In this document: in pieces, positions 1-64,000 of the stretch | Position numbering within the stretch: position 1 is the first letter of the stretch | How the letters are laid out: every line of letters starts with the position of its first letter | Virus record (IMG/VR): IMGVR_UViG_3300044680_000280 | Coordinates: 62,001 to 126,000 of that record | DNA length: 64,000 nucleotides | Strand: one strand, 5' to 3' | Made by a program: the position numbers and the translations under genes | Notes under the pieces: model-generated | Seen by the model: the letters and a program-made list of their open reading frames with translations, nothing else | Database searches by the model: none | Told to the model about the DNA's origin: nothing

Positions 1-1961
1 TAGAGGAGTCCGTCCGATGAGCTGGAATCCGTGATCCTTAGGGTACGACCGTACATGGCTCCAGTCTGGGAACCCATGGAAGACCATGTGTAGGGCTGGA
101 ACTGAGTGGGAAGAGTTCGGCCACCGTAACTGAATAGGGGCGACGACTGGTCTGGAAAGAAGCACAACTGAATGACTCGGTTACCGTCATCAATGGCCGC
201 CATTACTGAGTTCGGCGAAATCCCATGGGTGAAGGTTCGAAGTTGCACAGAAACGTCGAGGACGACGTCCGAGGAGATCGACAAAAGTGGTTCGATGCGG
301 TCATACCCTCGGAAATCTCCGCCTATGAGTCCGACTTGGCTCTCAACGCTTGTTGTCGTAGCGCTCGTCGAATCGATAATCAGAGACTTAGCAAGAGCGG
401 TTGAGAGGAGAGTTTCCGTGCCCGCGTACCCTATGGGCGTCCACGGTTGAGACGCCGCCTCTGGGGTGGTCGTACCCTCATAGCTCACGAAGACAGATGG
501 TGCTGTCTGAAGAGGGTTCGTCGGAATGATGTCGTACTTGACGAAATCCCATAGAGAGGTGTTGACCGACTCATAGGACATCGACCCAAAGAAAACGCCC
601 TGGAGCTGATTGAACGGTGCCGTGAGCTCCTCAAGTGCAGGGAGTTGGCTCTCCAGAACTTGAAGCGTAGGCGTAACGTCTCCATCCAGGTAAACAGAGA
701 TGTTTCCTGACGGATCCCGAAAGAGTCGGTAGCTGTGGATAACGGTCCAGTCCAACGTAGCGGGGGAGCCCGTTGGACTTCCGTTTGAAATTCCCCCACT
801 CCAAGCTGTAATAACCGACGGGTCATTTCCACCCCCCGATACGAGGAGTCCAATCTGATTGACACCCCCGCTCGTAAGGTACCCGAGAACAATGGCTTTG
901 GATGAATCCGAGTAACCCGCCGCAATGCCCGTGAAAACTCCTTCAGTTGTCGTAGCGATCGTGATGTAATTTCGCCATGTAGCTGCAAAGACATGCTGAA
1001 AAGTGAGATCGACTTGACGCGTCCAAAATAGCACCCGCCCATTTGGAAAGGGACCAGCCACAGTCTTCGTGACAGTCAGAAGGCTGTTGGCGATAGACGT
1101 TGTGCCCGTACCTGTTCGATCCCACGGGGCAATCGGATCGTTTTCGGGAAGGGCCGTCGCCCCGTAAGAAACGAAGGTCGAGGTCACTTCCCTTGAAAGG
1201 GGCGGGTATGCGATCTTGTGAAGGGGTGAATTCAGAACAAGAAGGTTCGGATCGTTCAAAACCGCAGTGTACGCCCGCTCGTAGGCACGGTACTTGAGAT
1301 CTCTTTGTTGAGGCTGAGGAAGAGTCGATTGGGAATTGCTCGGAACGTAATTGCTGGGGACGATGAGCTGATTGTTGTAGCGGTATTTGTGACCTGTACC
1401 GTCATCGGCATATCCCACGTCACGGTTCCAGGAATTCAAGCGAAACGCAGGACTATTCAACGAGCGAAAATCAACCGTAGGGTTCTCAATCCAAGAATAG
1501 GAGACTTTGACATCATCTCCCGGGTTTGGGGGATTCGTCAGAATGATCTGTCCAAGAAGCCCGTTCACCTGTTCTGGGATAACCTGAACGTTGTTGATGA
1601 GAACCGTGACATCATCGGCTCTCTCGGCAATTTGCCCGTTACGTGGGTCAAAAACCTCCCAGGAGATGTCAGTATTGTCTGGGTCCGGAAGGTAGAAGCA
1701 TGACACGAGCTTGACAGCCGTCGTGCTCAAAATCGTTGCAATGCGGTACGTGCCCGCATTAACGTTCGTCCCACTCAGAGTAACGTAGAGCCCGAGCATG
1801 GACGGGGTGATGAGGCCGCCGGGCAGCACAACCGTAACTGGGTCCAGAATGGTTGCCCCCGATCCGCTCGCCAGGGTAAGCGGAGGTCTTGATATTGGCC
1901 CATGATCGACGAAAATCGACCTAGAGGTTATAGCCGGGGTTGTTGTGACCGCGAAACTCAT
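1..1961 (-). CDS. Large virion structural protein, partial (runs off the window start; >650 aa; absent from the ORF track)
   Basis: ATG at 1961 overlaps the TGA of the 2706-aa gene (ATGA). Manual translation MSFAVTTTPAITSRSIFVDHGPISRPP... stays open to position 1. It has three spaced motifs (FVSYGATALPENDPIAPW, FVSYEGTTTPEAASQPW, FSYGGRTLPTQFQPYTW) suggesting repeated beta-sandwich domains. Confidence 0.85.
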   Translation of the reverse strand, partial: MSFAVTTTPAITSRSIFVDHGPISRPPLTLASGSGATILDPVTVVLPGGLITPSMLGLYVTLSGTNVNAGTYRIATILSTTAVKLVSCFYLPDPDNTDISWEVFDPRNGQIAERADDVTVLINNVQVIPEQVNGLLGQIILTNPPNPGDDVKVSYSWIENPTVDFRSLNSPAFRLNSWNRDVGYADDGTGHKYRYNNQLIVPSNYVPSNSQSTLPQPQQRDLKYRAYERAYTAVLNDPNLLVLNSPLHKIAYPPLSREVTSTFVSYGATALPENDPIAPWDRTGTGTTSIANSLLTVTKTVAGPFPNGRVLFWTRQVDLTFQHVFAATWRNYITIATTTEGVFTGIAAGYSDSSKAIVLGYLTSGGVNQIGLLVSGGGNDPSVITAWSGGISNGSPTGSPATLDWTVIHSYRLFRDPSGNISVYLDGDVTPTLQVLESQLPALEELTAPFNQLQGVFFGSMSYESVNTSLWDFVKYDIIPTNPLQTAPSVFVSYEGTTTPEAASQPWTPIGYAGTETLLSTALAKSLIIDSTSATTTSVESQVGLIGGDFRGYDRIEPLLSISSDVVLDVSVQLRTFTHGISPNSVMAAIDDGNRVIQLCFFPDQSSPLFSYGGRTLPTQFQPYTWSSMGSQTGAMYGRTLRITDSSSSDGLL

Positions 1962-4900
1962 TGATTTGTCACATAATTTCTGGATATGTCTTTGGGACCA
2001 CCAATTTCTGTATCGAAGACCGTGGCGAATCCTGTGACGGTTGACGTGCCATACACTGTTCCCATTAGATTAGAAACGAATTCGACGTTCCCGGTGACGT
2101 CACAGGAACCGTCCGACTCTCCTGCGGCATCGATGGGGATAGCGTAGTCGGCAACGCACTCGGAGTTCGACGTAATGTTGGCACCGACTCCAATTGTGGT
2201 CGTTGCGGACGCGATGATCGTAGAGTTGGCATCGATTGTGGACGTATCGTGACCGTGGACGAAGATCGTGAGGGAATCACTGGTCGAAACCGCATCCGAA
2301 AGGGTCTCGCGATGATTGACGTTAATCGCATAGCTATTGGGCACGCACACGGAGTTGGCGGTGACCGTCGAGGAGACATTGAGAGTCTTAGTACCGTTTG
2401 CAGTGATCGAGGAGTTGGCCGTGACGGTCGCGGTGTCTGTCTTATAGTTGGCACCGATATTGGCTGTAACTGTAGAGTTTGCCGTAATGGCCGATTGACC
2501 GGTTACATTGGTAATAGCTTCAACCGTGAGAGTGGCGTATGCCTCAATGTTGACGTAGCCCGCCGCCTGCTGGTAGATGACATTTCCACCAACGATACAC
2601 CCGGACTCGGAGAAGCCCTGTCCGAATACGGCTCCACCAAGGAGGCCCGTAAGGTAAGAGGTACCGTAGCCAGCCGAGGCAATGCTTTGAACGACCTGTT
2701 CTCTGACCCCAGTGGTCGAAAGACCCGTAACTGCCCCAGAAATGTGATTTGCATATTCCGCATTTCCAGTAATGGTACCGACACCATCGGCTTCACATGG
2801 ATTGTCCCCGTAATACTGATTGCCAGGACCCATTATGGCCGTGGCCATGCCGGTAATAGAACCCGCAATATGGTTGTCAAACTCCGCGTCGCCGGACACG
2901 GTCGCGAACCCGTCCACCGTATTGAGGCTGGGAGCCCAGATCTTCCTGATACCACCATAGAGCTGACCGGTAGCGCCAGAGACGTCGGCTCCCGCATAAA
3001 CCCTGTCGAGGGTCAGAGTTGTGTCGTTCTGGATGGATTCAATGAGATAGTATCCCGATCCGCCTGGGGCTGTGCCGCCGTAGAATTGAAGTATTTCACT
3101 CGCGTATAGTTGGGTCGTGAAGGAAGTTCCGACTCCAGCAACCACTGCGGTCCCATTCGTTAGCGTAAACGTACCCGTGGCAGTCTCATTGAGATTGCTG
3201 AGTTCGGTTACATTGCAGGAGCCAGACGTCGAACCAGAAATGTGATTCGTGTACTCGACATCACCCGTAAGGGTCGACGAACCGCCAGCACCAATATCCC
3301 CACCATCGACGGGGCTAAGGGCAATGATGAGGCCGATGTTAGCCTCAACGTAGGAAAGACCGTACGTAAGACCCTCAATCCAATTGGCGGGTTCAACGAA
3401 GCCCTGGACATAACACTCACCTCGGCACGTAATACCCTGGTAAAGGGAAGCACCAGTCGAGGTCGTTCCCGTGTAGGACGTGCTCAAGGTGAGAGACGTT
3501 TCACTGGAGATTGACTGGATGTAGTAAGTACCTGTTGCAGCCGGCGAACCCTCTCGGAAAGTTAGGGACTGGCCGATGTACAGGTTCAGGAAACTCGTAC
3601 CGGTTCCAGTAACCGTTGCAGAACCATTCGTCAGGGCAACCGTCCCCTCGAGCTTCTGGAACTGCACCGAGATGAGCATCGTCGAGGCGATGAGGTCGAC
3701 GGTTGCGGTCCCGCTAATCGTTTGGAACGGCGCGTACAATGCAGCAACGTTGTCCGAGTCCGTAAGAGTCTCGAAACTATCCGTGAGGGTCTCGTGAACT
3801 CCTCGACTGACCTTGAGCTTGTCGCTCGTTGTCATCGAATCCGAAGCAGACGGATAGTACTTGGCCGTCGCGGAAGCCGTAGTGGTCGCCGAACCATTGA
3901 GACTCGTGGCCCCAGACGCAACAATCACGGTAACCAGGGAGTCCTTGGTGGTCACCGTGTCAGAGACGTTCGCATTCAAAACAACAATCGAACCCGCCTG
4001 ATCCGAAATTGCAATCGTGTCGGAAACCGACTGATGTAGTTCAGCATTGACGTTAGCCGTGACACTAGAGTCAGCCAAAACGGACGAGGTTCCCGTAGCA
4101 TTGATATAGTTCGTCAGGGAGTCGGACGTGGTGGCCGTGTCGGAAACCCCCTCCACCACCGTATGAACAACGGCAAGGGAGTCGGAAACTGTAAAGTCAT
4201 CGGAGACATTTTCGAAGTAGTTCGAGTTCTGACGGGCCGTGAGGGACGAGTCGGCGGTGATCGATGCATTCGCCGTAAAATTGGCGTCCGTCTGAATGGA
4301 GTCACTGATCGAAACAGAATCGGAGAGGTTTTCGTAGATGACAATGACAGCGGTTAGAGAATCCGTGACTGTAATCGTATCCGACGCGTGAATCTCATCG
4401 TCAGCAAGCGGAGATGCCGTGACCGAGGCACTTGCATTTAGAGATGCGGTAACCTCAAAAGATGCCGACGTGTTAAGGCTATCCGTAGGGGTAATCGTAT
4501 CGGACAGTTGCTCGTTAACAACGATGACGGCGACGAGCGAGTCGCTGATCGTAATGGTGTCAGAGAGTCGAGCCTCATCCTCGTCCGTAGCATTTGCTGT
4601 AACCGAGGAACTCGCGGAGAGGGAAGCGTCCGTTCCAAAAGATGCCGAGCTCGAAAGGGAGTCAGAATAGGCGACCGAGTCAGAAAGATTCTCGTAGGCG
4701 ACTATGACTGAACTGAAGGAATCGCTGATTGTAATAGTATCGGAAATGGGCTCGATGTGGTCAGCCGTAATAGCGGCTACGAAGGAGTCCGAGCCGTCAA
4801 GCATCGCTGAGGCTTCGTAAGATGATGTGCCAGTCAAAGAGTCGCTGATCGAGATTGTGTCGGAGATGTTTTGGGTGATGACACTCAGGACTGTCAGGGA

Positions 4901-7900
4901 GTCGGACGTGGTGACCGTATCCGAAAGGCTCTCGCGGAGGTTGGCGGTAGCGCTGGCCGTAACGGTGGAATCCCCATTAATCGAAGACGAGGCAGTGAAG
5001 TTTGCATCCGTGTATAGATAATCAGAGGATGTAATCGTGTCCGACAGAGTCTCATGGAGCACGACGATGGCCGAAGCGGTGTCGGTAATCGAGATTGAAT
5101 CGGAGATATCGACTTCCTCGTACGCATTGGAACTTGCCGTCACCGAAGACGTGCCATTGAGGGAGGCGGCTACAGTGAAGTTCGCATCCGCTGTGAGGGA
5201 ATCGGAGCACCCGATTGTGTCGGACAAGGACTCGTGGAATACAACGATTCCGGTCGCCGAGTCCGTGATCGTGATGACGTCGGATAGATAAACATAGTCA
5301 TCCGCCGTAACGTTTGCTGTCAGGGACGATGAACCGTCGAGGGTCGCGGATGCCGTGAAGCTGGCGTCTGCTGTTAGGCTATCCGAAGTGGTGACCGAAT
5401 CCGAAACGCTCTCATGAAGAACGACGATTCCGGTAACCGAGTCCGTGATCGTGACGGTGTCCGAGAGGTGGATTTCATCGTCTCCCGTTACCGAAGCGGA
5501 CAAGGACGCGGAGCCGTCCAGGGTAGCAGTCGCATGAACGTCGGCACTGGTCTGTAGGAAGTCCGTAAGAGAAATGGTGTCCGACAGGCTTTCGGTAAAG
5601 ACAACAACCGAGCTGACGGAATCCGTGATTGAGATCGTATCGGAGAGGTGAAGTTCGTCCTCTCCAGTGGCATTAGCCGTGACCGAGGAGTCAGCGGAGA
5701 TGGTCGACACCACGAAGTAGGCGGCGTCGGTCTGAAGGGAGTCTGTATAGCTAACCGAGTCCGACAGGTTCTCATTGATTACGATGACCGCGGTTAGGGA
5801 GTCACTGATAGAGATCGTATCGGATAGGTGAAGCTCATCGTCTGCCGTCACGCTCGCGGTGAGCGTAGAACTGGCCGAAATGGCCGAGGCTGCCTCGAAA
5901 GACGCAAAACTGGTAAGAGAGTCCTCGTACGTCGTTGTGTCAGAGACGCTAACAGTAAGAACCACCTGAGCGGTCAGAGAATCGCTACTAGTAATCGAAT
6001 CGGAAATAGTGATGATATGATCGGCTGTGATAGCGGCTACGAAGGAGTCGGAACCATCGAGCATCGCCGAGGCTTCGTAATCCGCAGTGCTCGTCAAGGA
6101 GTCACTGATTGAGACCGAGTCCGACACGCTAACAGTAAGAACCACCTGAGCGGTCAGAGAATCGTAGATGCTGATTGTGTCAGAAACTGACGTGGGGTAA
6201 TTCGAATTCGACCGAGCCGTGATAGACGAGTCCCCATCTATCGATGCGGAGACCGCATGGTTAGCGCTTGTACTGAGGAAGTCCGAAGTGCTGATCGAGT
6301 CAGATAGTGCTTCGTAGGCAACAACGATTGCGGAGACGGAGTCCGTGGCCGAAATCGTGTCCGAGAGGTGGAGTTCATCATCTGCCGTCGCGGCGGCCGT
6401 AAGAGAGGAGCTTCCGTTGAGGTTCGAATGCGCCGTGAAGTTGGCGTCCGTTTGAATCGAATCGGCATAGGTAATCGTATCCGAGGGACTCTCGTACACA
6501 ACGATGACCGCGGTCAGAGAATCGGAGATGCTGATTGTATCAGTGACAGACCCGCTATCGTGAGCCGTAATACTAGCGGAAACCGATGAAGTTCCGTCGA
6601 TGGTCGAGGTTCCCGTATGACTGGCTACGGCCTGAAGAGAATCGGTCGAAGTGATCGTATCCGAGATGTTGGCTTGGATGACGACAACCGCAGTCAGGAT
6701 GTCACTGACCGTAATGGTGTCCGAAAGCGTCTCGACGTGCGAGGCCGTGACGCTAGCAGAAACCGAGGCGTCGGCGTCGATGGTTGAGGTTGCAGTGAAG
6801 TTGGCGTCAGTTTCCAGGGTGTCGGAATAGGTGACAGTGTCCGAAACGTTTGCGTGGACGATGATAACTGACGTTACCGAGTCAGAAATAGACACGGAGT
6901 CAGATACGGAGGCGGCATCGTGGGCTGTGATGCTGGCCGAAACCGAGGAACTCGCCGTGAGGGACGCTTGAACCTGATGGTTCGCATCCGTCTGGAGGGA
7001 ATCCGAAATGGTGACCGTATCGGAAACGTTCTTGTAGATCGTGAGGGTCGTCGACAGGGAGTCCGATATGGTGACAGTATCGGAAAGGCTCTCAACGTGA
7101 TCAGCGGTGATCGCCGCCAAGAGGGAGTCGGTTCCGTCTATGACCGCGAACGCCTGGTAGCTCGCATCCGTGGTCAGAGAATCGGTACAGGTAATCGTAT
7201 CCGAGAGAGAAGGTATACCCGAGAGAACAACGGAAAGTGAATCCGAGAAGGTGACAGTGTCTGAGACAGGGTTTAGGTAATTGGAGTTGCTTCGAGCTGA
7301 GCAGGTCGAGTTCGCCGTCAGTGAGGCGGCCACTTCCCTTATGGCAATGGCAGAGGCCGTGTCTGAGTACGTGATCGTATCTGAAACGTTCGCATTGAGG
7401 ACGACGGTTGCGGTAACCGAGTCCGTGGCACTGACCGTATCAGACAAACTTGCCTTATGCTGAGCAAGGGCCGAAGCGGATACGGATGCAGAACCGCTCA
7501 AACTCGAGGCGGCCGTATGATTGGCGTATGCGGTGAGAGAATCCGTATAGGTAACCGTGTCCGAAACGCTTCGATGAACCGTGGTTATGCACGTGACCGA
7601 ATCAGTAGTCGAGATCGTGTCACTGAGAGATATGACTCGATTCGCTTGAGCCGATAGGGAGTCCGTGGCCGAAATCGTATCGGAAAGGGATTGGATATGA
7701 TTCGCGTCAATGGAAAGAGAATCGGTGACCGAAACCGTGTCGGAGACGCTTACCGACAACACAATGATTGAGGACAGAGAGTCCGAAATTGAGATCGTGT
7801 CTGATAGACTCGGATTGTGTTGCGCGAGAGCTGAAGCCGTGAAAGACGAGCTGGCGGATAGAGAGGAAGCAGCGACCTTATTCGGATGGGCCGTAACAGA

Positions 7901-10078
7901 ATCAGTGCACGTAAGGGTGTCAGCAAGTGGAATACTGTTATTCCTGCCGACTGCCAAGGAATCGGATACCGCAATTGTGTCACTGACCGAGATATGGTGA
8001 CCAGCAGAGGGCGAAAGAGAGTCAGAAATTGTAATCGAGTCGGACGTGCTGATAGCTCCGTACGTCCGTTGTTTCTGAAGTGGTTGTCGACGTCTCGGAA
8101 GCTTTGCGTAGTAGGGAACGGGCGGGTCGGCGCCCTGAGTGGCCGTGTTCGCTGATGTGTTGATATTCGCCGTGGTGGCGGTGGTGCCCGTATAAGGTTG
8201 GGCTAGAGTGAGCTGACCATTTCCCATTGTGTAACCACTATTCGTGGGAACAGTGGTCGTCATGGTCATGGAGGTGGAACTGTTAATTGATGATATCGTA
8301 TACGTGCCAGTTGCCGTCTCGCTCTCATAGTATAGAGTTACGGTTTGACCTGGGAATAGGTGAGTAAAATCCCCAGTATCAACTGCCCCTACGCCCCCGA
8401 CGGTGTTGCTTGCGGTGAGCGTTGTGGTGCCATTCGCATTTATACCGCAACTGCAATTGTAAATGGCTGCAATCGTGTACAACGGAGAAACGGTAACACC
8501 CACGGGACCCAATGGGGTAACGGACACTCCTGAGGTGTTCGCCGAACTGGTGTAATTCGTTGTTAGAGTCAACGAAGTGGTACTAGAGATGCTCTGAATG
8601 ACATAGGTGCCAGATGCGGTAGGGGAGCCCCCGCTAAAAGTTATCGATTGACCCGCAGCAAGATTCGTTGTAAAGCTGGTACTGGTACCAGTAACGGTTG
8701 CAGAACCATTAGTGAGGGCGACCGTACCTGGAATAGTGGATGGGGACCCTTGGTATGGGGTCGTCAAAGTCAGTGCGGTGTTACTCGAAATGGAAGCGAT
8801 GGTGTAAATACCGACCGATAGTAAGGCTCCAATTGTCGTTGCCGAGGCATAGTTCGTTGTTAGTGTCAGAGACGTTGTACTCGCAATAGCCGCGATAACG
8901 TAGGTGCCGGATGCGGTTGACGAGCTACCAGACGAGGCGCCACCACTGAACGTAACCGTCTGTCCTACAACCAAGGTAGTTGTAAAACTAGTGCCAGAGC
9001 CTGTTACTGTAGCCGATCCATTGGTAACAGTGACAGTACCTCCAATGGTACCTGGACCAGTAGAGAAGGAAATGGGTTGCCCGACAGCAAGCAGGGTTGA
9101 AAAACTAGTGCTCGTACCTGTAACTGTCGTTGAGCCATAAGTGAGTGCGGCAGTGCCGGCTATACTAGATTGAGAGGAAAAGGATACGATTTGCCCAGGG
9201 TACAACTGGTTCAAGTAGTTGTAGTTCCACGACAGAATCGTGGTTGGTGCCGTCGGAGTGACCGTGGTTGAACCGTTTGTAACCGAGTTCTGAAGACTTA
9301 CAATTGAGAACCCCGACCCGTTCCCCAAAAGGGTGTACGTAGCGCTAGTTCCAGCAAATGGCCTTAATGCAAATTCAACATTGTAGAAGTTCGGGGCTTG
9401 GTTGTTGAGGTCTGTTTCTCTAGTAAATGGCCAGTATCCGTAAAGGGTATTCAGATTGTCATATGTGGGGGAGAGTTGCTCGGACTCCCTTTCAATGGCC
9501 GCAATCGGCAGAGCCTCCAGCCACATTTTCAGACCAGATATCGAACCTATGAAGGTGTTCTGGAATGTGTTTGTGTACGTGTAGGCGCCGTAGTTGTAAT
9601 TGATACCCAGGCAAAATGTCTGCCCGAGCACTTGTGGGATAGTGGTGTTAGTGTAGTAACTGAGTGAGCTAGTAGGTGTGCCCACAGCCTTCGCAAAAAT
9701 GGTGACAACCGTAGAGGCCGTGTAGGCACTCATCGTCATTCCGACGAAGTACCATTGGTTGTTCTGTAGGGAGACAGTGGATCCGCTTGTAGTGACAACC
9801 GTAGAGGTAGGATCTCCCACCGCTAGAGTGAGCAGACCGGGGGACCCCGCTGCACCCGCGGAACCTTCAATAACTAGAGCGATAGTAGAGCCGCTGGCCG
9901 TCGAGGCCATCTGAAACAAGTAGGCATACGGGGCCCCGCTGCCGTTGTTGTTCAACGACTGAAAGTGCTGCATGTTGATAAACATGCAGATGGTGAAGCC
10001 GTAACCGTTCGAAGAAATGAGCGCGGGAGAGGGGGTCGCTACGAGACCGCCGGCACCTCCTGATAGGTATAAGGACAC
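1958..10078 (-). CDS. Giant fibre/adhesin-like virion protein (2706 aa): N-terminal LamG/ConA-like domain, nested TNGS modules, long Ser/Asp/Thr repeat stalk
   Basis: LamG-type motifs (QWYFVGMT...FIGSISGLKMW...LYGYWP), seven TNGS modules and ~1,400 aa of SDTITISDSL-type repeats; lies in the fibre gene cluster. Confidence 0.75.
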   Translation of the reverse strand: MSLYLSGGAGGLVATPSPALISSNGYGFTICMFINMQHFQSLNNNGSGAPYAYLFQMASTASGSTIALVIEGSAGAAGSPGLLTLAVGDPTSTVVTTSGSTVSLQNNQWYFVGMTMSAYTASTVVTIFAKAVGTPTSSLSYYTNTTIPQVLGQTFCLGINYNYGAYTYTNTFQNTFIGSISGLKMWLEALPIAAIERESEQLSPTYDNLNTLYGYWPFTRETDLNNQAPNFYNVEFALRPFAGTSATYTLLGNGSGFSIVSLQNSVTNGSTTVTPTAPTTILSWNYNYLNQLYPGQIVSFSSQSSIAGTAALTYGSTTVTGTSTSFSTLLAVGQPISFSTGPGTIGGTVTVTNGSATVTGSGTSFTTTLVVGQTVTFSGGASSGSSSTASGTYVIAAIASTTSLTLTTNYASATTIGALLSVGIYTIASISSNTALTLTTPYQGSPSTIPGTVALTNGSATVTGTSTSFTTNLAAGQSITFSGGSPTASGTYVIQSISSTTSLTLTTNYTSSANTSGVSVTPLGPVGVTVSPLYTIAAIYNCSCGINANGTTTLTASNTVGGVGAVDTGDFTHLFPGQTVTLYYESETATGTYTISSINSSTSMTMTTTVPTNSGYTMGNGQLTLAQPYTGTTATTANINTSANTATQGADPPVPYYAKLPRRRQPLQKQRTYGAISTSDSITISDSLSPSAGHHISVSDTIAVSDSLAVGRNNSIPLADTLTCTDSVTAHPNKVAASSLSASSSFTASALAQHNPSLSDTISISDSLSSIIVLSVSVSDTVSVTDSLSIDANHIQSLSDTISATDSLSAQANRVISLSDTISTTDSVTCITTVHRSVSDTVTYTDSLTAYANHTAASSLSGSASVSASALAQHKASLSDTVSATDSVTATVVLNANVSDTITYSDTASAIAIREVAASLTANSTCSARSNSNYLNPVSDTVTFSDSLSVVLSGIPSLSDTITCTDSLTTDASYQAFAVIDGTDSLLAAITADHVESLSDTVTISDSLSTTLTIYKNVSDTVTISDSLQTDANHQVQASLTASSSVSASITAHDAASVSDSVSISDSVTSVIIVHANVSDTVTYSDTLETDANFTATSTIDADASVSASVTASHVETLSDTITVSDILTAVVVIQANISDTITSTDSLQAVASHTGTSTIDGTSSVSASITAHDSGSVTDTISISDSLTAVIVVYESPSDTITYADSIQTDANFTAHSNLNGSSSLTAAATADDELHLSDTISATDSVSAIVVAYEALSDSISTSDFLSTSANHAVSASIDGDSSITARSNSNYPTSVSDTISIYDSLTAQVVLTVSVSDSVSISDSLTSTADYEASAMLDGSDSFVAAITADHIITISDSITSSDSLTAQVVLTVSVSDTTTYEDSLTSFASFEAASAISASSTLTASVTADDELHLSDTISISDSLTAVIVINENLSDSVSYTDSLQTDAAYFVVSTISADSSVTANATGEDELHLSDTISITDSVSSVVVFTESLSDTISLTDFLQTSADVHATATLDGSASLSASVTGDDEIHLSDTVTITDSVTGIVVLHESVSDSVTTSDSLTADASFTASATLDGSSSLTANVTADDYVYLSDVITITDSATGIVVFHESLSDTIGCSDSLTADANFTVAASLNGTSSVTASSNAYEEVDISDSISITDTASAIVVLHETLSDTITSSDYLYTDANFTASSSINGDSTVTASATANLRESLSDTVTTSDSLTVLSVITQNISDTISISDSLTGTSSYEASAMLDGSDSFVAAITADHIEPISDTITISDSFSSVIVAYENLSDSVAYSDSLSSSASFGTDASLSASSSVTANATDEDEARLSDTITISDSLVAVIVVNEQLSDTITPTDSLNTSASFEVTASLNASASVTASPLADDEIHASDTITVTDSLTAVIVIYENLSDSVSISDSIQTDANFTANASITADSSLTARQNSNYFENVSDDFTVSDSLAVVHTVVEGVSDTATTSDSLTNYINATGTSSVLADSSVTANVNAELHQSVSDTIAISDQAGSIVVLNANVSDTVTTKDSLVTVIVASGATSLNGSATTTASATAKYYPSASDSMTTSDKLKVSRGVHETLTDSFETLTDSDNVAALYAPFQTISGTATVDLIASTMLISVQFQKLEGTVALTNGSATVTGTGTSFLNLYIGQSLTFREGSPAATGTYYIQSISSETSLTLSTSYTGTTSTGASLYQGITCRGECYVQGFVEPANWIEGLTYGLSYVEANIGLIIALSPVDGGDIGAGGSSTLTGDVEYTNHISGSTSGSCNVTELSNLNETATGTFTLTNGTAVVAGVGTSFTTQLYASEILQFYGGTAPGGSGYYLIESIQNDTTLTLDRVYAGADVSGATGQLYGGIRKIWAPSLNTVDGFATVSGDAEFDNHIAGSITGMATAIMGPGNQYYGDNPCEADGVGTITGNAEYANHISGAVTGLSTTGVREQVVQSIASAGYGTSYLTGLLGGAVFGQGFSESGCIVGGNVIYQQAAGYVNIEAYATLTVEAITNVTGQSAITANSTVTANIGANYKTDTATVTANSSITANGTKTLNVSSTVTANSVCVPNSYAINVNHRETLSDAVSTSDSLTIFVHGHDTSTIDANSTIIASATTTIGVGANITSNSECVADYAIPIDAAGESDGSCDVTGNVEFVSNLMGTVYGTSTVTGFATVFDTEIGGPKDISRNYVTNQ
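3745..8055 (-). repeat. Coding tandem repeat: ~20-aa units arranged in a 60-aa (180-nt) super-repeat
   Basis: Two SDxxxxSDSL units alternate with one LxGSSSxxA unit. A 39-nt identical DNA stretch occurs at 5946-5984 and 6126-6164, exactly 180 nt apart. Confidence 0.9.
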
Positions 10079-10098
10079 GTCAGATCAACCTTTCTAGG

Positions 10099-11904
10099 TT
10101 ATGCAACCTGACGCTTGATGCCTTGCCACGTGTGACCAAAGGCCGGGGTCTCCAAGTACAAAGACGTCGTAGTCGAAGTCGTTCCCGTGTAATTGGACGC
10201 CAAGGTCAACGAGGTGCCGCTTCCAATTGCTGAAATGGTGTACGGGACTCCGGGCTGAGAAGCAAAGGAGATGACTTGCCCAACGGTAAGTTGTAGAAAG
10301 CTCGACGTAGCAGTTGTAACTGTCGCGGACCCGTTCGTCACATTGACGTTAGTCAGGCTGTCAAATGCACTAGTCAGTAGGGCGACTCCGCTTCGGTTCT
10401 CAACGATGATGACTATGTGATCGGGAAGGGAACCACTGAAAGCGGACGCGACACTGAAGGGGGAGCTAAACTTGCTGACGTACCCTGTTAGGGTCGTACC
10501 GGTACTTGTTGCTCCAGTATAGGGAGAGGTCATCGTCAGAGTGGGATTGCCCGTCAAAGTCACTGACCCCGAGCCAGAGTTATTTGCATTAGTAGTTAGC
10601 GTTAGCGAAGTATTGCTGGTGATCGTCGCAATGACATATGTGCCCGTCGGAGGAGTGGTTCCACCTGAAAATGTAACTGCCTGGCCAGGAACGAACTGGG
10701 TCAAAAAGCTTGTGGAGGTTCCCGTAACGGTTGAAGAACCGCTCGTAGTGGCGACTGTACCACTACCCGTAACGCTGCTACCAATGGCCAAAACCATGTA
10801 TGGGACACCGGCTTGACTCGCGAGAGTTATGGTTTCACCCACAGCAGCAGTAAAGGCCGTCGCGCTAGAGAGGACGGAGTATCCGTTCGTAGCATAAACC
10901 GTTGTGCTTCCACCTGGAGCCGTGGCAGCGGACGTGCCGACGTTCATTGTACCTATGAGTCGGGCATTCGGAGGAGATGTCAAGGTCACAGGAGCGGAAA
11001 CCCCGGTTACCTCTTCACCGTAAGTCAATCCGCCGTCCGATGTGCCCGTCGCGTATACGTTAATGATCGACGGTGCGACAGGAGTTGTATTCGTGGTGGC
11101 TTTGACTTGGACGAAAATGTCCTCGAACTCATTGAGAAATGAGTACATAGACAGTGAGTTTGAAGTCGTGCCTGAGTAAGTGGTGGTCAGACTCAAGGAG
11201 TACGCACTTGCGATAGAAGCTATCGTGTAGGTAGTCCCCAGAGACCCTGCAAACTGTACAACCTGATTGACGTACAAGGTGGAGTTGAAATACGTTCCTC
11301 CGTTGGTGTACAAGGTGGCGCTCGACGACGTCGCACCACTGTAAAAACCCGTCAGAGTGAGAGTCGTATTGGTAATACTGGAGATCGTGTAATTCACCCC
11401 GGGTTGCGAGCTGAAACTGATCAATTGACCGATGCTCAACGGAAGGTAGGTGAAGCTGGCCCCAGACGTCCCCGTGCCCGTATAGTTCGTGGTTAGGGTC
11501 AAGGAGGTGTTGTTTGTGATCGACCCAATGACGTAGGTCCCCGTTGCCGTACCACCACCGAACGTGATCATCTGACCCACGGACAACTGAGTCAGGAAGC
11601 TCGTGCTAGACCCTGTCACGGTTGCAGAGGCGTTCGTGACAGTTACGGTCCCCGTTCCTGTGTATCCCGTAAGGCTCGTGGTGACGCTCGTCGAACCATT
11701 CGTCACCGTCACCGTGCCAGAAATGGAAGCCATCGAGACGGCCGTCGAACCATTCGTCACCGAGACAGATCCAGGAAGCAGAACTATCCCGTTCGCCGTG
11801 TTGTCGATGTACGAAGAGGCTGTCGCGGACGTTGAGCCCAGGTTCGCCAGAGCCATCGGCAAGGGCTGAGCCGGTGCCGCGTAATTGGACGAAACTATGC
11901 TCAT
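10099..11904 (-). CDS. Virion/fibre-associated protein (601 aa): small core inflated by six TNGS modules; paralog of 13015-15333
   Basis: Shares core segments with the 772-aa ORF (SATASSYIDNTAN, FEDIxVQ, DGGxTYGE, PPNARL, LPDHIV, ENRSG, HTWQG). Confidence 0.75.
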   Translation of the reverse strand: MSIVSSNYAAPAQPLPMALANLGSTSATASSYIDNTANGIVLLPGSVSVTNGSTAVSMASISGTVTVTNGSTSVTTSLTGYTGTGTVTVTNASATVTGSSTSFLTQLSVGQMITFGGGTATGTYVIGSITNNTSLTLTTNYTGTGTSGASFTYLPLSIGQLISFSSQPGVNYTISSITNTTLTLTGFYSGATSSSATLYTNGGTYFNSTLYVNQVVQFAGSLGTTYTIASIASAYSLSLTTTYSGTTSNSLSMYSFLNEFEDIFVQVKATTNTTPVAPSIINVYATGTSDGGLTYGEEVTGVSAPVTLTSPPNARLIGTMNVGTSAATAPGGSTTVYATNGYSVLSSATAFTAAVGETITLASQAGVPYMVLAIGSSVTGSGTVATTSGSSTVTGTSTSFLTQFVPGQAVTFSGGTTPPTGTYVIATITSNTSLTLTTNANNSGSGSVTLTGNPTLTMTSPYTGATSTGTTLTGYVSKFSSPFSVASAFSGSLPDHIVIIVENRSGVALLTSAFDSLTNVNVTNGSATVTTATSSFLQLTVGQVISFASQPGVPYTISAIGSGTSLTLASNYTGTTSTTTSLYLETPAFGHTWQGIKRQVA

Positions 11905-11947
11905 GGGGTGCCTAATCCCGTGAGCTAAAAGAAGAAAGTGGCCTCAG
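11905..11947 (-). promoter_or_regulatory. Duplicated leader/promoter segment upstream of the 601-aa gene
   Basis: CTGAGGCCACTTTCTTCTTTTAGCTCACGGGATTAGGCACCCC-ATG is nearly identical to the leader of the paralog at 15334-15375. Confidence 0.55.
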
Positions 11948-12000
11948 GAAAGAGTCCCCGCAAGACCAATTTCCAAGGGTTCCCCACAATTTTTGGGGAA

Positions 12001-12219
12001 CTAACCTTTGGCCGTTTCTTTGACTGGAACGATGGCTACCACTCGAAAGAGGTAGGGAGCCGCAAGCGGGGCGCCAGCAAGACCGGCCGCGAACTTCTCT
12101 GCGGCGGACGCGGTAAAGGGACCGTGGTGAATGTCCACGAGGCAGATAACCTTCTCCTCGGTTCCATCTTCACTCCGAACAGTGGCTTTTCCGTGTAGGT
12201 TCTCTTTTACATTGACCAT
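12001..12219 (-). CDS. Small hypothetical protein (72 aa)
   Basis: ORF track gives 12001-12234. The ATG at 12219 is preferred because GGAGG lies about 8 nt upstream. Confidence 0.6.
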   Translation of the reverse strand: MVNVKENLHGKATVRSEDGTEEKVICLVDIHHGPFTASAAEKFAAGLAGAPLAAPYLFRVVAIVPVKETAKG

Positions 12220-12266
12220 TTTGGTGTCCTCCATAGGAACAGGAATCCTAGCATAAATGGCTCACG

Positions 12267-13013
12267 TTATGCAGTGAATCCATAACGTGTGGTGACGTAG
12301 CTCTTCCAAGCGGAGCGCACTGTAGAGCCGACGGATCCGTTGTAAAAGGCCAACTCGTAAATCTTCCCACCAAATTGAATGGAGCCTGCCCCGTTACCCA
12401 CTACAATGCCGGTTCCGCCCGCAGGTACGTTACCACCGCCCCCAGAGGAGGCAGTGGTGCTGTTCGTGGTAGTGGAAACATATGAAAATGCAGAGGTGGT
12501 AGAAAAAAGGCAATCGATAAGGTACGAATTTCCAGTTGCGACCGTAACCTGATTTATGAAGCTAGTACTAGTTCTCTGACCAATCTCAGTGGCAGTTCCC
12601 ATACGAATAGCCGGGTACCCTGCGCCAGAATTGGTTAGGTCGATCAACCATGCCGTAGAATCCGAGGTAGTATACTGAACCACCATGAAAACTTCGTATG
12701 GATTGCCTAGGTTCAAAGTCTGACTTGACGAAAGGAAGTACCCCCCTATGGTCGAGAAGTCAATATACGGACAACCATTGAGACCTCCAGTAGTCTTGTA
12801 CCCGGGCCTATTTCCAGGCGTTGCTTGAGTCAATGTTTGACTGTTGGCCAAACCCAATTGGTCCACCCACTCAGAGACGTTATTGCTTGAGTCTGTAGTG
12901 ACGCCTAAGTCACTACGAAACCAAGAAACGCAAGTCGGACTGGTGGTGCCCGTGGCAATAACGGGAAATATGTTTATCGGTGCTGGAGCGCCTGCTCCCA
13001 ATGCGAAAGGCAT
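12267..13013 (-). CDS. LamG/ConA-like beta-sandwich virion protein (248 aa)
   Basis: WFRSDLGV...VSEWVDQ...LTQAT..NRP, FGGKIYELAFYN and YVTTRYG are typical of phage LamG-like fibre domains. Confidence 0.7.
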   Translation of the reverse strand: MPFALGAGAPAPINIFPVIATGTTSPTCVSWFRSDLGVTTDSSNNVSEWVDQLGLANSQTLTQATPGNRPGYKTTGGLNGCPYIDFSTIGGYFLSSSQTLNLGNPYEVFMVVQYTTSDSTAWLIDLTNSGAGYPAIRMGTATEIGQRTSTSFINQVTVATGNSYLIDCLFSTTSAFSYVSTTTNSTTASSGGGGNVPAGGTGIVVGNGAGSIQFGGKIYELAFYNGSVGSTVRSAWKSYVTTRYGFTA

Positions 13014-13014
13014 C

Positions 13015-15333
13015 TTAGGCCACCACCTTCTGCGTAACGTCGATAGACCAGTGGATCGTCGTCGACGCCAAACCCGTAACCGAGATTTGCAAGGTGTTCG
13101 TGCTGAGAGCGACCGAGGAGTTCATAGAGCTACCTGAACCGTTCGTGAGGATATTGTAGGCCGCGGGAGTCGAAGGGTTCAGAGTGGCGGCGGAGGACCC
13201 CGCTCGTTGAACCAGGAACTCGTAGTCGGCGCTATAGAGGTCTCCCGCTCCGCCCGTGTCTACCCCTAGAACGTTGACAATGAAGCGACTGGCGGAGCTT
13301 GCAGCCATCGCAATCGACACGGCCGTCGTGGACGTGGAGTTTGTGGTCGTCTGGGAGTAGATGATCGAGTTGACGGGATTTGTACCGCTAGAGTTCAGGA
13401 CCGTCTCGGTTGCCGTGATGGGAATCGAAGAGGCGCCGCTGATCGAATTGACCGTTCCAGTAACTGACCCGGGTCCCGTTGCCGTGACGTCTCCCGTAAT
13501 GGCCGTGATGGCCGAGGTGGAACTCGATTCCAATGGGTCGACGAATTGGCGTTTGGTGCCTTGCCATGTGTGCGTGAATGCCTCGATGTAAATAGAAGCA
13601 GTCGAAGCCCCGGCACCCGTATAGTTCGTGGTCAAAGTCAACGAGGTCCCACTAACCGAGGAAACGGTATAGGGAACTCCCAACTGGGAGCTGAACGAGA
13701 TCATTTGACCGGGGGTCAGGAAGGAGGCCAGAGTCGCGCTCGCCGTGACAAGGTTCGTTCCTGGAGTTAGAGCCGCGGTCGGGGTGATCGCCGTATTGAA
13801 AAGAGTCTGTCCGCTCCTGTTTTCGGCAATGAGGACAATATGGTCAGGGAGAGTTCCCCCATATGCCGCTGCAATGCTGAAAGGAAGACTGAATTTGTTG
13901 ACGTAAGCGGTAAGAGCTCCCGTGGTCGTAGTCGTACCCGTGAAGGGGGTGTTCAAAACGAACGTCGGTTGACCTGTCATGGTCGCTGAGCCCGTCCCAA
14001 CCCCAGTAGCCGTGTTGATAGTCAGAGAGGTATTACTGGCGATGGCCGTAATGACGTACGGCACGGTACCAGTCAGGTAGGTAGACTGGATGACTACCTG
14101 TCCAACAGAGAAGGTGGTCGTAAACGTCGTGCCAGACCCCGTCACCGTCGTGGTGCCGTTGAATGTTACCGTAGCCGAGGATTGAGTCGTGGCCGGTATC
14201 GCGATGATCGTGTACGGGACTCCCACCTGACCCGTGCTGAACGTCACCGTCATTCCAACTAGCAAGCTAGAAATGGTGGTAGACGTGCCAGAAACAATGG
14301 AGGAACCGTTCGTAGCGGTAAGAGTGGAACCACCAATGTTGGACGATGGAGCGGCCGTAGTACCTAGATTGATGATTCCAACGAGTCTAGCGTTTGGCGG
14401 GGCCGTCAAAGTAACTGGACCTGAAACCCCGTTAACCTGCTCACCGTACGTGGTACCGCCATCGGTCGACCCCGTGGCGTAAATGTTTAGGATAGCTGGA
14501 GCTGTTGGAGTGCTGGAAACCGTAACCCTAAACTGAACCAGAATGTCCTCGAACTGATTGAGCAACGAGTACATTTGGAGTCCGCCCGCTGTCATTGTCG
14601 CGTTTACCGACGTCGTGGATCCCGTGTAAACGGATCCAAGGGTGAGGGACGTAGAGCTTTGAATCGAAGAAATGTAGTACGTACCCGAAGCCGTCGGAGT
14701 ACCGCCACTGAACGTGACGTACTGACCCGCGTAGAAGCTTGTAAAACCGGTTCCCGTAACCGTAACGGACCCGTTCGTAAGGGCAACGGATGCCGTAGCC
14801 CCCGTCGAGTTCCCCGTGTAGTTGCTCGTCAGAGTCATGACATATGGGCTCGTGATCGAGGAGACCACGTACGACGTACCCAACGTGCCCGCGAACTGAA
14901 CCGACTGACTCTGGTACAGAGCCGAATTGAAGTACATACCCCCGTTCGTGTACAGGGTTGCGGTCGAGGATGTTGCGCCGCCGTAATTACCCAAGAGAAG
15001 CAACAGAGTGGTGCTAAAAACCTCAAGAATCGTGTAGCTCACACCAGGCTGGGAACTGAAACTAATGACCTGGCCCGCGCTTAAGGGCGTGAAGTTTGCC
15101 GTGCCCGCCGTAACGATCTGCGATCCCTGGGTCACCGTGACGGTTCCCGAGATTGACGCCATTGTGACGGTTGCGGAACCGTTCGTGAGGAGAACCGTTC
15201 CAGGGAACAATAAAGACCCGTTCGCCGTGTTGTCGATGTAGCTCGACGCCGTGGCCGAGGCACTGGTAAGGCCCGCCAGGGACATACCCAAAAGCTGATT
15301 GGGCGAGGAGTAGATAGGCGAAAGAGTGCTCAT
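13015..15333 (-). CDS. Virion/fibre-associated protein (772 aa): paralog of the 601-aa protein with six TNGS modules and a C-terminal domain shared with the 2178-aa fibre
   Basis: Core identity with 10099-11904. The last ~165 aa closely match the C-terminus of 18206-24742. Confidence 0.75.
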   Translation of the reverse strand: MSTLSPIYSSPNQLLGMSLAGLTSASATASSYIDNTANGSLLFPGTVLLTNGSATVTMASISGTVTVTQGSQIVTAGTANFTPLSAGQVISFSSQPGVSYTILEVFSTTLLLLLGNYGGATSSTATLYTNGGMYFNSALYQSQSVQFAGTLGTSYVVSSITSPYVMTLTSNYTGNSTGATASVALTNGSVTVTGTGFTSFYAGQYVTFSGGTPTASGTYYISSIQSSTSLTLGSVYTGSTTSVNATMTAGGLQMYSLLNQFEDILVQFRVTVSSTPTAPAILNIYATGSTDGGTTYGEQVNGVSGPVTLTAPPNARLVGIINLGTTAAPSSNIGGSTLTATNGSSIVSGTSTTISSLLVGMTVTFSTGQVGVPYTIIAIPATTQSSATVTFNGTTTVTGSGTTFTTTFSVGQVVIQSTYLTGTVPYVITAIASNTSLTINTATGVGTGSATMTGQPTFVLNTPFTGTTTTTGALTAYVNKFSLPFSIAAAYGGTLPDHIVLIAENRSGQTLFNTAITPTAALTPGTNLVTASATLASFLTPGQMISFSSQLGVPYTVSSVSGTSLTLTTNYTGAGASTASIYIEAFTHTWQGTKRQFVDPLESSSTSAITAITGDVTATGPGSVTGTVNSISGASSIPITATETVLNSSGTNPVNSIIYSQTTTNSTSTTAVSIAMAASSASRFIVNVLGVDTGGAGDLYSADYEFLVQRAGSSAATLNPSTPAAYNILTNGSGSSMNSSVALSTNTLQISVTGLASTTIHWSIDVTQKVVA

Positions 15334-15375
15334 GGGTGCCTACTCCCATGAGGTAAAAGAAGAAAGTTGGCTCAG
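15334..15375 (-). promoter_or_regulatory. Duplicated leader/promoter segment upstream of the 772-aa gene
   Basis: CTGAGCCAACTTTCTTCTTTTACCTCATGGGAGTAGGCACCC-ATG matches 11905-11947. Confidence 0.55.
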
Positions 15376-15461
15376 TGGAGGAGGTCCGTGTCCTCAGAAC
15401 TTGGGAGAGTAGGTTCGGGTTCCGCCAAGAGTAAGTTTCTCTACGGACAGTTGACGGTCAA

Positions 15462-15845
15462 CTATGCCTCAGTGACGGTCAATTGTCCTGCTGGGAATTT
15501 GATTTGGTCGTTCATATTGACAACGCGGGAAGTCGTCAACGAGCCGAAATAAAGCATGTTGCCAGTGTTTGGGTCATCGAGAATGGCGAAGGCGACAACA
15601 GTACCCCAAGACGACGTCGCAATGGGGTATGTGATGTCCAGAGTATTTGACACGGCACCCGCTACGGGAGCACTGAAGCTCGCGGCCTGTCTCGTGTAAC
15701 TGCCCCCGCTGACCTCCGTGCCAGTCGTTGTGGGAGTCGGAGAACCGGTGTACAGAGCCACGTATACGGTCGTCGGGGAGCTGTACGCGGTGTTTCGCAA
15801 TGCAGCGTTCAGCACGGCAGTTTCGAAGTACTGAGTCTTGGGCAT
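15462..15845 (-). CDS. Conserved small phage tail/fibre-associated protein (127 aa)
   Basis: Pattern VYVALYT..P....EVSGGSYxRQ...SN...xYP.AT..WGTV..FAI.D...GN.L.xG.L is a family common in phage tail regions (recognised by eye). Confidence 0.7.
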   Translation of the reverse strand: MPKTQYFETAVLNAALRNTAYSSPTTVYVALYTGSPTPTTTGTEVSGGSYTRQAASFSAPVAGAVSNTLDITYPIATSSWGTVVAFAILDDPNTGNMLYFGSLTTSRVVNMNDQIKFPAGQLTVTEA

Positions 15846-15924
15846 GGACTTGGCCTCTGTCTCGGCGTACCGAGCAATCGGAAGTTGCTATCCATTATGA
15901 GCGTACAAGAGAAAACCCAAAAAT

Positions 15925-16512
15925 TTAGGGAGCAGCGACGAAGACGCTGTACGACCCGGAACCTACGCCTAAGGTGAGCAAAACTACCTGATTGGCACTC
16001 GCGGTTCGAACTCCCAGAATGTTCACAACGGTTGGGCCAGAAATGCTGTAAACGGCGGGGTTAAGGAGCGGGGTGTCAATCATCATCTGCTTCGAAAAAG
16101 TCAAAAGAAAGCTCCCGTTGGCAGGAATGTACTCAACGTCCGTGACTTGGGGCCCGCCAGTGGCAGTTCGCCATTGAGCTGAAGCGTTGAAAGGGGTTCC
16201 ATCCGCATTCTGAAGACCCGAGACCGTCAAAAGGTACAGGCTCGAACTCGTGGGCTCGTAAATGTACAGGGTGACCCCTGTAACAACCCCTGGAACACTT
16301 TGAATTGGAACCGCCGAGAGAACCATGGAAGGGACGCCCCCTCCGATAGCCGTGACTTGGTAGTTACCAGGATCATTGACTCCGTAAAGAAGCAGGTTCT
16401 TCGAGAAAGTAACAGTGAGGATCGACCCGCCCGAAACCGTAATCGCGTTCGGAATTACCGCCGTAAATGTCGAACTAGCGATAATGGTAGAGCTTACGGA
16501 TTGGTTCGCCAT
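15925..16512 (-). CDS. Virion protein with two Ig-like domains (195 aa)
   Basis: Twice-repeated LTxxFSK...(D/N)PxxYxI/V motif; AGGA Shine-Dalgarno upstream. Confidence 0.6.
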   Translation of the reverse strand: MANQSVSSTIIASSTFTAVIPNAITVSGGSILTVTFSKNLLLYGVNDPGNYQVTAIGGGVPSMVLSAVPIQSVPGVVTGVTLYIYEPTSSSLYLLTVSGLQNADGTPFNASAQWRTATGGPQVTDVEYIPANGSFLLTFSKQMMIDTPLLNPAVYSISGPTVVNILGVRTASANQVVLLTLGVGSGSYSVFVAAP

Positions 16513-16545
16513 GAGTTCCTACAACACCGAAGAGACAAAAGATAA

Positions 16546-16574
16546 AACGGTCGTCCGTAATTCGGACGACCGTT
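16546..16574 (-). terminator. Probable intrinsic terminator after the 238-aa gene
   Basis: Perfect 12-bp stem AACGGTCGTCCG/CGGACGACCGTT with a 5-nt loop, followed on the minus strand by TTATCTTTT. Confidence 0.7.
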
Positions 16575-16597
16575 CTTTCAAGTGCTTGAAAAGACAC

Positions 16598-17314
16598 TCA
16601 AATGGTGATGGTGTATGTCACCGCTAAAGTATCATTGGTGTACAGCGTTCGCTGCGTGAACAGAATCTCGTTGTTCATCGCGCCGGCCGAAGAGGCATTG
16701 AAGAGCGCCGTGAGCTGAACCGCCTGCGAGGAACCGCCCGTATACGTGAACGTGTGGGAAATCGTCGCCGTCGTTGTGCCCGTCGTGTGGGCGTACGTGC
16801 CTTGGGTTCGTCCGAGGCCGTTCGTCGTAAGCTCACCGGAGAGAGTCGTATCACTGTAGGAGACCGCCGTGGCGGCCGTTGCGCCGTACGACGTGCCCGT
16901 GTAGTTCCCCGTCAAAACGATTGCCGTGCCCGAAACCGACAAGACCGTGTAAACGGTGTCGCTGGTGTCGGAGGTGAACAGGATGGTCGCTCCAGGGTAG
17001 AGGGAGCCAGTCTGAGACGTGGACGCCGTAACGTTGGCCGACCCGTTGGAAACGTTGAACGTACCGGACAACGAAGTGCCCGCCGAGTTCGACAGGGCGA
17101 TGTAGTTGAAGCCGTTGGTTGCCAGGCCCGTCGTTGCGTACCCCTGAATGAAGAGCTGGTCGATGCCGCCGCTCAACACGAGGTTGTGCGCGACTTCGTC
17201 GTCTTCTTCCTGGCGGTACATCCAAAGCCCTCGCGACTCATCGAAGTCGTAGGCTCGCTCGACATGGATCAAAGCCGAGGATCGAAAACGGGGGTGGGTT
17301 TCTTGAATCAGCAT
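16598..17314 (-). CDS. Tail/baseplate-associated protein (238 aa) with one inserted TNGS module
   Basis: HNLV..G.D, YIALSN...DTTLSGELTTNGLGR and ALFNASSAG...DTLAVTYTI resemble phage fibre-attachment proteins. Start moved to ATG 17314 because AGGAG lies upstream. Confidence 0.7.
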   Translation of the reverse strand: MLIQETHPRFRSSALIHVERAYDFDESRGLWMYRQEEDDEVAHNLVLSGGIDQLFIQGYATTGLATNGFNYIALSNSAGTSLSGTFNVSNGSANVTASTSQTGSLYPGATILFTSDTSDTVYTVLSVSGTAIVLTGNYTGTSYGATAATAVSYSDTTLSGELTTNGLGRTQGTYAHTTGTTTATISHTFTYTGGSSQAVQLTALFNASSAGAMNNEILFTQRTLYTNDTLAVTYTITI

Positions 17315-17365
17315 GGGCGATGCTCCTAGCCTTGGGGGGATAATCAAAGGTTATTGAACTGGAAC

Positions 17366-18202
17366 TCAAAAGTCTTTCGAGTGGTCCTCACTGACCACTG
17401 CTTTATTGACCTTGACCCCAAGACGATCCCTGTCACGTATACCCGCCCAATAAGAACGAAAATCCTCGTAGTAGTACGTGTGGAGATACCAGGACATGGC
17501 ATCGAGGATCTTGTTGATGTTCGTTCCGTTCGGAACGTAGGTGTCCTGGAAAATGTACCGAATCGTATAAAGGGTATGGGCGGGTCGAATGATGTCAAGG
17601 ATGAGCCGTATGGAAGAATCCACGTCAAAGACATCTGGCGGAAACCCCCCACCGGGAGGGGCGACGACGTCTATTCCGAATCCGAACTCATCCGATATGT
17701 CGTAACCGGAGGCTCCCTGACGAACGAGGAGGAAGTTCTCCGTAACCGTCACGGCGCCTGTATAGAAGAGGGCTACCGCATCCGAGATAGATTTGGGTAT
17801 TGACCCCTGAAAGTAGATTTGGAGCAACCCCAAAAGAAACGTTTGGAAGGAGTTGTCCGAGAACGTAATCGTTGGGATCTGCCCGTTTACGAGCAAAAGG
17901 TAACCGCAAATCGTATAGAGGAAGTCCGACCGTGTCGTCTGTTGATTGGGAAGGTTACCCCAGTTCAAGTCCCCGCTTACGTCCTCAAGAGCCAGCTCGA
18001 GGCGTGCGAGTTCCACGGCAACGGCTTTAAGCTCCAACGTGTAGTTTGGGCCTTCAATCGTGCTCGAGTAGTTACTGGGAAGAAGATCGAGGAGGGTTTT
18101 GAAGATTGCCTGAGACCGGTAAAAGAGCCTAAGGTTGTACTCTTTGCCCTTCTGAACGATGTTGTAGTTCAGGCGCGAAGGATCGAAGGAGAACCTAGCC
18201 AT
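17366..18202 (-). CDS. Baseplate wedge protein (P2 gpI/T4 gp7-like, 278 aa)
   Basis: LLDLLPSNY near the N-terminus and the IIRPAHT motif; lies downstream of the J-like gene. Confidence 0.6.
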   Translation of the reverse strand: MARFSFDPSRLNYNIVQKGKEYNLRLFYRSQAIFKTLLDLLPSNYSSTIEGPNYTLELKAVAVELARLELALEDVSGDLNWGNLPNQQTTRSDFLYTICGYLLLVNGQIPTITFSDNSFQTFLLGLLQIYFQGSIPKSISDAVALFYTGAVTVTENFLLVRQGASGYDISDEFGFGIDVVAPPGGGFPPDVFDVDSSIRLILDIIRPAHTLYTIRYIFQDTYVPNGTNINKILDAMSWYLHTYYYEDFRSYWAGIRDRDRLGVKVNKAVVSEDHSKDF

Positions 18203-18205
18203 ACC

Positions 18206-21200
18206 CTAGCTTATCACCTTCTGCGTGACATCGATCGACCAATCAATTGTAGTCGAAGACAGTCCAGTAACCCCCACTCTGAAAGTGTTTCCAAGCAGAG
18301 AAACGCTAGAGCTCATGGAGCTGCCCGAACCGTTCGTGAGAATGTTGTACGGAGCTGGAGTTGTGGGATTCAAAACGGCCGAAGAAGAACCGGCCCTCTG
18401 AACGACGCACTCGTAATCCGCGGAGTACATATCCCCTGCCCCGCCCGTATCTACACCAAGAACATTAATGGTGAAGCGGCTAACCGTGGCTGGAGGGAAG
18501 GTGCCGATAGAGTATGGGTACACCGTAGTTGCGTTGGTCGTTGTGTATGTGGTGACGATCGCACTGATGGGTGCCGTGGGAGTACCAGAAGAGTTGAGTG
18601 TCGTCTCCGTGGCCGTGATGTTGATGGGAGACGACCCGCTAATCGAGTTGACCGTCGCCGCAGCGGAACCTGGCCCTGAGGCTGTAACGTCCCCAGTAAG
18701 AGCCGTGATCGCTGGAGCGGTTGTGGTGACCCAACCTTGACCCGTACTGATGATGTTAGACGCAGAACCGCTAATGATCGATACGGTGGCGCCCGTGAGA
18801 GCCCCACCGTAGGAGCTTGAGCCGCCGACCGTAATGGTGTTACCAGTATTGTTGATGATGGTTTTCTGGTAGCCTTTGGTCACAAACGGAAGAACAACCG
18901 TCGTAATGGTTGGACCAGCGATTGCGATGGTTCCGTACATGAAACTCGTTGAATCAACCCAATACGTTGTGGCCGACCCACTATAAAGCTGCTTGTAGTA
19001 GGTGTCGTAGCAAGGGATTCGCACGCACGCCGTATTGTTCGAATCGACGAACGTTGCATTCACCTGAGTGAACACCCCACCCGCGGTCGGAGCAAAGAGA
19101 ATCTGATTAGGGACATTCCACCAAACGGGAGGCTGTGTATTTCCGATTAGGTAAGCCGACCCGTTGGGAAACGGCACATCTCCATTATTCGCAATTTGAG
19201 AAGGGTAGAAGCTCAAAAGGGGCTGGGAAACGAGAGGAGTAGAACTCGCGGTGTACGTAGGACCCAAACCGTTGTAGTTGAAATTCAGGTACTGGAGAGA
19301 ATAAACGGTTCCGGCAACATAGGATCCGTCCCCAGAAACCGGCATCCACGAGATTCCGCCTCCAACAGCGATAGGAGTTCCGGGAGTAAACGTAACAGCA
19401 GAGGAGTCCGGTGGAGAGAAAGTGCCCGTCCCCAGGACATAGGTCGTAGAGGAGACAATTCGGATGAAACAATTTTGAACGGAAGCCGACACAGTCACAT
19501 TGAGGCCAGAGGATGCCGCATAGGTCGTGCCAGTGTAGTTCGTTTGCAAGATGATATGGGCACTCGTAACTGAGGATACGAGGTAAATAGTACCGCTCGT
19601 ATCTGACGAGAAGGTAACAGCATCACCAGCAATCAGGGTACTGACCTGAGAAGAAGTCGTTGGCACAGTGGACGAGCCGTTGGTAATGGCAAACGTACCA
19701 CTCAAAGACGTTCCTGGAACGTAGAAGTATGCGGCCGGAGGGGGAGTGGTGGACCCGTCAGGACAAAGAATGGTGGTATTTCCAACGGACGGAACAACGA
19801 TACCCGTGTTGGGAACAGGGAATATCGCACTGTACGTGTTCCCACCGTCCGGGCTGTACTGGGCTTGTAGGGAAAGACCAGGGAACCCAGTCGTAGTGAT
19901 CTTAACCGCAGGTAGAACAGATGCGGTATTGAAGCTGCTTGCCAGATAAATTGGAGTGCTGGATCCGCCAATTGCGTACCCTGCCGTAATAAGGCACGAG
20001 TCGTTGGTCAGAGACCACGGTCCGCATACGATGACACCCTGACCGCCGTAATCGTTTACGGTTCCAGACCCGTTGTAAAGGGAGAGCTGGGCGGTTCGGT
20101 TGTACGAAATGTTGAGCAAGCGAATGACAGTGTCGAGCAAACCGCCGCCCTCGTTCGTTGCTCCGAGGTCGAAGATTTGAACCGCACAGTCTGGCTCAGC
20201 GAGTAGAAGGACATCTCCAAGCGTGTTCGCGCATCCCTCGATGAGAGGATCGGTCACCATCCAGCCCGACCCGCCGAGGATCAAGGCGTATGACATGTTC
20301 CCGCCGTAGACGAACTGGATGTGCTCAATAGCGTTTTGGTTGGACGCCCCAACTCCGCAAAAGCCGTAGCTCTCCGAAGTGTAATAACCATGAGAGCCCG
20401 TTAGGAAGGCGTTGCCTCCGAAGACAAAGATTTGCCTGTAAGTGCATTCATAGCAGTTGTTGACCCAGGTTCCGCCGATCGTCCCTTGGAGCCAGAGTCG
20501 TTCGTACTTGTTGAACGGAGCGAGTTGGCTGTAGTAAGCCATTCCCGTCTGGTACTTCTGGAGAGCCAAGTCGTGAATATGATTCCACGTGGCACCTTGA
20601 GAGTCGTTGACCGAAGAGTTCCAACGGTTCCAAACGGACATGGTCTTCTGCGAGACCCCGTTCCCTTGAAGAATGCCGATTCGGATGTCGTTGAGATACG
20701 TCGACGTTCCCGTGACGAACAAGTCCCTCTGAATGTTTGAGGGGTCGAAGTTGAGGAGATAGATCGTATGGGCGTCCGTCGAGAGTTCCGCCGTTGGGGG
20801 CGTGAAGTTCGTCGTGTATTCCTGCGTTGCGGAAATACGGAGTCCCCCAAAGTACCCGTCGAAGTTCTCTCCGACAAGTTCCCCCCAGTAGCCAGTTCCA
20901 GGCTTGATATAGCCCGAGAACATGCAGCCCATCGTGAGCTGCTCGGTTATGTTCTGGACCAAAGTTCCAGTAATCGCCGTCTTTAGAGTCGTATCCTCGA
21001 CGCCGTTGACGAACCAGTGGAGATATCCGTCCGCTCCCCAACTCATCGCAATGTGCGTGATGGTTCGAAGAGGGATCTGGATCCCTGAGGTCAGGGATCC
21101 GTTGAATTGTGGGTACGCGGGACCGCTCGGGAAGCTATAGAGATTTGACGTCGTCGCGATGTCTCCCGCGAGGTACCCATCACTCATACCGAACGAAACA

Positions 21201-24200
21201 ACCCGATATGGGTAGCCGTAGGTATAGGCGCTGAACGCGCCTCCTGGTCCAACGCCGCCTCCTCCATTCACAATTGGGGTATAGGAGGCTCCAGTCGTGT
21301 ACGAATTGAGGTAAACGAAGCACTCAATCGTGAGGCCCGTGGCTGGGCTCGTAGACGGCCCCAAACCGCCGAGGAAGCCGACACCTGTTTCGGAAAGTCG
21401 GAGGTACGCTCCGTTGTTCCCATTGGCGATAGTCCAATCGACCATATTGATGCCCGTAGAGGCATTGACTTGGCCAAGAGCGCCCGTGGCCGTGTACGTC
21501 GTACCCGTGTAGTTCGTCGTCAGGGTAATCGTCGTAGAATTGATCGGGGTTGTGAGGGTGTAGACCGTTTGGGTCGCGTCCTCGGCAAAGATGATCTTGT
21601 TCCCCGCTGCCAGAATTCCGACTTGGGACGACGTCGTGGTGACTGAGGCTGAGCCGTTGATAACGTGAAACGTCCCCACTAGATAGTTGACATACGGCGG
21701 CTGAGGATACGAAGGACAGTGGGCAATCAAGGGCCCGAGGAACTCTCCTTGGTAAAGGTTCCCGCCTGCGTCATACGAACGATCGTAGAACGTCGTAAAG
21801 TAGTCTGAAAAGATCTCCGAATTAGTCCCGTCGATGAATAGCGGAGACGTGAGGAAGTACGTGCCAGATGGACTCGGATCGAAGTAACATCGAGCTCCGC
21901 CGATAGACTTCGCGTGATCCAACATGGCTTGAAGGGCCGTATTTTGGCTCACTCCTACGGCGCCCGTTGCTCCGAAAGAGCTCGCGCGTAGGACGGGCAT
22001 GACGCTCGTCCAAGACGCCGCCGTGGAGCTCGTAGCAACAAGGGCCTCGCCCGCCGCGGGCGTCCCACTGAGGACAATCGAGCCTTGGAGTCGTCCCGTA
22101 GTTGTTGAGATACTTCCGCCCGACCCCGATCCCGTCGTATCGCCCGTGAGGGTGATGGTCGGCAATCCGCCCGAGGCCAAGGATACCGATGAAGCGGAAG
22201 TAGCGCGTCCCTTGGCGTCGAAAGTCACCTCGGGGATGGTTGTCGTCGAACCGTACGTTCCTGCGGTCACCCCTGAGGTGGCCAGAGTTGACGCTTGGGA
22301 TCCGCTACCAGGACCGGCGGTGACATCTCCAGTGAGTTGTGTGATACCCGTACTAGACGGCGTTTGCCAATCGGCCGCGGTCGAGGAGGTGGCTGTGAGA
22401 ACCTGACCCGTGGAAGGCGTCCCAGAGACGGTGATTCCAGATACGGCCGAAACGGTCGGCGTTACCGTGGTGATACTGGTCGTTCTCCCCTTCACATCGA
22501 TGGTGATAACTGGGATTGCGGTGCTTCCGCCCGTTGTCCCTGCTGTCGCTACCGTGGCGAGAGAAACGCCGATAGTACCACCTGCCCCGGAACCTAAGAC
22601 GTCTCCTGTAATCGTGATTGTGGGTAGATTCGCGGAAGTGGGGGTGGGTGGTGTTGTTGCGACGGATGTAACCCGCCCCTTCGCGTCGATGGTAACCCTT
22701 GGAATGGCATTCCCACTGCCGTAAGTACCAGCCGTAGCCACCGTAGCAAGCGTTGTGGGTATACTTCCGGCACTTCCCGAACCAGAGACATCTCCCGTCA
22801 ACGTGATTGTGGGAAGGTTCGCGGAACTCGGAGTGACCTGAGTCGTGGTAACCGCAGTAATTAAACCCTTGCCATTGACGGTAATGACGGGAATATCCCC
22901 ACCGTCACCAAAGGTTCCAGTATCGGAGTTCACAGTGCTTAATGTCAGGACTTGAGATCCCAAGCCGGGACCCGCGGTGCCGTCCCCCGTAAGCTGATTG
23001 ATTCCCGTAACGGCCGGAGTCTGCCAATCCGCTGTGGTCGAACTCGTCGCAATAAGAGCTTGTCCGATAGAGGGGGTGCCAGAAACTGTAATTCCACTGA
23101 TGGCGCTGACCGTCGGAGTTGCCGTGGAAACAGATGTAACCCGCCCCTTCGCGTCGATAGTGATTACTGGAACTTGTGTGGAAGATCCTGTCGTTCCCGC
23201 TGTCGCAACTGTGGCAAGAGTGAATACCGATGCACCGGGACCAGTCGCCGTACCATCTCCAGTCAAGGAGGTGATTCCCAACCCCCCACTGTTCGGTTCC
23301 CAGCTCGCCGCAGAGCTCGAAGTGGCCGTGAGAATGTAACCAGCCGAAGGGGTCCCACTGAGGGTAATCGTTCCCTGAAGACTGTCTACCGTTGTGTTGA
23401 TGGTGCCACCCGAGCCCGAGCCAGCGGCATCCCCCGTCAACGTGATTGTGGGAAGGTTCGAAGCGCTCGGAGTGACCTGAGCCAGAGAGACAGAGGTAAT
23501 GCGTCCCTTGGAGTCAACGTTTACGACGGGAACGGCATTTCCACCGCCATAAATTCCAGCAGAAACACCGGAGGCGGCGAGAGTCGCCGCAGCCGTTCCA
23601 GGACCCGTTGCCGTAACATCTCCTGTCAGGCCCGTAATTCCAGCCGCAGGGAATGCTTCCCAGACGGCAGTCGTGGAACTCGTAGCAACGAGGGCCTGAC
23701 CAGCGGACGGAGACCCTGGAATCGAAACCCCACTGACAGAGGAAACCGTCGGAGTGGCGGAGGAGACGGCCGTAACAAGTCCCTTGGCATTGATGGTAAT
23801 GACCGGAACGGAAGTCGGGCCTCCTGTCGTTCCCGCCGTGGACACTGTGGCGAGAGTGAAAGGAACAACCCCTGGTCCGCTAGCTGTACCGTCACCGGTA
23901 AGTCCCGTGATCGCCAGCTCATAGCTGGGCGGGGGGAGAACATAGGAATTGTTTGGGTCTTGCCTGATTTTGAATGTGACGCCCGTTGAGAAATTCGGTG
24001 AGGTGTAGCAGCCGATCTGAAAAAACAAGCAACTGGTACCGGGCATGACAACTTCGGGAGCGTTCCATGTTCCCGTGAAGTTGATCGGAGCATCAGGAAC
24101 AATACCCTGAGGGGTCAGAGCGATTGGACTGGTGGTTAGCTCAATTACAGAGCTTGGGCTTCCACCCTGCCAAACTCGGATAAGAAATCCGATCTCTCCA

Positions 24201-24742
24201 CCAACACTTGTGGGTGACGTTTGCTCGATAGCCAGAGCAAACGTCCACTGGCCAGCCGCAAAGGTCTGAGTAAGCTCTGCCGTTTGAAAGCTGTCACTGC
24301 TCGAGATCGTACCGCCTACCGTAACAGGACCTGTATAGTTCGATTGAGTGCTGATCGTAAAAAAGGACGGACTTACGGATACGACCTGAGGAACGTAGCC
24401 AGGAGAAAAGGTTGGACCCGTTGAGAACCAAACATAATCCCCTGGAACTAGAACATCGACCTGACTGACCGAAGTTTGAACATTGGCAGAGCCACTCGTT
24501 GTGGAAAAGGTGCCAGACAGAGACTGCGGACCTGGGAACTCGGCAAACTGCCCTGACGTGGTAATCGCCTCCAACGTCCCGAAGACCATGAGGGCCGTCG
24601 TGTTGTATCCGTTGACGAGGCTCGTAGTCCATCCCGTGCCAGTCGTGGCTACCGATGGGGCGGACCCCCCGAATTGGGCAGTTCCATTGCTGCCAGTCGG
24701 AGAATTGACCAGATAAAATATACTCAAGGGGTCACCGTTCAC
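18206..24742 (-). CDS. Long tail fibre/tailspike (2178 aa): repeat shaft, pectin-lyase-like beta-helix with an inserted LamG domain, three TNGS modules
   Basis: Fibre repeats LTGD and ITxDAKGR; FGATG...NTALQAMLD...YF.P...Y.LTSPL marks a beta-helix start; LamG motifs TIECFVY, THIAMSW, LHWFVNG, FDGYFGGLRIS. Confidence 0.75.
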   Translation of the reverse strand: MNGDPLSIFYLVNSPTGSNGTAQFGGSAPSVATTGTGWTTSLVNGYNTTALMVFGTLEAITTSGQFAEFPGPQSLSGTFSTTSGSANVQTSVSQVDVLVPGDYVWFSTGPTFSPGYVPQVVSVSPSFFTISTQSNYTGPVTVGGTISSSDSFQTAELTQTFAAGQWTFALAIEQTSPTSVGGEIGFLIRVWQGGSPSSVIELTTSPIALTPQGIVPDAPINFTGTWNAPEVVMPGTSCLFFQIGCYTSPNFSTGVTFKIRQDPNNSYVLPPPSYELAITGLTGDGTASGPGVVPFTLATVSTAGTTGGPTSVPVITINAKGLVTAVSSATPTVSSVSGVSIPGSPSAGQALVATSSTTAVWEAFPAAGITGLTGDVTATGPGTAAATLAASGVSAGIYGGGNAVPVVNVDSKGRITSVSLAQVTPSASNLPTITLTGDAAGSGSGGTINTTVDSLQGTITLSGTPSAGYILTATSSSAASWEPNSGGLGITSLTGDGTATGPGASVFTLATVATAGTTGSSTQVPVITIDAKGRVTSVSTATPTVSAISGITVSGTPSIGQALIATSSTTADWQTPAVTGINQLTGDGTAGPGLGSQVLTLSTVNSDTGTFGDGGDIPVITVNGKGLITAVTTTQVTPSSANLPTITLTGDVSGSGSAGSIPTTLATVATAGTYGSGNAIPRVTIDAKGRVTSVATTPPTPTSANLPTITITGDVLGSGAGGTIGVSLATVATAGTTGGSTAIPVITIDVKGRTTSITTVTPTVSAVSGITVSGTPSTGQVLTATSSTAADWQTPSSTGITQLTGDVTAGPGSGSQASTLATSGVTAGTYGSTTTIPEVTFDAKGRATSASSVSLASGGLPTITLTGDTTGSGSGGSISTTTGRLQGSIVLSGTPAAGEALVATSSTAASWTSVMPVLRASSFGATGAVGVSQNTALQAMLDHAKSIGGARCYFDPSPSGTYFLTSPLFIDGTNSEIFSDYFTTFYDRSYDAGGNLYQGEFLGPLIAHCPSYPQPPYVNYLVGTFHVINGSASVTTTSSQVGILAAGNKIIFAEDATQTVYTLTTPINSTTITLTTNYTGTTYTATGALGQVNASTGINMVDWTIANGNNGAYLRLSETGVGFLGGLGPSTSPATGLTIECFVYLNSYTTGASYTPIVNGGGGVGPGGAFSAYTYGYPYRVVSFGMSDGYLAGDIATTSNLYSFPSGPAYPQFNGSLTSGIQIPLRTITHIAMSWGADGYLHWFVNGVEDTTLKTAITGTLVQNITEQLTMGCMFSGYIKPGTGYWGELVGENFDGYFGGLRISATQEYTTNFTPPTAELSTDAHTIYLLNFDPSNIQRDLFVTGTSTYLNDIRIGILQGNGVSQKTMSVWNRWNSSVNDSQGATWNHIHDLALQKYQTGMAYYSQLAPFNKYERLWLQGTIGGTWVNNCYECTYRQIFVFGGNAFLTGSHGYYTSESYGFCGVGASNQNAIEHIQFVYGGNMSYALILGGSGWMVTDPLIEGCANTLGDVLLLAEPDCAVQIFDLGATNEGGGLLDTVIRLLNISYNRTAQLSLYNGSGTVNDYGGQGVIVCGPWSLTNDSCLITAGYAIGGSSTPIYLASSFNTASVLPAVKITTTGFPGLSLQAQYSPDGGNTYSAIFPVPNTGIVVPSVGNTTILCPDGSTTPPPAAYFYVPGTSLSGTFAITNGSSTVPTTSSQVSTLIAGDAVTFSSDTSGTIYLVSSVTSAHIILQTNYTGTTYAASSGLNVTVSASVQNCFIRIVSSTTYVLGTGTFSPPDSSAVTFTPGTPIAVGGGISWMPVSGDGSYVAGTVYSLQYLNFNYNGLGPTYTASSTPLVSQPLLSFYPSQIANNGDVPFPNGSAYLIGNTQPPVWWNVPNQILFAPTAGGVFTQVNATFVDSNNTACVRIPCYDTYYKQLYSGSATTYWVDSTSFMYGTIAIAGPTITTVVLPFVTKGYQKTIINNTGNTITVGGSSSYGGALTGATVSIISGSASNIISTGQGWVTTTAPAITALTGDVTASGPGSAAATVNSISGSSPINITATETTLNSSGTPTAPISAIVTTYTTTNATTVYPYSIGTFPPATVSRFTINVLGVDTGGAGDMYSADYECVVQRAGSSSAVLNPTTPAPYNILTNGSGSSMSSSVSLLGNTFRVGVTGLSSTTIDWSIDVTQKVIS
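22000..23915 (-). repeat. Fibre shaft repeats
   Basis: Nine (L/I)TGD units, seven KG(R/L) units (PxITxDAKGR type) and five ATSSxxAxW units, in shuffled order. Confidence 0.85.
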
Positions 24743-24769
24743 CCTTGAGAAGAAAAAAGGAGATTACCG

Positions 24770-27700
24770 TCAACTTGTGGCAGTACGGTAGGTGATCGTG
24801 AAGTCCCCTTGTGTGATGTACTCAACGGCAGCCGCCGTGATATCGTGGGAACCGGTATCACCTCGTATGATGTACGTGCATGTATACGCATGATTCGTCG
24901 GAATATCGGGTGGTGTACCCGCCGATGATAGGGAAATGACCACGTGGTTAGCCGTAAGGACGAGTTGCTGAGCGGCGATTTGTGCGGGCGTCGTATAACC
25001 CTGAGCAATGAGGGTAGCCGAGTCGGAATATCCAGTAATGCTGGCACCTTCCGCCCCTATAATCCAACCCTGAGACGGACCGCTCGCCACCGTGGCAAGC
25101 GACGTCGCTGGAGTCATTTGCACGTCGTCTTGGAAGACTCCGTGGGTTTCAGTAGCCAATCCCCCACCGTCAGTTGTTGGGTACTCCAAAGCGCCCGTAA
25201 GAATGTATGCGTTATTGCCCCCGATATTAAGTGAGGGAACCGCCTGGTATGCCGAGTTCACGGTCTCTCGAAGCTTGATCGAACCATCGGCGTAACCCAT
25301 GAGGGCGAAAGGTAGGACATTGAAGTCCACACCCGTCGTATCATTGATGGCGGCGTCTATGTTTGATTGAGCGACGCCCTGACCGATGAGCTTCTGATTC
25401 AGAATGAGAGAGGTGTTCGTACGAATAAGTGGGTCCACGGTCGACTGCACCGCGCCCGAATCGAGCTGAACCGTAGTCTCCAGGTTCACATCATTCTCAA
25501 TTGTCTGCTTGACAAGAACGTCCGCCGTAACGTGCCTTTGGGTATTCACGACGGCTTGGAGCTGCTGGAGGAGATCGTTGATGACGTACGTGACCACGAA
25601 GTTTTCATCGTGGACGTAGTCGACGCTAACCGTCTGCCCACTAACAATGTTCGAAGTCGCTGTTCGCACGAGCTTTGCGGGCGTCGTTGCCGTTCCCTGA
25701 ACGATATCGTAATCAGGAGCCGAGGAGCCTGGTCCATTGTACTCAGTCGTACGATCCGCAGAGTACACGGCAATCGTATCCGTGTTGATTCCTATGCTCT
25801 CTAGGGGTTCGTTGAAGAACCCAATGAGAACATGGACTTCATTGTTCACCGTAATGGTCGCTCCCGACGGGATTCCCTGATACTGAATGATCGAAATGTT
25901 GTCCGTGGAGATGGTAGATTCCCCAACGAGGAGAGGATCCGCGCTCTTGTCGAAAACGATATTGTTTGTGGGGGACAAGGGTCCAGAAACTTCTCCAACG
26001 ACAGAAACGACTCGAATGACTGGCTGAAAACTGAACGTAAAAACGTTCGCCACTTGAAATCGGTAACTAGCTTCAATGACGTCATCAATGTGCGTTGTCG
26101 GCTGGTCCGGAAGAGCGGGGTTCAGCGTGAACGTCTCATAGTCGACAAGGGTCAACCCCGTGAGATCGTAACTCAACCCCTGCGTAACGTTGAATACACT
26201 CAGAACTTGGATAATAGGCGTTGACGGTGTGACCCTTGAGTCCAAAGCTCGCAGTGTGAGCGTCGCAAGATTGATAATAGAGGCATCGATCCCACTGGCA
26301 ATCGTATACGTAAAGGCAAAAGTCTCAGAGATCGTACGCTCAAGCGTGCCTTGAACCCAAATGTCGACTTTGCCACCAATGTGCTTCATACGGACAGGGT
26401 CATAGTCGCGCATCATGAGGGGATCGCCACTCTTGACAACGAGGGCTTTCACTATGCCTACCTGGGACGAAGCCGTACGCTCGTAACCACCCTCAGTGCC
26501 CGTATCAACAGAGACGAACCCTAGGATGGCCCTAGCCGCGAGCTGGGAGTTTGTCTCGACGTCGGTCCCAAAGACCGTTGCAGCATCGTTTGTGACCAGA
26601 ACACCCGAGACGCCCGAAATTTGCGTAATGGAACCCGCGGGAAGGTTTCCGATGCTCCCTGTCTGTTCACAAACGATGTCAACCGTAATTTGGTAGCGCT
26701 TCTCATCGAAGTTGTAATACGCTTGCGCATTCGCAGCAGGGAGAGTGTACGCGCCCGCAATAAGGAACCGTACGGCCGTCGTGTTGGTGCTCGAATTAGC
26801 CGGAGCCGTCACATAGGAATTGGCAGGAATGTCAATGTCTTGAATGGGGGCGGTCAGAGTGTAAATGACTACCTGTCCAGTCGCGGCATTGCCGGGAAGC
26901 CGTGTCTTGTCCTCGTTCCCAGCGAGCTTGTCGAACTGGGTATCGATGAGGCTTTGCACTGCCGCCGTGGACTGAAACCCGAGAGCCGCCATAAGGGCGG
27001 TCTTGTAGGGGCTTGAGCTGACTGGGTCAGAAGTCCCCGTATTGTTCGCATCGTCGATCTGAATTAAGGTTAGGAAACTCTGGGATCTGTGGACGAAATC
27101 CAACACGAACCAAAGGCGCTCCCCTTCCGAGGCAAATGGGTCAATGGATACGTCTCGGGTCGTTGAACCCGGAATCATGGCCACATTGGCGTTGACCGTT
27201 TGAACCTGAGTGATGTAGGAAGTGGTGATGTCGGCAGCAACTCGGCCTGGAAGGTCCGTAATCGCCGTATCGATGGTTAGCGGCGTTCCGAGAACTTCCT
27301 GAGAATACGGGGTCTCAATTTCCTGGTGGAGAGCGCTGTCGTAGAAAACAGCGGTAACAACGTAGTAAAGTGGGTCCGTTGCGGCCACACTGACGAACTG
27401 CTCCGAATTGATGATTCCAGTACCGCCCGCACGATTGTGGGTGAATACGATGAACTCGTTCATGTGGTAGCTCTGAAAGGTGTCCGTGAAGGACAGCTTC
27501 TCAGCGAGGTTCGCTACCTGATACGAATTGTCGTATCTTACGGCTAAGATTTGACCGAAGTCATTCTCCTCCGTAACGCGGATTCGAACGTTCTGAAGGA
27601 TGGTATTGTCCCAAATAGCCGTGTCATTGGCGGACGTAATGATATCCTTTTCGTACGTCGTCGGCGTCAGAACAGGCGAAGCGTTGACCTTGTAATACCC

Positions 27701-28246
27701 CGTAGAGCCACCGGACGCCGTCGAGGCGTAAATATTGAACCCCAGGAAAGACGTCGTCGCAGGAACCGAAATGGCATTCGAGTTTTGAACGACCTGACCG
27801 GGAACCGCTACTGGTTGCTGCCCAACGATGAGAATGGGGGCGAGAGCCAGGATATCGACCGTGTTTCGGTTGCGATTGACCCGAACGCCGGTCGGAATTT
27901 GGGTAATGACAGCATTCGAAGAAAGAACTCTCGTAACCGTTACGGTAGAGGCGGCGCTAACCGCTCCAATGATGTCGACGGTTCGAAGTTGTATCGTATT
28001 GAGCCCGACGATAAGGCCTAGCCCGTCGGGGTAGGACGCTGGATTAGGAACCGTGAAGTTCTGGAGGTTGAAAAGAATGAGAGTTGGATCCGAGACGAAC
28101 GTGCCCCCGTTTATCGATATTTGGATCGCCGCTGTGTCCGGAGTGACCGTACCCGTAATGATGATCGCAGACTCGTTCGTAGTGAACGTAAGGGCTGTTG
28201 TTGTGCCCGAGCCATCTCTCAATTCGATCTGGGGTGCGGTTGCCAT
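24770..28246 (-). CDS. Baseplate J-like wedge protein (T4 gp6/P2 gpJ family, 1158 aa) with N-terminal Ig-like extension
   Basis: PGSTTRD, RLPGNAATGQV, GSIGNLPAGSI, VTNDAATVFGTDVETNSQLAAR, GTEGGY and GGKVDIWV are baseplate-J motifs. Confidence 0.85.
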   Translation of the reverse strand: MATAPQIELRDGSGTTTALTFTTNESAIIITGTVTPDTAAIQISINGGTFVSDPTLILFNLQNFTVPNPASYPDGLGLIVGLNTIQLRTVDIIGAVSAASTVTVTRVLSSNAVITQIPTGVRVNRNRNTVDILALAPILIVGQQPVAVPGQVVQNSNAISVPATTSFLGFNIYASTASGGSTGYYKVNASPVLTPTTYEKDIITSANDTAIWDNTILQNVRIRVTEENDFGQILAVRYDNSYQVANLAEKLSFTDTFQSYHMNEFIVFTHNRAGGTGIINSEQFVSVAATDPLYYVVTAVFYDSALHQEIETPYSQEVLGTPLTIDTAITDLPGRVAADITTSYITQVQTVNANVAMIPGSTTRDVSIDPFASEGERLWFVLDFVHRSQSFLTLIQIDDANNTGTSDPVSSSPYKTALMAALGFQSTAAVQSLIDTQFDKLAGNEDKTRLPGNAATGQVVIYTLTAPIQDIDIPANSYVTAPANSSTNTTAVRFLIAGAYTLPAANAQAYYNFDEKRYQITVDIVCEQTGSIGNLPAGSITQISGVSGVLVTNDAATVFGTDVETNSQLAARAILGFVSVDTGTEGGYERTASSQVGIVKALVVKSGDPLMMRDYDPVRMKHIGGKVDIWVQGTLERTISETFAFTYTIASGIDASIINLATLTLRALDSRVTPSTPIIQVLSVFNVTQGLSYDLTGLTLVDYETFTLNPALPDQPTTHIDDVIEASYRFQVANVFTFSFQPVIRVVSVVGEVSGPLSPTNNIVFDKSADPLLVGESTISTDNISIIQYQGIPSGATITVNNEVHVLIGFFNEPLESIGINTDTIAVYSADRTTEYNGPGSSAPDYDIVQGTATTPAKLVRTATSNIVSGQTVSVDYVHDENFVVTYVINDLLQQLQAVVNTQRHVTADVLVKQTIENDVNLETTVQLDSGAVQSTVDPLIRTNTSLILNQKLIGQGVAQSNIDAAINDTTGVDFNVLPFALMGYADGSIKLRETVNSAYQAVPSLNIGGNNAYILTGALEYPTTDGGGLATETHGVFQDDVQMTPATSLATVASGPSQGWIIGAEGASITGYSDSATLIAQGYTTPAQIAAQQLVLTANHVVISLSSAGTPPDIPTNHAYTCTYIIRGDTGSHDITAAAVEYITQGDFTITYRTATS

Positions 28247-28250
28247 TAGG

Positions 28251-29393
28251 TCATCCTGTTAGTACGTAGCCAGAAAGAGATTGACGAATCAAACCCTGTT
28301 GCTGGGTGGATCCCAGTAGGTCCAAGGGTTGAGGTAGGACAAGCCCACGTGTCAACTGAATGGGTTTCGTCGAACGGTTCTGAATAACAAGGGTTAAGAA
28401 GCAGATGGTGGGGTCGGAGGTCGATTGGTTCAGCGTAACAGACACAAGGCGAAGTGGGTACTCCTCATCCGTCAGAATCTGCCCGACGACCTGCTCCTGC
28501 TGTCGCTTGATCGACTGCCATCGCTGGAATGCCGTGTAAGCGTCCTGAAGAATCGAGTTCTGATTGAACCCGCCCGAGGCGATCTTCTGCCCGACGCTGT
28601 TCTCAATCTGAGTCCCATACCATATGTGGAAAGGGTTCGAACCGAGCAGGGTGAACATGAGCTTCTGAGATTCTTGGATGAGCAGGGCCTCATCGATGAC
28701 GTTCGCCGTTTCACCTGTAGACCCATATCTCCAATCGTTTTCGACTCCAAGTCCACCGCACCGCCGGCACGTCTGCTGGGTGGTCGAATAAGAAAGCTGC
28801 ACGAAGTCGTTGAAGCCCTTGAGAGGCTCATCAAACACAATGAGCCTGAGAGGCGGGTTGGTGAGCGACTGTGGATCCGAAACAAGAGTCCAACCAGGAG
28901 CAGCCTGTACCCCACGGTAGAAGCGGTTTGTCGTCAGACCCAACGTGGGGGCCAAGGTGCTCGCGGCACTGATGTAGATGCTCGCTCCGACTCCCGTGGA
29001 GGCACTCTTGATGCCGATCTGATTACCGTTCGAGGTAAACGCCATTCCTGCCACTTGTGGATTCAAAAGAGCCACCAAGTGGTTTGGCGTGATCTGATTC
29101 GTCGCTGGAACAACCAAAGTCTGGGGAGTCCCCTGGTCTACCGTGACGACCATCGTGTCATTGGCTCCAGTCACAATGTTGTACGGCCCCACGGCTGAAC
29201 CAGTCACTTGAGCGGCGACCTGAACCCCGTTAGGGGGGACATTGAAAGCGCCGTTGTAGTTGAGGACGATCGAACCTAGGTTGCTGATTGGCTGAAGTGG
29301 GACCACGGTCTGACGATCGATAGGAGACACAAATAGACCTTCTTCCGCCACGATGTGCGGGCAAATTTGGTCTATTTGACGGTCGTAACTCAT
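28251..29393 (-). CDS. Baseplate gp25/gpW-like sheath initiator (380 aa) with Cys motifs and an inserted domain
   Basis: C-terminal QKLMFTLLGSNPFHIWYGT is gp25-like; immediately precedes the J-like gene; carries CPH and CRRC motifs. Confidence 0.7.
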   Translation of the reverse strand: MSYDRQIDQICPHIVAEEGLFVSPIDRQTVVPLQPISNLGSIVLNYNGAFNVPPNGVQVAAQVTGSAVGPYNIVTGANDTMVVTVDQGTPQTLVVPATNQITPNHLVALLNPQVAGMAFTSNGNQIGIKSASTGVGASIYISAASTLAPTLGLTTNRFYRGVQAAPGWTLVSDPQSLTNPPLRLIVFDEPLKGFNDFVQLSYSTTQQTCRRCGGLGVENDWRYGSTGETANVIDEALLIQESQKLMFTLLGSNPFHIWYGTQIENSVGQKIASGGFNQNSILQDAYTAFQRWQSIKRQQEQVVGQILTDEEYPLRLVSVTLNQSTSDPTICFLTLVIQNRSTKPIQLTRGLVLPQPLDLLGSTQQQGLIRQSLSGYVLTG

Positions 29394-30154
29394 GTGCCCG
29401 TAGTGTTCGTTGGGTTATCCGTACCGTCATTCGGAGTCACGTACCCATTGAGAGTGCGGTAGTATGCCGTAACGACTGGCCTTTGAGGTCCAGGCTCGAG
29501 GCCCGCATAAGGAGCGTGCGTAAGAGTTCCCTCGGGATCCTTGCCACCGTCGTCCGCGATAGCTCGATAGTTTCGGTCTGTAATGAGTTGTTGAACAGAG
29601 CTAATCATGTTTTGAGCCGAACCCGAAACCGTCGTGTCTCCCTGAATTGTCTTCAGTAGCGTGATCTCATCGTTCAATTGGTCCGAATAGTCTAGAGCTT
29701 TTCGAATCTTTCTCTCAAGGTACTCCCTCTTATATTGGAGGGAGTCATACATCCAGTCCCTAATTTGCTGACCCAAAACCGCGGAAGGGGCATCTGCCAG
29801 ACCCTCCGTAGAAACGACCGTCCCGTCACTGCGAACTTGCGGGGCTCGGGTTTCGTCCGCCCTCATGAGGTAGAGAGCTTGGGTGGCCTTCTGCCTGAGC
29901 TTGAGGTCGTAATAAGGATTACCCCCAAGAACTTCGTAAGCCCGGAAGAGCTTCCCCATGTAGGAATCGGAGGGACTGGGCTCGTAGCCCGTGACAGTTG
30001 CCTTATCAAAGGTGAACACCACCTGACCGATTCGAGTAAGCTCAGCCGTAAGATGTGCGATTCGACCCGGGATATCCTGTACCTGAGCGAGGGTGTAGGT
30101 CGACAGTCGCTGGAACTGACTGGAATTAAAGGTCCCTAGATGATCGTACGCCAC
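29390..30154 (-). CDS. Hypothetical baseplate-region protein (254 aa, helical)
   Basis: Intact ORF overlapping the next gene (ATGA), AGGAG upstream, coiled-coil-like middle. Confidence 0.65.
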   Translation of the reverse strand: MAYDHLGTFNSSQFQRLSTYTLAQVQDIPGRIAHLTAELTRIGQVVFTFDKATVTGYEPSPSDSYMGKLFRAYEVLGGNPYYDLKLRQKATQALYLMRADETRAPQVRSDGTVVSTEGLADAPSAVLGQQIRDWMYDSLQYKREYLERKIRKALDYSDQLNDEITLLKTIQGDTTVSGSAQNMISSVQQLITDRNYRAIADDGGKDPEGTLTHAPYAGLEPGPQRPVVTAYYRTLNGYVTPNDGTDNPTNTTGT

Positions 30155-30187
30155 GTCTAGCGTCTCCTACAAATAGAAAGCTACCGC

Positions 30188-32392
30188 TCAGAAAATGAGC
30201 TTAAACGCACTGGCAAAAGCAGTTACATCCGGTGCCTCGTAGGCGAGGGCGACGCCTGCCGAATAGCCCCCGGGGCCGCTAGGCGGTGGAGTCCCGCCAG
30301 CTCCATCGATCAGTGAAAACCATGTGGTGACGTCCCCGCTCGTCTGTGGAACGAAAAGAAGGTAGAACCCACCCTCCAATGCAAGGATGAAGTCTAGGAT
30401 GTTCACCAAGTACTCGATGAATTGCTCGAGCACTGTGATCTTGCGCTCGATGGCGGCAATAAATTGGGCTATCTCAGCATTGATGCCACGAGAAGAGTCT
30501 TGCATTGCCTTGATCTTGGCAATGATGTCGTAGATGAGCTGTCCCGACCAAGGGATGACGTCCTTGAGTATGGTGAGTTGAATCCAGTCTGGCGGAGTAC
30601 CCCCAAGGGTGTAGGCCGTGATGTGCTGAATGGCGAAGAGAATGTTCTGTCGACACGAAGAGTCGTTGAAGGCCGCCACATAGGCGTTATAGGTGTCGAG
30701 ATCGTAATTCCCGTCGCTATCGAGATATGTGATTGCCATCACGAGCTGGGAAAGGTTCGTCGAAGCGGCTATTTTCGTTGTTGCTGGCGCTAGGGGTCCC
30801 TTCGGCAGTGATTGCATGATTTGTTGAAACTGGGTCATTGCCGAAGAACCCTGTTCGAGTAGCGAGGAGGCTACGGTGTTTGCCAGTCTCGCGGCTTGTC
30901 TCCGCACCGTGGGCATTTGCCAGGGGACGACAACATTCGTCCCCAAAACGGGATCCACAGGAATTGGAGTGATGACAGTAACCGAACTGTAACTCGGAAT
31001 GTTGACCGCACTAGCGATGGCGGAGATGACAGGTTGGGCGAGGAACCCTGCCAGAATGCCCGCATTTTTCGTCAGCGAACCGTACCCTATATGAGTCACG
31101 GGTGTTGGAGGAATGTTCACTCCAGAGTTCGTAAACTTGTCCGGGGACTGAACTGGGACTTGAAAGTTCAATGAAAAGCCCGCTAGGAAAAGAGCGGTCA
31201 AATTCCCTACGATATCGAAATTTGCTGGAATCTTGGGCACACGTTGACGAAAAATGCCGCTCGGATGTCCCATAACCAGGCCCGTGCCTGGCCAGGGAAG
31301 GTACGGGCGTTTGCTCGTATCCATCGATGGGGTCGTTGCCCATTGGACTTGATTGTTCGAGATATTCAGCGTTCCGAAGAAGGCTCGCACTCGGTAGTAG
31401 TATGTTTGGTCGGGTTGGACGTTGGTGTCGAAATATTGGATGAAACCAAGCTCTCCGAAGGCACCATTCGCAATCGTGTTGAGCAGGTTCCCATTGTCGT
31501 CAGTGAGAGTGAGAACCTTGTAGGTGTCGAACTTGATAACAGGGTCGCCGTTTTCGTCATGAAGGTAGACTTTCTGAGAGAGGAATTGTCCTGGAGCGCC
31601 TCGATTTTCATGTTGAGTCTGAAGCATGTAGGTGCATCGACCTGTGCCCGTTGCCGCAATGTCTACGTCCCCATTGAGGGGCGTCGAGCTGCGCTCTATC
31701 AGCCACTTGGGCGGGATAAACTCGTTGGCGACGACGCTACCGAGGTCGGTGAACCCACGAGCTGGGGGATTGGTTGTACCCCCTAGAGTCCACTGCATCG
31801 AAATGCCCGTCGGCGTTGCCCCAAATACTTGAGCAAGGCTCGTTAGGGGTTCGTTTTTACTCCCCATCGGAAGGAGCTTGACGTTCGTTGGAGCCGCGAA
31901 TCTAGTCTGGGAAAGTAGCTCATCCTTCTGAAAGAACCGAATGAGCACCTTCAGGAGCTGCATGAGTGCCATAGGCGTTTGAGCGTCTGCCACAATGAGA
32001 ATGAAGCCGCTCTGGGTGGCACCCGAGATGGGTTGGGGTCGGTTTGGGTCTCGTGTGTCCAAAAGGGACCCTTTGAACCGCTGCACGAACGCCTGATACC
32101 CCCCGGTATACTTGAAAAAGTTGGGGTCCTTCGATGGATCTGGAATATCGAAGTACCCGTAGACACCCGTTTGATTCAAGGACTGGAAAAGAGTATTGAT
32201 GAGGCCGATGAGAGCTTGAACGAGAGCCGCAATCGGATTCGAAATGGGAATGAGAAATGACTTGACTGTGTCAAGAATCGTCTTGAGAACCTCAAGAAAA
32301 ACGACAAGGGTCTCGAGAATACTCCTAACCGGCTCAAGAAGGGTCTCCCCGGGGAGCTGGATAGTGAAGCTCTGCCAAGTAGCTGATGCCAT
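30188..32392 (-). CDS. Baseplate-region structural protein (734 aa): amphipathic helical ends around an FN3-like domain
   Basis: YFDTNVQPDQTYYYRVRA is FN3-like; hydrophobic helices at both termini. Confidence 0.65.
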   Translation of the reverse strand: MASATWQSFTIQLPGETLLEPVRSILETLVVFLEVLKTILDTVKSFLIPISNPIAALVQALIGLINTLFQSLNQTGVYGYFDIPDPSKDPNFFKYTGGYQAFVQRFKGSLLDTRDPNRPQPISGATQSGFILIVADAQTPMALMQLLKVLIRFFQKDELLSQTRFAAPTNVKLLPMGSKNEPLTSLAQVFGATPTGISMQWTLGGTTNPPARGFTDLGSVVANEFIPPKWLIERSSTPLNGDVDIAATGTGRCTYMLQTQHENRGAPGQFLSQKVYLHDENGDPVIKFDTYKVLTLTDDNGNLLNTIANGAFGELGFIQYFDTNVQPDQTYYYRVRAFFGTLNISNNQVQWATTPSMDTSKRPYLPWPGTGLVMGHPSGIFRQRVPKIPANFDIVGNLTALFLAGFSLNFQVPVQSPDKFTNSGVNIPPTPVTHIGYGSLTKNAGILAGFLAQPVISAIASAVNIPSYSSVTVITPIPVDPVLGTNVVVPWQMPTVRRQAARLANTVASSLLEQGSSAMTQFQQIMQSLPKGPLAPATTKIAASTNLSQLVMAITYLDSDGNYDLDTYNAYVAAFNDSSCRQNILFAIQHITAYTLGGTPPDWIQLTILKDVIPWSGQLIYDIIAKIKAMQDSSRGINAEIAQFIAAIERKITVLEQFIEYLVNILDFILALEGGFYLLFVPQTSGDVTTWFSLIDGAGGTPPPSGPGGYSAGVALAYEAPDVTAFASAFKLIF

Positions 32393-32560
32393 TTACGCCC
32401 CATACGTGAGTTTGCGCAATTTTTTGCGGTACGACTCGATGTCCGCCTGAGCGACTTTAATCGTGGCTTGAATCACCTCCCGCATACGCTCGTTAATCGA
32501 GAACTGCGTCTTGTACTCCCACTCGACCTTCGGGGGTTCTGGTTTCAAATCTTCGTCCAT
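32393..32560 (-). CDS. Small hypothetical protein (55 aa; below the ORF-track cutoff)
   Basis: MDEDLKPEPPKVEWEYKTQFSINERMREVIQATIKVAQADIESYRKKLRKLTYGA fills the gap exactly: it starts 1 nt after the upstream TAA and its TAA abuts the next ATG. Confidence 0.8.
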   Translation of the reverse strand: MDEDLKPEPPKVEWEYKTQFSINERMREVIQATIKVAQADIESYRKKLRKLTYGA

Positions 32561-32561
32561 C

Positions 32562-35500
32562 TTACTGATCCTGTAAGGCTAGAAGTTTCGTCAGTTGATT
32601 AACGACGTCCGCTTGAGCTGCAATGCGGTTAGCGACTGCCATCTGCTCCAACACAAGGAGGCCACTCTGCTTATCAATCCTCTCGGAAATCCAAATGTAG
32701 CGGGCATCGTACAATCTGTCGGATGAGGTAAGTGGCGTCTCGATGCTCGTGATGTAGCCAGTGAGGGCCGTTTGACGAGCGGTTACGATGGTGTACCGAT
32801 TGTTGAGATCCGAAGGCAGGTACCCGTAAGCTGTTGCTCCCGAATCCCCAAGAACTGGAACCGTGGTGGATAGCAATCCAGAAAACGTAGTGGTATCAGA
32901 CAAGAACGTTACGTTTTGTAGGTAGATGTTCAAAACTACCTGCAAGGTCGCAAGGGATACCCCGAACGTACTAACGATTTCATACGAAGGAAGAGAGCCC
33001 GAGGAGGGGAACGCCGAGGCGACCGTGATACCCGTTGGACTGTTGATGCTGGCGATTGCGTAGACCCCGGCGTTCGCCCCCGTTTGGACGTACACGAAGT
33101 CTGACGTGGTCACACCGTCATTCGTGAAATCTTGAGAACCGTCCGTCAAAGACGTTCCAGAAACCGAACCGGTTGTACTTGTGATTTCCGTGGTGAAAAC
33201 CGTCCCCAGGAAGTTCAGGATTGCCGTATTCTCATTCGTGACCGCCGTGAGGAGAGTTGAGACCGCCTCCTGTAGCTCGGTTAGGACGCTTCCCGTGTAA
33301 GTGTCGAGTGGGTTGTCGACGCGATAGGTGCCGCCCGTACCACTCGTGAATGCGGAACTCAAGGTCAGGATCGTGTTACTGGCGATAGCCACAATCTGTC
33401 GACGGAGACCCGCATTGGGTCCGCTCGTCATAACTACGGTCCAACCCACCTGAACCGTAGATTCAAACGTGGCGAGAGAATCACTGAAACTCGTGCCTGA
33501 CAAGCTCGCCGTCCCAGAAACCGTCGTAGAGCTGACAGCGATGTCAAAGGTGAACCCCGAGTCCAAAGTGAATGCATCGCTGACCGTGATGGTCGTGCTT
33601 GTAGGAACCGACGTGATCTGACGCCAGGAAGATCCAGCATTCAGACCCGAGGTGATGCGAACGAGGTCGTAGAGCTTGGGCACCGGAGATGGGAAGATCC
33701 CGCTCGTGAGGGTGATCACCGTGCCCCCTAGATTGAGACTCCCCATTCCGACGAACGTTGGTGTCGTCGTCGACGTGCGAAACGTACTGGTAGAGACCTC
33801 GTTCAGAGCTTCGACGTTCAATGGTCCACCGCCAGACGGAACGATTTCTCCGTCAAAGGTAGGCCCGATCAAAGGAACCGCCTGATCTCCATCATCGTCC
33901 GTAGTCTCACCATCGAGAGCGGGGAATCGGTAGGGAGTCAAGTATGTAACACTGACACCTGCCTCGTTCGCCTGAAGAATGTCTCCCGCCTGAACTGGAT
34001 TGATTGTTGGAAACAAGGGGAACGTGACGGCCGGGGCTGGAACGTAAAGCAGTTCCCCTGTCAGAAGATCGGCATTCACGTCTTTGCCAAACTGGTAAAG
34101 CATTTGGTAGCCGTTTTGCGAACTGTTCAAACGGCTCGAGGCATCCGTCGGCGACATGTAGATCGTAGCGCCAGCGGGAACGTCTAAGGGCACCGAGGAA
34201 CTCAGCGTAATGCTTGTAGACGAGAACGAAGCCACCTCAGCGTTAGCCGAATAACTCAAGTACACATTCCCCAGGGAATCCTCTATGACGACCTGCATAC
34301 CAGTGATGAACGAAGGACGCTGCAAGGAGTCGTCTGTTCCAGTGGCGTTGTCAACTGTGAATGTGCTGGTTCCAGCGGGATAGTCGAACTGGATCTGAGC
34401 TCGGGGCCATCGTTTGAATGTGACACCGGGAAGGGACGAAAGGGCTTGGAACGTGTATTGAGCGATATGATCGCCTTCTTTGACCCCCGCTAGAGCGGGG
34501 GACGTGGTGAACACGTTTCGCTTCGTCTTGAAAAACCGACTGTACGGTCCGTTCAGGTAGATTTGCTGATAGGTCCCGTTCGGAAGTGGAAAAGGCGATA
34601 CCTGAATGAGATCATCAATTTGATTGAGAACGCCCGTTGGGGGAAACCCTGAGATGGTTCGTCCAATAACCCCATCGAACACAAACAGTCCATCAGAATC
34701 CCCGACTACTCGACCGTCCATCGCTGTAAGGACGGCTTCCAGGTAATTGATGGCGGAGTTGTAGTAAACGAGCACACTCCGAGCGATGATGTCCTGATTC
34801 GCGTAGTGCCCCTCATTGAAGTAAAGTGACGGCTTACCCTGCTCATACAAAACAGGTTGAGACGCGTTCGATGTGGTGGGGCCGCCCGAGGGAACGTTGG
34901 ACGTGGCGTCCGCTTGAATATCCGCCTCGTATTCCGCACGAAAGTTCGTCATCGTCTCCACGCGGAAGTAGAAATTGTCCGGGTTGAACGTTGAATAGTC
35001 CGCGAGGAGAATCTGATTGAGGAGCCCATTTGCCGTCGTGGGCGTAGTCACGTACGTGTAGCTTGCTTTGAAGTGAAGTCCAGCTTGGACGCTGTAGCTA
35101 CCCGTATAGAAAATCGAGACCTCCTCACCTGACTGAAGCGGGGTTGCCAGCGTGACGTTCCCTGCCGCGTCCATCGTATAATCCGTAGGAGAGGTGAGGA
35201 TGACGCCAGGCTGTCCCTCGACTCTCCTCCAAACGATAATGGATTGAGTCGTAATGGGTGGATACTGTGTCGAAACCGTTGTCGTAGTCGCTTCGAGAAC
35301 GGGTCGAACCGAATACTTGAGCGCCGTCGTTGTGTACTGCTGAACCGTATTGCGAGTCAATGTGACCTGCGTGAGATTCGAGCTCGAGTCGTACGTTGCT
35401 CCCGTAGCTTCGTAATAATCGGAACCAAGTAGAATGATCGTACCCGTTTTGTAAGAGCTCGTCCTATCCCCTACAACGCTGATGGCGTTCATTCCCTGGG

Positions 35501-38459
35501 CAATCGCATTGTACTGGGACAACTCAGTTACGAAGTACGAAGGAACGGTCGGTGTACCCGTCGTCGGAAGAGGTCCGGACGACACATAGAGAGTGGGGTT
35601 CGTGTAGTCGTCTGTGAATGTCTCCCCGATGGTCACCGTGGTGAAACCAGAGGCGTAAGAGGACGAGGCGATGAGGTAAATCTGCTCACTGTCGACGCGT
35701 AGGAGATAACCGACTGGGAATGAGTCCGAATAGTCCCCAGTGATGGTCAAACTACTTTGATCGGAAGTAATACTGACCTGAGCAAGGTTGATTGGCGGAT
35801 TTTGAACTGTGATGTTCTGTTCACCGCCTATCGCCTGGTAAATGTAGTAATCAATGTAGACGTTTTCCGTCGGGGCGATGGTGGCCCCATGCGGTAGCGC
35901 GTCCGTCAGAATAGAATCAGACAAGAACGTAATGGTGGAGTTCGCGGTATCAACCGTGCATTGAGTGCCTAGAACTTGCGGACGACCACCCCGGAAGACT
36001 GCTTGAGTTGGAGTCGTAGCTACTGTTCGCCCCAACGGATTGAAACTCAAGGTCGATGTTGGCAACGGGTGGGGTTGCGTCAGTTCCTTACGAACTAGGA
36101 ACGTTGCCGACTCCATGATAACGACAGACGGATTTTCGGTAGACGTATACGTGACGTACGCCTCTTCGAGGGCGAGGAAACGATCCGTAAAACTGATAGT
36201 CCCAAAGTACGCGGCGATTGTGTAATCCACGTTCTGGACAAGGGTGCGCGACCAATAGACGGTTCCACCGGTCAAATCGGCCGATGAAAAATTCAGGTCT
36301 CCCGTCGCTGCGCTGATCTCAACTGTACCAGACGGCAGAATGGCAGGATTCGAAAAAGCCGCGTCATTCGAAACAATGTTGACCGTCGTAGAGAAAACAG
36401 GAGCACTCCCGTAGCGGAACCGTGTGACCCCCACGTACGTGATAGGAATGCTCAAGCGGGGGGAATTCGTAATCACCCCAAGAGAGTTGATTCTCTCAAC
36501 CCGTGTGTTTGGGTCCACGAGGACAACCTGCTCAAAAAAGCGGTCCGCAAGGACCTCCTTCGAGGAAAGAACCTCGTAATCTAGATCGCTCGAGGTGATG
36601 CCGGGAACATCTGTTGTGAGTGTCGTTGTTCCGACGGCCGAAACCCCATAGACCCCCTCGGAAGCGCCCGACTGAACAACAAGGAAGTCCCCAGGAGTGA
36701 CGCCATCTGTCGTGAAGTTTTGACTTGTGTCCGTAAAGGTAGGACCACTAAATGAGCCTGACGAACTCGCGGCGTATTGCGTTCCGGCCACTTGCGTAAA
36801 TGCGAATTGACCCGCCGTTGTGTCCAGAATGCCGCCTAGCCCGCTCGATGTAACGAATACGTTGGAGGATCCAACCTGTGTGAACGGGTTGTAGAAGCCT
36901 GAACCTGGAGAGGTTTCAATGGCAAAGTCGAGCTCTGAATCCACGATGAGGGGATTGAGAATCGCCGCAGGGGTGGACTGCTCGAAAAGGCTGACGTTGC
37001 TGTTCAGTCGAAACGCGTACTGAAGTTGTCCCGCGTCATAATCGATGACGTACCCCAGTCCCGCGGGCGGACTCGATTGCTGTAGATTGGGAAGGGTTCC
37101 CGTAAATGTCCCGGTCCCCTGGGAAACCGTGACCGTAATCGGATAGCTAGAAGATTCAATGGGCGTCGACGGAAGGGATACGATAGGACTTTGAATCATG
37201 GGACTAGCCCATGTGGCACCCGTCACCGTATAGATGGCACTGACGTCATTGACGGAGGCATCCGTACCAGAAAGGTCCACCGGCGTGCGGAAGAACCGCA
37301 TCGAGATTCCACGCTCGATGGCGAGATCCCCAAGCGTCACACTGAGGGGTTGGCCACTGTACGTCGTGCGGTCCGCCAGAGACAGAAGAACTTGTCCCGT
37401 CGTGGGATCGTACTGGACTTCGCTTTGCTTTCCAGTGTAATTGAAGTCGGAGAACTGGGTTGAAATGGCCTCCTGAAAGTCGATGACGCCAGGGATTCTA
37501 AAGATGATGTCCCCCCCAGGAGACGGAATTGGAGACAGTACGGTTCCCTGCACGCCCGAAGGATTGACCGTCCCCAAAGACTGGGTGGGGAGCGATAGGT
37601 TCGCAGAGATGAGGACCCCATCGTAATAGACGGGTGTCCCCGCATTGTCCGAGATATCCGTTGAATTGAACTTAAGGAGCCCCGTCGTGAGCGCCCACTG
37701 AACGGTACCTGCGGTAGGATTTGGAGAGAAACTGGACTCGTTCGGAACCTCAACTGCTGTAAGCCAGAGCCCATATCCGATTCTAAGGACAGGGTACTGA
37801 GTATCTCCTGGAATTGGATTCAAGAGCAGGGTGTTGTTTCCAATGAGCCCGATGTTACCGTCCGACGCGGTAAAAGAGAACGGGGCTTGCTGCTGGAAGC
37901 GAACAGTCTGTCCTGCGTACGTTGCAAGGTCTGAGGAGTTCCAGTTGAGCTGACCTGCATTCGAACCAATGGTCATGAGTTCCGTCGTGCCCGGGGGAGG
38001 CGAACCGAAGCTCGAAACGAGAGAGACCGTCTGGGTCGTACCACTCCCCGTCGTACCGATCGAAAGTCGGAACGGAGCGGCGGAAGTTACTCCGATCGGA
38101 ACCGCGACCGAAAGGCGTTGAGTGTTCGAAGTTGAACCGAGAACCCCCACGGTAGTCGCTGGACCGCCAGGTAATGGATAGAACCTTTGGTGAGTCGAGT
38201 CGTAGTCGAAACGCTGGACCGCGGCTTCCTCAACAACGAGGCCCTCATTCTTTGTCCAGCCGAATGTAGCGGCGGGGAGCTTTCCCTGGGTCATGACCAC
38301 GACGAGGTAGTCATCTCGGGGTACGTCTTCGGCAGATGTGTAGTAGGCGTTATACGTACCAGGGTCAGATACAAAGTCGTTTGGCGTCGAGGTGAAGGGC
38401 GAGTTTGAGCCGCCCACTCGAGGCGGCTCAAGTACATATCCGCTGATACTGAAGCCCAT
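32562..38459 (-). CDS. Very large baseplate/virion structural protein (1965 aa)
   Basis: Long beta-rich ORF after the spike genes, with divergent small beta modules (e.g. GDFLVVQSGASEGVYGVSAV) and a helical C-terminus. Confidence 0.7.
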   Translation of the reverse strand: MGFSISGYVLEPPRVGGSNSPFTSTPNDFVSDPGTYNAYYTSAEDVPRDDYLVVVMTQGKLPAATFGWTKNEGLVVEEAAVQRFDYDSTHQRFYPLPGGPATTVGVLGSTSNTQRLSVAVPIGVTSAAPFRLSIGTTGSGTTQTVSLVSSFGSPPPGTTELMTIGSNAGQLNWNSSDLATYAGQTVRFQQQAPFSFTASDGNIGLIGNNTLLLNPIPGDTQYPVLRIGYGLWLTAVEVPNESSFSPNPTAGTVQWALTTGLLKFNSTDISDNAGTPVYYDGVLISANLSLPTQSLGTVNPSGVQGTVLSPIPSPGGDIIFRIPGVIDFQEAISTQFSDFNYTGKQSEVQYDPTTGQVLLSLADRTTYSGQPLSVTLGDLAIERGISMRFFRTPVDLSGTDASVNDVSAIYTVTGATWASPMIQSPIVSLPSTPIESSSYPITVTVSQGTGTFTGTLPNLQQSSPPAGLGYVIDYDAGQLQYAFRLNSNVSLFEQSTPAAILNPLIVDSELDFAIETSPGSGFYNPFTQVGSSNVFVTSSGLGGILDTTAGQFAFTQVAGTQYAASSSGSFSGPTFTDTSQNFTTDGVTPGDFLVVQSGASEGVYGVSAVGTTTLTTDVPGITSSDLDYEVLSSKEVLADRFFEQVVLVDPNTRVERINSLGVITNSPRLSIPITYVGVTRFRYGSAPVFSTTVNIVSNDAAFSNPAILPSGTVEISAATGDLNFSSADLTGGTVYWSRTLVQNVDYTIAAYFGTISFTDRFLALEEAYVTYTSTENPSVVIMESATFLVRKELTQPHPLPTSTLSFNPLGRTVATTPTQAVFRGGRPQVLGTQCTVDTANSTITFLSDSILTDALPHGATIAPTENVYIDYYIYQAIGGEQNITVQNPPINLAQVSITSDQSSLTITGDYSDSFPVGYLLRVDSEQIYLIASSSYASGFTTVTIGETFTDDYTNPTLYVSSGPLPTTGTPTVPSYFVTELSQYNAIAQGMNAISVVGDRTSSYKTGTIILLGSDYYEATGATYDSSSNLTQVTLTRNTVQQYTTTALKYSVRPVLEATTTTVSTQYPPITTQSIIVWRRVEGQPGVILTSPTDYTMDAAGNVTLATPLQSGEEVSIFYTGSYSVQAGLHFKASYTYVTTPTTANGLLNQILLADYSTFNPDNFYFRVETMTNFRAEYEADIQADATSNVPSGGPTTSNASQPVLYEQGKPSLYFNEGHYANQDIIARSVLVYYNSAINYLEAVLTAMDGRVVGDSDGLFVFDGVIGRTISGFPPTGVLNQIDDLIQVSPFPLPNGTYQQIYLNGPYSRFFKTKRNVFTTSPALAGVKEGDHIAQYTFQALSSLPGVTFKRWPRAQIQFDYPAGTSTFTVDNATGTDDSLQRPSFITGMQVVIEDSLGNVYLSYSANAEVASFSSTSITLSSSVPLDVPAGATIYMSPTDASSRLNSSQNGYQMLYQFGKDVNADLLTGELLYVPAPAVTFPLFPTINPVQAGDILQANEAGVSVTYLTPYRFPALDGETTDDDGDQAVPLIGPTFDGEIVPSGGGPLNVEALNEVSTSTFRTSTTTPTFVGMGSLNLGGTVITLTSGIFPSPVPKLYDLVRITSGLNAGSSWRQITSVPTSTTITVSDAFTLDSGFTFDIAVSSTTVSGTASLSGTSFSDSLATFESTVQVGWTVVMTSGPNAGLRRQIVAIASNTILTLSSAFTSGTGGTYRVDNPLDTYTGSVLTELQEAVSTLLTAVTNENTAILNFLGTVFTTEITSTTGSVSGTSLTDGSQDFTNDGVTTSDFVYVQTGANAGVYAIASINSPTGITVASAFPSSGSLPSYEIVSTFGVSLATLQVVLNIYLQNVTFLSDTTTFSGLLSTTVPVLGDSGATAYGYLPSDLNNRYTIVTARQTALTGYITSIETPLTSSDRLYDARYIWISERIDKQSGLLVLEQMAVANRIAAQADVVNQLTKLLALQDQ

Positions 38460-38470
38460 GGTTGCCCCCT

Positions 38471-39040
38471 TTACACCACATTGCCGAAGCCAACGCCGGA
38501 TGATGGATAGGGACCTCCCGCACCGACAATGGGACTGACGAGAGTGAGAGCCGTAAAGGTCGTACTGAGACCGATTCCGATAGCGGTTGCCATCTTAATC
38601 GACCCCGTATTGGTCATTCCGTTAGCGGCAAAAGCAGCAAGCAGAGGCGGAACGGCAGATGTTGACCCAAACCGAACGATAGCTGTACCGTCGCCCACCC
38701 CCGGATGAGCCGTAATGACAAGGGCCTGTAAGAATGCAAGAACAAGTCCGTTCGTTAGCCCTAGGATAAAATTTGGCGCCATGACCCCAAGTATCCCTTG
38801 GCCCACAAAAGACGTTGACAAGTTCGAAAGCAGAAGCGGATTCGGAACGACCAGGGGAATTTCACCAGTGCCGACGCCGATCGCACCAACGTCAGTCGTG
38901 AGGACCGGAAGGGCATGGATCCAAACGTCGACCCCCGTTGCAATGGCTGATGCGAGTTTGGGGACTCCCGTACCGAGCTGACCCGATGAGACCAGACCGG
39001 CTGCGATGATCCCCGTGGCGCCCGCTGGCGTAAGGGGCAT
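38471..39040 (-). CDS. Putative spike-tip protein (189 aa; three internal repeats, Gly/Ala-rich)
   Basis: Coupled (TAATG) to the spike gene; three ~60-aa pseudo-repeats. Function is inferred. Confidence 0.45.
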   Translation of the reverse strand: MPLTPAGATGIIAAGLVSSGQLGTGVPKLASAIATGVDVWIHALPVLTTDVGAIGVGTGEIPLVVPNPLLLSNLSTSFVGQGILGVMAPNFILGLTNGLVLAFLQALVITAHPGVGDGTAIVRFGSTSAVPPLLAAFAANGMTNTGSIKMATAIGIGLSTTFTALTLVSPIVGAGGPYPSSGVGFGNVV

Positions 39041-41238
39041 TAGAGCGACCTCACAACCGCACAGCCCTGCAAGGGCAGGCCCGTTATCCAGTCAATACTG
39101 GGAGTTGACGGCGGAAGCATGGGGGTTCCACGAGAGACCCCCAAAACTGCGGGGGCTCCCCCAAGAAGAATTTGGGGGGCGACGAGCGAGACCGAAACGG
39201 GAGAGGTCATCGTAATGGCGCCCGATGCCGTAAACGCCATGGTCGTGAGAGACGTCAAACTGACAGCGGCAGAGGCTGTCATTGAGATTCCGCCTGCCGC
39301 TACGGAAACGCTATAGGAACCGACCCCAACACTGACACTGAAAGCACCACCCGCATTATCCCAAGACGTTGACCCCGCTGCCGTCGTGTACGTCCTCGAT
39401 CCTGCAAGAACCGTATCCTCGAGATCGCCTGAAAGGATGGTATTTATTTCCCCGCCCGTCAGGATGTTCTTCATGACCTGCTTGGCATAGTTGTAAGTCG
39501 CGGTATCCGTGCATGTGACGCCGATACCACCGAAGTTACCTGTGTAGCCCGTCTGGGCGGACAAGGAAACCGCGTCCGCCATAACCGTGTAGCCGCCGTT
39601 CGACGTGTGGACAATGGCGCCGTACGCGTTCAGGATATGGTCACCGGAAACGACCTTGTTCTCGTTACCAGTAACCGTGGTGTCGAGAGCGATTCCGTTG
39701 CCTTCATTGTCGGCTGGGGAGCTTGTGAAACTTTGCTTGACGAGAGAACCGTATTCAATATCGATCGCCCGTCCGTTTGCGAGGTGACCGATTCGAGCTC
39801 GAATACCGCCCGCGAGATCGGCAATGACACTAGCACCGAAAACCGTATCCGCCCCAATGAATGCCTTCAAGGCTCCGTCAAGATTGGCTTCCATCGAGAC
39901 GTTCTTAGAGCCGCTCGGATACCGCTCAACTTTGCTACCTGGAATGTTGAGAAATACCTTGCCCTGCTTTGAAACCGATGCAACGAACTGGGAATCTGTA
40001 TCCTGTTGATTCGTTGGAGGAACAATACGAAGGAGAAACGCCCCCGCTGTCGTGTCGACCTCAATGTCTGGCTCAGTGGGAGAGCGTGGAACTTCATCGA
40101 GCTGAAACTTCCCGCGGTTCTTCCCTTCGGAAACAATATCGTCAAAGATGACCGGCTTGAGGATCTTCCCATACTGACGGAGCCCGCGACTCGAAAATGC
40201 ATCATTTCCGACGACGGTACCGTACGCTTGCTCAATGTATGACCGTCGACCATCGAAGGTGAACCCATCAATCTCGTCCCGAACCTCCTGGGAGCCGTCG
40301 GTCGTGTGAGAGAGCTCCATGCGGCTCTCCGTGTACATATCCCCGCCCGATGGGGCCTCGGGATTCGTCCCGACGATAGTACTCGGATAGAACGTCCGCT
40401 TGCCGTTCGAGTAGGTGACGGGTGGAAACTCTCCCGTTTGGTTGTTGAACAACCCGAGCATTTTACCCGTGGTGGTATTCGTGTACGTCCCCCCACCGAC
40501 CGTATTGGGTCCAGTTGCCTCGAGTTCCGCTTGCCCGTAGTAACTGTTTGCCGTGGTCTGAAGAGTGACCCCGTCCGACTGAAAAATGTCACTGGGGAGA
40601 AAGAGTGCGCCGCGTCGAACAGGGCCTGAAAGCTCGTATACGCCGCTGGTGCTAGCCACTCGATTGACCGACTGCATGACCATCGTGCGATCCGTGTCAC
40701 GAAGCTCAAAGAGGTCTCCAGCACGATTCGAGAAGGTCACGTTCTTATTTAGGGCGAATTCGGAACCGGCCGAGGACAGGCCACCCACGTCACCCGGTCG
40801 AAGTTTCAATCGACGGTAACGAACAGTGGGTCCAAAGAACGACGCGAGATTCGTGTCCGTCGGATCAATATCGTTCGGGTCGAGAGGAGACATCGGATCG
40901 AATCCGAGTCCAAGGTGCTGCCCCGTAGGGATGTACCCAAGAATGATGGCTTGGTAAATCTGCTTGTGCTTGCGTCGATAGCCGATCTGAACCAATGAAC
41001 CGACTTCGGGGACACCCCCGAAGAAGCTTCTTGGTCCCGCCATCGCTTGAGACAAGTCAACTTCGTACTGGTCACCACCGCCCGTGATGACCTTGACATC
41101 GGCTTTCATGTGGAGTTCATCCACACGTGTGATCAAGCCAATTTTCATGCCGTTCGGATCGCCCGTGTCTACGAACTTTGACTTCGGGTCCACCCCCATG
41201 TCGGGCGGCATGCGCATTCCTTCGGGTCGCTTAGGCAT
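39040..41238 (-). CDS. Baseplate central spike (gp5/gpV/VgrG-spike-like, 732 aa)
   Basis: N-terminal OB-fold pattern (IGLITRVD...VKV...GGVPEVGSLVQIGY) and C-terminal short beta-strand repeats; follows the hub gene. Confidence 0.75.
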   Translation of the reverse strand: MPKRPEGMRMPPDMGVDPKSKFVDTGDPNGMKIGLITRVDELHMKADVKVITGGGDQYEVDLSQAMAGPRSFFGGVPEVGSLVQIGYRRKHKQIYQAIILGYIPTGQHLGLGFDPMSPLDPNDIDPTDTNLASFFGPTVRYRRLKLRPGDVGGLSSAGSEFALNKNVTFSNRAGDLFELRDTDRTMVMQSVNRVASTSGVYELSGPVRRGALFLPSDIFQSDGVTLQTTANSYYGQAELEATGPNTVGGGTYTNTTTGKMLGLFNNQTGEFPPVTYSNGKRTFYPSTIVGTNPEAPSGGDMYTESRMELSHTTDGSQEVRDEIDGFTFDGRRSYIEQAYGTVVGNDAFSSRGLRQYGKILKPVIFDDIVSEGKNRGKFQLDEVPRSPTEPDIEVDTTAGAFLLRIVPPTNQQDTDSQFVASVSKQGKVFLNIPGSKVERYPSGSKNVSMEANLDGALKAFIGADTVFGASVIADLAGGIRARIGHLANGRAIDIEYGSLVKQSFTSSPADNEGNGIALDTTVTGNENKVVSGDHILNAYGAIVHTSNGGYTVMADAVSLSAQTGYTGNFGGIGVTCTDTATYNYAKQVMKNILTGGEINTILSGDLEDTVLAGSRTYTTAAGSTSWDNAGGAFSVSVGVGSYSVSVAAGGISMTASAAVSLTSLTTMAFTASGAITMTSPVSVSLVAPQILLGGAPAVLGVSRGTPMLPPSTPSIDWITGLPLQGCAVVRSL

Positions 41239-44200
41239 CAGCTACCCCCATTGAGCGCTGCGAGTTGAGATTGGTAATTGGCAAGATTTTTCTGTTGGGT
41301 TGCGAGTTGAGCATTCAGACTTGCTAGAGTGCTCGTCTTGTCCCCCACATAGAAAGAGGCTGACTGAGTCTTTTGAATTTGAGACTGTAGACTCGCTATC
41401 TGACTCTGAGCTGCCGATATGCTTGCCTGAAGAGCCGCTGCTTGGGCATTGGATTGAAGGTTCTGACCGAAAGCCTTGAAAGATTGGGCCAGGTTGGAGA
41501 TAGCAGTAGACCCTTGCTGGGCAATGGCTGTTGGGTCGCCAAGAGCCGCACGATTAGCCGAACCGTAGGGAGGAACGAGTTCGCCAGTTCCCCCACCCGT
41601 CTGCGCGTACGCTATATTCTGAGCAAGAGTCGAGCTACTATTTCCGTCCGACTCGGAAAGGGTGTTATTCGGGTAAGACGGCTCTCCACGGAGAACGGCT
41701 TCGTACTGTTGATGCACGGTATCGAGCGTATTGTACAAGGTGTACAGGAAGTTGTCGATCGTGTTCAAGACCTGTTGTGGATTGATCGGAGTGACGGTTG
41801 ATGCATCCACGACAGGAATGGCTTGATTCGATTGCGTCACACCAGAGAAGAGACTGGACGGATCGAGAGTCGAATCGTCGGTAGTTGCTGGATTCGGCAT
41901 CGAGAGCACTTTAAGCTGGTATCCGTTCGATAGGAACGTAAGGTCCGACCGCCCTAAAAGGCATGGGCATGTTTGGTCTGACTGAACGTCATTCGTTGTG
42001 GGCTCCATCTCCGCAAGCGTAAGTCCTTTCGACAAGAGACCCACCTCAACACTAGACGGGAGTCCTTGTTGTTGGGGAGATTGCAAAGGGGTGGACCCAA
42101 CGAAGTTGTCCTCCGTGTTCATGAAGGTGGGGGCAGAACCGTCGTTGTTAGTGGTTCCCGCGGTCTGCAAGTCCTCTGGCTCTAAGCGGGTCAACGCATC
42201 GGCGGGATTCGAGTAAGAGCTCGTGAGAGACGTGAGTCCTTGGGACTGTGCATTCAGGGCGGCAAAAAGGTTGCCGGTTAGGGCTGTTTGGGCGGACACG
42301 GTAGCTGGGGCATCAACGTTTCCAGTTTGCTGAATGAGTCGTCCATCGCGTAGGGCGACGCCCCTTCCGTAAGCGAAGGCCCCTACGACCTCGAACCCTC
42401 TCTCATCGCTGACCGGACGAATAAGGGCGGAAGCGCCCTTATTCGGAACGATATTCTGAACGTCTGTACCGGCAACTGTAAGGTTCGTGGACGGAAACAA
42501 GGTCAGCTCTTGAAGGTAACCAGGATTGGTTCCAGAGCTACCCGTGGGGGTCCCCCCAACGTCGTGAGCGTATAGGTAGGCGCCCGCCGAATTGAGGCCA
42601 TAATGGTACCTATTGCTGAGGTACTTATCTCGAAGTGTATCGTCGGCGTTAATGGCAGTTTCCTGCGTGAAGTACTGTTGAAGACTGGTCGCGGCACGAC
42701 TTTCAATTGTGGTGAGGCTCACACTCCTGTTCGTGAGAGGAGGGGCCTGCGTACTAGACCGCATACCGCCGACATTGAGAAGGTCATTCTGCGGGGCTGT
42801 AAAGGGACGTGAGAAGACCATAACCGCATTGGGGTAACCTACGATCTTCCCAGTCTTCGGATGACGAAGAATCATCGGATCGTATGGTGACGGCATCCCT
42901 TCAGCCGGGAATGTTGTCGGTGGGAACGTGGCGGCTTCCCCGACTGTGAGCTTGTAAGTAGCGTACCTAGAAAGCTGGGTCGTCGTGGGTTGAACCGTAC
43001 CGTTACTATTGCCGTTGCTTGTCGTTGTAGCCGGCACCCCTCCATTGAAGCCAGTTCTCTCCAACTTACCGATGCCCTTCGGAGCGATCCACTTCTTTCT
43101 ACGAGCGGTGAGTGTCAGAGTCGTTGTTGCCCGCCCGCCAAAGGCGATGTTGTGAGAGATGCCAGTGATGTACCAAATCTCATCCTTTGAAGCAATGTAA
43201 ACAGGGAATCCCATTCTGAGCTCGGAACGCATAGGAATCGTAACGGTCGCCCTATGGCGTCTGGCGTTCCAACGATCGAGAACGTCGAGCCCAACGTAGA
43301 ACATGTCGTTTGTATTTCCGAGAAACTCGGAATTGTATGTCTGGGACCGCCACCCGTACTGACGAAGTAAGTGATAGTCCGTGACGGACGTCATCGGAGT
43401 CAGCTCCTCACCCCCGATACCTAGATCGACATGACCGCTGTAATTACCCTGCATGAGTACTTGGGTAACAACTTCACTTTCAGAGCTCGAGAAGTCCCAG
43501 TCAATGACGTCAATGTCCTGAATCCACGATATGGGTTTGTTAGACAAAACATCGAGGTTGTAGAAGGGCGGCTTGAAAACGATGGACCCATCGACGTCCA
43601 TATAGAACTCGAAGCCAATGGCATCCTTGGCGGCGGTCGCAAGCTCTAGCTTCGTCTGGTACTCAGATGTCCAGAAGGGGACGTTGGCGTTGATGTTGCT
43701 CCTAAACGCTACAACGCTTGCACTAGTGGGGTCATACAACGCCCCGCCGCTATCCGAAGATCCGTTTGACAGACCTACCGTACGAGAGGCGAAGGCTTGT
43801 CCAATCTTGGCGTTCGCTTTTCGCATTGCCTGATAGAGAGTATCCCCGCGTACAGCAACTCCATTCAGACCGTAAAGCATCAGTGCAGAACGCATCTTCT
43901 GGAAACGCTGTTGCCAGTAAATCATGATGTCGTTCAGAGCTGCCGTGAACGTGTTCTTCTGTACCGACTCACGGTAGAAGCTCGTAAGGTTTCCCGTACC
44001 CACGATAACGTCACCAAAAGACTGCTGTGCCAGAGTCCAAATGACATCGTACGGGTTCATTCCGTAGAAGACGTTTCCGAACAAGCTCATTCCGAGAGAG
44101 CCCGGGTTGGGACTCGTCATGGCGGAGTTGGTCGACATTTTGGTCAATTCCCACCACTTGAGAATGTCAGCGCAGTGGACTGTGACCGTATTTTCCCCAC

Positions 44201-44579
44201 TGGAGTAGGAGTCGTTGACTTCGGTTACCAGTCCCCAAAATACCGGGTAGTATTGAGGAATTCCCTCAACGAGATAGTAACCTTTCGCATAGATCTCAAC
44301 CTCCATCATCTCCGTGATAATGGGTGTGTTGTCGAAGAAGAAGTCGTCGACCGCGTGCCTAGGAATCGACATCGTAAAGCTAGCCGAGCCGGGGACGCTA
44401 TCGACGGACAGGTCGATCTGGATGCTCGTGATGTACTTGTTGAAGGGGAACTTCTTTTTGCACGAAGGGCAACCGATAGCCTCCGAAGAGCCGTTGACAT
44501 AGACAACGGCATCCGGCGCCGTCACGATAGTCGGACGGATTCCAGAGACCCAAGTACCTTGAAACGGACTGCGAGGCAT
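41238..44579 (-). CDS. Baseplate hub protein (gp27/gpD-like, 1113 aa)
   Basis: VFWGLVTEV...VTVHCAD, FEFYMDVDGSIVFKPPFYN, QYGWR and ELRMGFPVY...YITGISH; position between initiators and spike. Confidence 0.75.
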   Translation of the reverse strand: MPRSPFQGTWVSGIRPTIVTAPDAVVYVNGSSEAIGCPSCKKKFPFNKYITSIQIDLSVDSVPGSASFTMSIPRHAVDDFFFDNTPIITEMMEVEIYAKGYYLVEGIPQYYPVFWGLVTEVNDSYSSGENTVTVHCADILKWWELTKMSTNSAMTSPNPGSLGMSLFGNVFYGMNPYDVIWTLAQQSFGDVIVGTGNLTSFYRESVQKNTFTAALNDIMIYWQQRFQKMRSALMLYGLNGVAVRGDTLYQAMRKANAKIGQAFASRTVGLSNGSSDSGGALYDPTSASVVAFRSNINANVPFWTSEYQTKLELATAAKDAIGFEFYMDVDGSIVFKPPFYNLDVLSNKPISWIQDIDVIDWDFSSSESEVVTQVLMQGNYSGHVDLGIGGEELTPMTSVTDYHLLRQYGWRSQTYNSEFLGNTNDMFYVGLDVLDRWNARRHRATVTIPMRSELRMGFPVYIASKDEIWYITGISHNIAFGGRATTTLTLTARRKKWIAPKGIGKLERTGFNGGVPATTTSNGNSNGTVQPTTTQLSRYATYKLTVGEAATFPPTTFPAEGMPSPYDPMILRHPKTGKIVGYPNAVMVFSRPFTAPQNDLLNVGGMRSSTQAPPLTNRSVSLTTIESRAATSLQQYFTQETAINADDTLRDKYLSNRYHYGLNSAGAYLYAHDVGGTPTGSSGTNPGYLQELTLFPSTNLTVAGTDVQNIVPNKGASALIRPVSDERGFEVVGAFAYGRGVALRDGRLIQQTGNVDAPATVSAQTALTGNLFAALNAQSQGLTSLTSSYSNPADALTRLEPEDLQTAGTTNNDGSAPTFMNTEDNFVGSTPLQSPQQQGLPSSVEVGLLSKGLTLAEMEPTTNDVQSDQTCPCLLGRSDLTFLSNGYQLKVLSMPNPATTDDSTLDPSSLFSGVTQSNQAIPVVDASTVTPINPQQVLNTIDNFLYTLYNTLDTVHQQYEAVLRGEPSYPNNTLSESDGNSSSTLAQNIAYAQTGGGTGELVPPYGSANRAALGDPTAIAQQGSTAISNLAQSFKAFGQNLQSNAQAAALQASISAAQSQIASLQSQIQKTQSASFYVGDKTSTLASLNAQLATQQKNLANYQSQLAALNGGS

Positions 44580-46456
44580 TATGAATTCCCATTATTCGAG
44601 GGGACGATGGTTCCAACTAGCACGTTTTGAGCAGCCTGACTCGCCGCCGTGGCCGCATCAGAGACGGATCCGCCGCTATTGATGGAGTTGTTGTAGGCGT
44701 CGTCCCAACTCTGTTGAGCCTGACTCGCTGGCGTGCCCAAGGAAGAGGTGGCCGACTGTGTGGTCGGAACCGTCGGAGGACTCTGGGTAGAAACTCCGCC
44801 TTGAGCCACGTCGAAGGTAAAGTTTGGGTCGGAGATCTGGTCGAGAAGGAAGGTAGCCCGAACCGTGAATGTGAACGAGTACTCGAGCGTGAAAGGAGCG
44901 GAATCCGTCTCCGTGATTGTGAATGTATCAAACGACCCGATGTAAATCGTGTGGTCATAGTAGATGTAAATCGAACCAACGACGGACATGACCTGCTTTC
45001 GTGAGTCCGTCGGTTCGATGTTGTCCGTGAGGTATAAGCCCCCGTTGTTTCGGTAGAGTTGGTATAGAGACAGGAAGTTCTGGTAGGACGCGGAGTACTG
45101 GCGGGCGGTTCTCGTGAGTCCTGGACCATTCGCATTGACCGAAGCGTCAATAGCTTGAAAGGCGGCCACTCTACCTGAAGCGTCGATCTTGTCTTGTTGT
45201 TCACCCCAATGCTCTACAACATCGGAGGGTCCGTAACGCGTCCAACCTCCATCGGAAATGACTTTTTCTGCCCCGACCTTGAAAGACGACGGATTGACGA
45301 TCATCCGAAGTGGTGGAGTGTTTGCCATATTCTTCAGCAAGAGCTGGGTTGCCGCGATCATCGCACTTTGCTGCTGAGTGTACTTGTTACCCGTAAACGT
45401 GTCGTTGCCGATGTTGTTGTTGATATTCGCCACGTTCGCCATGGTGCTCTGATTGGCAGCATCGGAACCCCCTCCCGTAGCCCATGCAGTAGCTGAACTC
45501 GTATTGACTTGAGTACTCGGACCCAAAGTGAGGGGAGGCGGAAGAATCGAAGTGCTCAGATTGGACACATCCCCAATGTTCGAAGCGATGGTGTTGACGT
45601 TGGGGAACCCGGCCACGTAGTGACTGACGGTGTCCGTGAAATACCCACCATTGTAAAGAGCCTGGCAATACCCTTGAACGTCCCCGTTGTTCGCAGCGTC
45701 AATAGCTGACTGACCTCCGCAACGATAAATCGCTCCAATATAGGCGGAAGCCCCCGCTTGAGCCGTCGAATAGGACATGTAGTACGAAACCGACCCATCC
45801 TGATTGACGAAAGAGAAGGTCTGGTTGTTGTTGATCGCGTTCTGTCCGCCCGTCGTGTTTGGATTGAAGTTGCCTATGTTTCCCGGATTGTAGTTAGGCC
45901 AGCCCCCGCTCGTCTCGCGAATGGACTGTCCTACGAACATGGCGACCGCTTGCGAGGTCGGGGGCTGACCGAATCGCTGCATGTAGGCGGCATTGAAAGC
46001 GGCGGCCATCTGTTGTTGGCTCAACTGAGTCACAATGGCTGGACCCTGATTGGAACCTGGCACTCCGTCGGTGGTCTGTCCGTTGTACCCGTACCCACCC
46101 TGTCCCGACGTGGAACCTGATTGAGCGCTCAGCGCGTTGGCTTGAGTGAGGACCGCTGGTGTGTCTGGTGTGGCCTGGGCAATCGAGTTCGAACGATCCA
46201 GAATCTTGCCCGAAACCTGAGAAGAGGGGGGTATGAGACCGACAACGAAGAGCTTTTTCTTCTGGTCGGGGTTGTTCATCGCGTCCGAGACGGGAATGAA
46301 CTGGTTGCCCGCTGAATCCGTCGGCAACTGAAGAGAATGGTGAAACGTCAGCAGGTTCTGATAGACGCTAGGCGAATAGTAGTCAGCGTCCTGCTCAATC
46401 TGCTGAAAGATGAGGGACTGAGAGGACGATGTGTTCGGATTGGAGCTCGATGGCAT
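44579..46456 (-). CDS. GH73/FlgJ-like muramidase fused to a tail-tube-initiator domain (625 aa)
   Basis: GQSIRETS, YxSY and ALxxGGYFTD..HY give a FlgJ-like pattern. C-terminal LRMIVNPSSF...EHWGE is similar to the adjacent 255-aa protein. Confidence 0.65.
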   Translation of the reverse strand: MPSSSNPNTSSSQSLIFQQIEQDADYYSPSVYQNLLTFHHSLQLPTDSAGNQFIPVSDAMNNPDQKKKLFVVGLIPPSSQVSGKILDRSNSIAQATPDTPAVLTQANALSAQSGSTSGQGGYGYNGQTTDGVPGSNQGPAIVTQLSQQQMAAAFNAAYMQRFGQPPTSQAVAMFVGQSIRETSGGWPNYNPGNIGNFNPNTTGGQNAINNNQTFSFVNQDGSVSYYMSYSTAQAGASAYIGAIYRCGGQSAIDAANNGDVQGYCQALYNGGYFTDTVSHYVAGFPNVNTIASNIGDVSNLSTSILPPPLTLGPSTQVNTSSATAWATGGGSDAANQSTMANVANINNNIGNDTFTGNKYTQQQSAMIAATQLLLKNMANTPPLRMIVNPSSFKVGAEKVISDGGWTRYGPSDVVEHWGEQQDKIDASGRVAAFQAIDASVNANGPGLTRTARQYSASYQNFLSLYQLYRNNGGLYLTDNIEPTDSRKQVMSVVGSIYIYYDHTIYIGSFDTFTITETDSAPFTLEYSFTFTVRATFLLDQISDPNFTFDVAQGGVSTQSPPTVPTTQSATSSLGTPASQAQQSWDDAYNNSINSGGSVSDAATAASQAAQNVLVGTIVPSNNGNS

Positions 46457-46457
46457 A

Positions 46458-47225
46458 TCAGATAATTCCTGTTACGCCGGGTGGAAGACCACTGTCCTGG
46501 TTACCAGTGAGACCGATATTGGACAAGGTGGACGTACCACTAGAATTGGCTTGATTTGCGGAAGCAGGTTGGGTATACGCGGTCCGAGTATTCTGGCTCG
46601 CAAATGTCGGAGCAAGGGTTTGTTGGGCGGCCGAATACGGAATCGCCAAAATGGTCTCCTGCACCTTGAAGGACCAGGACAATTTAAACATGAAAGGGGT
46701 GTCGTCCGTCTCCTCCGGATCGAACGTCTTAAAATACCCGAGGTAGATGCCCCTATCGTATTGAAGCATGATCCGACCTTGAAGAACGATGTTCCCAAAG
46801 GGATCGTACACGGACCCGTTATTTCGGTAGAGGTCGAAGAGGTCCCTGTATCGGTCCCATGCAATCGTTTGCTGCCGAACGACGCTCGCGGTCCCCGTGT
46901 AGAGATTGAGAAAAGCGCCCGTCACACCGTCCGCCGATATATCGGTCATCTCGTCGCCCCAGTGCTGCTCAACGAACCCGCCCCTAGTCTGAATAGGTTC
47001 AATCTTCTTTGTGAGAGTCTCAGAAAACGTTGAGGGATTGATATGCATAACAAGAGCGTGTGGAAGGAGAGCACGGCGCGTATCGAGCGGACTTGTAACC
47101 TGAAATGACATCGGAATGAACGAACGCCTGCTGTCAACACCATGAACGTATGCTGGCGTCTTTGTGGGCGCCGGCTCCCGCTTGAAGTTGTCGGGATTGG
47201 ACGGAGAATGGAGAGGTCCGGGCAC
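46458..47225 (-). CDS. Tail tube initiator/baseplate centrepiece (gp48/gp54-like, 255 aa)
   Basis: LVMHINPSTF...IQTRGGFVEQHWGDEM...YLGYFKTF...PFMFKLSWSF; directly follows the tape measure gene. Confidence 0.7.
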   Translation of the reverse strand: MPGPLHSPSNPDNFKREPAPTKTPAYVHGVDSRRSFIPMSFQVTSPLDTRRALLPHALVMHINPSTFSETLTKKIEPIQTRGGFVEQHWGDEMTDISADGVTGAFLNLYTGTASVVRQQTIAWDRYRDLFDLYRNNGSVYDPFGNIVLQGRIMLQYDRGIYLGYFKTFDPEETDDTPFMFKLSWSFKVQETILAIPYSAAQQTLAPTFASQNTRTAYTQPASANQANSSGTSTLSNIGLTGNQDSGLPPGVTGII

Positions 47226-47235
47226 TGGTCAACTC

Positions 47236-50200
47236 TCACGTGAACTTGTGTTTACGTTGCCACTCAAGGACAACATTCATGGCAGCCGCCCGCATCATAT
47301 TGCCAAGCTCTTGTCCTCCAGGCCCATTGACACTGATGGGAATCGTCAAACTCAGAGGTCCGCCACCTTGTTGTCCCTTGGGTATGATCTTTTCCCCTGG
47401 ACGAGCCGCGACGAATACCTGGTCAGGAGACTTAGGTTCAGGAACCGTACCACCCGACGCCATGCCCGGCAATTTAGTCGTCGGCTGATCCTTCGTCGGC
47501 ATAGCAATGGTGCCCGTCGCCGTGGCGCCTGAGAGTACGCCCTGACCGAACGTTGTGGCGTCGAAGTTGCCCGCCTGGAGGCCCTTGGCGACGTCGGCCG
47601 GGTCCATCTTGGAGTAGAGAAAGTACTCGAGAAGGGCTTCACGGTTTGCGTCGAGAACGGCATCATGCCCGTTCTTCCAAAACTGATTTCGAAGGAAGGA
47701 GCGATTGATTTTGATACCGTTCTGAGACAACGTATCCGACAACCCATCGAGAGAGCCGAGTATGGCTTCCCCCTGATCCTGGGTCATCGTGTCGGGCGCC
47801 TTCGCCTTCGCTACGGCGGCCGCATGGGCTGGACTGACCGCGGGAGCTCCAGCCATGGCGGTCGGTGCCGGTGGAGGCGGGAGAGACATACCGATTTGAG
47901 ACAAGGTGTCTGCAAAGTTATCGACAGACTTGACGACGCCCTTCGTGGGAGGGGGAACCGCAGGCGGCGGTGCGGGCGGAACGGGAGCCGTTGCAGAAGG
48001 GGCAACAGGATCAGGAGGAGCCGTGGGGCCTCCCGCATCGATGGATGCTTGTTCTTGGCCCGTCGGTTTGGCATCATCCGTGGCAATGGATGTACCCGCT
48101 GCAATGACCTTCATGAGATCGGGAGTGGTTAGAAACATCCGAATCTTGTCGAGAATCTTGGCTTCCTCGTCCGAGGTCAAACCAGCCTTTTTCAGAGAAT
48201 CGGCGAATCCGTTACCTTTGAGCAGATTCCGCTCGACGGATTGACCCTTCTTTTCGTCGAGGCCTGTGGCTCCCACGGCTTTCGAAAATGCGGACGTGAG
48301 TTCGCTCTTCGACACGTTGTCGGATATAGACTTTGCAAAGTCGTCCCTTTGCTTGTCCGTACCCTGATACATAGCTTTTTCCTGACCCTTGTTTCGGGCA
48401 AGTTCAAAGAGCCCCTTCCGAACGTCATCAAGGCTCTTAGCCTTGTCCACAACCTCTTGAATGGCACTGTTACCAGTCTTCGTTGCCTTGAGTTGGAGTT
48501 TGGTCAGCTCTCTAGTCGGATCCTTGATGATCCACGATGCAATATCGGCAACGGCATCGTAGATGTCGGACATGACATCCCAAAGTTTGTTCATGAGCCA
48601 GTCAATGAGAACTTGAAGTTTGTCAGAAGCAGAACTGGTAAACTGCGCCGTTTGCTTGGCGTAATCCATCTCGGTCTTGGCACCTTGGAGAGCTTCCTTA
48701 TCCCCTTCGTCCAAGGTATCCATAATCTGATCAAAGCCAGCCTGATCGATTGCTTTCTGATCGTCAGCGTCGTTACCAGTCAGCTTGATGCCAGCCTTTG
48801 TCAACTTCGCTTGAGTCTTGTCTTCCCTAAGGGTCTTTTTGAGAACGTCCCGTTGATCCTTCATGGCGACTTCGAACTTAGCCATCTGATTCAACTGATC
48901 GATTGAGATGCCCAGGTTTTCAGCCATGAACTGTTCCCCGAGGGTATTGATACCGTCGAGAAGGCTCTTGCCGCCGTTGAACCCCTTGAGAGCATCCGTG
49001 AGAACTTGAAGTTGTCCCGCTGGTCCGGATTCACCAGCAGCAAACGCAGTTCCGACAGCACCCTTACCGGCACGCATCTTGCGCTTCACCCCAATTTCCA
49101 ACTGGGCTTCCCGAATCTCCCCCCGCATGTTTTCAGGGAGATCCTCAAGCGCTTTGGTGAAGTCCTCCCCACCTTTTTCGATGGCTTCTCGATACTGATC
49201 GGCAGAGCCCTTTCCCATGCTCGCCATCTTCTCGGCAAGATTGTCCGTACCCCGCTTGATGTCTCGGTCCACGACGCCACCGGTCTTACCGGCGCCCGCG
49301 AGCATGGCCACCTTAATCCTCTCCACACGACCCATGTTCTTCACAGCGCCCATGGAAGCACTGAGGAACTTTTGGGCATTCCTAGGGCTCATCACCTTCC
49401 CTAGAACCGTGAGTAGGTGAGCAGCGTCCTCGATACGAGTGTTGTAGAGGTTGAGATCAGCGGACACTCCTCGAATGATGGCAAAAAACTTGTTTGAAGC
49501 GATCCCCGATTCAGAGGCGCCTTTCGTCATCATGTGGAAAGTCTTCGTAACCGAGTCCAGACTTTGACCCATCTCGGTCATCATCTCTCCCTGAAAACTA
49601 GAAATCTCCTGTAGGGAAACGCCAAACTCTCGAGAGTACGCCACGGCTACGTGAACCGCATCTCCGAAAATGGCTGCTTCTCCAGCCGCGTCTTTAGCGG
49701 CGTCCCCGGTCTTCTTGTATTGCTTTGCCAATTCCCCGAGCTGGACGCCCTCTGCCGACATAGCGTTTAGAACCGCAATGTGATCCTCTTTACTGATGCC
49801 CCATTTGATGTTGTCCATAGAGGCTGCATCGTCCCGGATCTTACGGAGCATATCGTCCATGTCCGCAAGAGCGGCCCCGCTCTTCTGATTGTTGCGGTAG
49901 AAGGCGTTCGAAGAACCCGAGACCTCCAAGATTTTCTTGTTCATCTCCTTAGCGGCGGCCTCAGCATCCACCATCAATTTGACAATTCCAGCAAAGATTC
50001 CACTGGCCACGGACAACAAAGGTCCCATAGCTCCTAGCATCTTCAAAATGCCCCCGAGCCCCTTTGAGAGTCCCGCTAGACCGGTATTTCCAAGAGCCAG
50101 GGCTCCCTCCGCTAGACCTCCAACCTTGTTACCGGAAGCAAACTTTTCCCCACTCCTACCGTATCTTTTCTTAGCTTTGTCCCAGAATCCTTTGCCCGCT

Positions 50201-50766
50201 TTCTCGGCCCACTTACCCGTAACTTTGCCGGAAGACATCATCGCGGCAATGGCTTGAGCTGCGCTTTTGGCACTGCTCTTAAAGTCCTTACTGAATAGTT
50301 CTGTCCCGGCTTCAAAGAGATTTCGACCAGCCGTCGCTCCGTGCTTTCCAAGTTTGACAACGTCCCTGTGGGCTTCCATCCCACGACCGTGCTTGACCTT
50401 GAATTCTCGAAGTGCTTGCTTCTTCAACTCCTTGGTCTTGTCGATACGATCTTGAAGGACCTTCTTTTCATCCTCGCTCGCCTCGAGCATCCTCTTGGAA
50501 TCACGAGCAATGTGCGCATTGTAAGCTGATAGAACCTTACCGTATTCCTTATAGGCTTTCTTGGCATCCCCAATGCCAAACGTCATCTTATTAATACCGG
50601 CCAGGGCGAACTTCTGGACATTCTGTCCAAGAGCGCGCATGCCCTTCGAAACGGCGCTGGCGGCTCGAGCACCGCTGTCTCGAAACTTCTTGAGAGCTTG
50701 CTGGGCTTGGTCTACATTTAGGTTTAGACCTACCTCAAAGATATCCTTGTCCTTAGTGGGCATCAC
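47236..50766 (-). CDS. Tape measure protein (1176 aa)
   Basis: Long Ala/Lys/Gly-rich helical ORF after the chaperones, with a hydrophobic segment and C-terminal ASGGTV...AARPGEKIIP typical of TMPs; Pro-rich linker near the C-terminus. Confidence 0.85.
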   Translation of the reverse strand: MMPTKDKDIFEVGLNLNVDQAQQALKKFRDSGARAASAVSKGMRALGQNVQKFALAGINKMTFGIGDAKKAYKEYGKVLSAYNAHIARDSKRMLEASEDEKKVLQDRIDKTKELKKQALREFKVKHGRGMEAHRDVVKLGKHGATAGRNLFEAGTELFSKDFKSSAKSAAQAIAAMMSSGKVTGKWAEKAGKGFWDKAKKRYGRSGEKFASGNKVGGLAEGALALGNTGLAGLSKGLGGILKMLGAMGPLLSVASGIFAGIVKLMVDAEAAAKEMNKKILEVSGSSNAFYRNNQKSGAALADMDDMLRKIRDDAASMDNIKWGISKEDHIAVLNAMSAEGVQLGELAKQYKKTGDAAKDAAGEAAIFGDAVHVAVAYSREFGVSLQEISSFQGEMMTEMGQSLDSVTKTFHMMTKGASESGIASNKFFAIIRGVSADLNLYNTRIEDAAHLLTVLGKVMSPRNAQKFLSASMGAVKNMGRVERIKVAMLAGAGKTGGVVDRDIKRGTDNLAEKMASMGKGSADQYREAIEKGGEDFTKALEDLPENMRGEIREAQLEIGVKRKMRAGKGAVGTAFAAGESGPAGQLQVLTDALKGFNGGKSLLDGINTLGEQFMAENLGISIDQLNQMAKFEVAMKDQRDVLKKTLREDKTQAKLTKAGIKLTGNDADDQKAIDQAGFDQIMDTLDEGDKEALQGAKTEMDYAKQTAQFTSSASDKLQVLIDWLMNKLWDVMSDIYDAVADIASWIIKDPTRELTKLQLKATKTGNSAIQEVVDKAKSLDDVRKGLFELARNKGQEKAMYQGTDKQRDDFAKSISDNVSKSELTSAFSKAVGATGLDEKKGQSVERNLLKGNGFADSLKKAGLTSDEEAKILDKIRMFLTTPDLMKVIAAGTSIATDDAKPTGQEQASIDAGGPTAPPDPVAPSATAPVPPAPPPAVPPPTKGVVKSVDNFADTLSQIGMSLPPPPAPTAMAGAPAVSPAHAAAVAKAKAPDTMTQDQGEAILGSLDGLSDTLSQNGIKINRSFLRNQFWKNGHDAVLDANREALLEYFLYSKMDPADVAKGLQAGNFDATTFGQGVLSGATATGTIAMPTKDQPTTKLPGMASGGTVPEPKSPDQVFVAARPGEKIIPKGQQGGGPLSLTIPISVNGPGGQELGNMMRAAAMNVVLEWQRKHKFT

Positions 50767-52028
50767 GGCCTCCTAACGCTGAAAGGAGGGCTCTGGGGCG
50801 TCCTAGCGGGCGTGATAGGCCTAGCCGTCGACGGGTCCTGGTCGGTCGTTCCCACCCGGGTCTCAATCTCCTCAAAGTCAGATCTCACCGCTCTCGATTG
50901 GGGAGGTAGTTTCTTAGCTTGAGCTTCTGCCACTTGGACTTGAAATTGACGGCGGCGAATCATTGCATCCCGTACCTCGGCCGGAGTCAAGCCCGACATA
51001 TCTGTGCCGCCAATAAGTGACTTCCCGCCGAACTCGATCTCCCGCTGAGCGTGCAGTTCTTTTACCTGCTCTTCCTTGGCTTTTTGCGCGTCTTTCATGC
51101 GGTTTTCGTAAGTGTCAACGACGACGTCGTGCCAATCCTTCTCTCCCCGAAGGTCACTCTGCAATTGCTGAGCTAGGTCTTCCACGGTTTGAGCGGTTAC
51201 CCAAACGGCACCAGCCTTGTGAAGAGCTTTATCATGCAAGGGCTCCCCGAGGAGAACGTGACGCAGAACGGCATCCTTTCTGGATAGCTGCTCAGTTCTC
51301 TCCTGCCGCCTGCGCTCCGAGTCCTTTGTGTAAACTTTCTGAATTTCCTTACCAGCACTGCAAGAACCGATGAACTTGGCATGCTCCCACTGCTGCTCAA
51401 GGATATCACGCAAGTCATCAATTCGATTAATCGCTCTCCAAGTGAGCTGACCCCAGTTCATTCCAAGTTGGTCAGTTCCGGCAATTCCAGTGATAGAGGG
51501 GGACGTCATATCCGTATTCAGAACCTGCAACCATCGATACCTGGAGTATTTTTCAAGGGCATAACACTCCACCAGAGTGATCGCCTTTCGCGCCCGACGA
51601 TTAAGCTCACTCAAATAGCGAACAATCTTCATTTTGACGGACAAAATGATTTCCCCGTACTCTTTCGTGAGGCGAGGGATCCACTGATTACGTTCAGGAA
51701 GAATGTTGATTCCACCAACCATAAAGGTGCTGTAAGCGATAAACTGGGACCAAAACCTCTTAGTCGGAGATCCCTTTTCGTCATACCCACCAGTCAAACG
51801 AATGAGCTCGTGCTCGTGGTGATTCAAGGTTTTGAAAACGAATTCGACGTCATTCACCTCACAGGACTGCGTGAGGAATCCGTGAAAAAGCAAGTCTTCG
51901 ACGTCCCGGTAAACCTCGGGGTTGACCTCTGGCTCTTTGGGAGCCTCCACAACGATCTTCTCACCTGCCTCCATTCTCTGGAGTTCGGCTTGCTGCTCGT
52001 CATAGGACGTGGGTAGCTTGTTTTTCAT
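50763..52028 (-). CDS. Tail assembly chaperone-like protein 2 (421 aa)
   Basis: Immediately precedes the TMP. N-terminal FLTQSCEVNDVEFVFKTLNHHE resembles the N-terminus of the upstream gene. Confidence 0.55.
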   Translation of the reverse strand: MKNKLPTSYDEQQAELQRMEAGEKIVVEAPKEPEVNPEVYRDVEDLLFHGFLTQSCEVNDVEFVFKTLNHHEHELIRLTGGYDEKGSPTKRFWSQFIAYSTFMVGGINILPERNQWIPRLTKEYGEIILSVKMKIVRYLSELNRRARKAITLVECYALEKYSRYRWLQVLNTDMTSPSITGIAGTDQLGMNWGQLTWRAINRIDDLRDILEQQWEHAKFIGSCSAGKEIQKVYTKDSERRRQERTEQLSRKDAVLRHVLLGEPLHDKALHKAGAVWVTAQTVEDLAQQLQSDLRGEKDWHDVVVDTYENRMKDAQKAKEEQVKELHAQREIEFGGKSLIGGTDMSGLTPAEVRDAMIRRRQFQVQVAEAQAKKLPPQSRAVRSDFEEIETRVGTTDQDPSTARPITPARTPQSPPFSVRRP

Positions 52029-52029
52029 C

Positions 52030-53166
52030 TCACCTCGGAGTAGGTCGGAACTTCGGATTCATTACACCTTGAGGTTTTTGCTCGAGTATTGAAGCCACGG
52101 CCCCGATATCCGTGTGACGAGTTCCCTGCTTGGTGAGTACCGGCTTAGCGGTCGGCACGTTCGGTTGAATCAAACTCTGCGGCACGTTGGGCGGGAGGGT
52201 CATCCCAGGCGGAAGAACCGCTTGTGGGGCGGGAGCTCGCATCTGATCGAGGTCCTCATCCATCACCCCTGGCTCTTGTCCCATGAGGGCCGCAATTTCC
52301 GCCGCACGCTTACTCACCGGAGTAGATTGTTCTTGAACCGGGGTGGGTGGTGGCGTAATGATCGGCGTCGATGGTGGGGTTCTAACAATCTCTGGCACGT
52401 TGACGACCTGCTGATTCAACGGAACCCTCTGGCGCATCAACTTAGCCGCCTCTCGAGCCGCCTCAGCACTAACGGTATTAGATGCCTGAACTGGCGGAGC
52501 AGTAGCCGGAGGTGGAGAGGCTGAAACCTCTTCTTGCTGAGGCTGAGGTTCTGCGATCGACTGATCCAGATCCTCTAGAGCCTTTTCATCTTGAGGTCTG
52601 GTAAATAGCGTGTACCCGTTCTCCTCCAGAATCATTTTCAGAATCTGAGGAGGTACTTCTTCCTCTATCTCCTTCATTTCACCAAGGAGACGTCGATACT
52701 TGTCCTCCGCAGTCTCTTCCGCAAGGACAAACGTGACCTTATCCTTCGCTTTGTTCTCCGCTTTGTGGACTACATCGCTGAACTTTCGGTACGCAACGAA
52801 GACGGCTTCTTTGCTCCAGGTCGAAAGGATATTTTTGAGAAGCCAATCGTGGAGCTCACGCTTGATCAGACGAAGGCGCGTCTTGTCCTTCGGATCGGGC
52901 TCCTCCACCTCGACGTAACTAACATCTCTTAGGTCGACGCCATTCAGCTCAACAATAGCTCGACACAAGTGGGCGAGTTGCCACTTGTTGAGGTACTTAA
53001 TGTCCTCAAAAGACTCCGTCTCATCGACGATGGACTCGTATTCGTCCGGTCGCAGATTCCTTAGAACGACTTCACAGTCGTCCAAAATGAATCCCTCTTC
53101 GACTTTACCTACGCCTTTGGCCTTGTCCAAAGACGACAGAAGTTGCTTTTGCGATATCGATCCCAT
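52030..53166 (-). CDS. Tail assembly chaperone-like protein 1 (378 aa, Pro-rich C-terminal half)
   Basis: Follows the tube gene; VVLRNLRPDEY...LCRAIVELNG; strong AAGGAG SD. Confidence 0.55.
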   Translation of the reverse strand: MGSISQKQLLSSLDKAKGVGKVEEGFILDDCEVVLRNLRPDEYESIVDETESFEDIKYLNKWQLAHLCRAIVELNGVDLRDVSYVEVEEPDPKDKTRLRLIKRELHDWLLKNILSTWSKEAVFVAYRKFSDVVHKAENKAKDKVTFVLAEETAEDKYRRLLGEMKEIEEEVPPQILKMILEENGYTLFTRPQDEKALEDLDQSIAEPQPQQEEVSASPPPATAPPVQASNTVSAEAAREAAKLMRQRVPLNQQVVNVPEIVRTPPSTPIITPPPTPVQEQSTPVSKRAAEIAALMGQEPGVMDEDLDQMRAPAPQAVLPPGMTLPPNVPQSLIQPNVPTAKPVLTKQGTRHTDIGAVASILEQKPQGVMNPKFRPTPR

Positions 53167-53187
53167 CCTTCGCTCCTTTTTAATGAG

Positions 53188-53333
53188 GACGCGTGAGGAT
53201 TGACGACGGGATACTTCGAAGGACGGAATCTAAATTTGGGTCCGTGTCTTACTGACGGAAAGCGGAACCGTGTACATTTGGTCTGATCTGATTCAATCCG
53301 TATCTACAAATCGCGTCGCCGCCTCAATGCGTC
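53188..53333 (-). promoter_or_regulatory. Candidate structured intergenic RNA between the tube and chaperone genes
   Basis: Nested complementary segments GACGC/GCGTC, TGAGG/CCTCA, GGCGACG/CGTCGTC, GATAC/GTATC and GAATC/GATTC, in the order needed for one long interrupted stem. Confidence 0.5.
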
Positions 53334-53335
53334 GA

Positions 53336-54085
53336 TTAGGCTCCCGGCGGAACCGTAGTAGCCGCCGCACTATTGCTCGCAAACCGCAGAGAAAACCCTG
53401 CGCCAGCCTGACCGTTGTCAGAAATGGGGGCGAGACCCGTGTCGATGAATTCACCGTACTGCGATACACCGTCGATGATGTCGGAAACCGTAACGCTCGC
53501 ATTTTCAGCGACCATCGCAGCATCTGAGGTGAACGACGCCGAGTAAGAGTTGAACCAGCAACCCTCGAAGTACGTGAAAAGCGCCTCAACCGCCAGAATG
53601 GGGGTCGCTGCTGGATTGAAGATGAACTGTTGACTCGGTTGCGTGCCGTAAGGCAGTGTCGCGGGCTGAGCATTTGGACCGGCGCCGACGTCTTGCTGGG
53701 TGCTGATCTCCGAAAAAACTAGCTCCTGCTTGATGTCGAAGGGCCAGCGGTGGTGCTTCAGGCTTCGAGCGATACCGTCGATCCCCGCCTTGTAGCCAAC
53801 CGTCTGAAAAACGTTCGCCGTATTCAGGAGAGTACGATTGAGGGTCATCGTCATCGGCTCGGTGATGGACGGCACGAGCTCGGCGATCTGATCACCAAAA
53901 CCTACGCCACGAGCCGCGTCGATCGTACGAGACTCGTCGGTCGAGAACTCGGAGATAACACCAACCTGAACGAATCCCTTGGCCCCTACGGCGTAGCCGT
54001 AAACCTTGTTCTTCTGGGAGATTGCGGACCGAACGTTCGGCGCCGTACCCATACGGTAAATGTAGTTTGTCGTGGTAACAGGCAT
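53336..54085 (-). CDS. Tail tube protein (249 aa)
   Basis: VGVISEFSTDESR...RGVG.GD..AELVP...MTLNRT and YFEGCWFNSYS...VAENASVTVSDI match myophage tube proteins; precedes chaperones and TMP. Confidence 0.8.
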   Translation of the reverse strand: MPVTTTNYIYRMGTAPNVRSAISQKNKVYGYAVGAKGFVQVGVISEFSTDESRTIDAARGVGFGDQIAELVPSITEPMTMTLNRTLLNTANVFQTVGYKAGIDGIARSLKHHRWPFDIKQELVFSEISTQQDVGAGPNAQPATLPYGTQPSQQFIFNPAATPILAVEALFTYFEGCWFNSYSASFTSDAAMVAENASVTVSDIIDGVSQYGEFIDTGLAPISDNGQAGAGFSLRFASNSAAATTVPPGA

Positions 54086-54103
54086 GGCTTACTCCCGGTC
54101 TCC

Positions 54104-55084
54104 TCAGACCTTCGCAGAAGCGAAGAGATTGTGAATCTGCTTGGCACTATCATCGAGTGCAGTCAGGTCCTTACGAACCCAGGATTGTGCGAGATCGACA
54201 CTGTTGAGAATCTCGCTCGTTCGCGACGCAATTGCGTAAAGGTCGCCCTGAGCCTTTGCCGCGTTGAACTTGCGTCCCGCCGTGACAAGAGCCTCGACCT
54301 TGGTGTTGGTCGACTCGACCGTATCGAGAATCCCCTGAGCAAGCTCGGTGTTCGCTTTGAGAATTTCGTATGACGGAGACTGCGTCGACGCCGACTTCGT
54401 TCCAGGAGCGTATACCGGAGTCGTCGAAGGCTCGGGAGCCATGACGGGGGTTGTCGACGGCTTGGGGGCGAAAACGGGCGTCGTAGAAACGTCCGCAACT
54501 TCAACCTTCGTACCGAGAGCACTCGCGTGAGTCGCGCTCGAGGGAAGGCTCTGATTGCCCTCCACCGTATCGACCTTGGGGGCGCTATCGATGTACCAAG
54601 CGTCGTTCTTGCTCTGATCGCCAGGGTTGTAAAAGTGCAGTCCAGCCGCCAAGGATCGCAGCCCCTCGTGCAGCTTGGGAGCGATGAGACCCTCGTCTTT
54701 GGCATACTTGTCGAGACGAGTAACCGTCTGCTCGAGTTGACCCAAACGCTCCAAAAGTGTTTTCTGAGACATGGTGATTGACCCTTCCGCCTTCGCAGAG
54801 ATTCGATTTCCCTCGTCAATAAGAGGACTAACAAGTAAAGGCTTAGCGGCCCACCGTGTTCTGGTAGGAGCCATAAGCTCTTCCATAATGTCGATGTCAG
54901 CCGTAATAACGCAGGATCCAAACGCGTTAAAAGCGTCCAAAGCACCACGAACCTCCCTTTTGGGGGCTACTTTGGTGACAAACTTGAGTACCGAGATGGT
55001 ACCCAGGATCTTGCGATGTCCATTGGGAAATCGGACATAATCACGGAGACCGTCTGTCTCCAACGTGACAAGGATTTTCCGCAT
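54104..55084 (-). CDS. Hypothetical protein (326 aa) with three STTPVxAP repeats
   Basis: Intact ORF; STTPVFAPKP/STTPVMAPEP/STTPVYAPGT; helical C-terminus. Confidence 0.7.
   Translation of the reverse strand: MRKILVTLETDGLRDYVRFPNGHRKILGTISVLKFVTKVAPKREVRGALDAFNAFGSCVITADIDIMEELMAPTRTRWAAKPLLVSPLIDEGNRISAKAEGSITMSQKTLLERLGQLEQTVTRLDKYAKDEGLIAPKLHEGLRSLAAGLHFYNPGDQSKNDAWYIDSAPKVDTVEGNQSLPSSATHASALGTKVEVADVSTTPVFAPKPSTTPVMAPEPSTTPVYAPGTKSASTQSPSYEILKANTELAQGILDTVESTNTKVEALVTAGRKFNAAKAQGDLYAIASRTSEILNSVDLAQSWVRKDLTALDDSAKQIHNLFASAKV
54398..54487 (-). repeat. 3 x 30-nt coding tandem repeat
   Basis: Encodes STTPVxAPxx three times. Confidence 0.85.
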
Positions 55085-55117
55085 GGTCTCTCTTGGAGAG
55101 ACCTAACGAAAGGAAAC

Positions 55118-55318
55118 TCAGTCCTCTTCGTCGTACCAGTCGGCGTCCAGGTCGAACTTCATCTCCATGTCATCCGGAGGCGGGCACGGAATGGTCGGAA
55201 CCTTTGAGGTCGGGGGCTCCACCAGCTCAAATTCATCCGGGGACAGGTAGGGGACGCTCCGGGGACGGGGGCGCACTTCCGTATACTCAAAATCCTCGTA
55301 TGACATGGCGAGCGACAT
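55118..55318 (-). CDS. Small acidic, Pro-rich protein (66 aa)
   Basis: Starts 3 nt after the upstream stop and fills the gap; ends DADWYDEED. Confidence 0.6.
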   Translation of the reverse strand: MSLAMSYEDFEYTEVRPRPRSVPYLSPDEFELVEPPTSKVPTIPCPPPDDMEMKFDLDADWYDEED

Positions 55319-55321
55319 AAC

Positions 55322-56230
55322 TCACACCCTCAAAAGAACTTCGAGAACGTCGTCTACAGAGAGAACGGTACCACCCCAGGGAGAGTATAGCCACAACTCT
55401 TCGGCAATCCACCGTTTCGGATTGCCCGCGGCAGTTTCCACCTCAGAGAGGATAGCCGCTGCTTTACTCAAGTCAAACCGCACGTACATGCTTTTGCGAG
55501 AGGCCGTCATGTGACGAAGACCCGTTTCTGGTTCATCGTCCTTCTCAGGCTCGTGTTCAGCGGTTGAGGTATACAAAAGACCTCTTAGGTAGCCTTGTTC
55601 ATACAGACGCGTCCACCCGGTGAACATTTGCCGAAATAGGGGTTTGGGGGTCGCAGCCACCACAAAGCCGTTAGACCCGACCGTCTTGATTTGAGGTTGG
55701 GGAATGTGAAACGGGGGTACCTTCGTCCCCCCGTGAGTGAAGTCGTGCACCCACTCAACGGCGACCGTCAGACGCTTCGCCCGCTCGTTCTCTCGAATGT
55801 ACTCCTTTGGTCGAACGAACTCGTCGAGGGCCAGAACGAGGTTGCGAACCTCTGGCTCAATGTGCGCTAGACCCTGGGCACCTAGTCGGTGAGCAAAGTC
55901 GACCTGAGAAACGATCTTCAAAAAAGATGGGTGTGTAAGTAGGTCCCGGTGCAGAAAAAGAGCAACCGCCACGACCACATCCACATTCAAAAACCGCGTC
56001 ATGAACTTCGTCGGCATCGGACGACCGAGCATGACGTCCTGATAAAAACTCCAAAGGGCTCCGGGGTCCGTTGCCGAAAATTCCGCGCCATGGTGCTCGT
56101 AGGCGTATAGGGTCGGGTCCGCCGCCTGCGCCCTCGTCAAACCTGTCTTGAAGCTGATGGCTCCAGGAAACAACCCCCTGTTATCGGGGTTCACGGAGAC
56201 TTCGAGCGGAATGTTGGACGTACCCATCAT
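55322..56230 (-). CDS. Hypothetical protein (~302 aa), possibly a degenerate DHH/MYG1-like phosphoesterase
   Basis: Start moved to ATG 56230 to avoid overlap with the 128-aa gene. YEHHG is followed by LNVDVVVAVAL and a later VD. Confidence 0.5.
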   Translation of the reverse strand: MMGTSNIPLEVSVNPDNRGLFPGAISFKTGLTRAQAADPTLYAYEHHGAEFSATDPGALWSFYQDVMLGRPMPTKFMTRFLNVDVVVAVALFLHRDLLTHPSFLKIVSQVDFAHRLGAQGLAHIEPEVRNLVLALDEFVRPKEYIRENERAKRLTVAVEWVHDFTHGGTKVPPFHIPQPQIKTVGSNGFVVAATPKPLFRQMFTGWTRLYEQGYLRGLLYTSTAEHEPEKDDEPETGLRHMTASRKSMYVRFDLSKAAAILSEVETAAGNPKRWIAEELWLYSPWGGTVLSVDDVLEVLLRV

Positions 56231-56246
56231 TGAGAAGGTACACCGA

Positions 56247-56633
56247 CTACTTAGGCTCCCAGGAGACGAATCTTCCGCTCTCGATGTCATCCTGCTTGAA
56301 GTCGTAGTCCTCCATGCAGTCCTCGATCCGTTCACGAAGGGAGTCCCGCCACCCCTGCGTCCGCTTGACAATGGGGGCCTTACCAGGCTTGAGGGGCTTC
56401 CCTTTGGCAAAGGAGTAGAGCTGCACTCGAATGGCGTCCTCGCCGACGCCCGCACCAGAGGTTCCGCGCTCGGAAATGGACGTCCAAACTCGCACGCCTG
56501 CGTTTTGGGAGAGGAACAGGTCCAGGACGACCTCCCCTCGAATCGCGCTCTTCCGTGGGTGCAGCGCATGAAACGCCCGATGAATGTAGGTCTCCATCTC
56601 GGAAAGAGTGACCTCTGTGTAGGTCGCGGCCAT
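56247..56633 (-). CDS. Hypothetical protein (128 aa)
   Basis: ATG overlaps the helicase stop (TAATG) with AGGAGG upstream; VRVWTSI...GEDAIRV...VKRTQGWR. Confidence 0.75.
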   Translation of the reverse strand: MAATYTEVTLSEMETYIHRAFHALHPRKSAIRGEVVLDLFLSQNAGVRVWTSISERGTSGAGVGEDAIRVQLYSFAKGKPLKPGKAPIVKRTQGWRDSLRERIEDCMEDYDFKQDDIESGRFVSWEPK

Positions 56634-59600
56634 TACACGTTCCTCCTGTCGTAGGTTGTAGGAGCGGCCCAAACGGGAAGCGCAAGGTCCTCCTCCGTGG
56701 CACTGGCGTGACTGAAGAATTGAGCGAGAACGGTCTTTACCTCTGCCTCGGGTGTCGTCTCAGGGGTGGGATCGTTCTTTCCCGCAACGTTCTGTCCCGT
56801 TGTCAACCCAGCTTGAGCCACGAACGGGGAGATCCCAGCTTGCCGACCGTAAACGCTCTTACGTGGGCAGACGATGGTGAGGTTCTTTGCGGCTCGAGTC
56901 ATGGCCACGTAGGCCAGTTGGCGTTCCGTTTTGTACTCTTCTTCCCGTTCCTTTCGAAGAGCCTCCTGAACCTCGGGAGGCAGCTCGGCCTCCAAGGGGT
57001 TTGGCTTTGGCTCGTACGGAAACACTCCCTTGGCCATGACGACCGACGTGTTGTTCCATTGGGCGCCCTTGACAGAGTGAATCGTTGAAAGAATGACACA
57101 GGGGGGTGCTCTTCGTTCACTCGGAGCCAACTTTAGCTGTTCATCGTCCCAAGTCTTGAGATCGACACGCAAGTCTTTCGCCGCAACAACGAGCTTGTCG
57201 ATGCGAGCCTTGAATTTCTTTGGATCGCTCGGGTCCGTCTCTGGATTGTCTGGGTCTGGTTGGGCGATCTGAAATAGGAAGGCGACGTTTCCCACAGGTT
57301 TCTTGGATTCGTCATCATCGGGATCAGGCGGGGCATCACCTTCTTCCTCGTGCTCGTTATTGAATGGCATGAGAACGTCACGAAGAGTTGGAGCGTCTGC
57401 GCCTTGACGCTCAGGAGCACCCTTAATATTGAGGATATCCCCGAAAAGGTCCTGGGTTGTGTACTTTTTTTGTTCGCCACCCCTACTCACAAGAATCCCT
57501 GAATCGACAGAGCTTCGTATGCCGTTGAGAGAACGACCTAAATTCTCGAGCTCCTCACCAGTCGCTCGTACTTTCCAGTTTTCCCATCGACGAGCTGGAT
57601 CCATCGCGTCCATGAAGTCATTGATTCCGTTACGGTCAAACAAATCGAGGGGATTCACGTTCGCCGTGGTCGTTCCAGACTTGCGGGCCCTCTTCTCAAC
57701 AACCTCACGAACAATCCGTTCCGACTCCCCAGCCTTCAAGAAAAAACGGTTGGGCTTGTTCAAAATCTCAATGAGAGACCGCTGCATTCGCTCGAAGTCC
57801 TGCCCGACTGCGAGATTGAAGTAGCTCATGACCGTAATGGTCTCGGGCGACTTCAAAAAGCTTGTACCGCCTTTGCGGGCGTATGGAATGCCCTGAATGA
57901 TGCAGGCCGTTTCGAAGTCGTTCTGCTCCATGTTGGTGCGAGTAAGCACGGCATAGTTTTCGATGGGTTCCCCAGCGTCCAAATCCTGCTTGATCTGACC
58001 AACGACGTTGAGCGCTCCGTTTGCGTGCGTTGCGGGCTCCTGAACAACAATAGACGCCTGCCCTCGCGGTTTAGATGGGTCAGGACGGGCTTCGATACGA
58101 ACTGCCGTTTCATGGTGCTCCATGAGCTGATTGGCATGGTCCACGATTTCAGGCAGACAACGGTAATTGGTCTTGATCGACTTGACCTTCCAACCTGGCT
58201 TGCCGTGAAACTGATTGAAGAGCTCGGGACGCGCCCCCACGAAGCGGTTGATCGATTGTTTTGGGTCGCCCACGAGCCATTCGGACTTACCATCCGAGCC
58301 GTCGCCGATTTTCTCGCACATCATGTCGATGATCTGATGTTGAACCGTATTAAGGTCCTGGGCTTCATCAACGATAACGTGGTCGAACATCGCTTGGATC
58401 TTCGCTCGAACCTTCGGGTCTCTCTTCAAAAGGTCACGAAAGAGCAGAATCATATCGGAAAAGTCTCCGAGACGAGCTTTCCCATTATCGCGCCACTTGG
58501 CCAGAAATTCCCCCCATTGCCTGCTGGCTCTGGGGTTAGTCCTCACACACGGGGGAGACCAGTTCTTGTTGACGCCCTTAAAGCCTTGAGTCCAGGCGTA
58601 CCACTCAGCTTGAGCGGCCTCATCGGGTCCCTTTGCCGAAGCTTTAGCCTGTTCTGACGTAACGTCATTCATGATCCATGCTTGAACCACATTGCCTGTT
58701 TTGCGCGGCGGATCCTCATTTAAACATTCCTTCCAGATCCGAGACATGTACCCGAAAAACGCACCAGGAGATGGGGCACGACCCGCCCGATGTTCGTGAA
58801 ACCCAGACTTTTCCGAATCCTTTGGCATAAACCATGTGGAAAGAGTTGCCTTTTCCTCAGGAGTCCCGTTTTCCACAACAAACTTGCGAAACATCCCGTG
58901 CATCGTACCGACATGCATCTGATTAAGGATATTGTCCCCCACTCGAGCGGCAATACGCTCACGTAGCTCCCGAGCGGCCTTTTTGTTGAAACTAACGATG
59001 AATACGCGCGAAGGGTTCACCTTCTTTTCTTTGACCAAATAGGCGGCTCGAGCGGTCGCCGTCGTCGTCTTTCCAGATCCCGCGCCCGCATCCACGAGAA
59101 CCTTGCCGTCAGTCATTGCGGCGTCGAGCTGCTCGGGATCAAGACCTTTGAGAGACTCGGGAACGTTCTGTGCTTTTGCCGCCGCTACAGCCGCCGTCGC
59201 GATGCCCACCACCTCGGATCGGGTGGGAGGTATGTCTGGTGTCCCGCTGACCTCGAGCGCCTTTGCCGCCGCCACCGTGGCGTCCGCCTGAATGAGGCTC
59301 AGACGTTCTGTATGGGCCGCCTGCGCCTGGTGCCCCTCTTCACTCAGAGGCGGGCTGTTCGACTTCTTGGCGTGGTCTATGGCCAGCGCCGCCGTGTTGT
59401 CCTGCGTCGCCGTAGAGGCAGCGTCGACAGCATCCTGGAAAGATCCTGAACCCGCCGTCTTCGCCGCAATGTCGATCCACGCCCGAATGCGACCGTTCCG
59501 AACGTTGATAACTGAAAACTTGTCCAGGGCGATAGCGCCGTCGTCGAGACAGGACGACTGCATCGCCGTCTTGACCTCCTGAATGGCTTTGTTCGTCTTG

Positions 59601-59944
59601 AAGACCTTGCGGATGGTGTTTGCTCCTCCGCGCGAAAGTACTGTACGAAGTTGCAGGGCTTGGCGCGGGAGACCCGCTCGATTCGCCCCGAAGTGGAAAA
59701 CCTTCTCAAGCATTTTCCGCATGTTGTCCGTCGGCATGTGCTCAGACAGAAACGTGTGGAACTCGTCGCCCATCATGGAATTGAGCGTACGGATGAGCGC
59801 GACGCCCTTTTGGATGACGGGATCGGAAGGATCTTGGATACCCGTCTTTTCCTTGAGAGTTCGATAGTATGTATCGAAGGCGAGGATCAGTACGACCCAC
59901 TCCGCAACCTCGATCTCCTTGATATCCGCTACGGGCTCGTCCAT
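56633..59944 (-). CDS. Superfamily 1 DNA helicase, UvrD/Rep/PcrA family (1103 aa), with ~265-aa N-terminal extension
   Basis: Q motif LDPEQ, Walker A AGAGSGKT, Ia SFNKKAARELRER, Walker B VDEAQD, III GDPKQSI, IV NYR, V TIHSVKG, VI ERQLAYVAMTRA. Confidence 0.93.
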   Translation of the reverse strand: MDEPVADIKEIEVAEWVVLILAFDTYYRTLKEKTGIQDPSDPVIQKGVALIRTLNSMMGDEFHTFLSEHMPTDNMRKMLEKVFHFGANRAGLPRQALQLRTVLSRGGANTIRKVFKTNKAIQEVKTAMQSSCLDDGAIALDKFSVINVRNGRIRAWIDIAAKTAGSGSFQDAVDAASTATQDNTAALAIDHAKKSNSPPLSEEGHQAQAAHTERLSLIQADATVAAAKALEVSGTPDIPPTRSEVVGIATAAVAAAKAQNVPESLKGLDPEQLDAAMTDGKVLVDAGAGSGKTTTATARAAYLVKEKKVNPSRVFIVSFNKKAARELRERIAARVGDNILNQMHVGTMHGMFRKFVVENGTPEEKATLSTWFMPKDSEKSGFHEHRAGRAPSPGAFFGYMSRIWKECLNEDPPRKTGNVVQAWIMNDVTSEQAKASAKGPDEAAQAEWYAWTQGFKGVNKNWSPPCVRTNPRASRQWGEFLAKWRDNGKARLGDFSDMILLFRDLLKRDPKVRAKIQAMFDHVIVDEAQDLNTVQHQIIDMMCEKIGDGSDGKSEWLVGDPKQSINRFVGARPELFNQFHGKPGWKVKSIKTNYRCLPEIVDHANQLMEHHETAVRIEARPDPSKPRGQASIVVQEPATHANGALNVVGQIKQDLDAGEPIENYAVLTRTNMEQNDFETACIIQGIPYARKGGTSFLKSPETITVMSYFNLAVGQDFERMQRSLIEILNKPNRFFLKAGESERIVREVVEKRARKSGTTTANVNPLDLFDRNGINDFMDAMDPARRWENWKVRATGEELENLGRSLNGIRSSVDSGILVSRGGEQKKYTTQDLFGDILNIKGAPERQGADAPTLRDVLMPFNNEHEEEGDAPPDPDDDESKKPVGNVAFLFQIAQPDPDNPETDPSDPKKFKARIDKLVVAAKDLRVDLKTWDDEQLKLAPSERRAPPCVILSTIHSVKGAQWNNTSVVMAKGVFPYEPKPNPLEAELPPEVQEALRKEREEEYKTERQLAYVAMTRAAKNLTIVCPRKSVYGRQAGISPFVAQAGLTTGQNVAGKNDPTPETTPEAEVKTVLAQFFSHASATEEDLALPVWAAPTTYDRRNV

Positions 59945-60010
59945 GGTTCTTCCTTACATTACCCCGCACAAGTGAAACCGGACGGTTTCTCTTACACCGT
60001 AGAGCTTGGC

Positions 60011-60976
60011 CTAAGAAGAGAATTTGTCGAGAACCGTTCCGTCTTTCGTGTACGCTTCTTCGAGGTTAGGGACCAGGTACTGAGAGCGCAACGTGGACGG
60101 CTCGTGCCCGACCGCGTCGGACGTCTCATCCAACGCTTTCAAGAACTCCTTTTTCAGGAGCTTTTCTCGCTCCTTCTTGTCTTCAGGGAGTTCCTTGCCC
60201 TTCGACCGGATCGCCTTGAGACGCTCCTGCATTTCCCGGTTCGCATGATACCCCCGGAGATCCTTTGCCGTAACGTCAAAATCCTTCAGATAGGCGTTGA
60301 CTTTCTCAGCCGTAGCCTTCGGAAGAAGTTCGGAATTCTCCCCTTTGGCCGCTTCGTACGCTTTCTTGAGGGCCTTTTTGATGCCGGCGTCCGTGACCTT
60401 TTTGTCGTGATCCACCCCGGACTTGCCGACGTACCTAATGGTCGCCCCACCCGAACCGAAGCTCACGTGCTTCTTGCGCCACCCGGTGACCCCAAAGTGC
60501 CCGTCCTTGGCGCTGTCGTCATTGCCAACCCGCTCATACGTATGGTCAATGAGGGCGACCGCCAGGGCCGTTTGAGCCGTGTCCTCATCGTCGGAGGATA
60601 GGTCGCTCTTGTACTTAGTACGGAGTTTACCGATACTCTTTTTAAGGGCATCGATTCGCTCAGCCTTCTTCTTGTCCCGATTGGCAATTTGACGGTCCGA
60701 ATACTCGTAGACGGTCATTTCATCACCGTCTTTGGTCTTGACCTTCTTCTTGGACTTGTAGCTAGCGGCCACCCGCTCCACCATTGCCTTGTTGTGTTTG
60801 AAGTACTCAACCTCAGAAAGCCGCTTCTCTGCCTCACCCTTCGAAGGATAACAGCCCCCATTCCAGTCTTTATTATTCGGAGACCGAACGCAGAACTCCC
60901 CCTTCTCTTTGACGATAATGGCTACACGTGTCGCCGCAGCAATACGCCATACGACTCGAGGAGTTAGAGAGTCCAC
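60011..60976 (-). CDS. DNA topoisomerase IB (bacterial/viral short type, 321 aa) with N-terminal accessory domain
   Basis: Catalytic set in order: ERVGN (Arg), YVGKSG (Lys), TAKDLR (Arg), VGH (His), RSQYL (Tyr nucleophile). Confidence 0.9.
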   Translation of the reverse strand: MDSLTPRVVWRIAAATRVAIIVKEKGEFCVRSPNNKDWNGGCYPSKGEAEKRLSEVEYFKHNKAMVERVAASYKSKKKVKTKDGDEMTVYEYSDRQIANRDKKKAERIDALKKSIGKLRTKYKSDLSSDDEDTAQTALAVALIDHTYERVGNDDSAKDGHFGVTGWRKKHVSFGSGGATIRYVGKSGVDHDKKVTDAGIKKALKKAYEAAKGENSELLPKATAEKVNAYLKDFDVTAKDLRGYHANREMQERLKAIRSKGKELPEDKKEREKLLKKEFLKALDETSDAVGHEPSTLRSQYLVPNLEEAYTKDGTVLDKFSS

Positions 60977-60999
60977 CCTAGTACGATCCGATAAGAACG

Positions 61000-61644
61000 T
61001 CAGTGTGAATCGTATTGGATACCCAAGTGCTCCCAGAGAGCCTCGAGCTCCAGAATCGTCATGTTTGAGGCCTTGCTCATGTTGTCCTTGAGCCAGCCGT
61101 AGAATGCGATGCCACCCTGCCGCCCTCGGGGCCAGTAATTGGTGTCCTGCCTGTAACCGTCCGCCGCTTTCCCCTCGGCATGAATGACAACACTGTTTGT
61201 CACGCGAAAATCACGGGGACTCGCATGAATACTGACAATAGTGTCATCAGGAAACTTCTTTTCGAGATCAATCGTCGTGCCCGCCGGCTCAACGTCAATC
61301 CCGCGCCTGGTTTGCTCACGAAGCTTGAAGAGATTCTCGTGCCCTGAGCGTGAGAGAATATCTTCCAAGTGCTTCTTCGCCTCGTCGTAGCTCATGTGAG
61401 AGATCGACGAAACTGCCTGCTTGACGATCTTGTCCGAAAGCTCGTCATTCAGAGTCTTCGGAATCAGAGTCAGCTCGCGAACTTTCTTGCCCCTCTTGCC
61501 AGCGTTCTGCATCTCCGTGATCTGAAGACTTCCGTGAAAGTGATGGAGCTTCAGATGTTCCGTAAAAGTGGATTTACCCACTTCCAACGCAACGATCCGG
61601 AGGGCAGCCGCTCGAGCTGCAACACGAAAGGCTAGGGGATTCAT
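61000..61644 (-). CDS. Hypothetical protein (214 aa) with N-terminal RVAARAAA motif
   Basis: Strong AAGGGAG SD; follows the sheath stop. Confidence 0.75.
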   Translation of the reverse strand: MNPLAFRVAARAAALRIVALEVGKSTFTEHLKLHHFHGSLQITEMQNAGKRGKKVRELTLIPKTLNDELSDKIVKQAVSSISHMSYDEAKKHLEDILSRSGHENLFKLREQTRRGIDVEPAGTTIDLEKKFPDDTIVSIHASPRDFRVTNSVVIHAEGKAADGYRQDTNYWPRGRQGGIAFYGWLKDNMSKASNMTILELEALWEHLGIQYDSH

Positions 61645-61667
61645 TTTAATCTCCCTTACCTACGATC

Positions 61668-64000
61668 TCAGAGGCTCGCCCTGAGGTTGAACGTGAGTAC
61701 GAGGTATAGAAGGGGGAAGATGGGCTGGTAGTACGCCTGGAAGTCCAGGGTGGTCGGATCGTTCGCGTCCACGTTGGCAGCGACGCCCGTGTAAGCCGCG
61801 ATGATTTCCGCCTGAATGAGACCCTTCAAGAGAGCGGTCATCGAGACGACGACTTCATTCGTTCGCGAGGCAAGGAACTTGGTGCCAACGAACGAGTCGA
61901 GAGCGCTTCGGCTTTGCTCTTGTGTGAAGTCGGAGATCTGAGTGACCGTCGGAAGACGGGTCAAAATCGACGTCATGTTCGTCGTCAGACCCTGGCGGAT
62001 TCGGAGGAATCCGTTACCCAGGTCGTCGAGGAGCGTGACGCCCGCGACTGCCGTCTGGTTTGCCGTGACGGGGTCGAGAGTTCGCTCGATGCTGGTAAAG
62101 CCCAGAATCTTGCGGTGCGTATAGGGAGTCGCCACGTCGATTGCTGGGGAGCAGGACGCTCCTGCAACCGCCGCCGCAAAGAAGGTTCCGTCCACGATGC
62201 TGTCGTAGGACTGGCCGGTCTCGTCGGTCAGGGTGATATCCGAGCTGTCGGGGTAGAGAGCCAGGATACGGTTCGAATTGAGGCTCTTGGCAACGGACTG
62301 AGCATTGCTTGGAGTGGTTCCCGAAGCGAATCCGATCATACCCATGCGCTCTGCTTGATTTCGAATGCTCGACTGAACTTCGCAGTGCTGCGTGAGGTAC
62401 GCAAACACTGAGGTGTCCGTCGCGAGCGGAACGATGACGTCGGGCTTGACATTGCCAGGAAGCGGGGTCGCGAGACCTTGAATCGCAGCGATGAAACTCG
62501 CATCCGACGCCTGGTTCGTGTTCGCGACGGTGAGAACCTGGTCGATACCAACGAGAACCGCACCGTTCTGGACCATCAGATAGAAGGCAAGGGAGACGCG
62601 GTTCTGCGGGCTGACCGCACCGAAGTTGGCCTCGACTGTCTTCTGCTGCTGGTAAAGACGAGTCGTGTAGTCCTGCTTCATGTACGTGTAGGACACGTAG
62701 TAGGAGTCACCAATCGAAGGCGCGACGCCCGAGGGGTCGAACGTTTGAACCGTACCTGTATCGTTCACTCCGACACCGACCGTGTTCGAAACCGTTGTCT
62801 CGAGACCGGGAATGGCGTACGTCGGAATCGACGAGGACACCTGGAAGGTTTCGCTTACGGTCAGGGTGAAGCTTCCAGCCGAGTCGTACGAGCCGCTCGA
62901 GGCTGGGAGAACTGTGAAGCGAAGTCCCGTGACTTCGTCAACATAGGTCTGACCAGGGTAACCGACGTTGTTCGTACCCGTACCCGTACCGCTCGCATTC
63001 GAGGAGGTGACGACGTAGTTGTTCGTGGCGTCTTCGCCGTTATCCCCATCCGTACCAGGCGTGAGCCCGATGTTCGTAGTGGGATTGAAGGCCGAATTAC
63101 CCGAGGTGACGAAGGCGATGCTAGAGGATGCCGCACCGACGGTCAAAGACTCGAACGTGATGTAGTTCAAGCCATTGAGCTGATCGACATAAGCGACCGC
63201 GCCGCTTACGAAGCCCGACGTGGCCATCAGCTCATCGACAACTTCGTAGGCGAAAACCTTCGTCTGCGTTGCCGTCTGATTGACGGTGAGTCCGAGAGTC
63301 GCGTTCGACGTGCCCGAACCGATGGAGATGATCGAGTTGGCGTTATTCGTGGGGCTCGTCAAACGGAGCTTGTTGACGTTTCCAAGAGTTCCCGCCGACG
63401 CAACACCCGAAAGGCCCGGAACCGTATTGATGAGCGTCACAAGGGTCGACGTGGTAACGGAAGTACCAGCCGTCAGGGTGATGGTGTACTGAACCCCATT
63501 GACCGTAATGATGAGCTGGTCGTTGACACCCGCCGTGATGTTGAACGGTCCCGCAACCGATCCGAGAATCGTAGCGGGCTTGTTGATCGCACCAGGGGTG
63601 CCGTTCGCCGACTGGAAGGTCGTGAATCCAAGAACCGTCTCAACGGTTCCCTGCTCAATCGTGATGTTCGACACACTATCGAAACCGCCGGGGAGAGCCG
63701 CCGGAGTCGAGTAGCTGAAGATGTGAAAGAGCACGTCTCCGCCCGAGATCTGCGATAGGCCGGCGAGATGGTTCGGCGCCGTACCCGAGAAGGTGGCGTT
63801 CGCATCGATTGCCGCGTTGATCGCAGCCACGATAGCCGTAGGGGTCAGACTTCCGATAGGGATCGGGGCTACGACCGCCGTGCCGTCAATGAGCAGGTTG
63901 AGGTAGGGGGCCACTTGGGCTGTCGTCGCCGAATTCGTTGTACCCGTGTAAGATGCACTGAGCGTAACGACCGTACCAACAACCGTGGAAACGGTGTACG
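61668..64000 (-). CDS. Tail sheath protein, partial (5' end beyond the window)
   Basis: C-terminal sheath core (ERMGMIG, DGTFFAAAVAG, TPYTHRKI.GF, RIRQGLTT, FVGTKF, YQPIFPLLY). The frame stays open upstream of 63914 to the window end. Confidence 0.88.
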   Translation of the reverse strand, partial: YTVSTVVGTVVTLSASYTGTTNSATTAQVAPYLNLLIDGTAVVAPIPIGSLTPTAIVAAINAAIDANATFSGTAPNHLAGLSQISGGDVLFHIFSYSTPAALPGGFDSVSNITIEQGTVETVLGFTTFQSANGTPGAINKPATILGSVAGPFNITAGVNDQLIITVNGVQYTITLTAGTSVTTSTLVTLINTVPGLSGVASAGTLGNVNKLRLTSPTNNANSIISIGSGTSNATLGLTVNQTATQTKVFAYEVVDELMATSGFVSGAVAYVDQLNGLNYITFESLTVGAASSSIAFVTSGNSAFNPTTNIGLTPGTDGDNGEDATNNYVVTSSNASGTGTGTNNVGYPGQTYVDEVTGLRFTVLPASSGSYDSAGSFTLTVSETFQVSSSIPTYAIPGLETTVSNTVGVGVNDTGTVQTFDPSGVAPSIGDSYYVSYTYMKQDYTTRLYQQQKTVEANFGAVSPQNRVSLAFYLMVQNGAVLVGIDQVLTVANTNQASDASFIAAIQGLATPLPGNVKPDVIVPLATDTSVFAYLTQHCEVQSSIRNQAERMGMIGFASGTTPSNAQSVAKSLNSNRILALYPDSSDITLTDETGQSYDSIVDGTFFAAAVAGASCSPAIDVATPYTHRKILGFTSIERTLDPVTANQTAVAGVTLLDDLGNGFLRIRQGLTTNMTSILTRLPTVTQISDFTQEQSRSALDSFVGTKFLASRTNEVVVSMTALLKGLIQAEIIAAYTGVAANVDANDPTTLDFQAYYQPIFPLLYLVLTFNLRASL

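What the first reader, a model, noticed from the sequence alone, without database searches (positions are those of the whole stretch)
54104..61644. Topoisomerase IB and SF1 helicase side by side between the sheath and tube genes
Seen: sheath and tube, normally adjacent, are separated by seven co-oriented genes including an intact TopIB directly upstream of a UvrD/PcrA-type helicase. Established: TopIB is uncommon in tailed phages, and poxviruses package TopIB in the virion to support early transcription. Inference: a late-expressed, possibly virion-packaged helicase-plus-swivel module for genome delivery, early transcription or packaging. More speculatively, TopIB strand transfer could contribute to the domain shuffling seen nearby.
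Basis: partly seen in the sequence, partly recalled or inferred. Interest (0 to 1): 0.68.

Follow-up and report, generated by a model that had tools for sequence, protein, structure and literature searches.

The report
Enzyme gene island between sheath and tube
In a roughly 400 kb phage from peat, seven enzyme and unknown genes sit between the tail sheath and tail tube genes: the helicase part is an old, conserved feature of this phage group, while the topoisomerase is a recent arrival found there only in this genome, so the two are not a conserved working pair.

Summary
A 1491-aa sheath gene (its C-terminal half lies in the window) and a 249-aa tube gene are separated by seven tightly packed genes on the same strand. 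These include an intact type IB topoisomerase directly upstream of an intact UvrD/PcrA-type helicase.

Across about 80 related huge-phage contigs the two enzymes have different histories. The helicase, a translationally coupled 128-aa gene (missed by simple ORF calling), a RecJ/NrnA-like DHH-fold protein and a 326-aa unknown form a conserved cassette at this position.

The topoisomerase and its upstream 214-aa gene occur here in no relative. In the closest relatives a terminator hairpin occupies their place.

Elsewhere in the clade this topoisomerase moves around. Of 56 distinct loci, 26 lie between portal and prohead protease, 11 between terminase and portal, 16 in a DNA-methylase module, and none is near tail genes. 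It is often one domain of giant multi-enzyme "polyvalent" proteins of 900-3098 aa.

A conserved helicase-plus-swivel module is therefore not supported. Late co-expression is plausible. Virion packaging of the topoisomerase has indirect family-level support but is untested. These are ordinary enzymes in an unusual, variable island.

The parts
61668..64000 (-). C-terminal 776 codons of the tail sheath gene. The whole gene is 1491 aa and continues beyond the window to the equivalent of 66143.
   Evidence: phrog_2839 tail sheath, 1e-24, on residues 1131-1486. tblastn hits annotated sheaths.
61000..61644 (-). p214, unknown function, private to this position. It carries the N-terminal motif M-x-x-L-x-x-R-V-A-x-R.
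   Evidence: No family hit. None of the 80 tail loci has it. It has 44 homologues elsewhere; in the two contexts inspected the homologue follows a Peptidase_C1 gene near deformylase and dCTP deaminase genes.
60011..60976 (-). Type IB topoisomerase, 321 aa, GTG start. Residues 1-65 are a separate N-terminal module; residues 66-320 are the TopIB domain.
   Evidence: PF01028 at 2.4e-28. Catalytic R-K-R-H-Y aligned to 2h7f and 2f4q. Belongs to clade A in the tree. The N-terminal 9-64 segment matches unrelated ORFs in two relatives.
56633..59944 (-). SF1 UvrD/PcrA-type helicase, 1103 aa, with a clade-specific 260-aa N-terminal domain and enlarged inserts.
   Evidence: PF00580, PF13361 and phrog_1967. 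PcrA 1pjr at 1e-36. Motifs are more than 90% conserved in 52 homologues. It is the only PF00580 hit in the genome.
56247..56633 (-). p128, a conserved small gene translationally coupled to the helicase (start overlaps the helicase stop by 1 nt). Function unknown.
   Evidence: tblastn with the gene that follows the helicase in at least 27 relatives: 46-64% identity, E down to 1e-63. Translation.
55322..56230 (-). DHH/DHHA1-fold protein, 302 aa (the longer ORF to 56569 is a false extension).
   Evidence: AF2 pLDDT 93. Foldseek hits are almost all DHH/DHHA1 proteins. VIA Z 10.5 to 8a8k, 9.4 to GdpP, 9.3 to GAN, 8.1 to RecJ. Homologues align only to residues ~115-400 of the long ORF.
55118..55318 (-). 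p66, a small acidic ORF. Weak evidence that it is a gene.
   Evidence: Small ORFs of 49-61 aa occupy the same slot in relatives. Weak tblastn match to L014, E 0.002.
54104..55084 (-). p326, conserved unknown immediately upstream of the tube gene. It has a conserved N-terminal 100 aa, a Pro/Thr-rich linker and a helical C-terminus.
   Evidence: Present in nearly all of the 80 relatives, at variable length of 194-563 aa. No fold or family lead.
53336..54085 (-). Tail tube protein, 249 aa.
   Evidence: hhalign to phage G gp179 at 94.9%. Atlas features match Phi812_tail_tube clusters. 45% identical to Tunturi_5 gp329, annotated 'virion structural protein'.

Best explanation
The interval between the sheath and tube genes in this clade of 200-530 kb soil and peat myophages is a long-standing accessory-gene island inside the late tail gene string.

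Its conserved core is a DNA-processing cassette: an SF1 UvrD/PcrA-type helicase with a clade-specific N-terminal domain, a translationally coupled 128-aa partner, a RecJ/NrnA-like DHH-fold protein, and p326. I infer that this cassette unwinds and trims phage DNA late in infection, for example by resolving or resecting replication and recombination intermediates before packaging. I do not think it is a tail part.

The rest of the island is variable cargo drawn from the phage's pool of DNA-conflict genes. In this one lineage an active TopIB and an upstream 214-aa gene were inserted exactly at the sheath|helicase junction, replacing the sheath terminator. They are therefore probably read through from the strongly expressed sheath gene.

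TopIB itself is a roaming gene in the clade, found mostly in the head and packaging module. It acts as an ATP-independent swivel on the very long genome. Its adjacency to the helicase here is a product of insertion history, not a conserved functional pairing.

Shown: the gene identities, the conservation pattern and the uniqueness of the insertion. Inferred: co-transcription, the cassette acting as a unit, and its substrate.
For: - The order sheath>helicase>(p128)>DHH-like>p326>tube>p378>p421>p1176 recurs in most of 80 loci, with helicase identity of 30-71%.
- A few relatives lack the helicase (L017, L018, L020, L060). Distant relatives (LR745208, Tunturi_5, L089) have only 0-2 other genes in the interval.
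- The interval ranges from 0.9 to 9.6 kb. Cargo in relatives includes Ros/MucR zinc-finger proteins, an HNH endonuclease, an ART-PolyVal protein, N6_N4 DNA methylases and a DnaJ-domain protein.
- TopIB and p214 are absent from all 80 tail loci. In L012 and L014 the sheath stop is followed by a terminator hairpin of -36 and -27 kcal/mol and then the helicase start.
- The genome also has a degenerate TopIB paralogue at the ancestral methylase-module site. In a relative, the active type sits next to that paralogue.
- Helicase motifs are conserved, and inteins interrupt the gene in some relatives, which suggests an enzyme the phage depends on.
- The DHH fold rests on a high-confidence model.
- Gene spacing is tight and the helicase and p128 genes overlap.
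Against: - There are no expression or proteome data, and no RNA run holds this DNA.
- The canonical DHH catalytic motif is not clearly kept in the DHH-like family, so it may bind nucleic acid rather than cut it, as Cdc45 does.
- The DHH-like gene is inverted in a subset of relatives, so the cassette is not always one operon.
- About half of the relatives have a terminator after the sheath gene, so the cassette may have its own regulation.
- Conserved position in a phage can be inheritance alone.
Confidence: 0.6

Rival explanations
1. First reader's model. Helicase and TopIB form one late-made, virion-packaged module that is injected with the DNA to support genome delivery or early transcription, as poxvirus TopIB does.
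For: - The genes lie inside the tail gene string and are tightly spaced.
- In 37 of 56 distinct loci TopIB sits in the terminase-portal-protease module. There it is often inside giant proteins with NTase, 2H, GNAT and InPase domains, or in the methylase module fused to LPD1 in G005. This is the architecture that Iyer et al. 2017 (PMC5512222) predict to be packaged and injected.
- An ART-PolyVal protein and DNA methylases occupy the same island in relatives.
Against: - The pairing occurs in 1 of about 90 genomes examined.
- The helicase is never fused to polyvalent domains; its long versions are explained by inteins.
- The window TopIB is a solo 321-aa protein, far from the portal.
- 16 of 56 TopIB loci lie among methylase and DHH genes, away from the virion modules examined.
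- No proteomics exists for this clade. The Tunturi paper reports none.
Confidence: 0.15
2. Anti-defence island. The interval collects counter-defence enzymes. The DHH-like protein degrades nucleotide second messengers or nanoRNA, the helicase strips or evades host nucleases, and methylases and ADP-ribosyltransferases protect DNA or modify host proteins. TopIB is one more such tool.
For: - The variable cargo consists of typical conflict domains: N6_N4 methylase, ART-PolyVal and HNH.
- DHH/DHHA1 relatives include the cyclic-dinucleotide phosphodiesterases GdpP, PggH and Rv2837c.
- In relatives TopIB neighbours a GT4-conflict glycosyltransferase and Dam methylase.
Against: - There is no specific match to any known anti-defence protein.
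- The PADLOC hits are generic UvrD/GajB similarity, with no GajA partner.
- The helicase-plus-RecJ-like combination is classically DNA repair and recombination.
Confidence: 0.15
3. Pure hitch-hiking. The interval is simply a permissive insertion site (a terminator-flanked gap after a major structural gene). The cargo genes have unrelated roles and their own timing, and there is no cassette-level function at all.
For: - Content and size are highly variable, HNH homing endonucleases are present, and the DHH-like gene is inverted in some relatives.
- p214 and TopIB both come from non-tail neighbourhoods.
Against: - The helicase/p128 start-stop overlap, and the persistence of helicase, p128, DHH-like and p326 together across sequence divergence down to 30% identity, argue for more than chance co-location.
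Confidence: 0.1

Closest known systems
Poxvirus/bacterial-type topoisomerase IB (vaccinia/variola TopIB, Deinococcus radiodurans TopIB), and the phage-specific TopIB noted in jumbo phages phiRSL1, Lu11, PaBG, Motura and NCTB (Iyer et al. 2021, PMC7824862)
   Same: It has the Pfam Topoisom_I catalytic core with the full R-K-R-H-Y pentad and a small size of about 255 aa for the core. It is encoded by a very large tailed phage.
   Different: Only about 25% identical to solved TopIBs (E 2e-7). It belongs to a large metagenomic clade of at least 567 proteins. It carries an extra 65-aa N-terminal module and a short RVAxxY motif. In relatives it is often one domain of 900-3098-aa proteins. Encapsidation, which is shown for vaccinia, is untested here.
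UvrD/PcrA/Rep SF1A helicases, including phage copies (Bacillus phage G gp299, SPO1-like pcrA)
   Same: All helicase motifs are present. The best solved matches are PcrA, UvrD and Rep.
   Different: It has a 260-aa clade-specific N-terminal domain, large inserts (about residues 353-494 and 747-950), and a fixed position between the sheath and tube genes. It is below 30% identical to any deposited phage helicase.
DHH/DHHA1 phosphoesterases (RecJ, archaeal GAN/RecJ2, Cdc45, NrnA, GdpP, PAP phosphatase)
   Same: It has the two-domain DHH-DHHA1 fold at Z 8-10.5. It lies next to a helicase, as RecJ-family proteins work with helicases (RecQ-RecJ, CMG with Cdc45, GINS-GAN; from established knowledge).
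   Different: There is no sequence-level Pfam hit. The canonical DHH motif is replaced by Y-x-H-H in only about 60% of members, so catalytic competence is uncertain.
Polyvalent proteins of phages (Iyer et al. 2017, PMC5512222)
   Same: In relatives TopIB is fused with NTase, 2H, GNAT, InPase and LPD1 domains. The giant TopIB fusions with NTase, 2H, GNAT and InPase domains lie directly downstream of the portal gene; the LPD1 fusion (G005) lies in the methylase module.
   Different: The window's TopIB is a solo protein in the tail string. TopIB is not among the domains that paper lists; the word appears only in a reference.

Membership tests
Type IB topoisomerase | Topoisom_I catalytic core above the Pfam gathering score | tested here: met
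   99.5 bits against a cut-off of 23.7. Genome-wide search gives 100.2 bits.
Type IB topoisomerase | Catalytic pentad Arg-Lys-Arg-His-Tyr | tested here: met
   ERVGN, VGKSG, DLRGY, VGHEPS and SQYLV align to R130, K167, R223, H265 and Y274 of variola/vaccinia TopIB. They are invariant in 28 homologues.
Type IB topoisomerase | ATP-independent relaxation of supercoils through a 3'-phosphotyrosyl intermediate | not testable with these tools
   Needs a plasmid relaxation assay.
SF1A UvrD/Rep/PcrA helicase | UvrD-helicase and UvrD_C domains above cut-off, with motifs I-VI | tested here: met
   161 and 89 bits. GAGSGKT, DEAQD, GDPKQSI, NYR, HSVKG and YVAMTRA are present and more than 90% conserved in the family.
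SF1A UvrD/Rep/PcrA helicase | 3'-5' translocation on ssDNA | not testable with these tools
   Biochemical.
Gabija GajB | A UvrD-like helicase encoded next to a GajA OLD-family nuclease | tested here: not met
   The PADLOC GajB models hit generically (6e-53), but no neighbour hits any PADLOC model.
DHH/DHHA1 phosphoesterase | Two-domain DHH + DHHA1 fold | tested here: met
   Model pLDDT 93. All 50 best VIA rows are DHH/DHHA1 proteins, Z up to 10.5.
DHH/DHHA1 phosphoesterase | Conserved DXD, D, DHH, D metal-binding motifs | tested here: inconclusive
   Y-x-H-H in 28 of 45, D65 in 40 of 45, D111 in 34 of 45, H123 in 44 of 45. The residues were not mapped onto a solved active site. No Pfam hit.
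Myophage tail tube | Homology to a known tube or virion protein encoded after the sheath gene | tested here: met
   hhalign 94.9%, E 4e-8 to phage G gp179. Atlas features score 0.96 to Phi812_tail_tube clusters.
Myophage tail tube | Tube beta-sandwich fold | tested here: inconclusive
   The AF2 model was unusable (pLDDT 38).
Myophage tail sheath | Sheath C-terminal domain | tested here: met
   phrog_2839 at 1e-24. tblastn hits 224 phage records with annotated sheaths.
Phage polyvalent protein (Iyer 2017) | Two or more effector domains in one polypeptide, encoded beside packaging or virion genes | tested here: not met
   The window TopIB is a solo 321-aa protein. The feature is met by relatives: L179 3098 aa, L194 2805 aa, L152 2130 aa and a 955-aa protein in G005.
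Phage polyvalent protein (Iyer 2017) | Packaged in the capsid and injected | not testable with these tools
   Needs virion proteomics.

The most novel reading that the evidence does not exclude
In this clade of huge soil phages TopIB is a virion-delivered effector. It usually rides as a domain of capsid-packaged polyvalent proteins encoded after the portal gene. The sheath-tube island would then be a second depot of late-made enzymes (TopIB here; an ADP-ribosyltransferase and methylases in relatives) that enter the host with the DNA. The shared N-terminal M-D-x-L-x-x-R-V-A-x-R-Y/F peptide would be a candidate incorporation or processing signal. This would be a bacterial-virus counterpart of the encapsidated poxvirus TopIB.
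Probability: 0.2. Interest if true: 0.75.

Novelty: new variant of a known kind. Interest (0 to 1): 0.45.

Why it matters
The result separates a real, conserved oddity from a one-off juxtaposition. The oddity is a helicase/RecJ-like cassette fixed between the sheath and tube genes across dozens of huge phage genomes. The juxtaposition is TopIB next to that helicase.

It also shows that a large, previously unannotated TopIB clade in huge soil phages is mostly embedded in head and packaging modules and in giant multi-enzyme proteins. That yields a concrete, testable prediction: a tailed phage may carry a swivelase in its particle, or use one at the packaging motor for genomes above 400 kb.

Neither enzyme type is new, and no function is demonstrated, so the value lies in guiding proteomics and biochemistry rather than in a new mechanism.

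Tried and rejected
- Nearest DNA matches: megablast of the region against 50,697 phage records found nothing.
- Tube structure: AF2 on 44 homologues gave pLDDT 38 and was unusable. The tube profile found nothing meaningful among PDB sequences and did not match Rhodococcus phage Finch gp43.
- p326: the ESM Atlas search gave nothing usable.
- p128: single-sequence and profile searches of PDB sequences found nothing.
- DHH-like profile: it did not match PDB sequences. It did not significantly match the genome's other DHH protein, although YEHHG aligned with LDHHK.
- Complex prediction: helicase residues 240-1103 with p128 gave no verdict (score 0.00). This is neither support nor evidence against binding.
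- Promoters and terminators: the sigma-70 and terminator consensus scans of 50000-64000 did not exceed the shuffled controls.
- RNA evidence: no RNA run holds the stretch.
- TopIB-mediated recombination: two CCCTT sites lie within 60 nt of the sheath|p214 junction against 0.3 expected. One is the complement of the ribosome-binding site and the other lies in sheath coding sequence. There are none at the TopIB|helicase junction. I rejected this as evidence.
- The N-terminal RVAxRY motif as a marker of island cargo: only 1 of 145 island proteins in relatives carries it. Rejected.
- An archaeal host, suggested by the Volactin hit: not pursued. The nearest cultured relative infects Acidobacteriota.
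- One anomaly: the Pfam scan of the 981-aa L005 TopIB fusion returned no family, although BLAST and PDB searches show the TopIB domain.


Full report
**Context.** The window is bases 62001-126000 of a 406,734-bp IMG/VR virus record, labelled provirus, with CheckV completeness of 85%. Every long ORF in the window lies on the minus strand. The same DNA occurs in peat metagenome runs. The nearest cultured relative by sheath and tube similarity is the 309-kb myophage Tunturi_5, which infects the acidobacterium Tunturiibacter. The nearest deposited relative is a 485-kb uncultured phage, LR745208. More than 80 related contigs of 200-530 kb exist in IMG/VR.

**Observation.** The gene ending at 61668 is 1491 aa long and runs beyond the window. 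Its last 356 residues are a tail-sheath domain (phrog_2839, 1e-24; tblastn to annotated sheaths).

The 249-aa gene at 53336-54085 has no Pfam or PHROG hit. A profile of 44 homologues matches Bacillus phage G gp179, the virion protein encoded right after that phage's sheath gene, at hhalign probability 94.9% and E 4e-8. Language-model features place it with Phi812_tail_tube clusters. I accept it as the tube, although its AF2 model failed.

Seven genes lie between sheath and tube:
- p214 (61000-61644);
- TopIB (60011-60976);
- helicase (56633-59944);
- p128 (56247-56633);
- a 302-aa DHH-fold protein (55322-56230);
- p66 (55118-55318);
- p326 (54104-55084).

Two gene calls needed correcting. The 415-aa ORF has an Arg/Ser/Pro-rich 113-residue front that no homologue shares. 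In another frame of that stretch lies a 128-aa gene that is 46-64% identical to the gene following the helicase in at least 27 relatives. Its ATG overlaps the helicase stop codon.

Spacers between the genes are -1 to 66 nt. Two long contigs from peat runs cover 56600-62500 without a single difference, and a small contig from a third sample bridges the sheath/p214 junction, so the arrangement is not an assembly artefact.

**The two enzymes are intact.** TopIB scores 99.5 bits on PF01028 and aligns all five catalytic residues to variola TopIB. The helicase has UvrD-helicase and UvrD_C domains, and all SF1 motifs align to PcrA. In 52 homologues these motifs are more than 90% conserved, and a 260-residue N-terminal domain is always present. 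The longer family members are explained by one to three inteins. It is the only UvrD-family gene in the record.

**Comparative anatomy of the interval.** I fetched 80 loci by the tube protein. Most show the order sheath, helicase (30-71% identity), the p128-family gene, the DHH-like gene, p326, tube, then p378, p421 and p1176. In one subset the DHH-like gene is inverted and sits ahead of the helicase. Four loci lack the helicase. The most distant relatives (L089, LR745208, Tunturi_5) have at most two other genes between sheath and tube.

The interval ranges from 0.9 to 9.6 kb. In relatives it carries extra cargo: Ros/MucR zinc-finger proteins (15 distinct), an HNH endonuclease just before the tube (6), an ART-PolyVal protein, N6_N4 DNA methylases and a DnaJ-domain protein. 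The interval is thus an old accessory island with a conserved core and a variable fringe.

**The DHH-like protein.** With 45 homologues AF2 gave pLDDT 93 and pTM 0.89. The strongest Foldseek hits and all 50 best VIA alignments are DHH/DHHA1 proteins: PAP phosphatase (Z 10.5), GdpP (9.4), the archaeal RecJ/Cdc45 homologue GAN (9.3), RecJ2, Cdc45 and RecJ (8.1). DHH phosphohydrolases of other large phages also match. The canonical DHH motif is not clearly kept, so nuclease activity is uncertain.

A helicase with a coupled small partner and a RecJ-like protein is the layout of a DNA unwinding-and-trimming unit. That reading is an inference. The one complex prediction I ran gave no verdict.

**TopIB and p214 are private to this genome at this site.** Neither has a hit in any of the 80 tail loci. 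In the closest relatives (tube 83% identical) the sheath stop is followed by a strong GC-rich hairpin with a U-rich tail, and then the helicase start. Of 47 distinct relatives, 26 have such a terminator-like element after the sheath gene. In the window the hairpin is gone: p214 starts 23 nt after the sheath stop behind a good ribosome-binding site, and only a weak hairpin follows TopIB. The likely consequence is read-through from the sheath gene into p214 and TopIB. This is inferred.

**Where TopIB normally lives.** The family is large: at least 567 proteins, many on contigs of 300-570 kb. By contrast only one of 50,697 deposited phage records holds a close relative. A census of 80 loci, reduced to 56 distinct at 90% identity, gives:
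- 26 between portal and prohead protease;
- 11 between large terminase and portal;
- 16 in a module with a DHH protein and Dam methylase;
- 3 unclear;
- none near sheath, helicase or tube.

In the post-portal class TopIB is often one domain of ORFs of 900-3098 aa. Three that I scanned combine it with a PolyA_pol-type nucleotidyltransferase, a 2H phosphoesterase, GNAT and InPase domains. A fourth case, in the methylase module, carries LPD1. These are hallmark domains of the polyvalent proteins that Iyer et al. (PMC5512222) predict to be packaged and injected. For the post-portal fusions the position is also the one those authors describe. That paper does not list TopIB among its domains. A later survey by the same group notes solo phage-type TopIB in several jumbo phages (PMC7824862).

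**Origin of the window copy.** The genome has a second, degenerate TopIB paralogue at genome position 9370-10104. In it the catalytic Arg loop is deleted, His is replaced by Leu and Tyr by Cys. It is orthologous to the only copy in the closest relative. In another relative the active type sits immediately upstream of this paralogue, beside a GT4-conflict glycosyltransferase and Dam methylase. The window copy groups with the active clade at no more than 61% identity to any copy in the tree (up to 85% to short metagenomic homologues). Its first 65 residues match unrelated ORFs elsewhere. In the two contexts I inspected, p214 homologues follow a papain-like peptidase gene near deformylase and dCTP deaminase genes. 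Both genes therefore moved into the junction from non-tail neighbourhoods.

**Verdict on the interpretation.** A conserved helicase-plus-swivel module is not supported, because the adjacency is unique. Late expression is plausible from gene packing and the lost terminator. Packaging of TopIB has indirect, family-level support only. Packaging of the helicase has none. I found nothing linking TopIB to domain shuffling.

**Novelty and score.** Both enzymes belong to known families, and TopIB in jumbo phages is already recorded. What is new at the level of a variant:
- a helicase/RecJ-like cassette fixed between the sheath and tube genes across a large clade;
- TopIB as a component of post-portal polyvalent-type proteins.

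I give this moderate interest.

Noticed in passing
window 60962-60976 and 61630-61644 (N-termini of TopIB and p214); also genome ORFs 22368-23249, 23251-24465, 24494-25213, 26571-26894, 44010-45323, 255962-257782, 277059-278258 and 389536-390075: A short N-terminal peptide, M-D-x-L-x-x-R-V-A-x-R-Y/F, heads at least a dozen otherwise unrelated proteins. A strict regex finds 21 sites against 5.7 +/- 2.5 in shuffles, and 9 of the 21 lie in the first 30 residues. The motif also directly precedes the TopIB domain in relatives, is repeated in tandem at the N-termini of p214 homologues, and occurs internally in the protein encoded after the portal. Its function is unknown; it could be a targeting or processing signal.
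   Followed up: partly
outside the window: genome 9370-10104 (L106:9370-10104, minus strand): A second TopIB paralogue of 244 aa has lost its active site (Arg loop deleted, His to Leu, Tyr to Cys). It is conserved in the closest relative, beside a GT4-conflict glycosyltransferase and DNA methylases.
   Followed up: partly
outside the window: genome 129924-130931 (L002:6924-7931, minus strand), three genes upstream of the sheath: A 335-aa protein matches the Pfam Volactin family (an archaeal actin-like protein) at 2.6e-72. It is conserved at 72-73% identity in relatives at the same position before the sheath. An actin-like gene inside the tail and neck gene string of a huge phage is unexplained.
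   Followed up: no
L179:340-9636, L194:1141-9558, L152:4192-10584, L100:9986-12853: Giant TopIB-containing proteins (955-3098 aa) combine TopIB with PolyA_pol NTase, 2H, GNAT, InPase and LPD1 domains, and one carries an intein. Three lie downstream of the portal in related phages; L100 lies in the methylase module. TopIB seems not to have been listed as a polyvalent-protein domain.
   Followed up: partly
window 61668-64000 and beyond (sheath residues about 660-960): The sheath has an N-terminal extension of about 1100 aa. One 80-residue segment of it recurs in at least eight other large proteins of the same genome (up to 56% identity), consistent with a shared decoration or Ig-like domain.
   Followed up: no
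L022, L033, L083 (helicase homologues): One to three inteins, some with LAGLIDADG endonuclease domains, interrupt the helicase gene in several relatives.
   Followed up: partly
L012:4054-4110, L014:4043-4100 and 24 other relatives: A strong terminator-like hairpin directly follows the sheath gene in about half of the relatives. Loop sequences differ between close relatives while the stem is kept. The hairpin is absent in the window.
   Followed up: yes
L082:9261-9989 and five similar loci: An HNH homing-type endonuclease gene sits immediately upstream of the tube gene in six relatives. This may help explain why the interval is so variable.
   Followed up: no
whole record: IMG/VR labels the record a provirus. 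However, it encodes large terminase, portal, prohead protease, sheath and tube, and the same TopIB and p214 proteins are on record from a 463,523-bp contig. It is probably a free huge phage whose record is incomplete.
   Followed up: no
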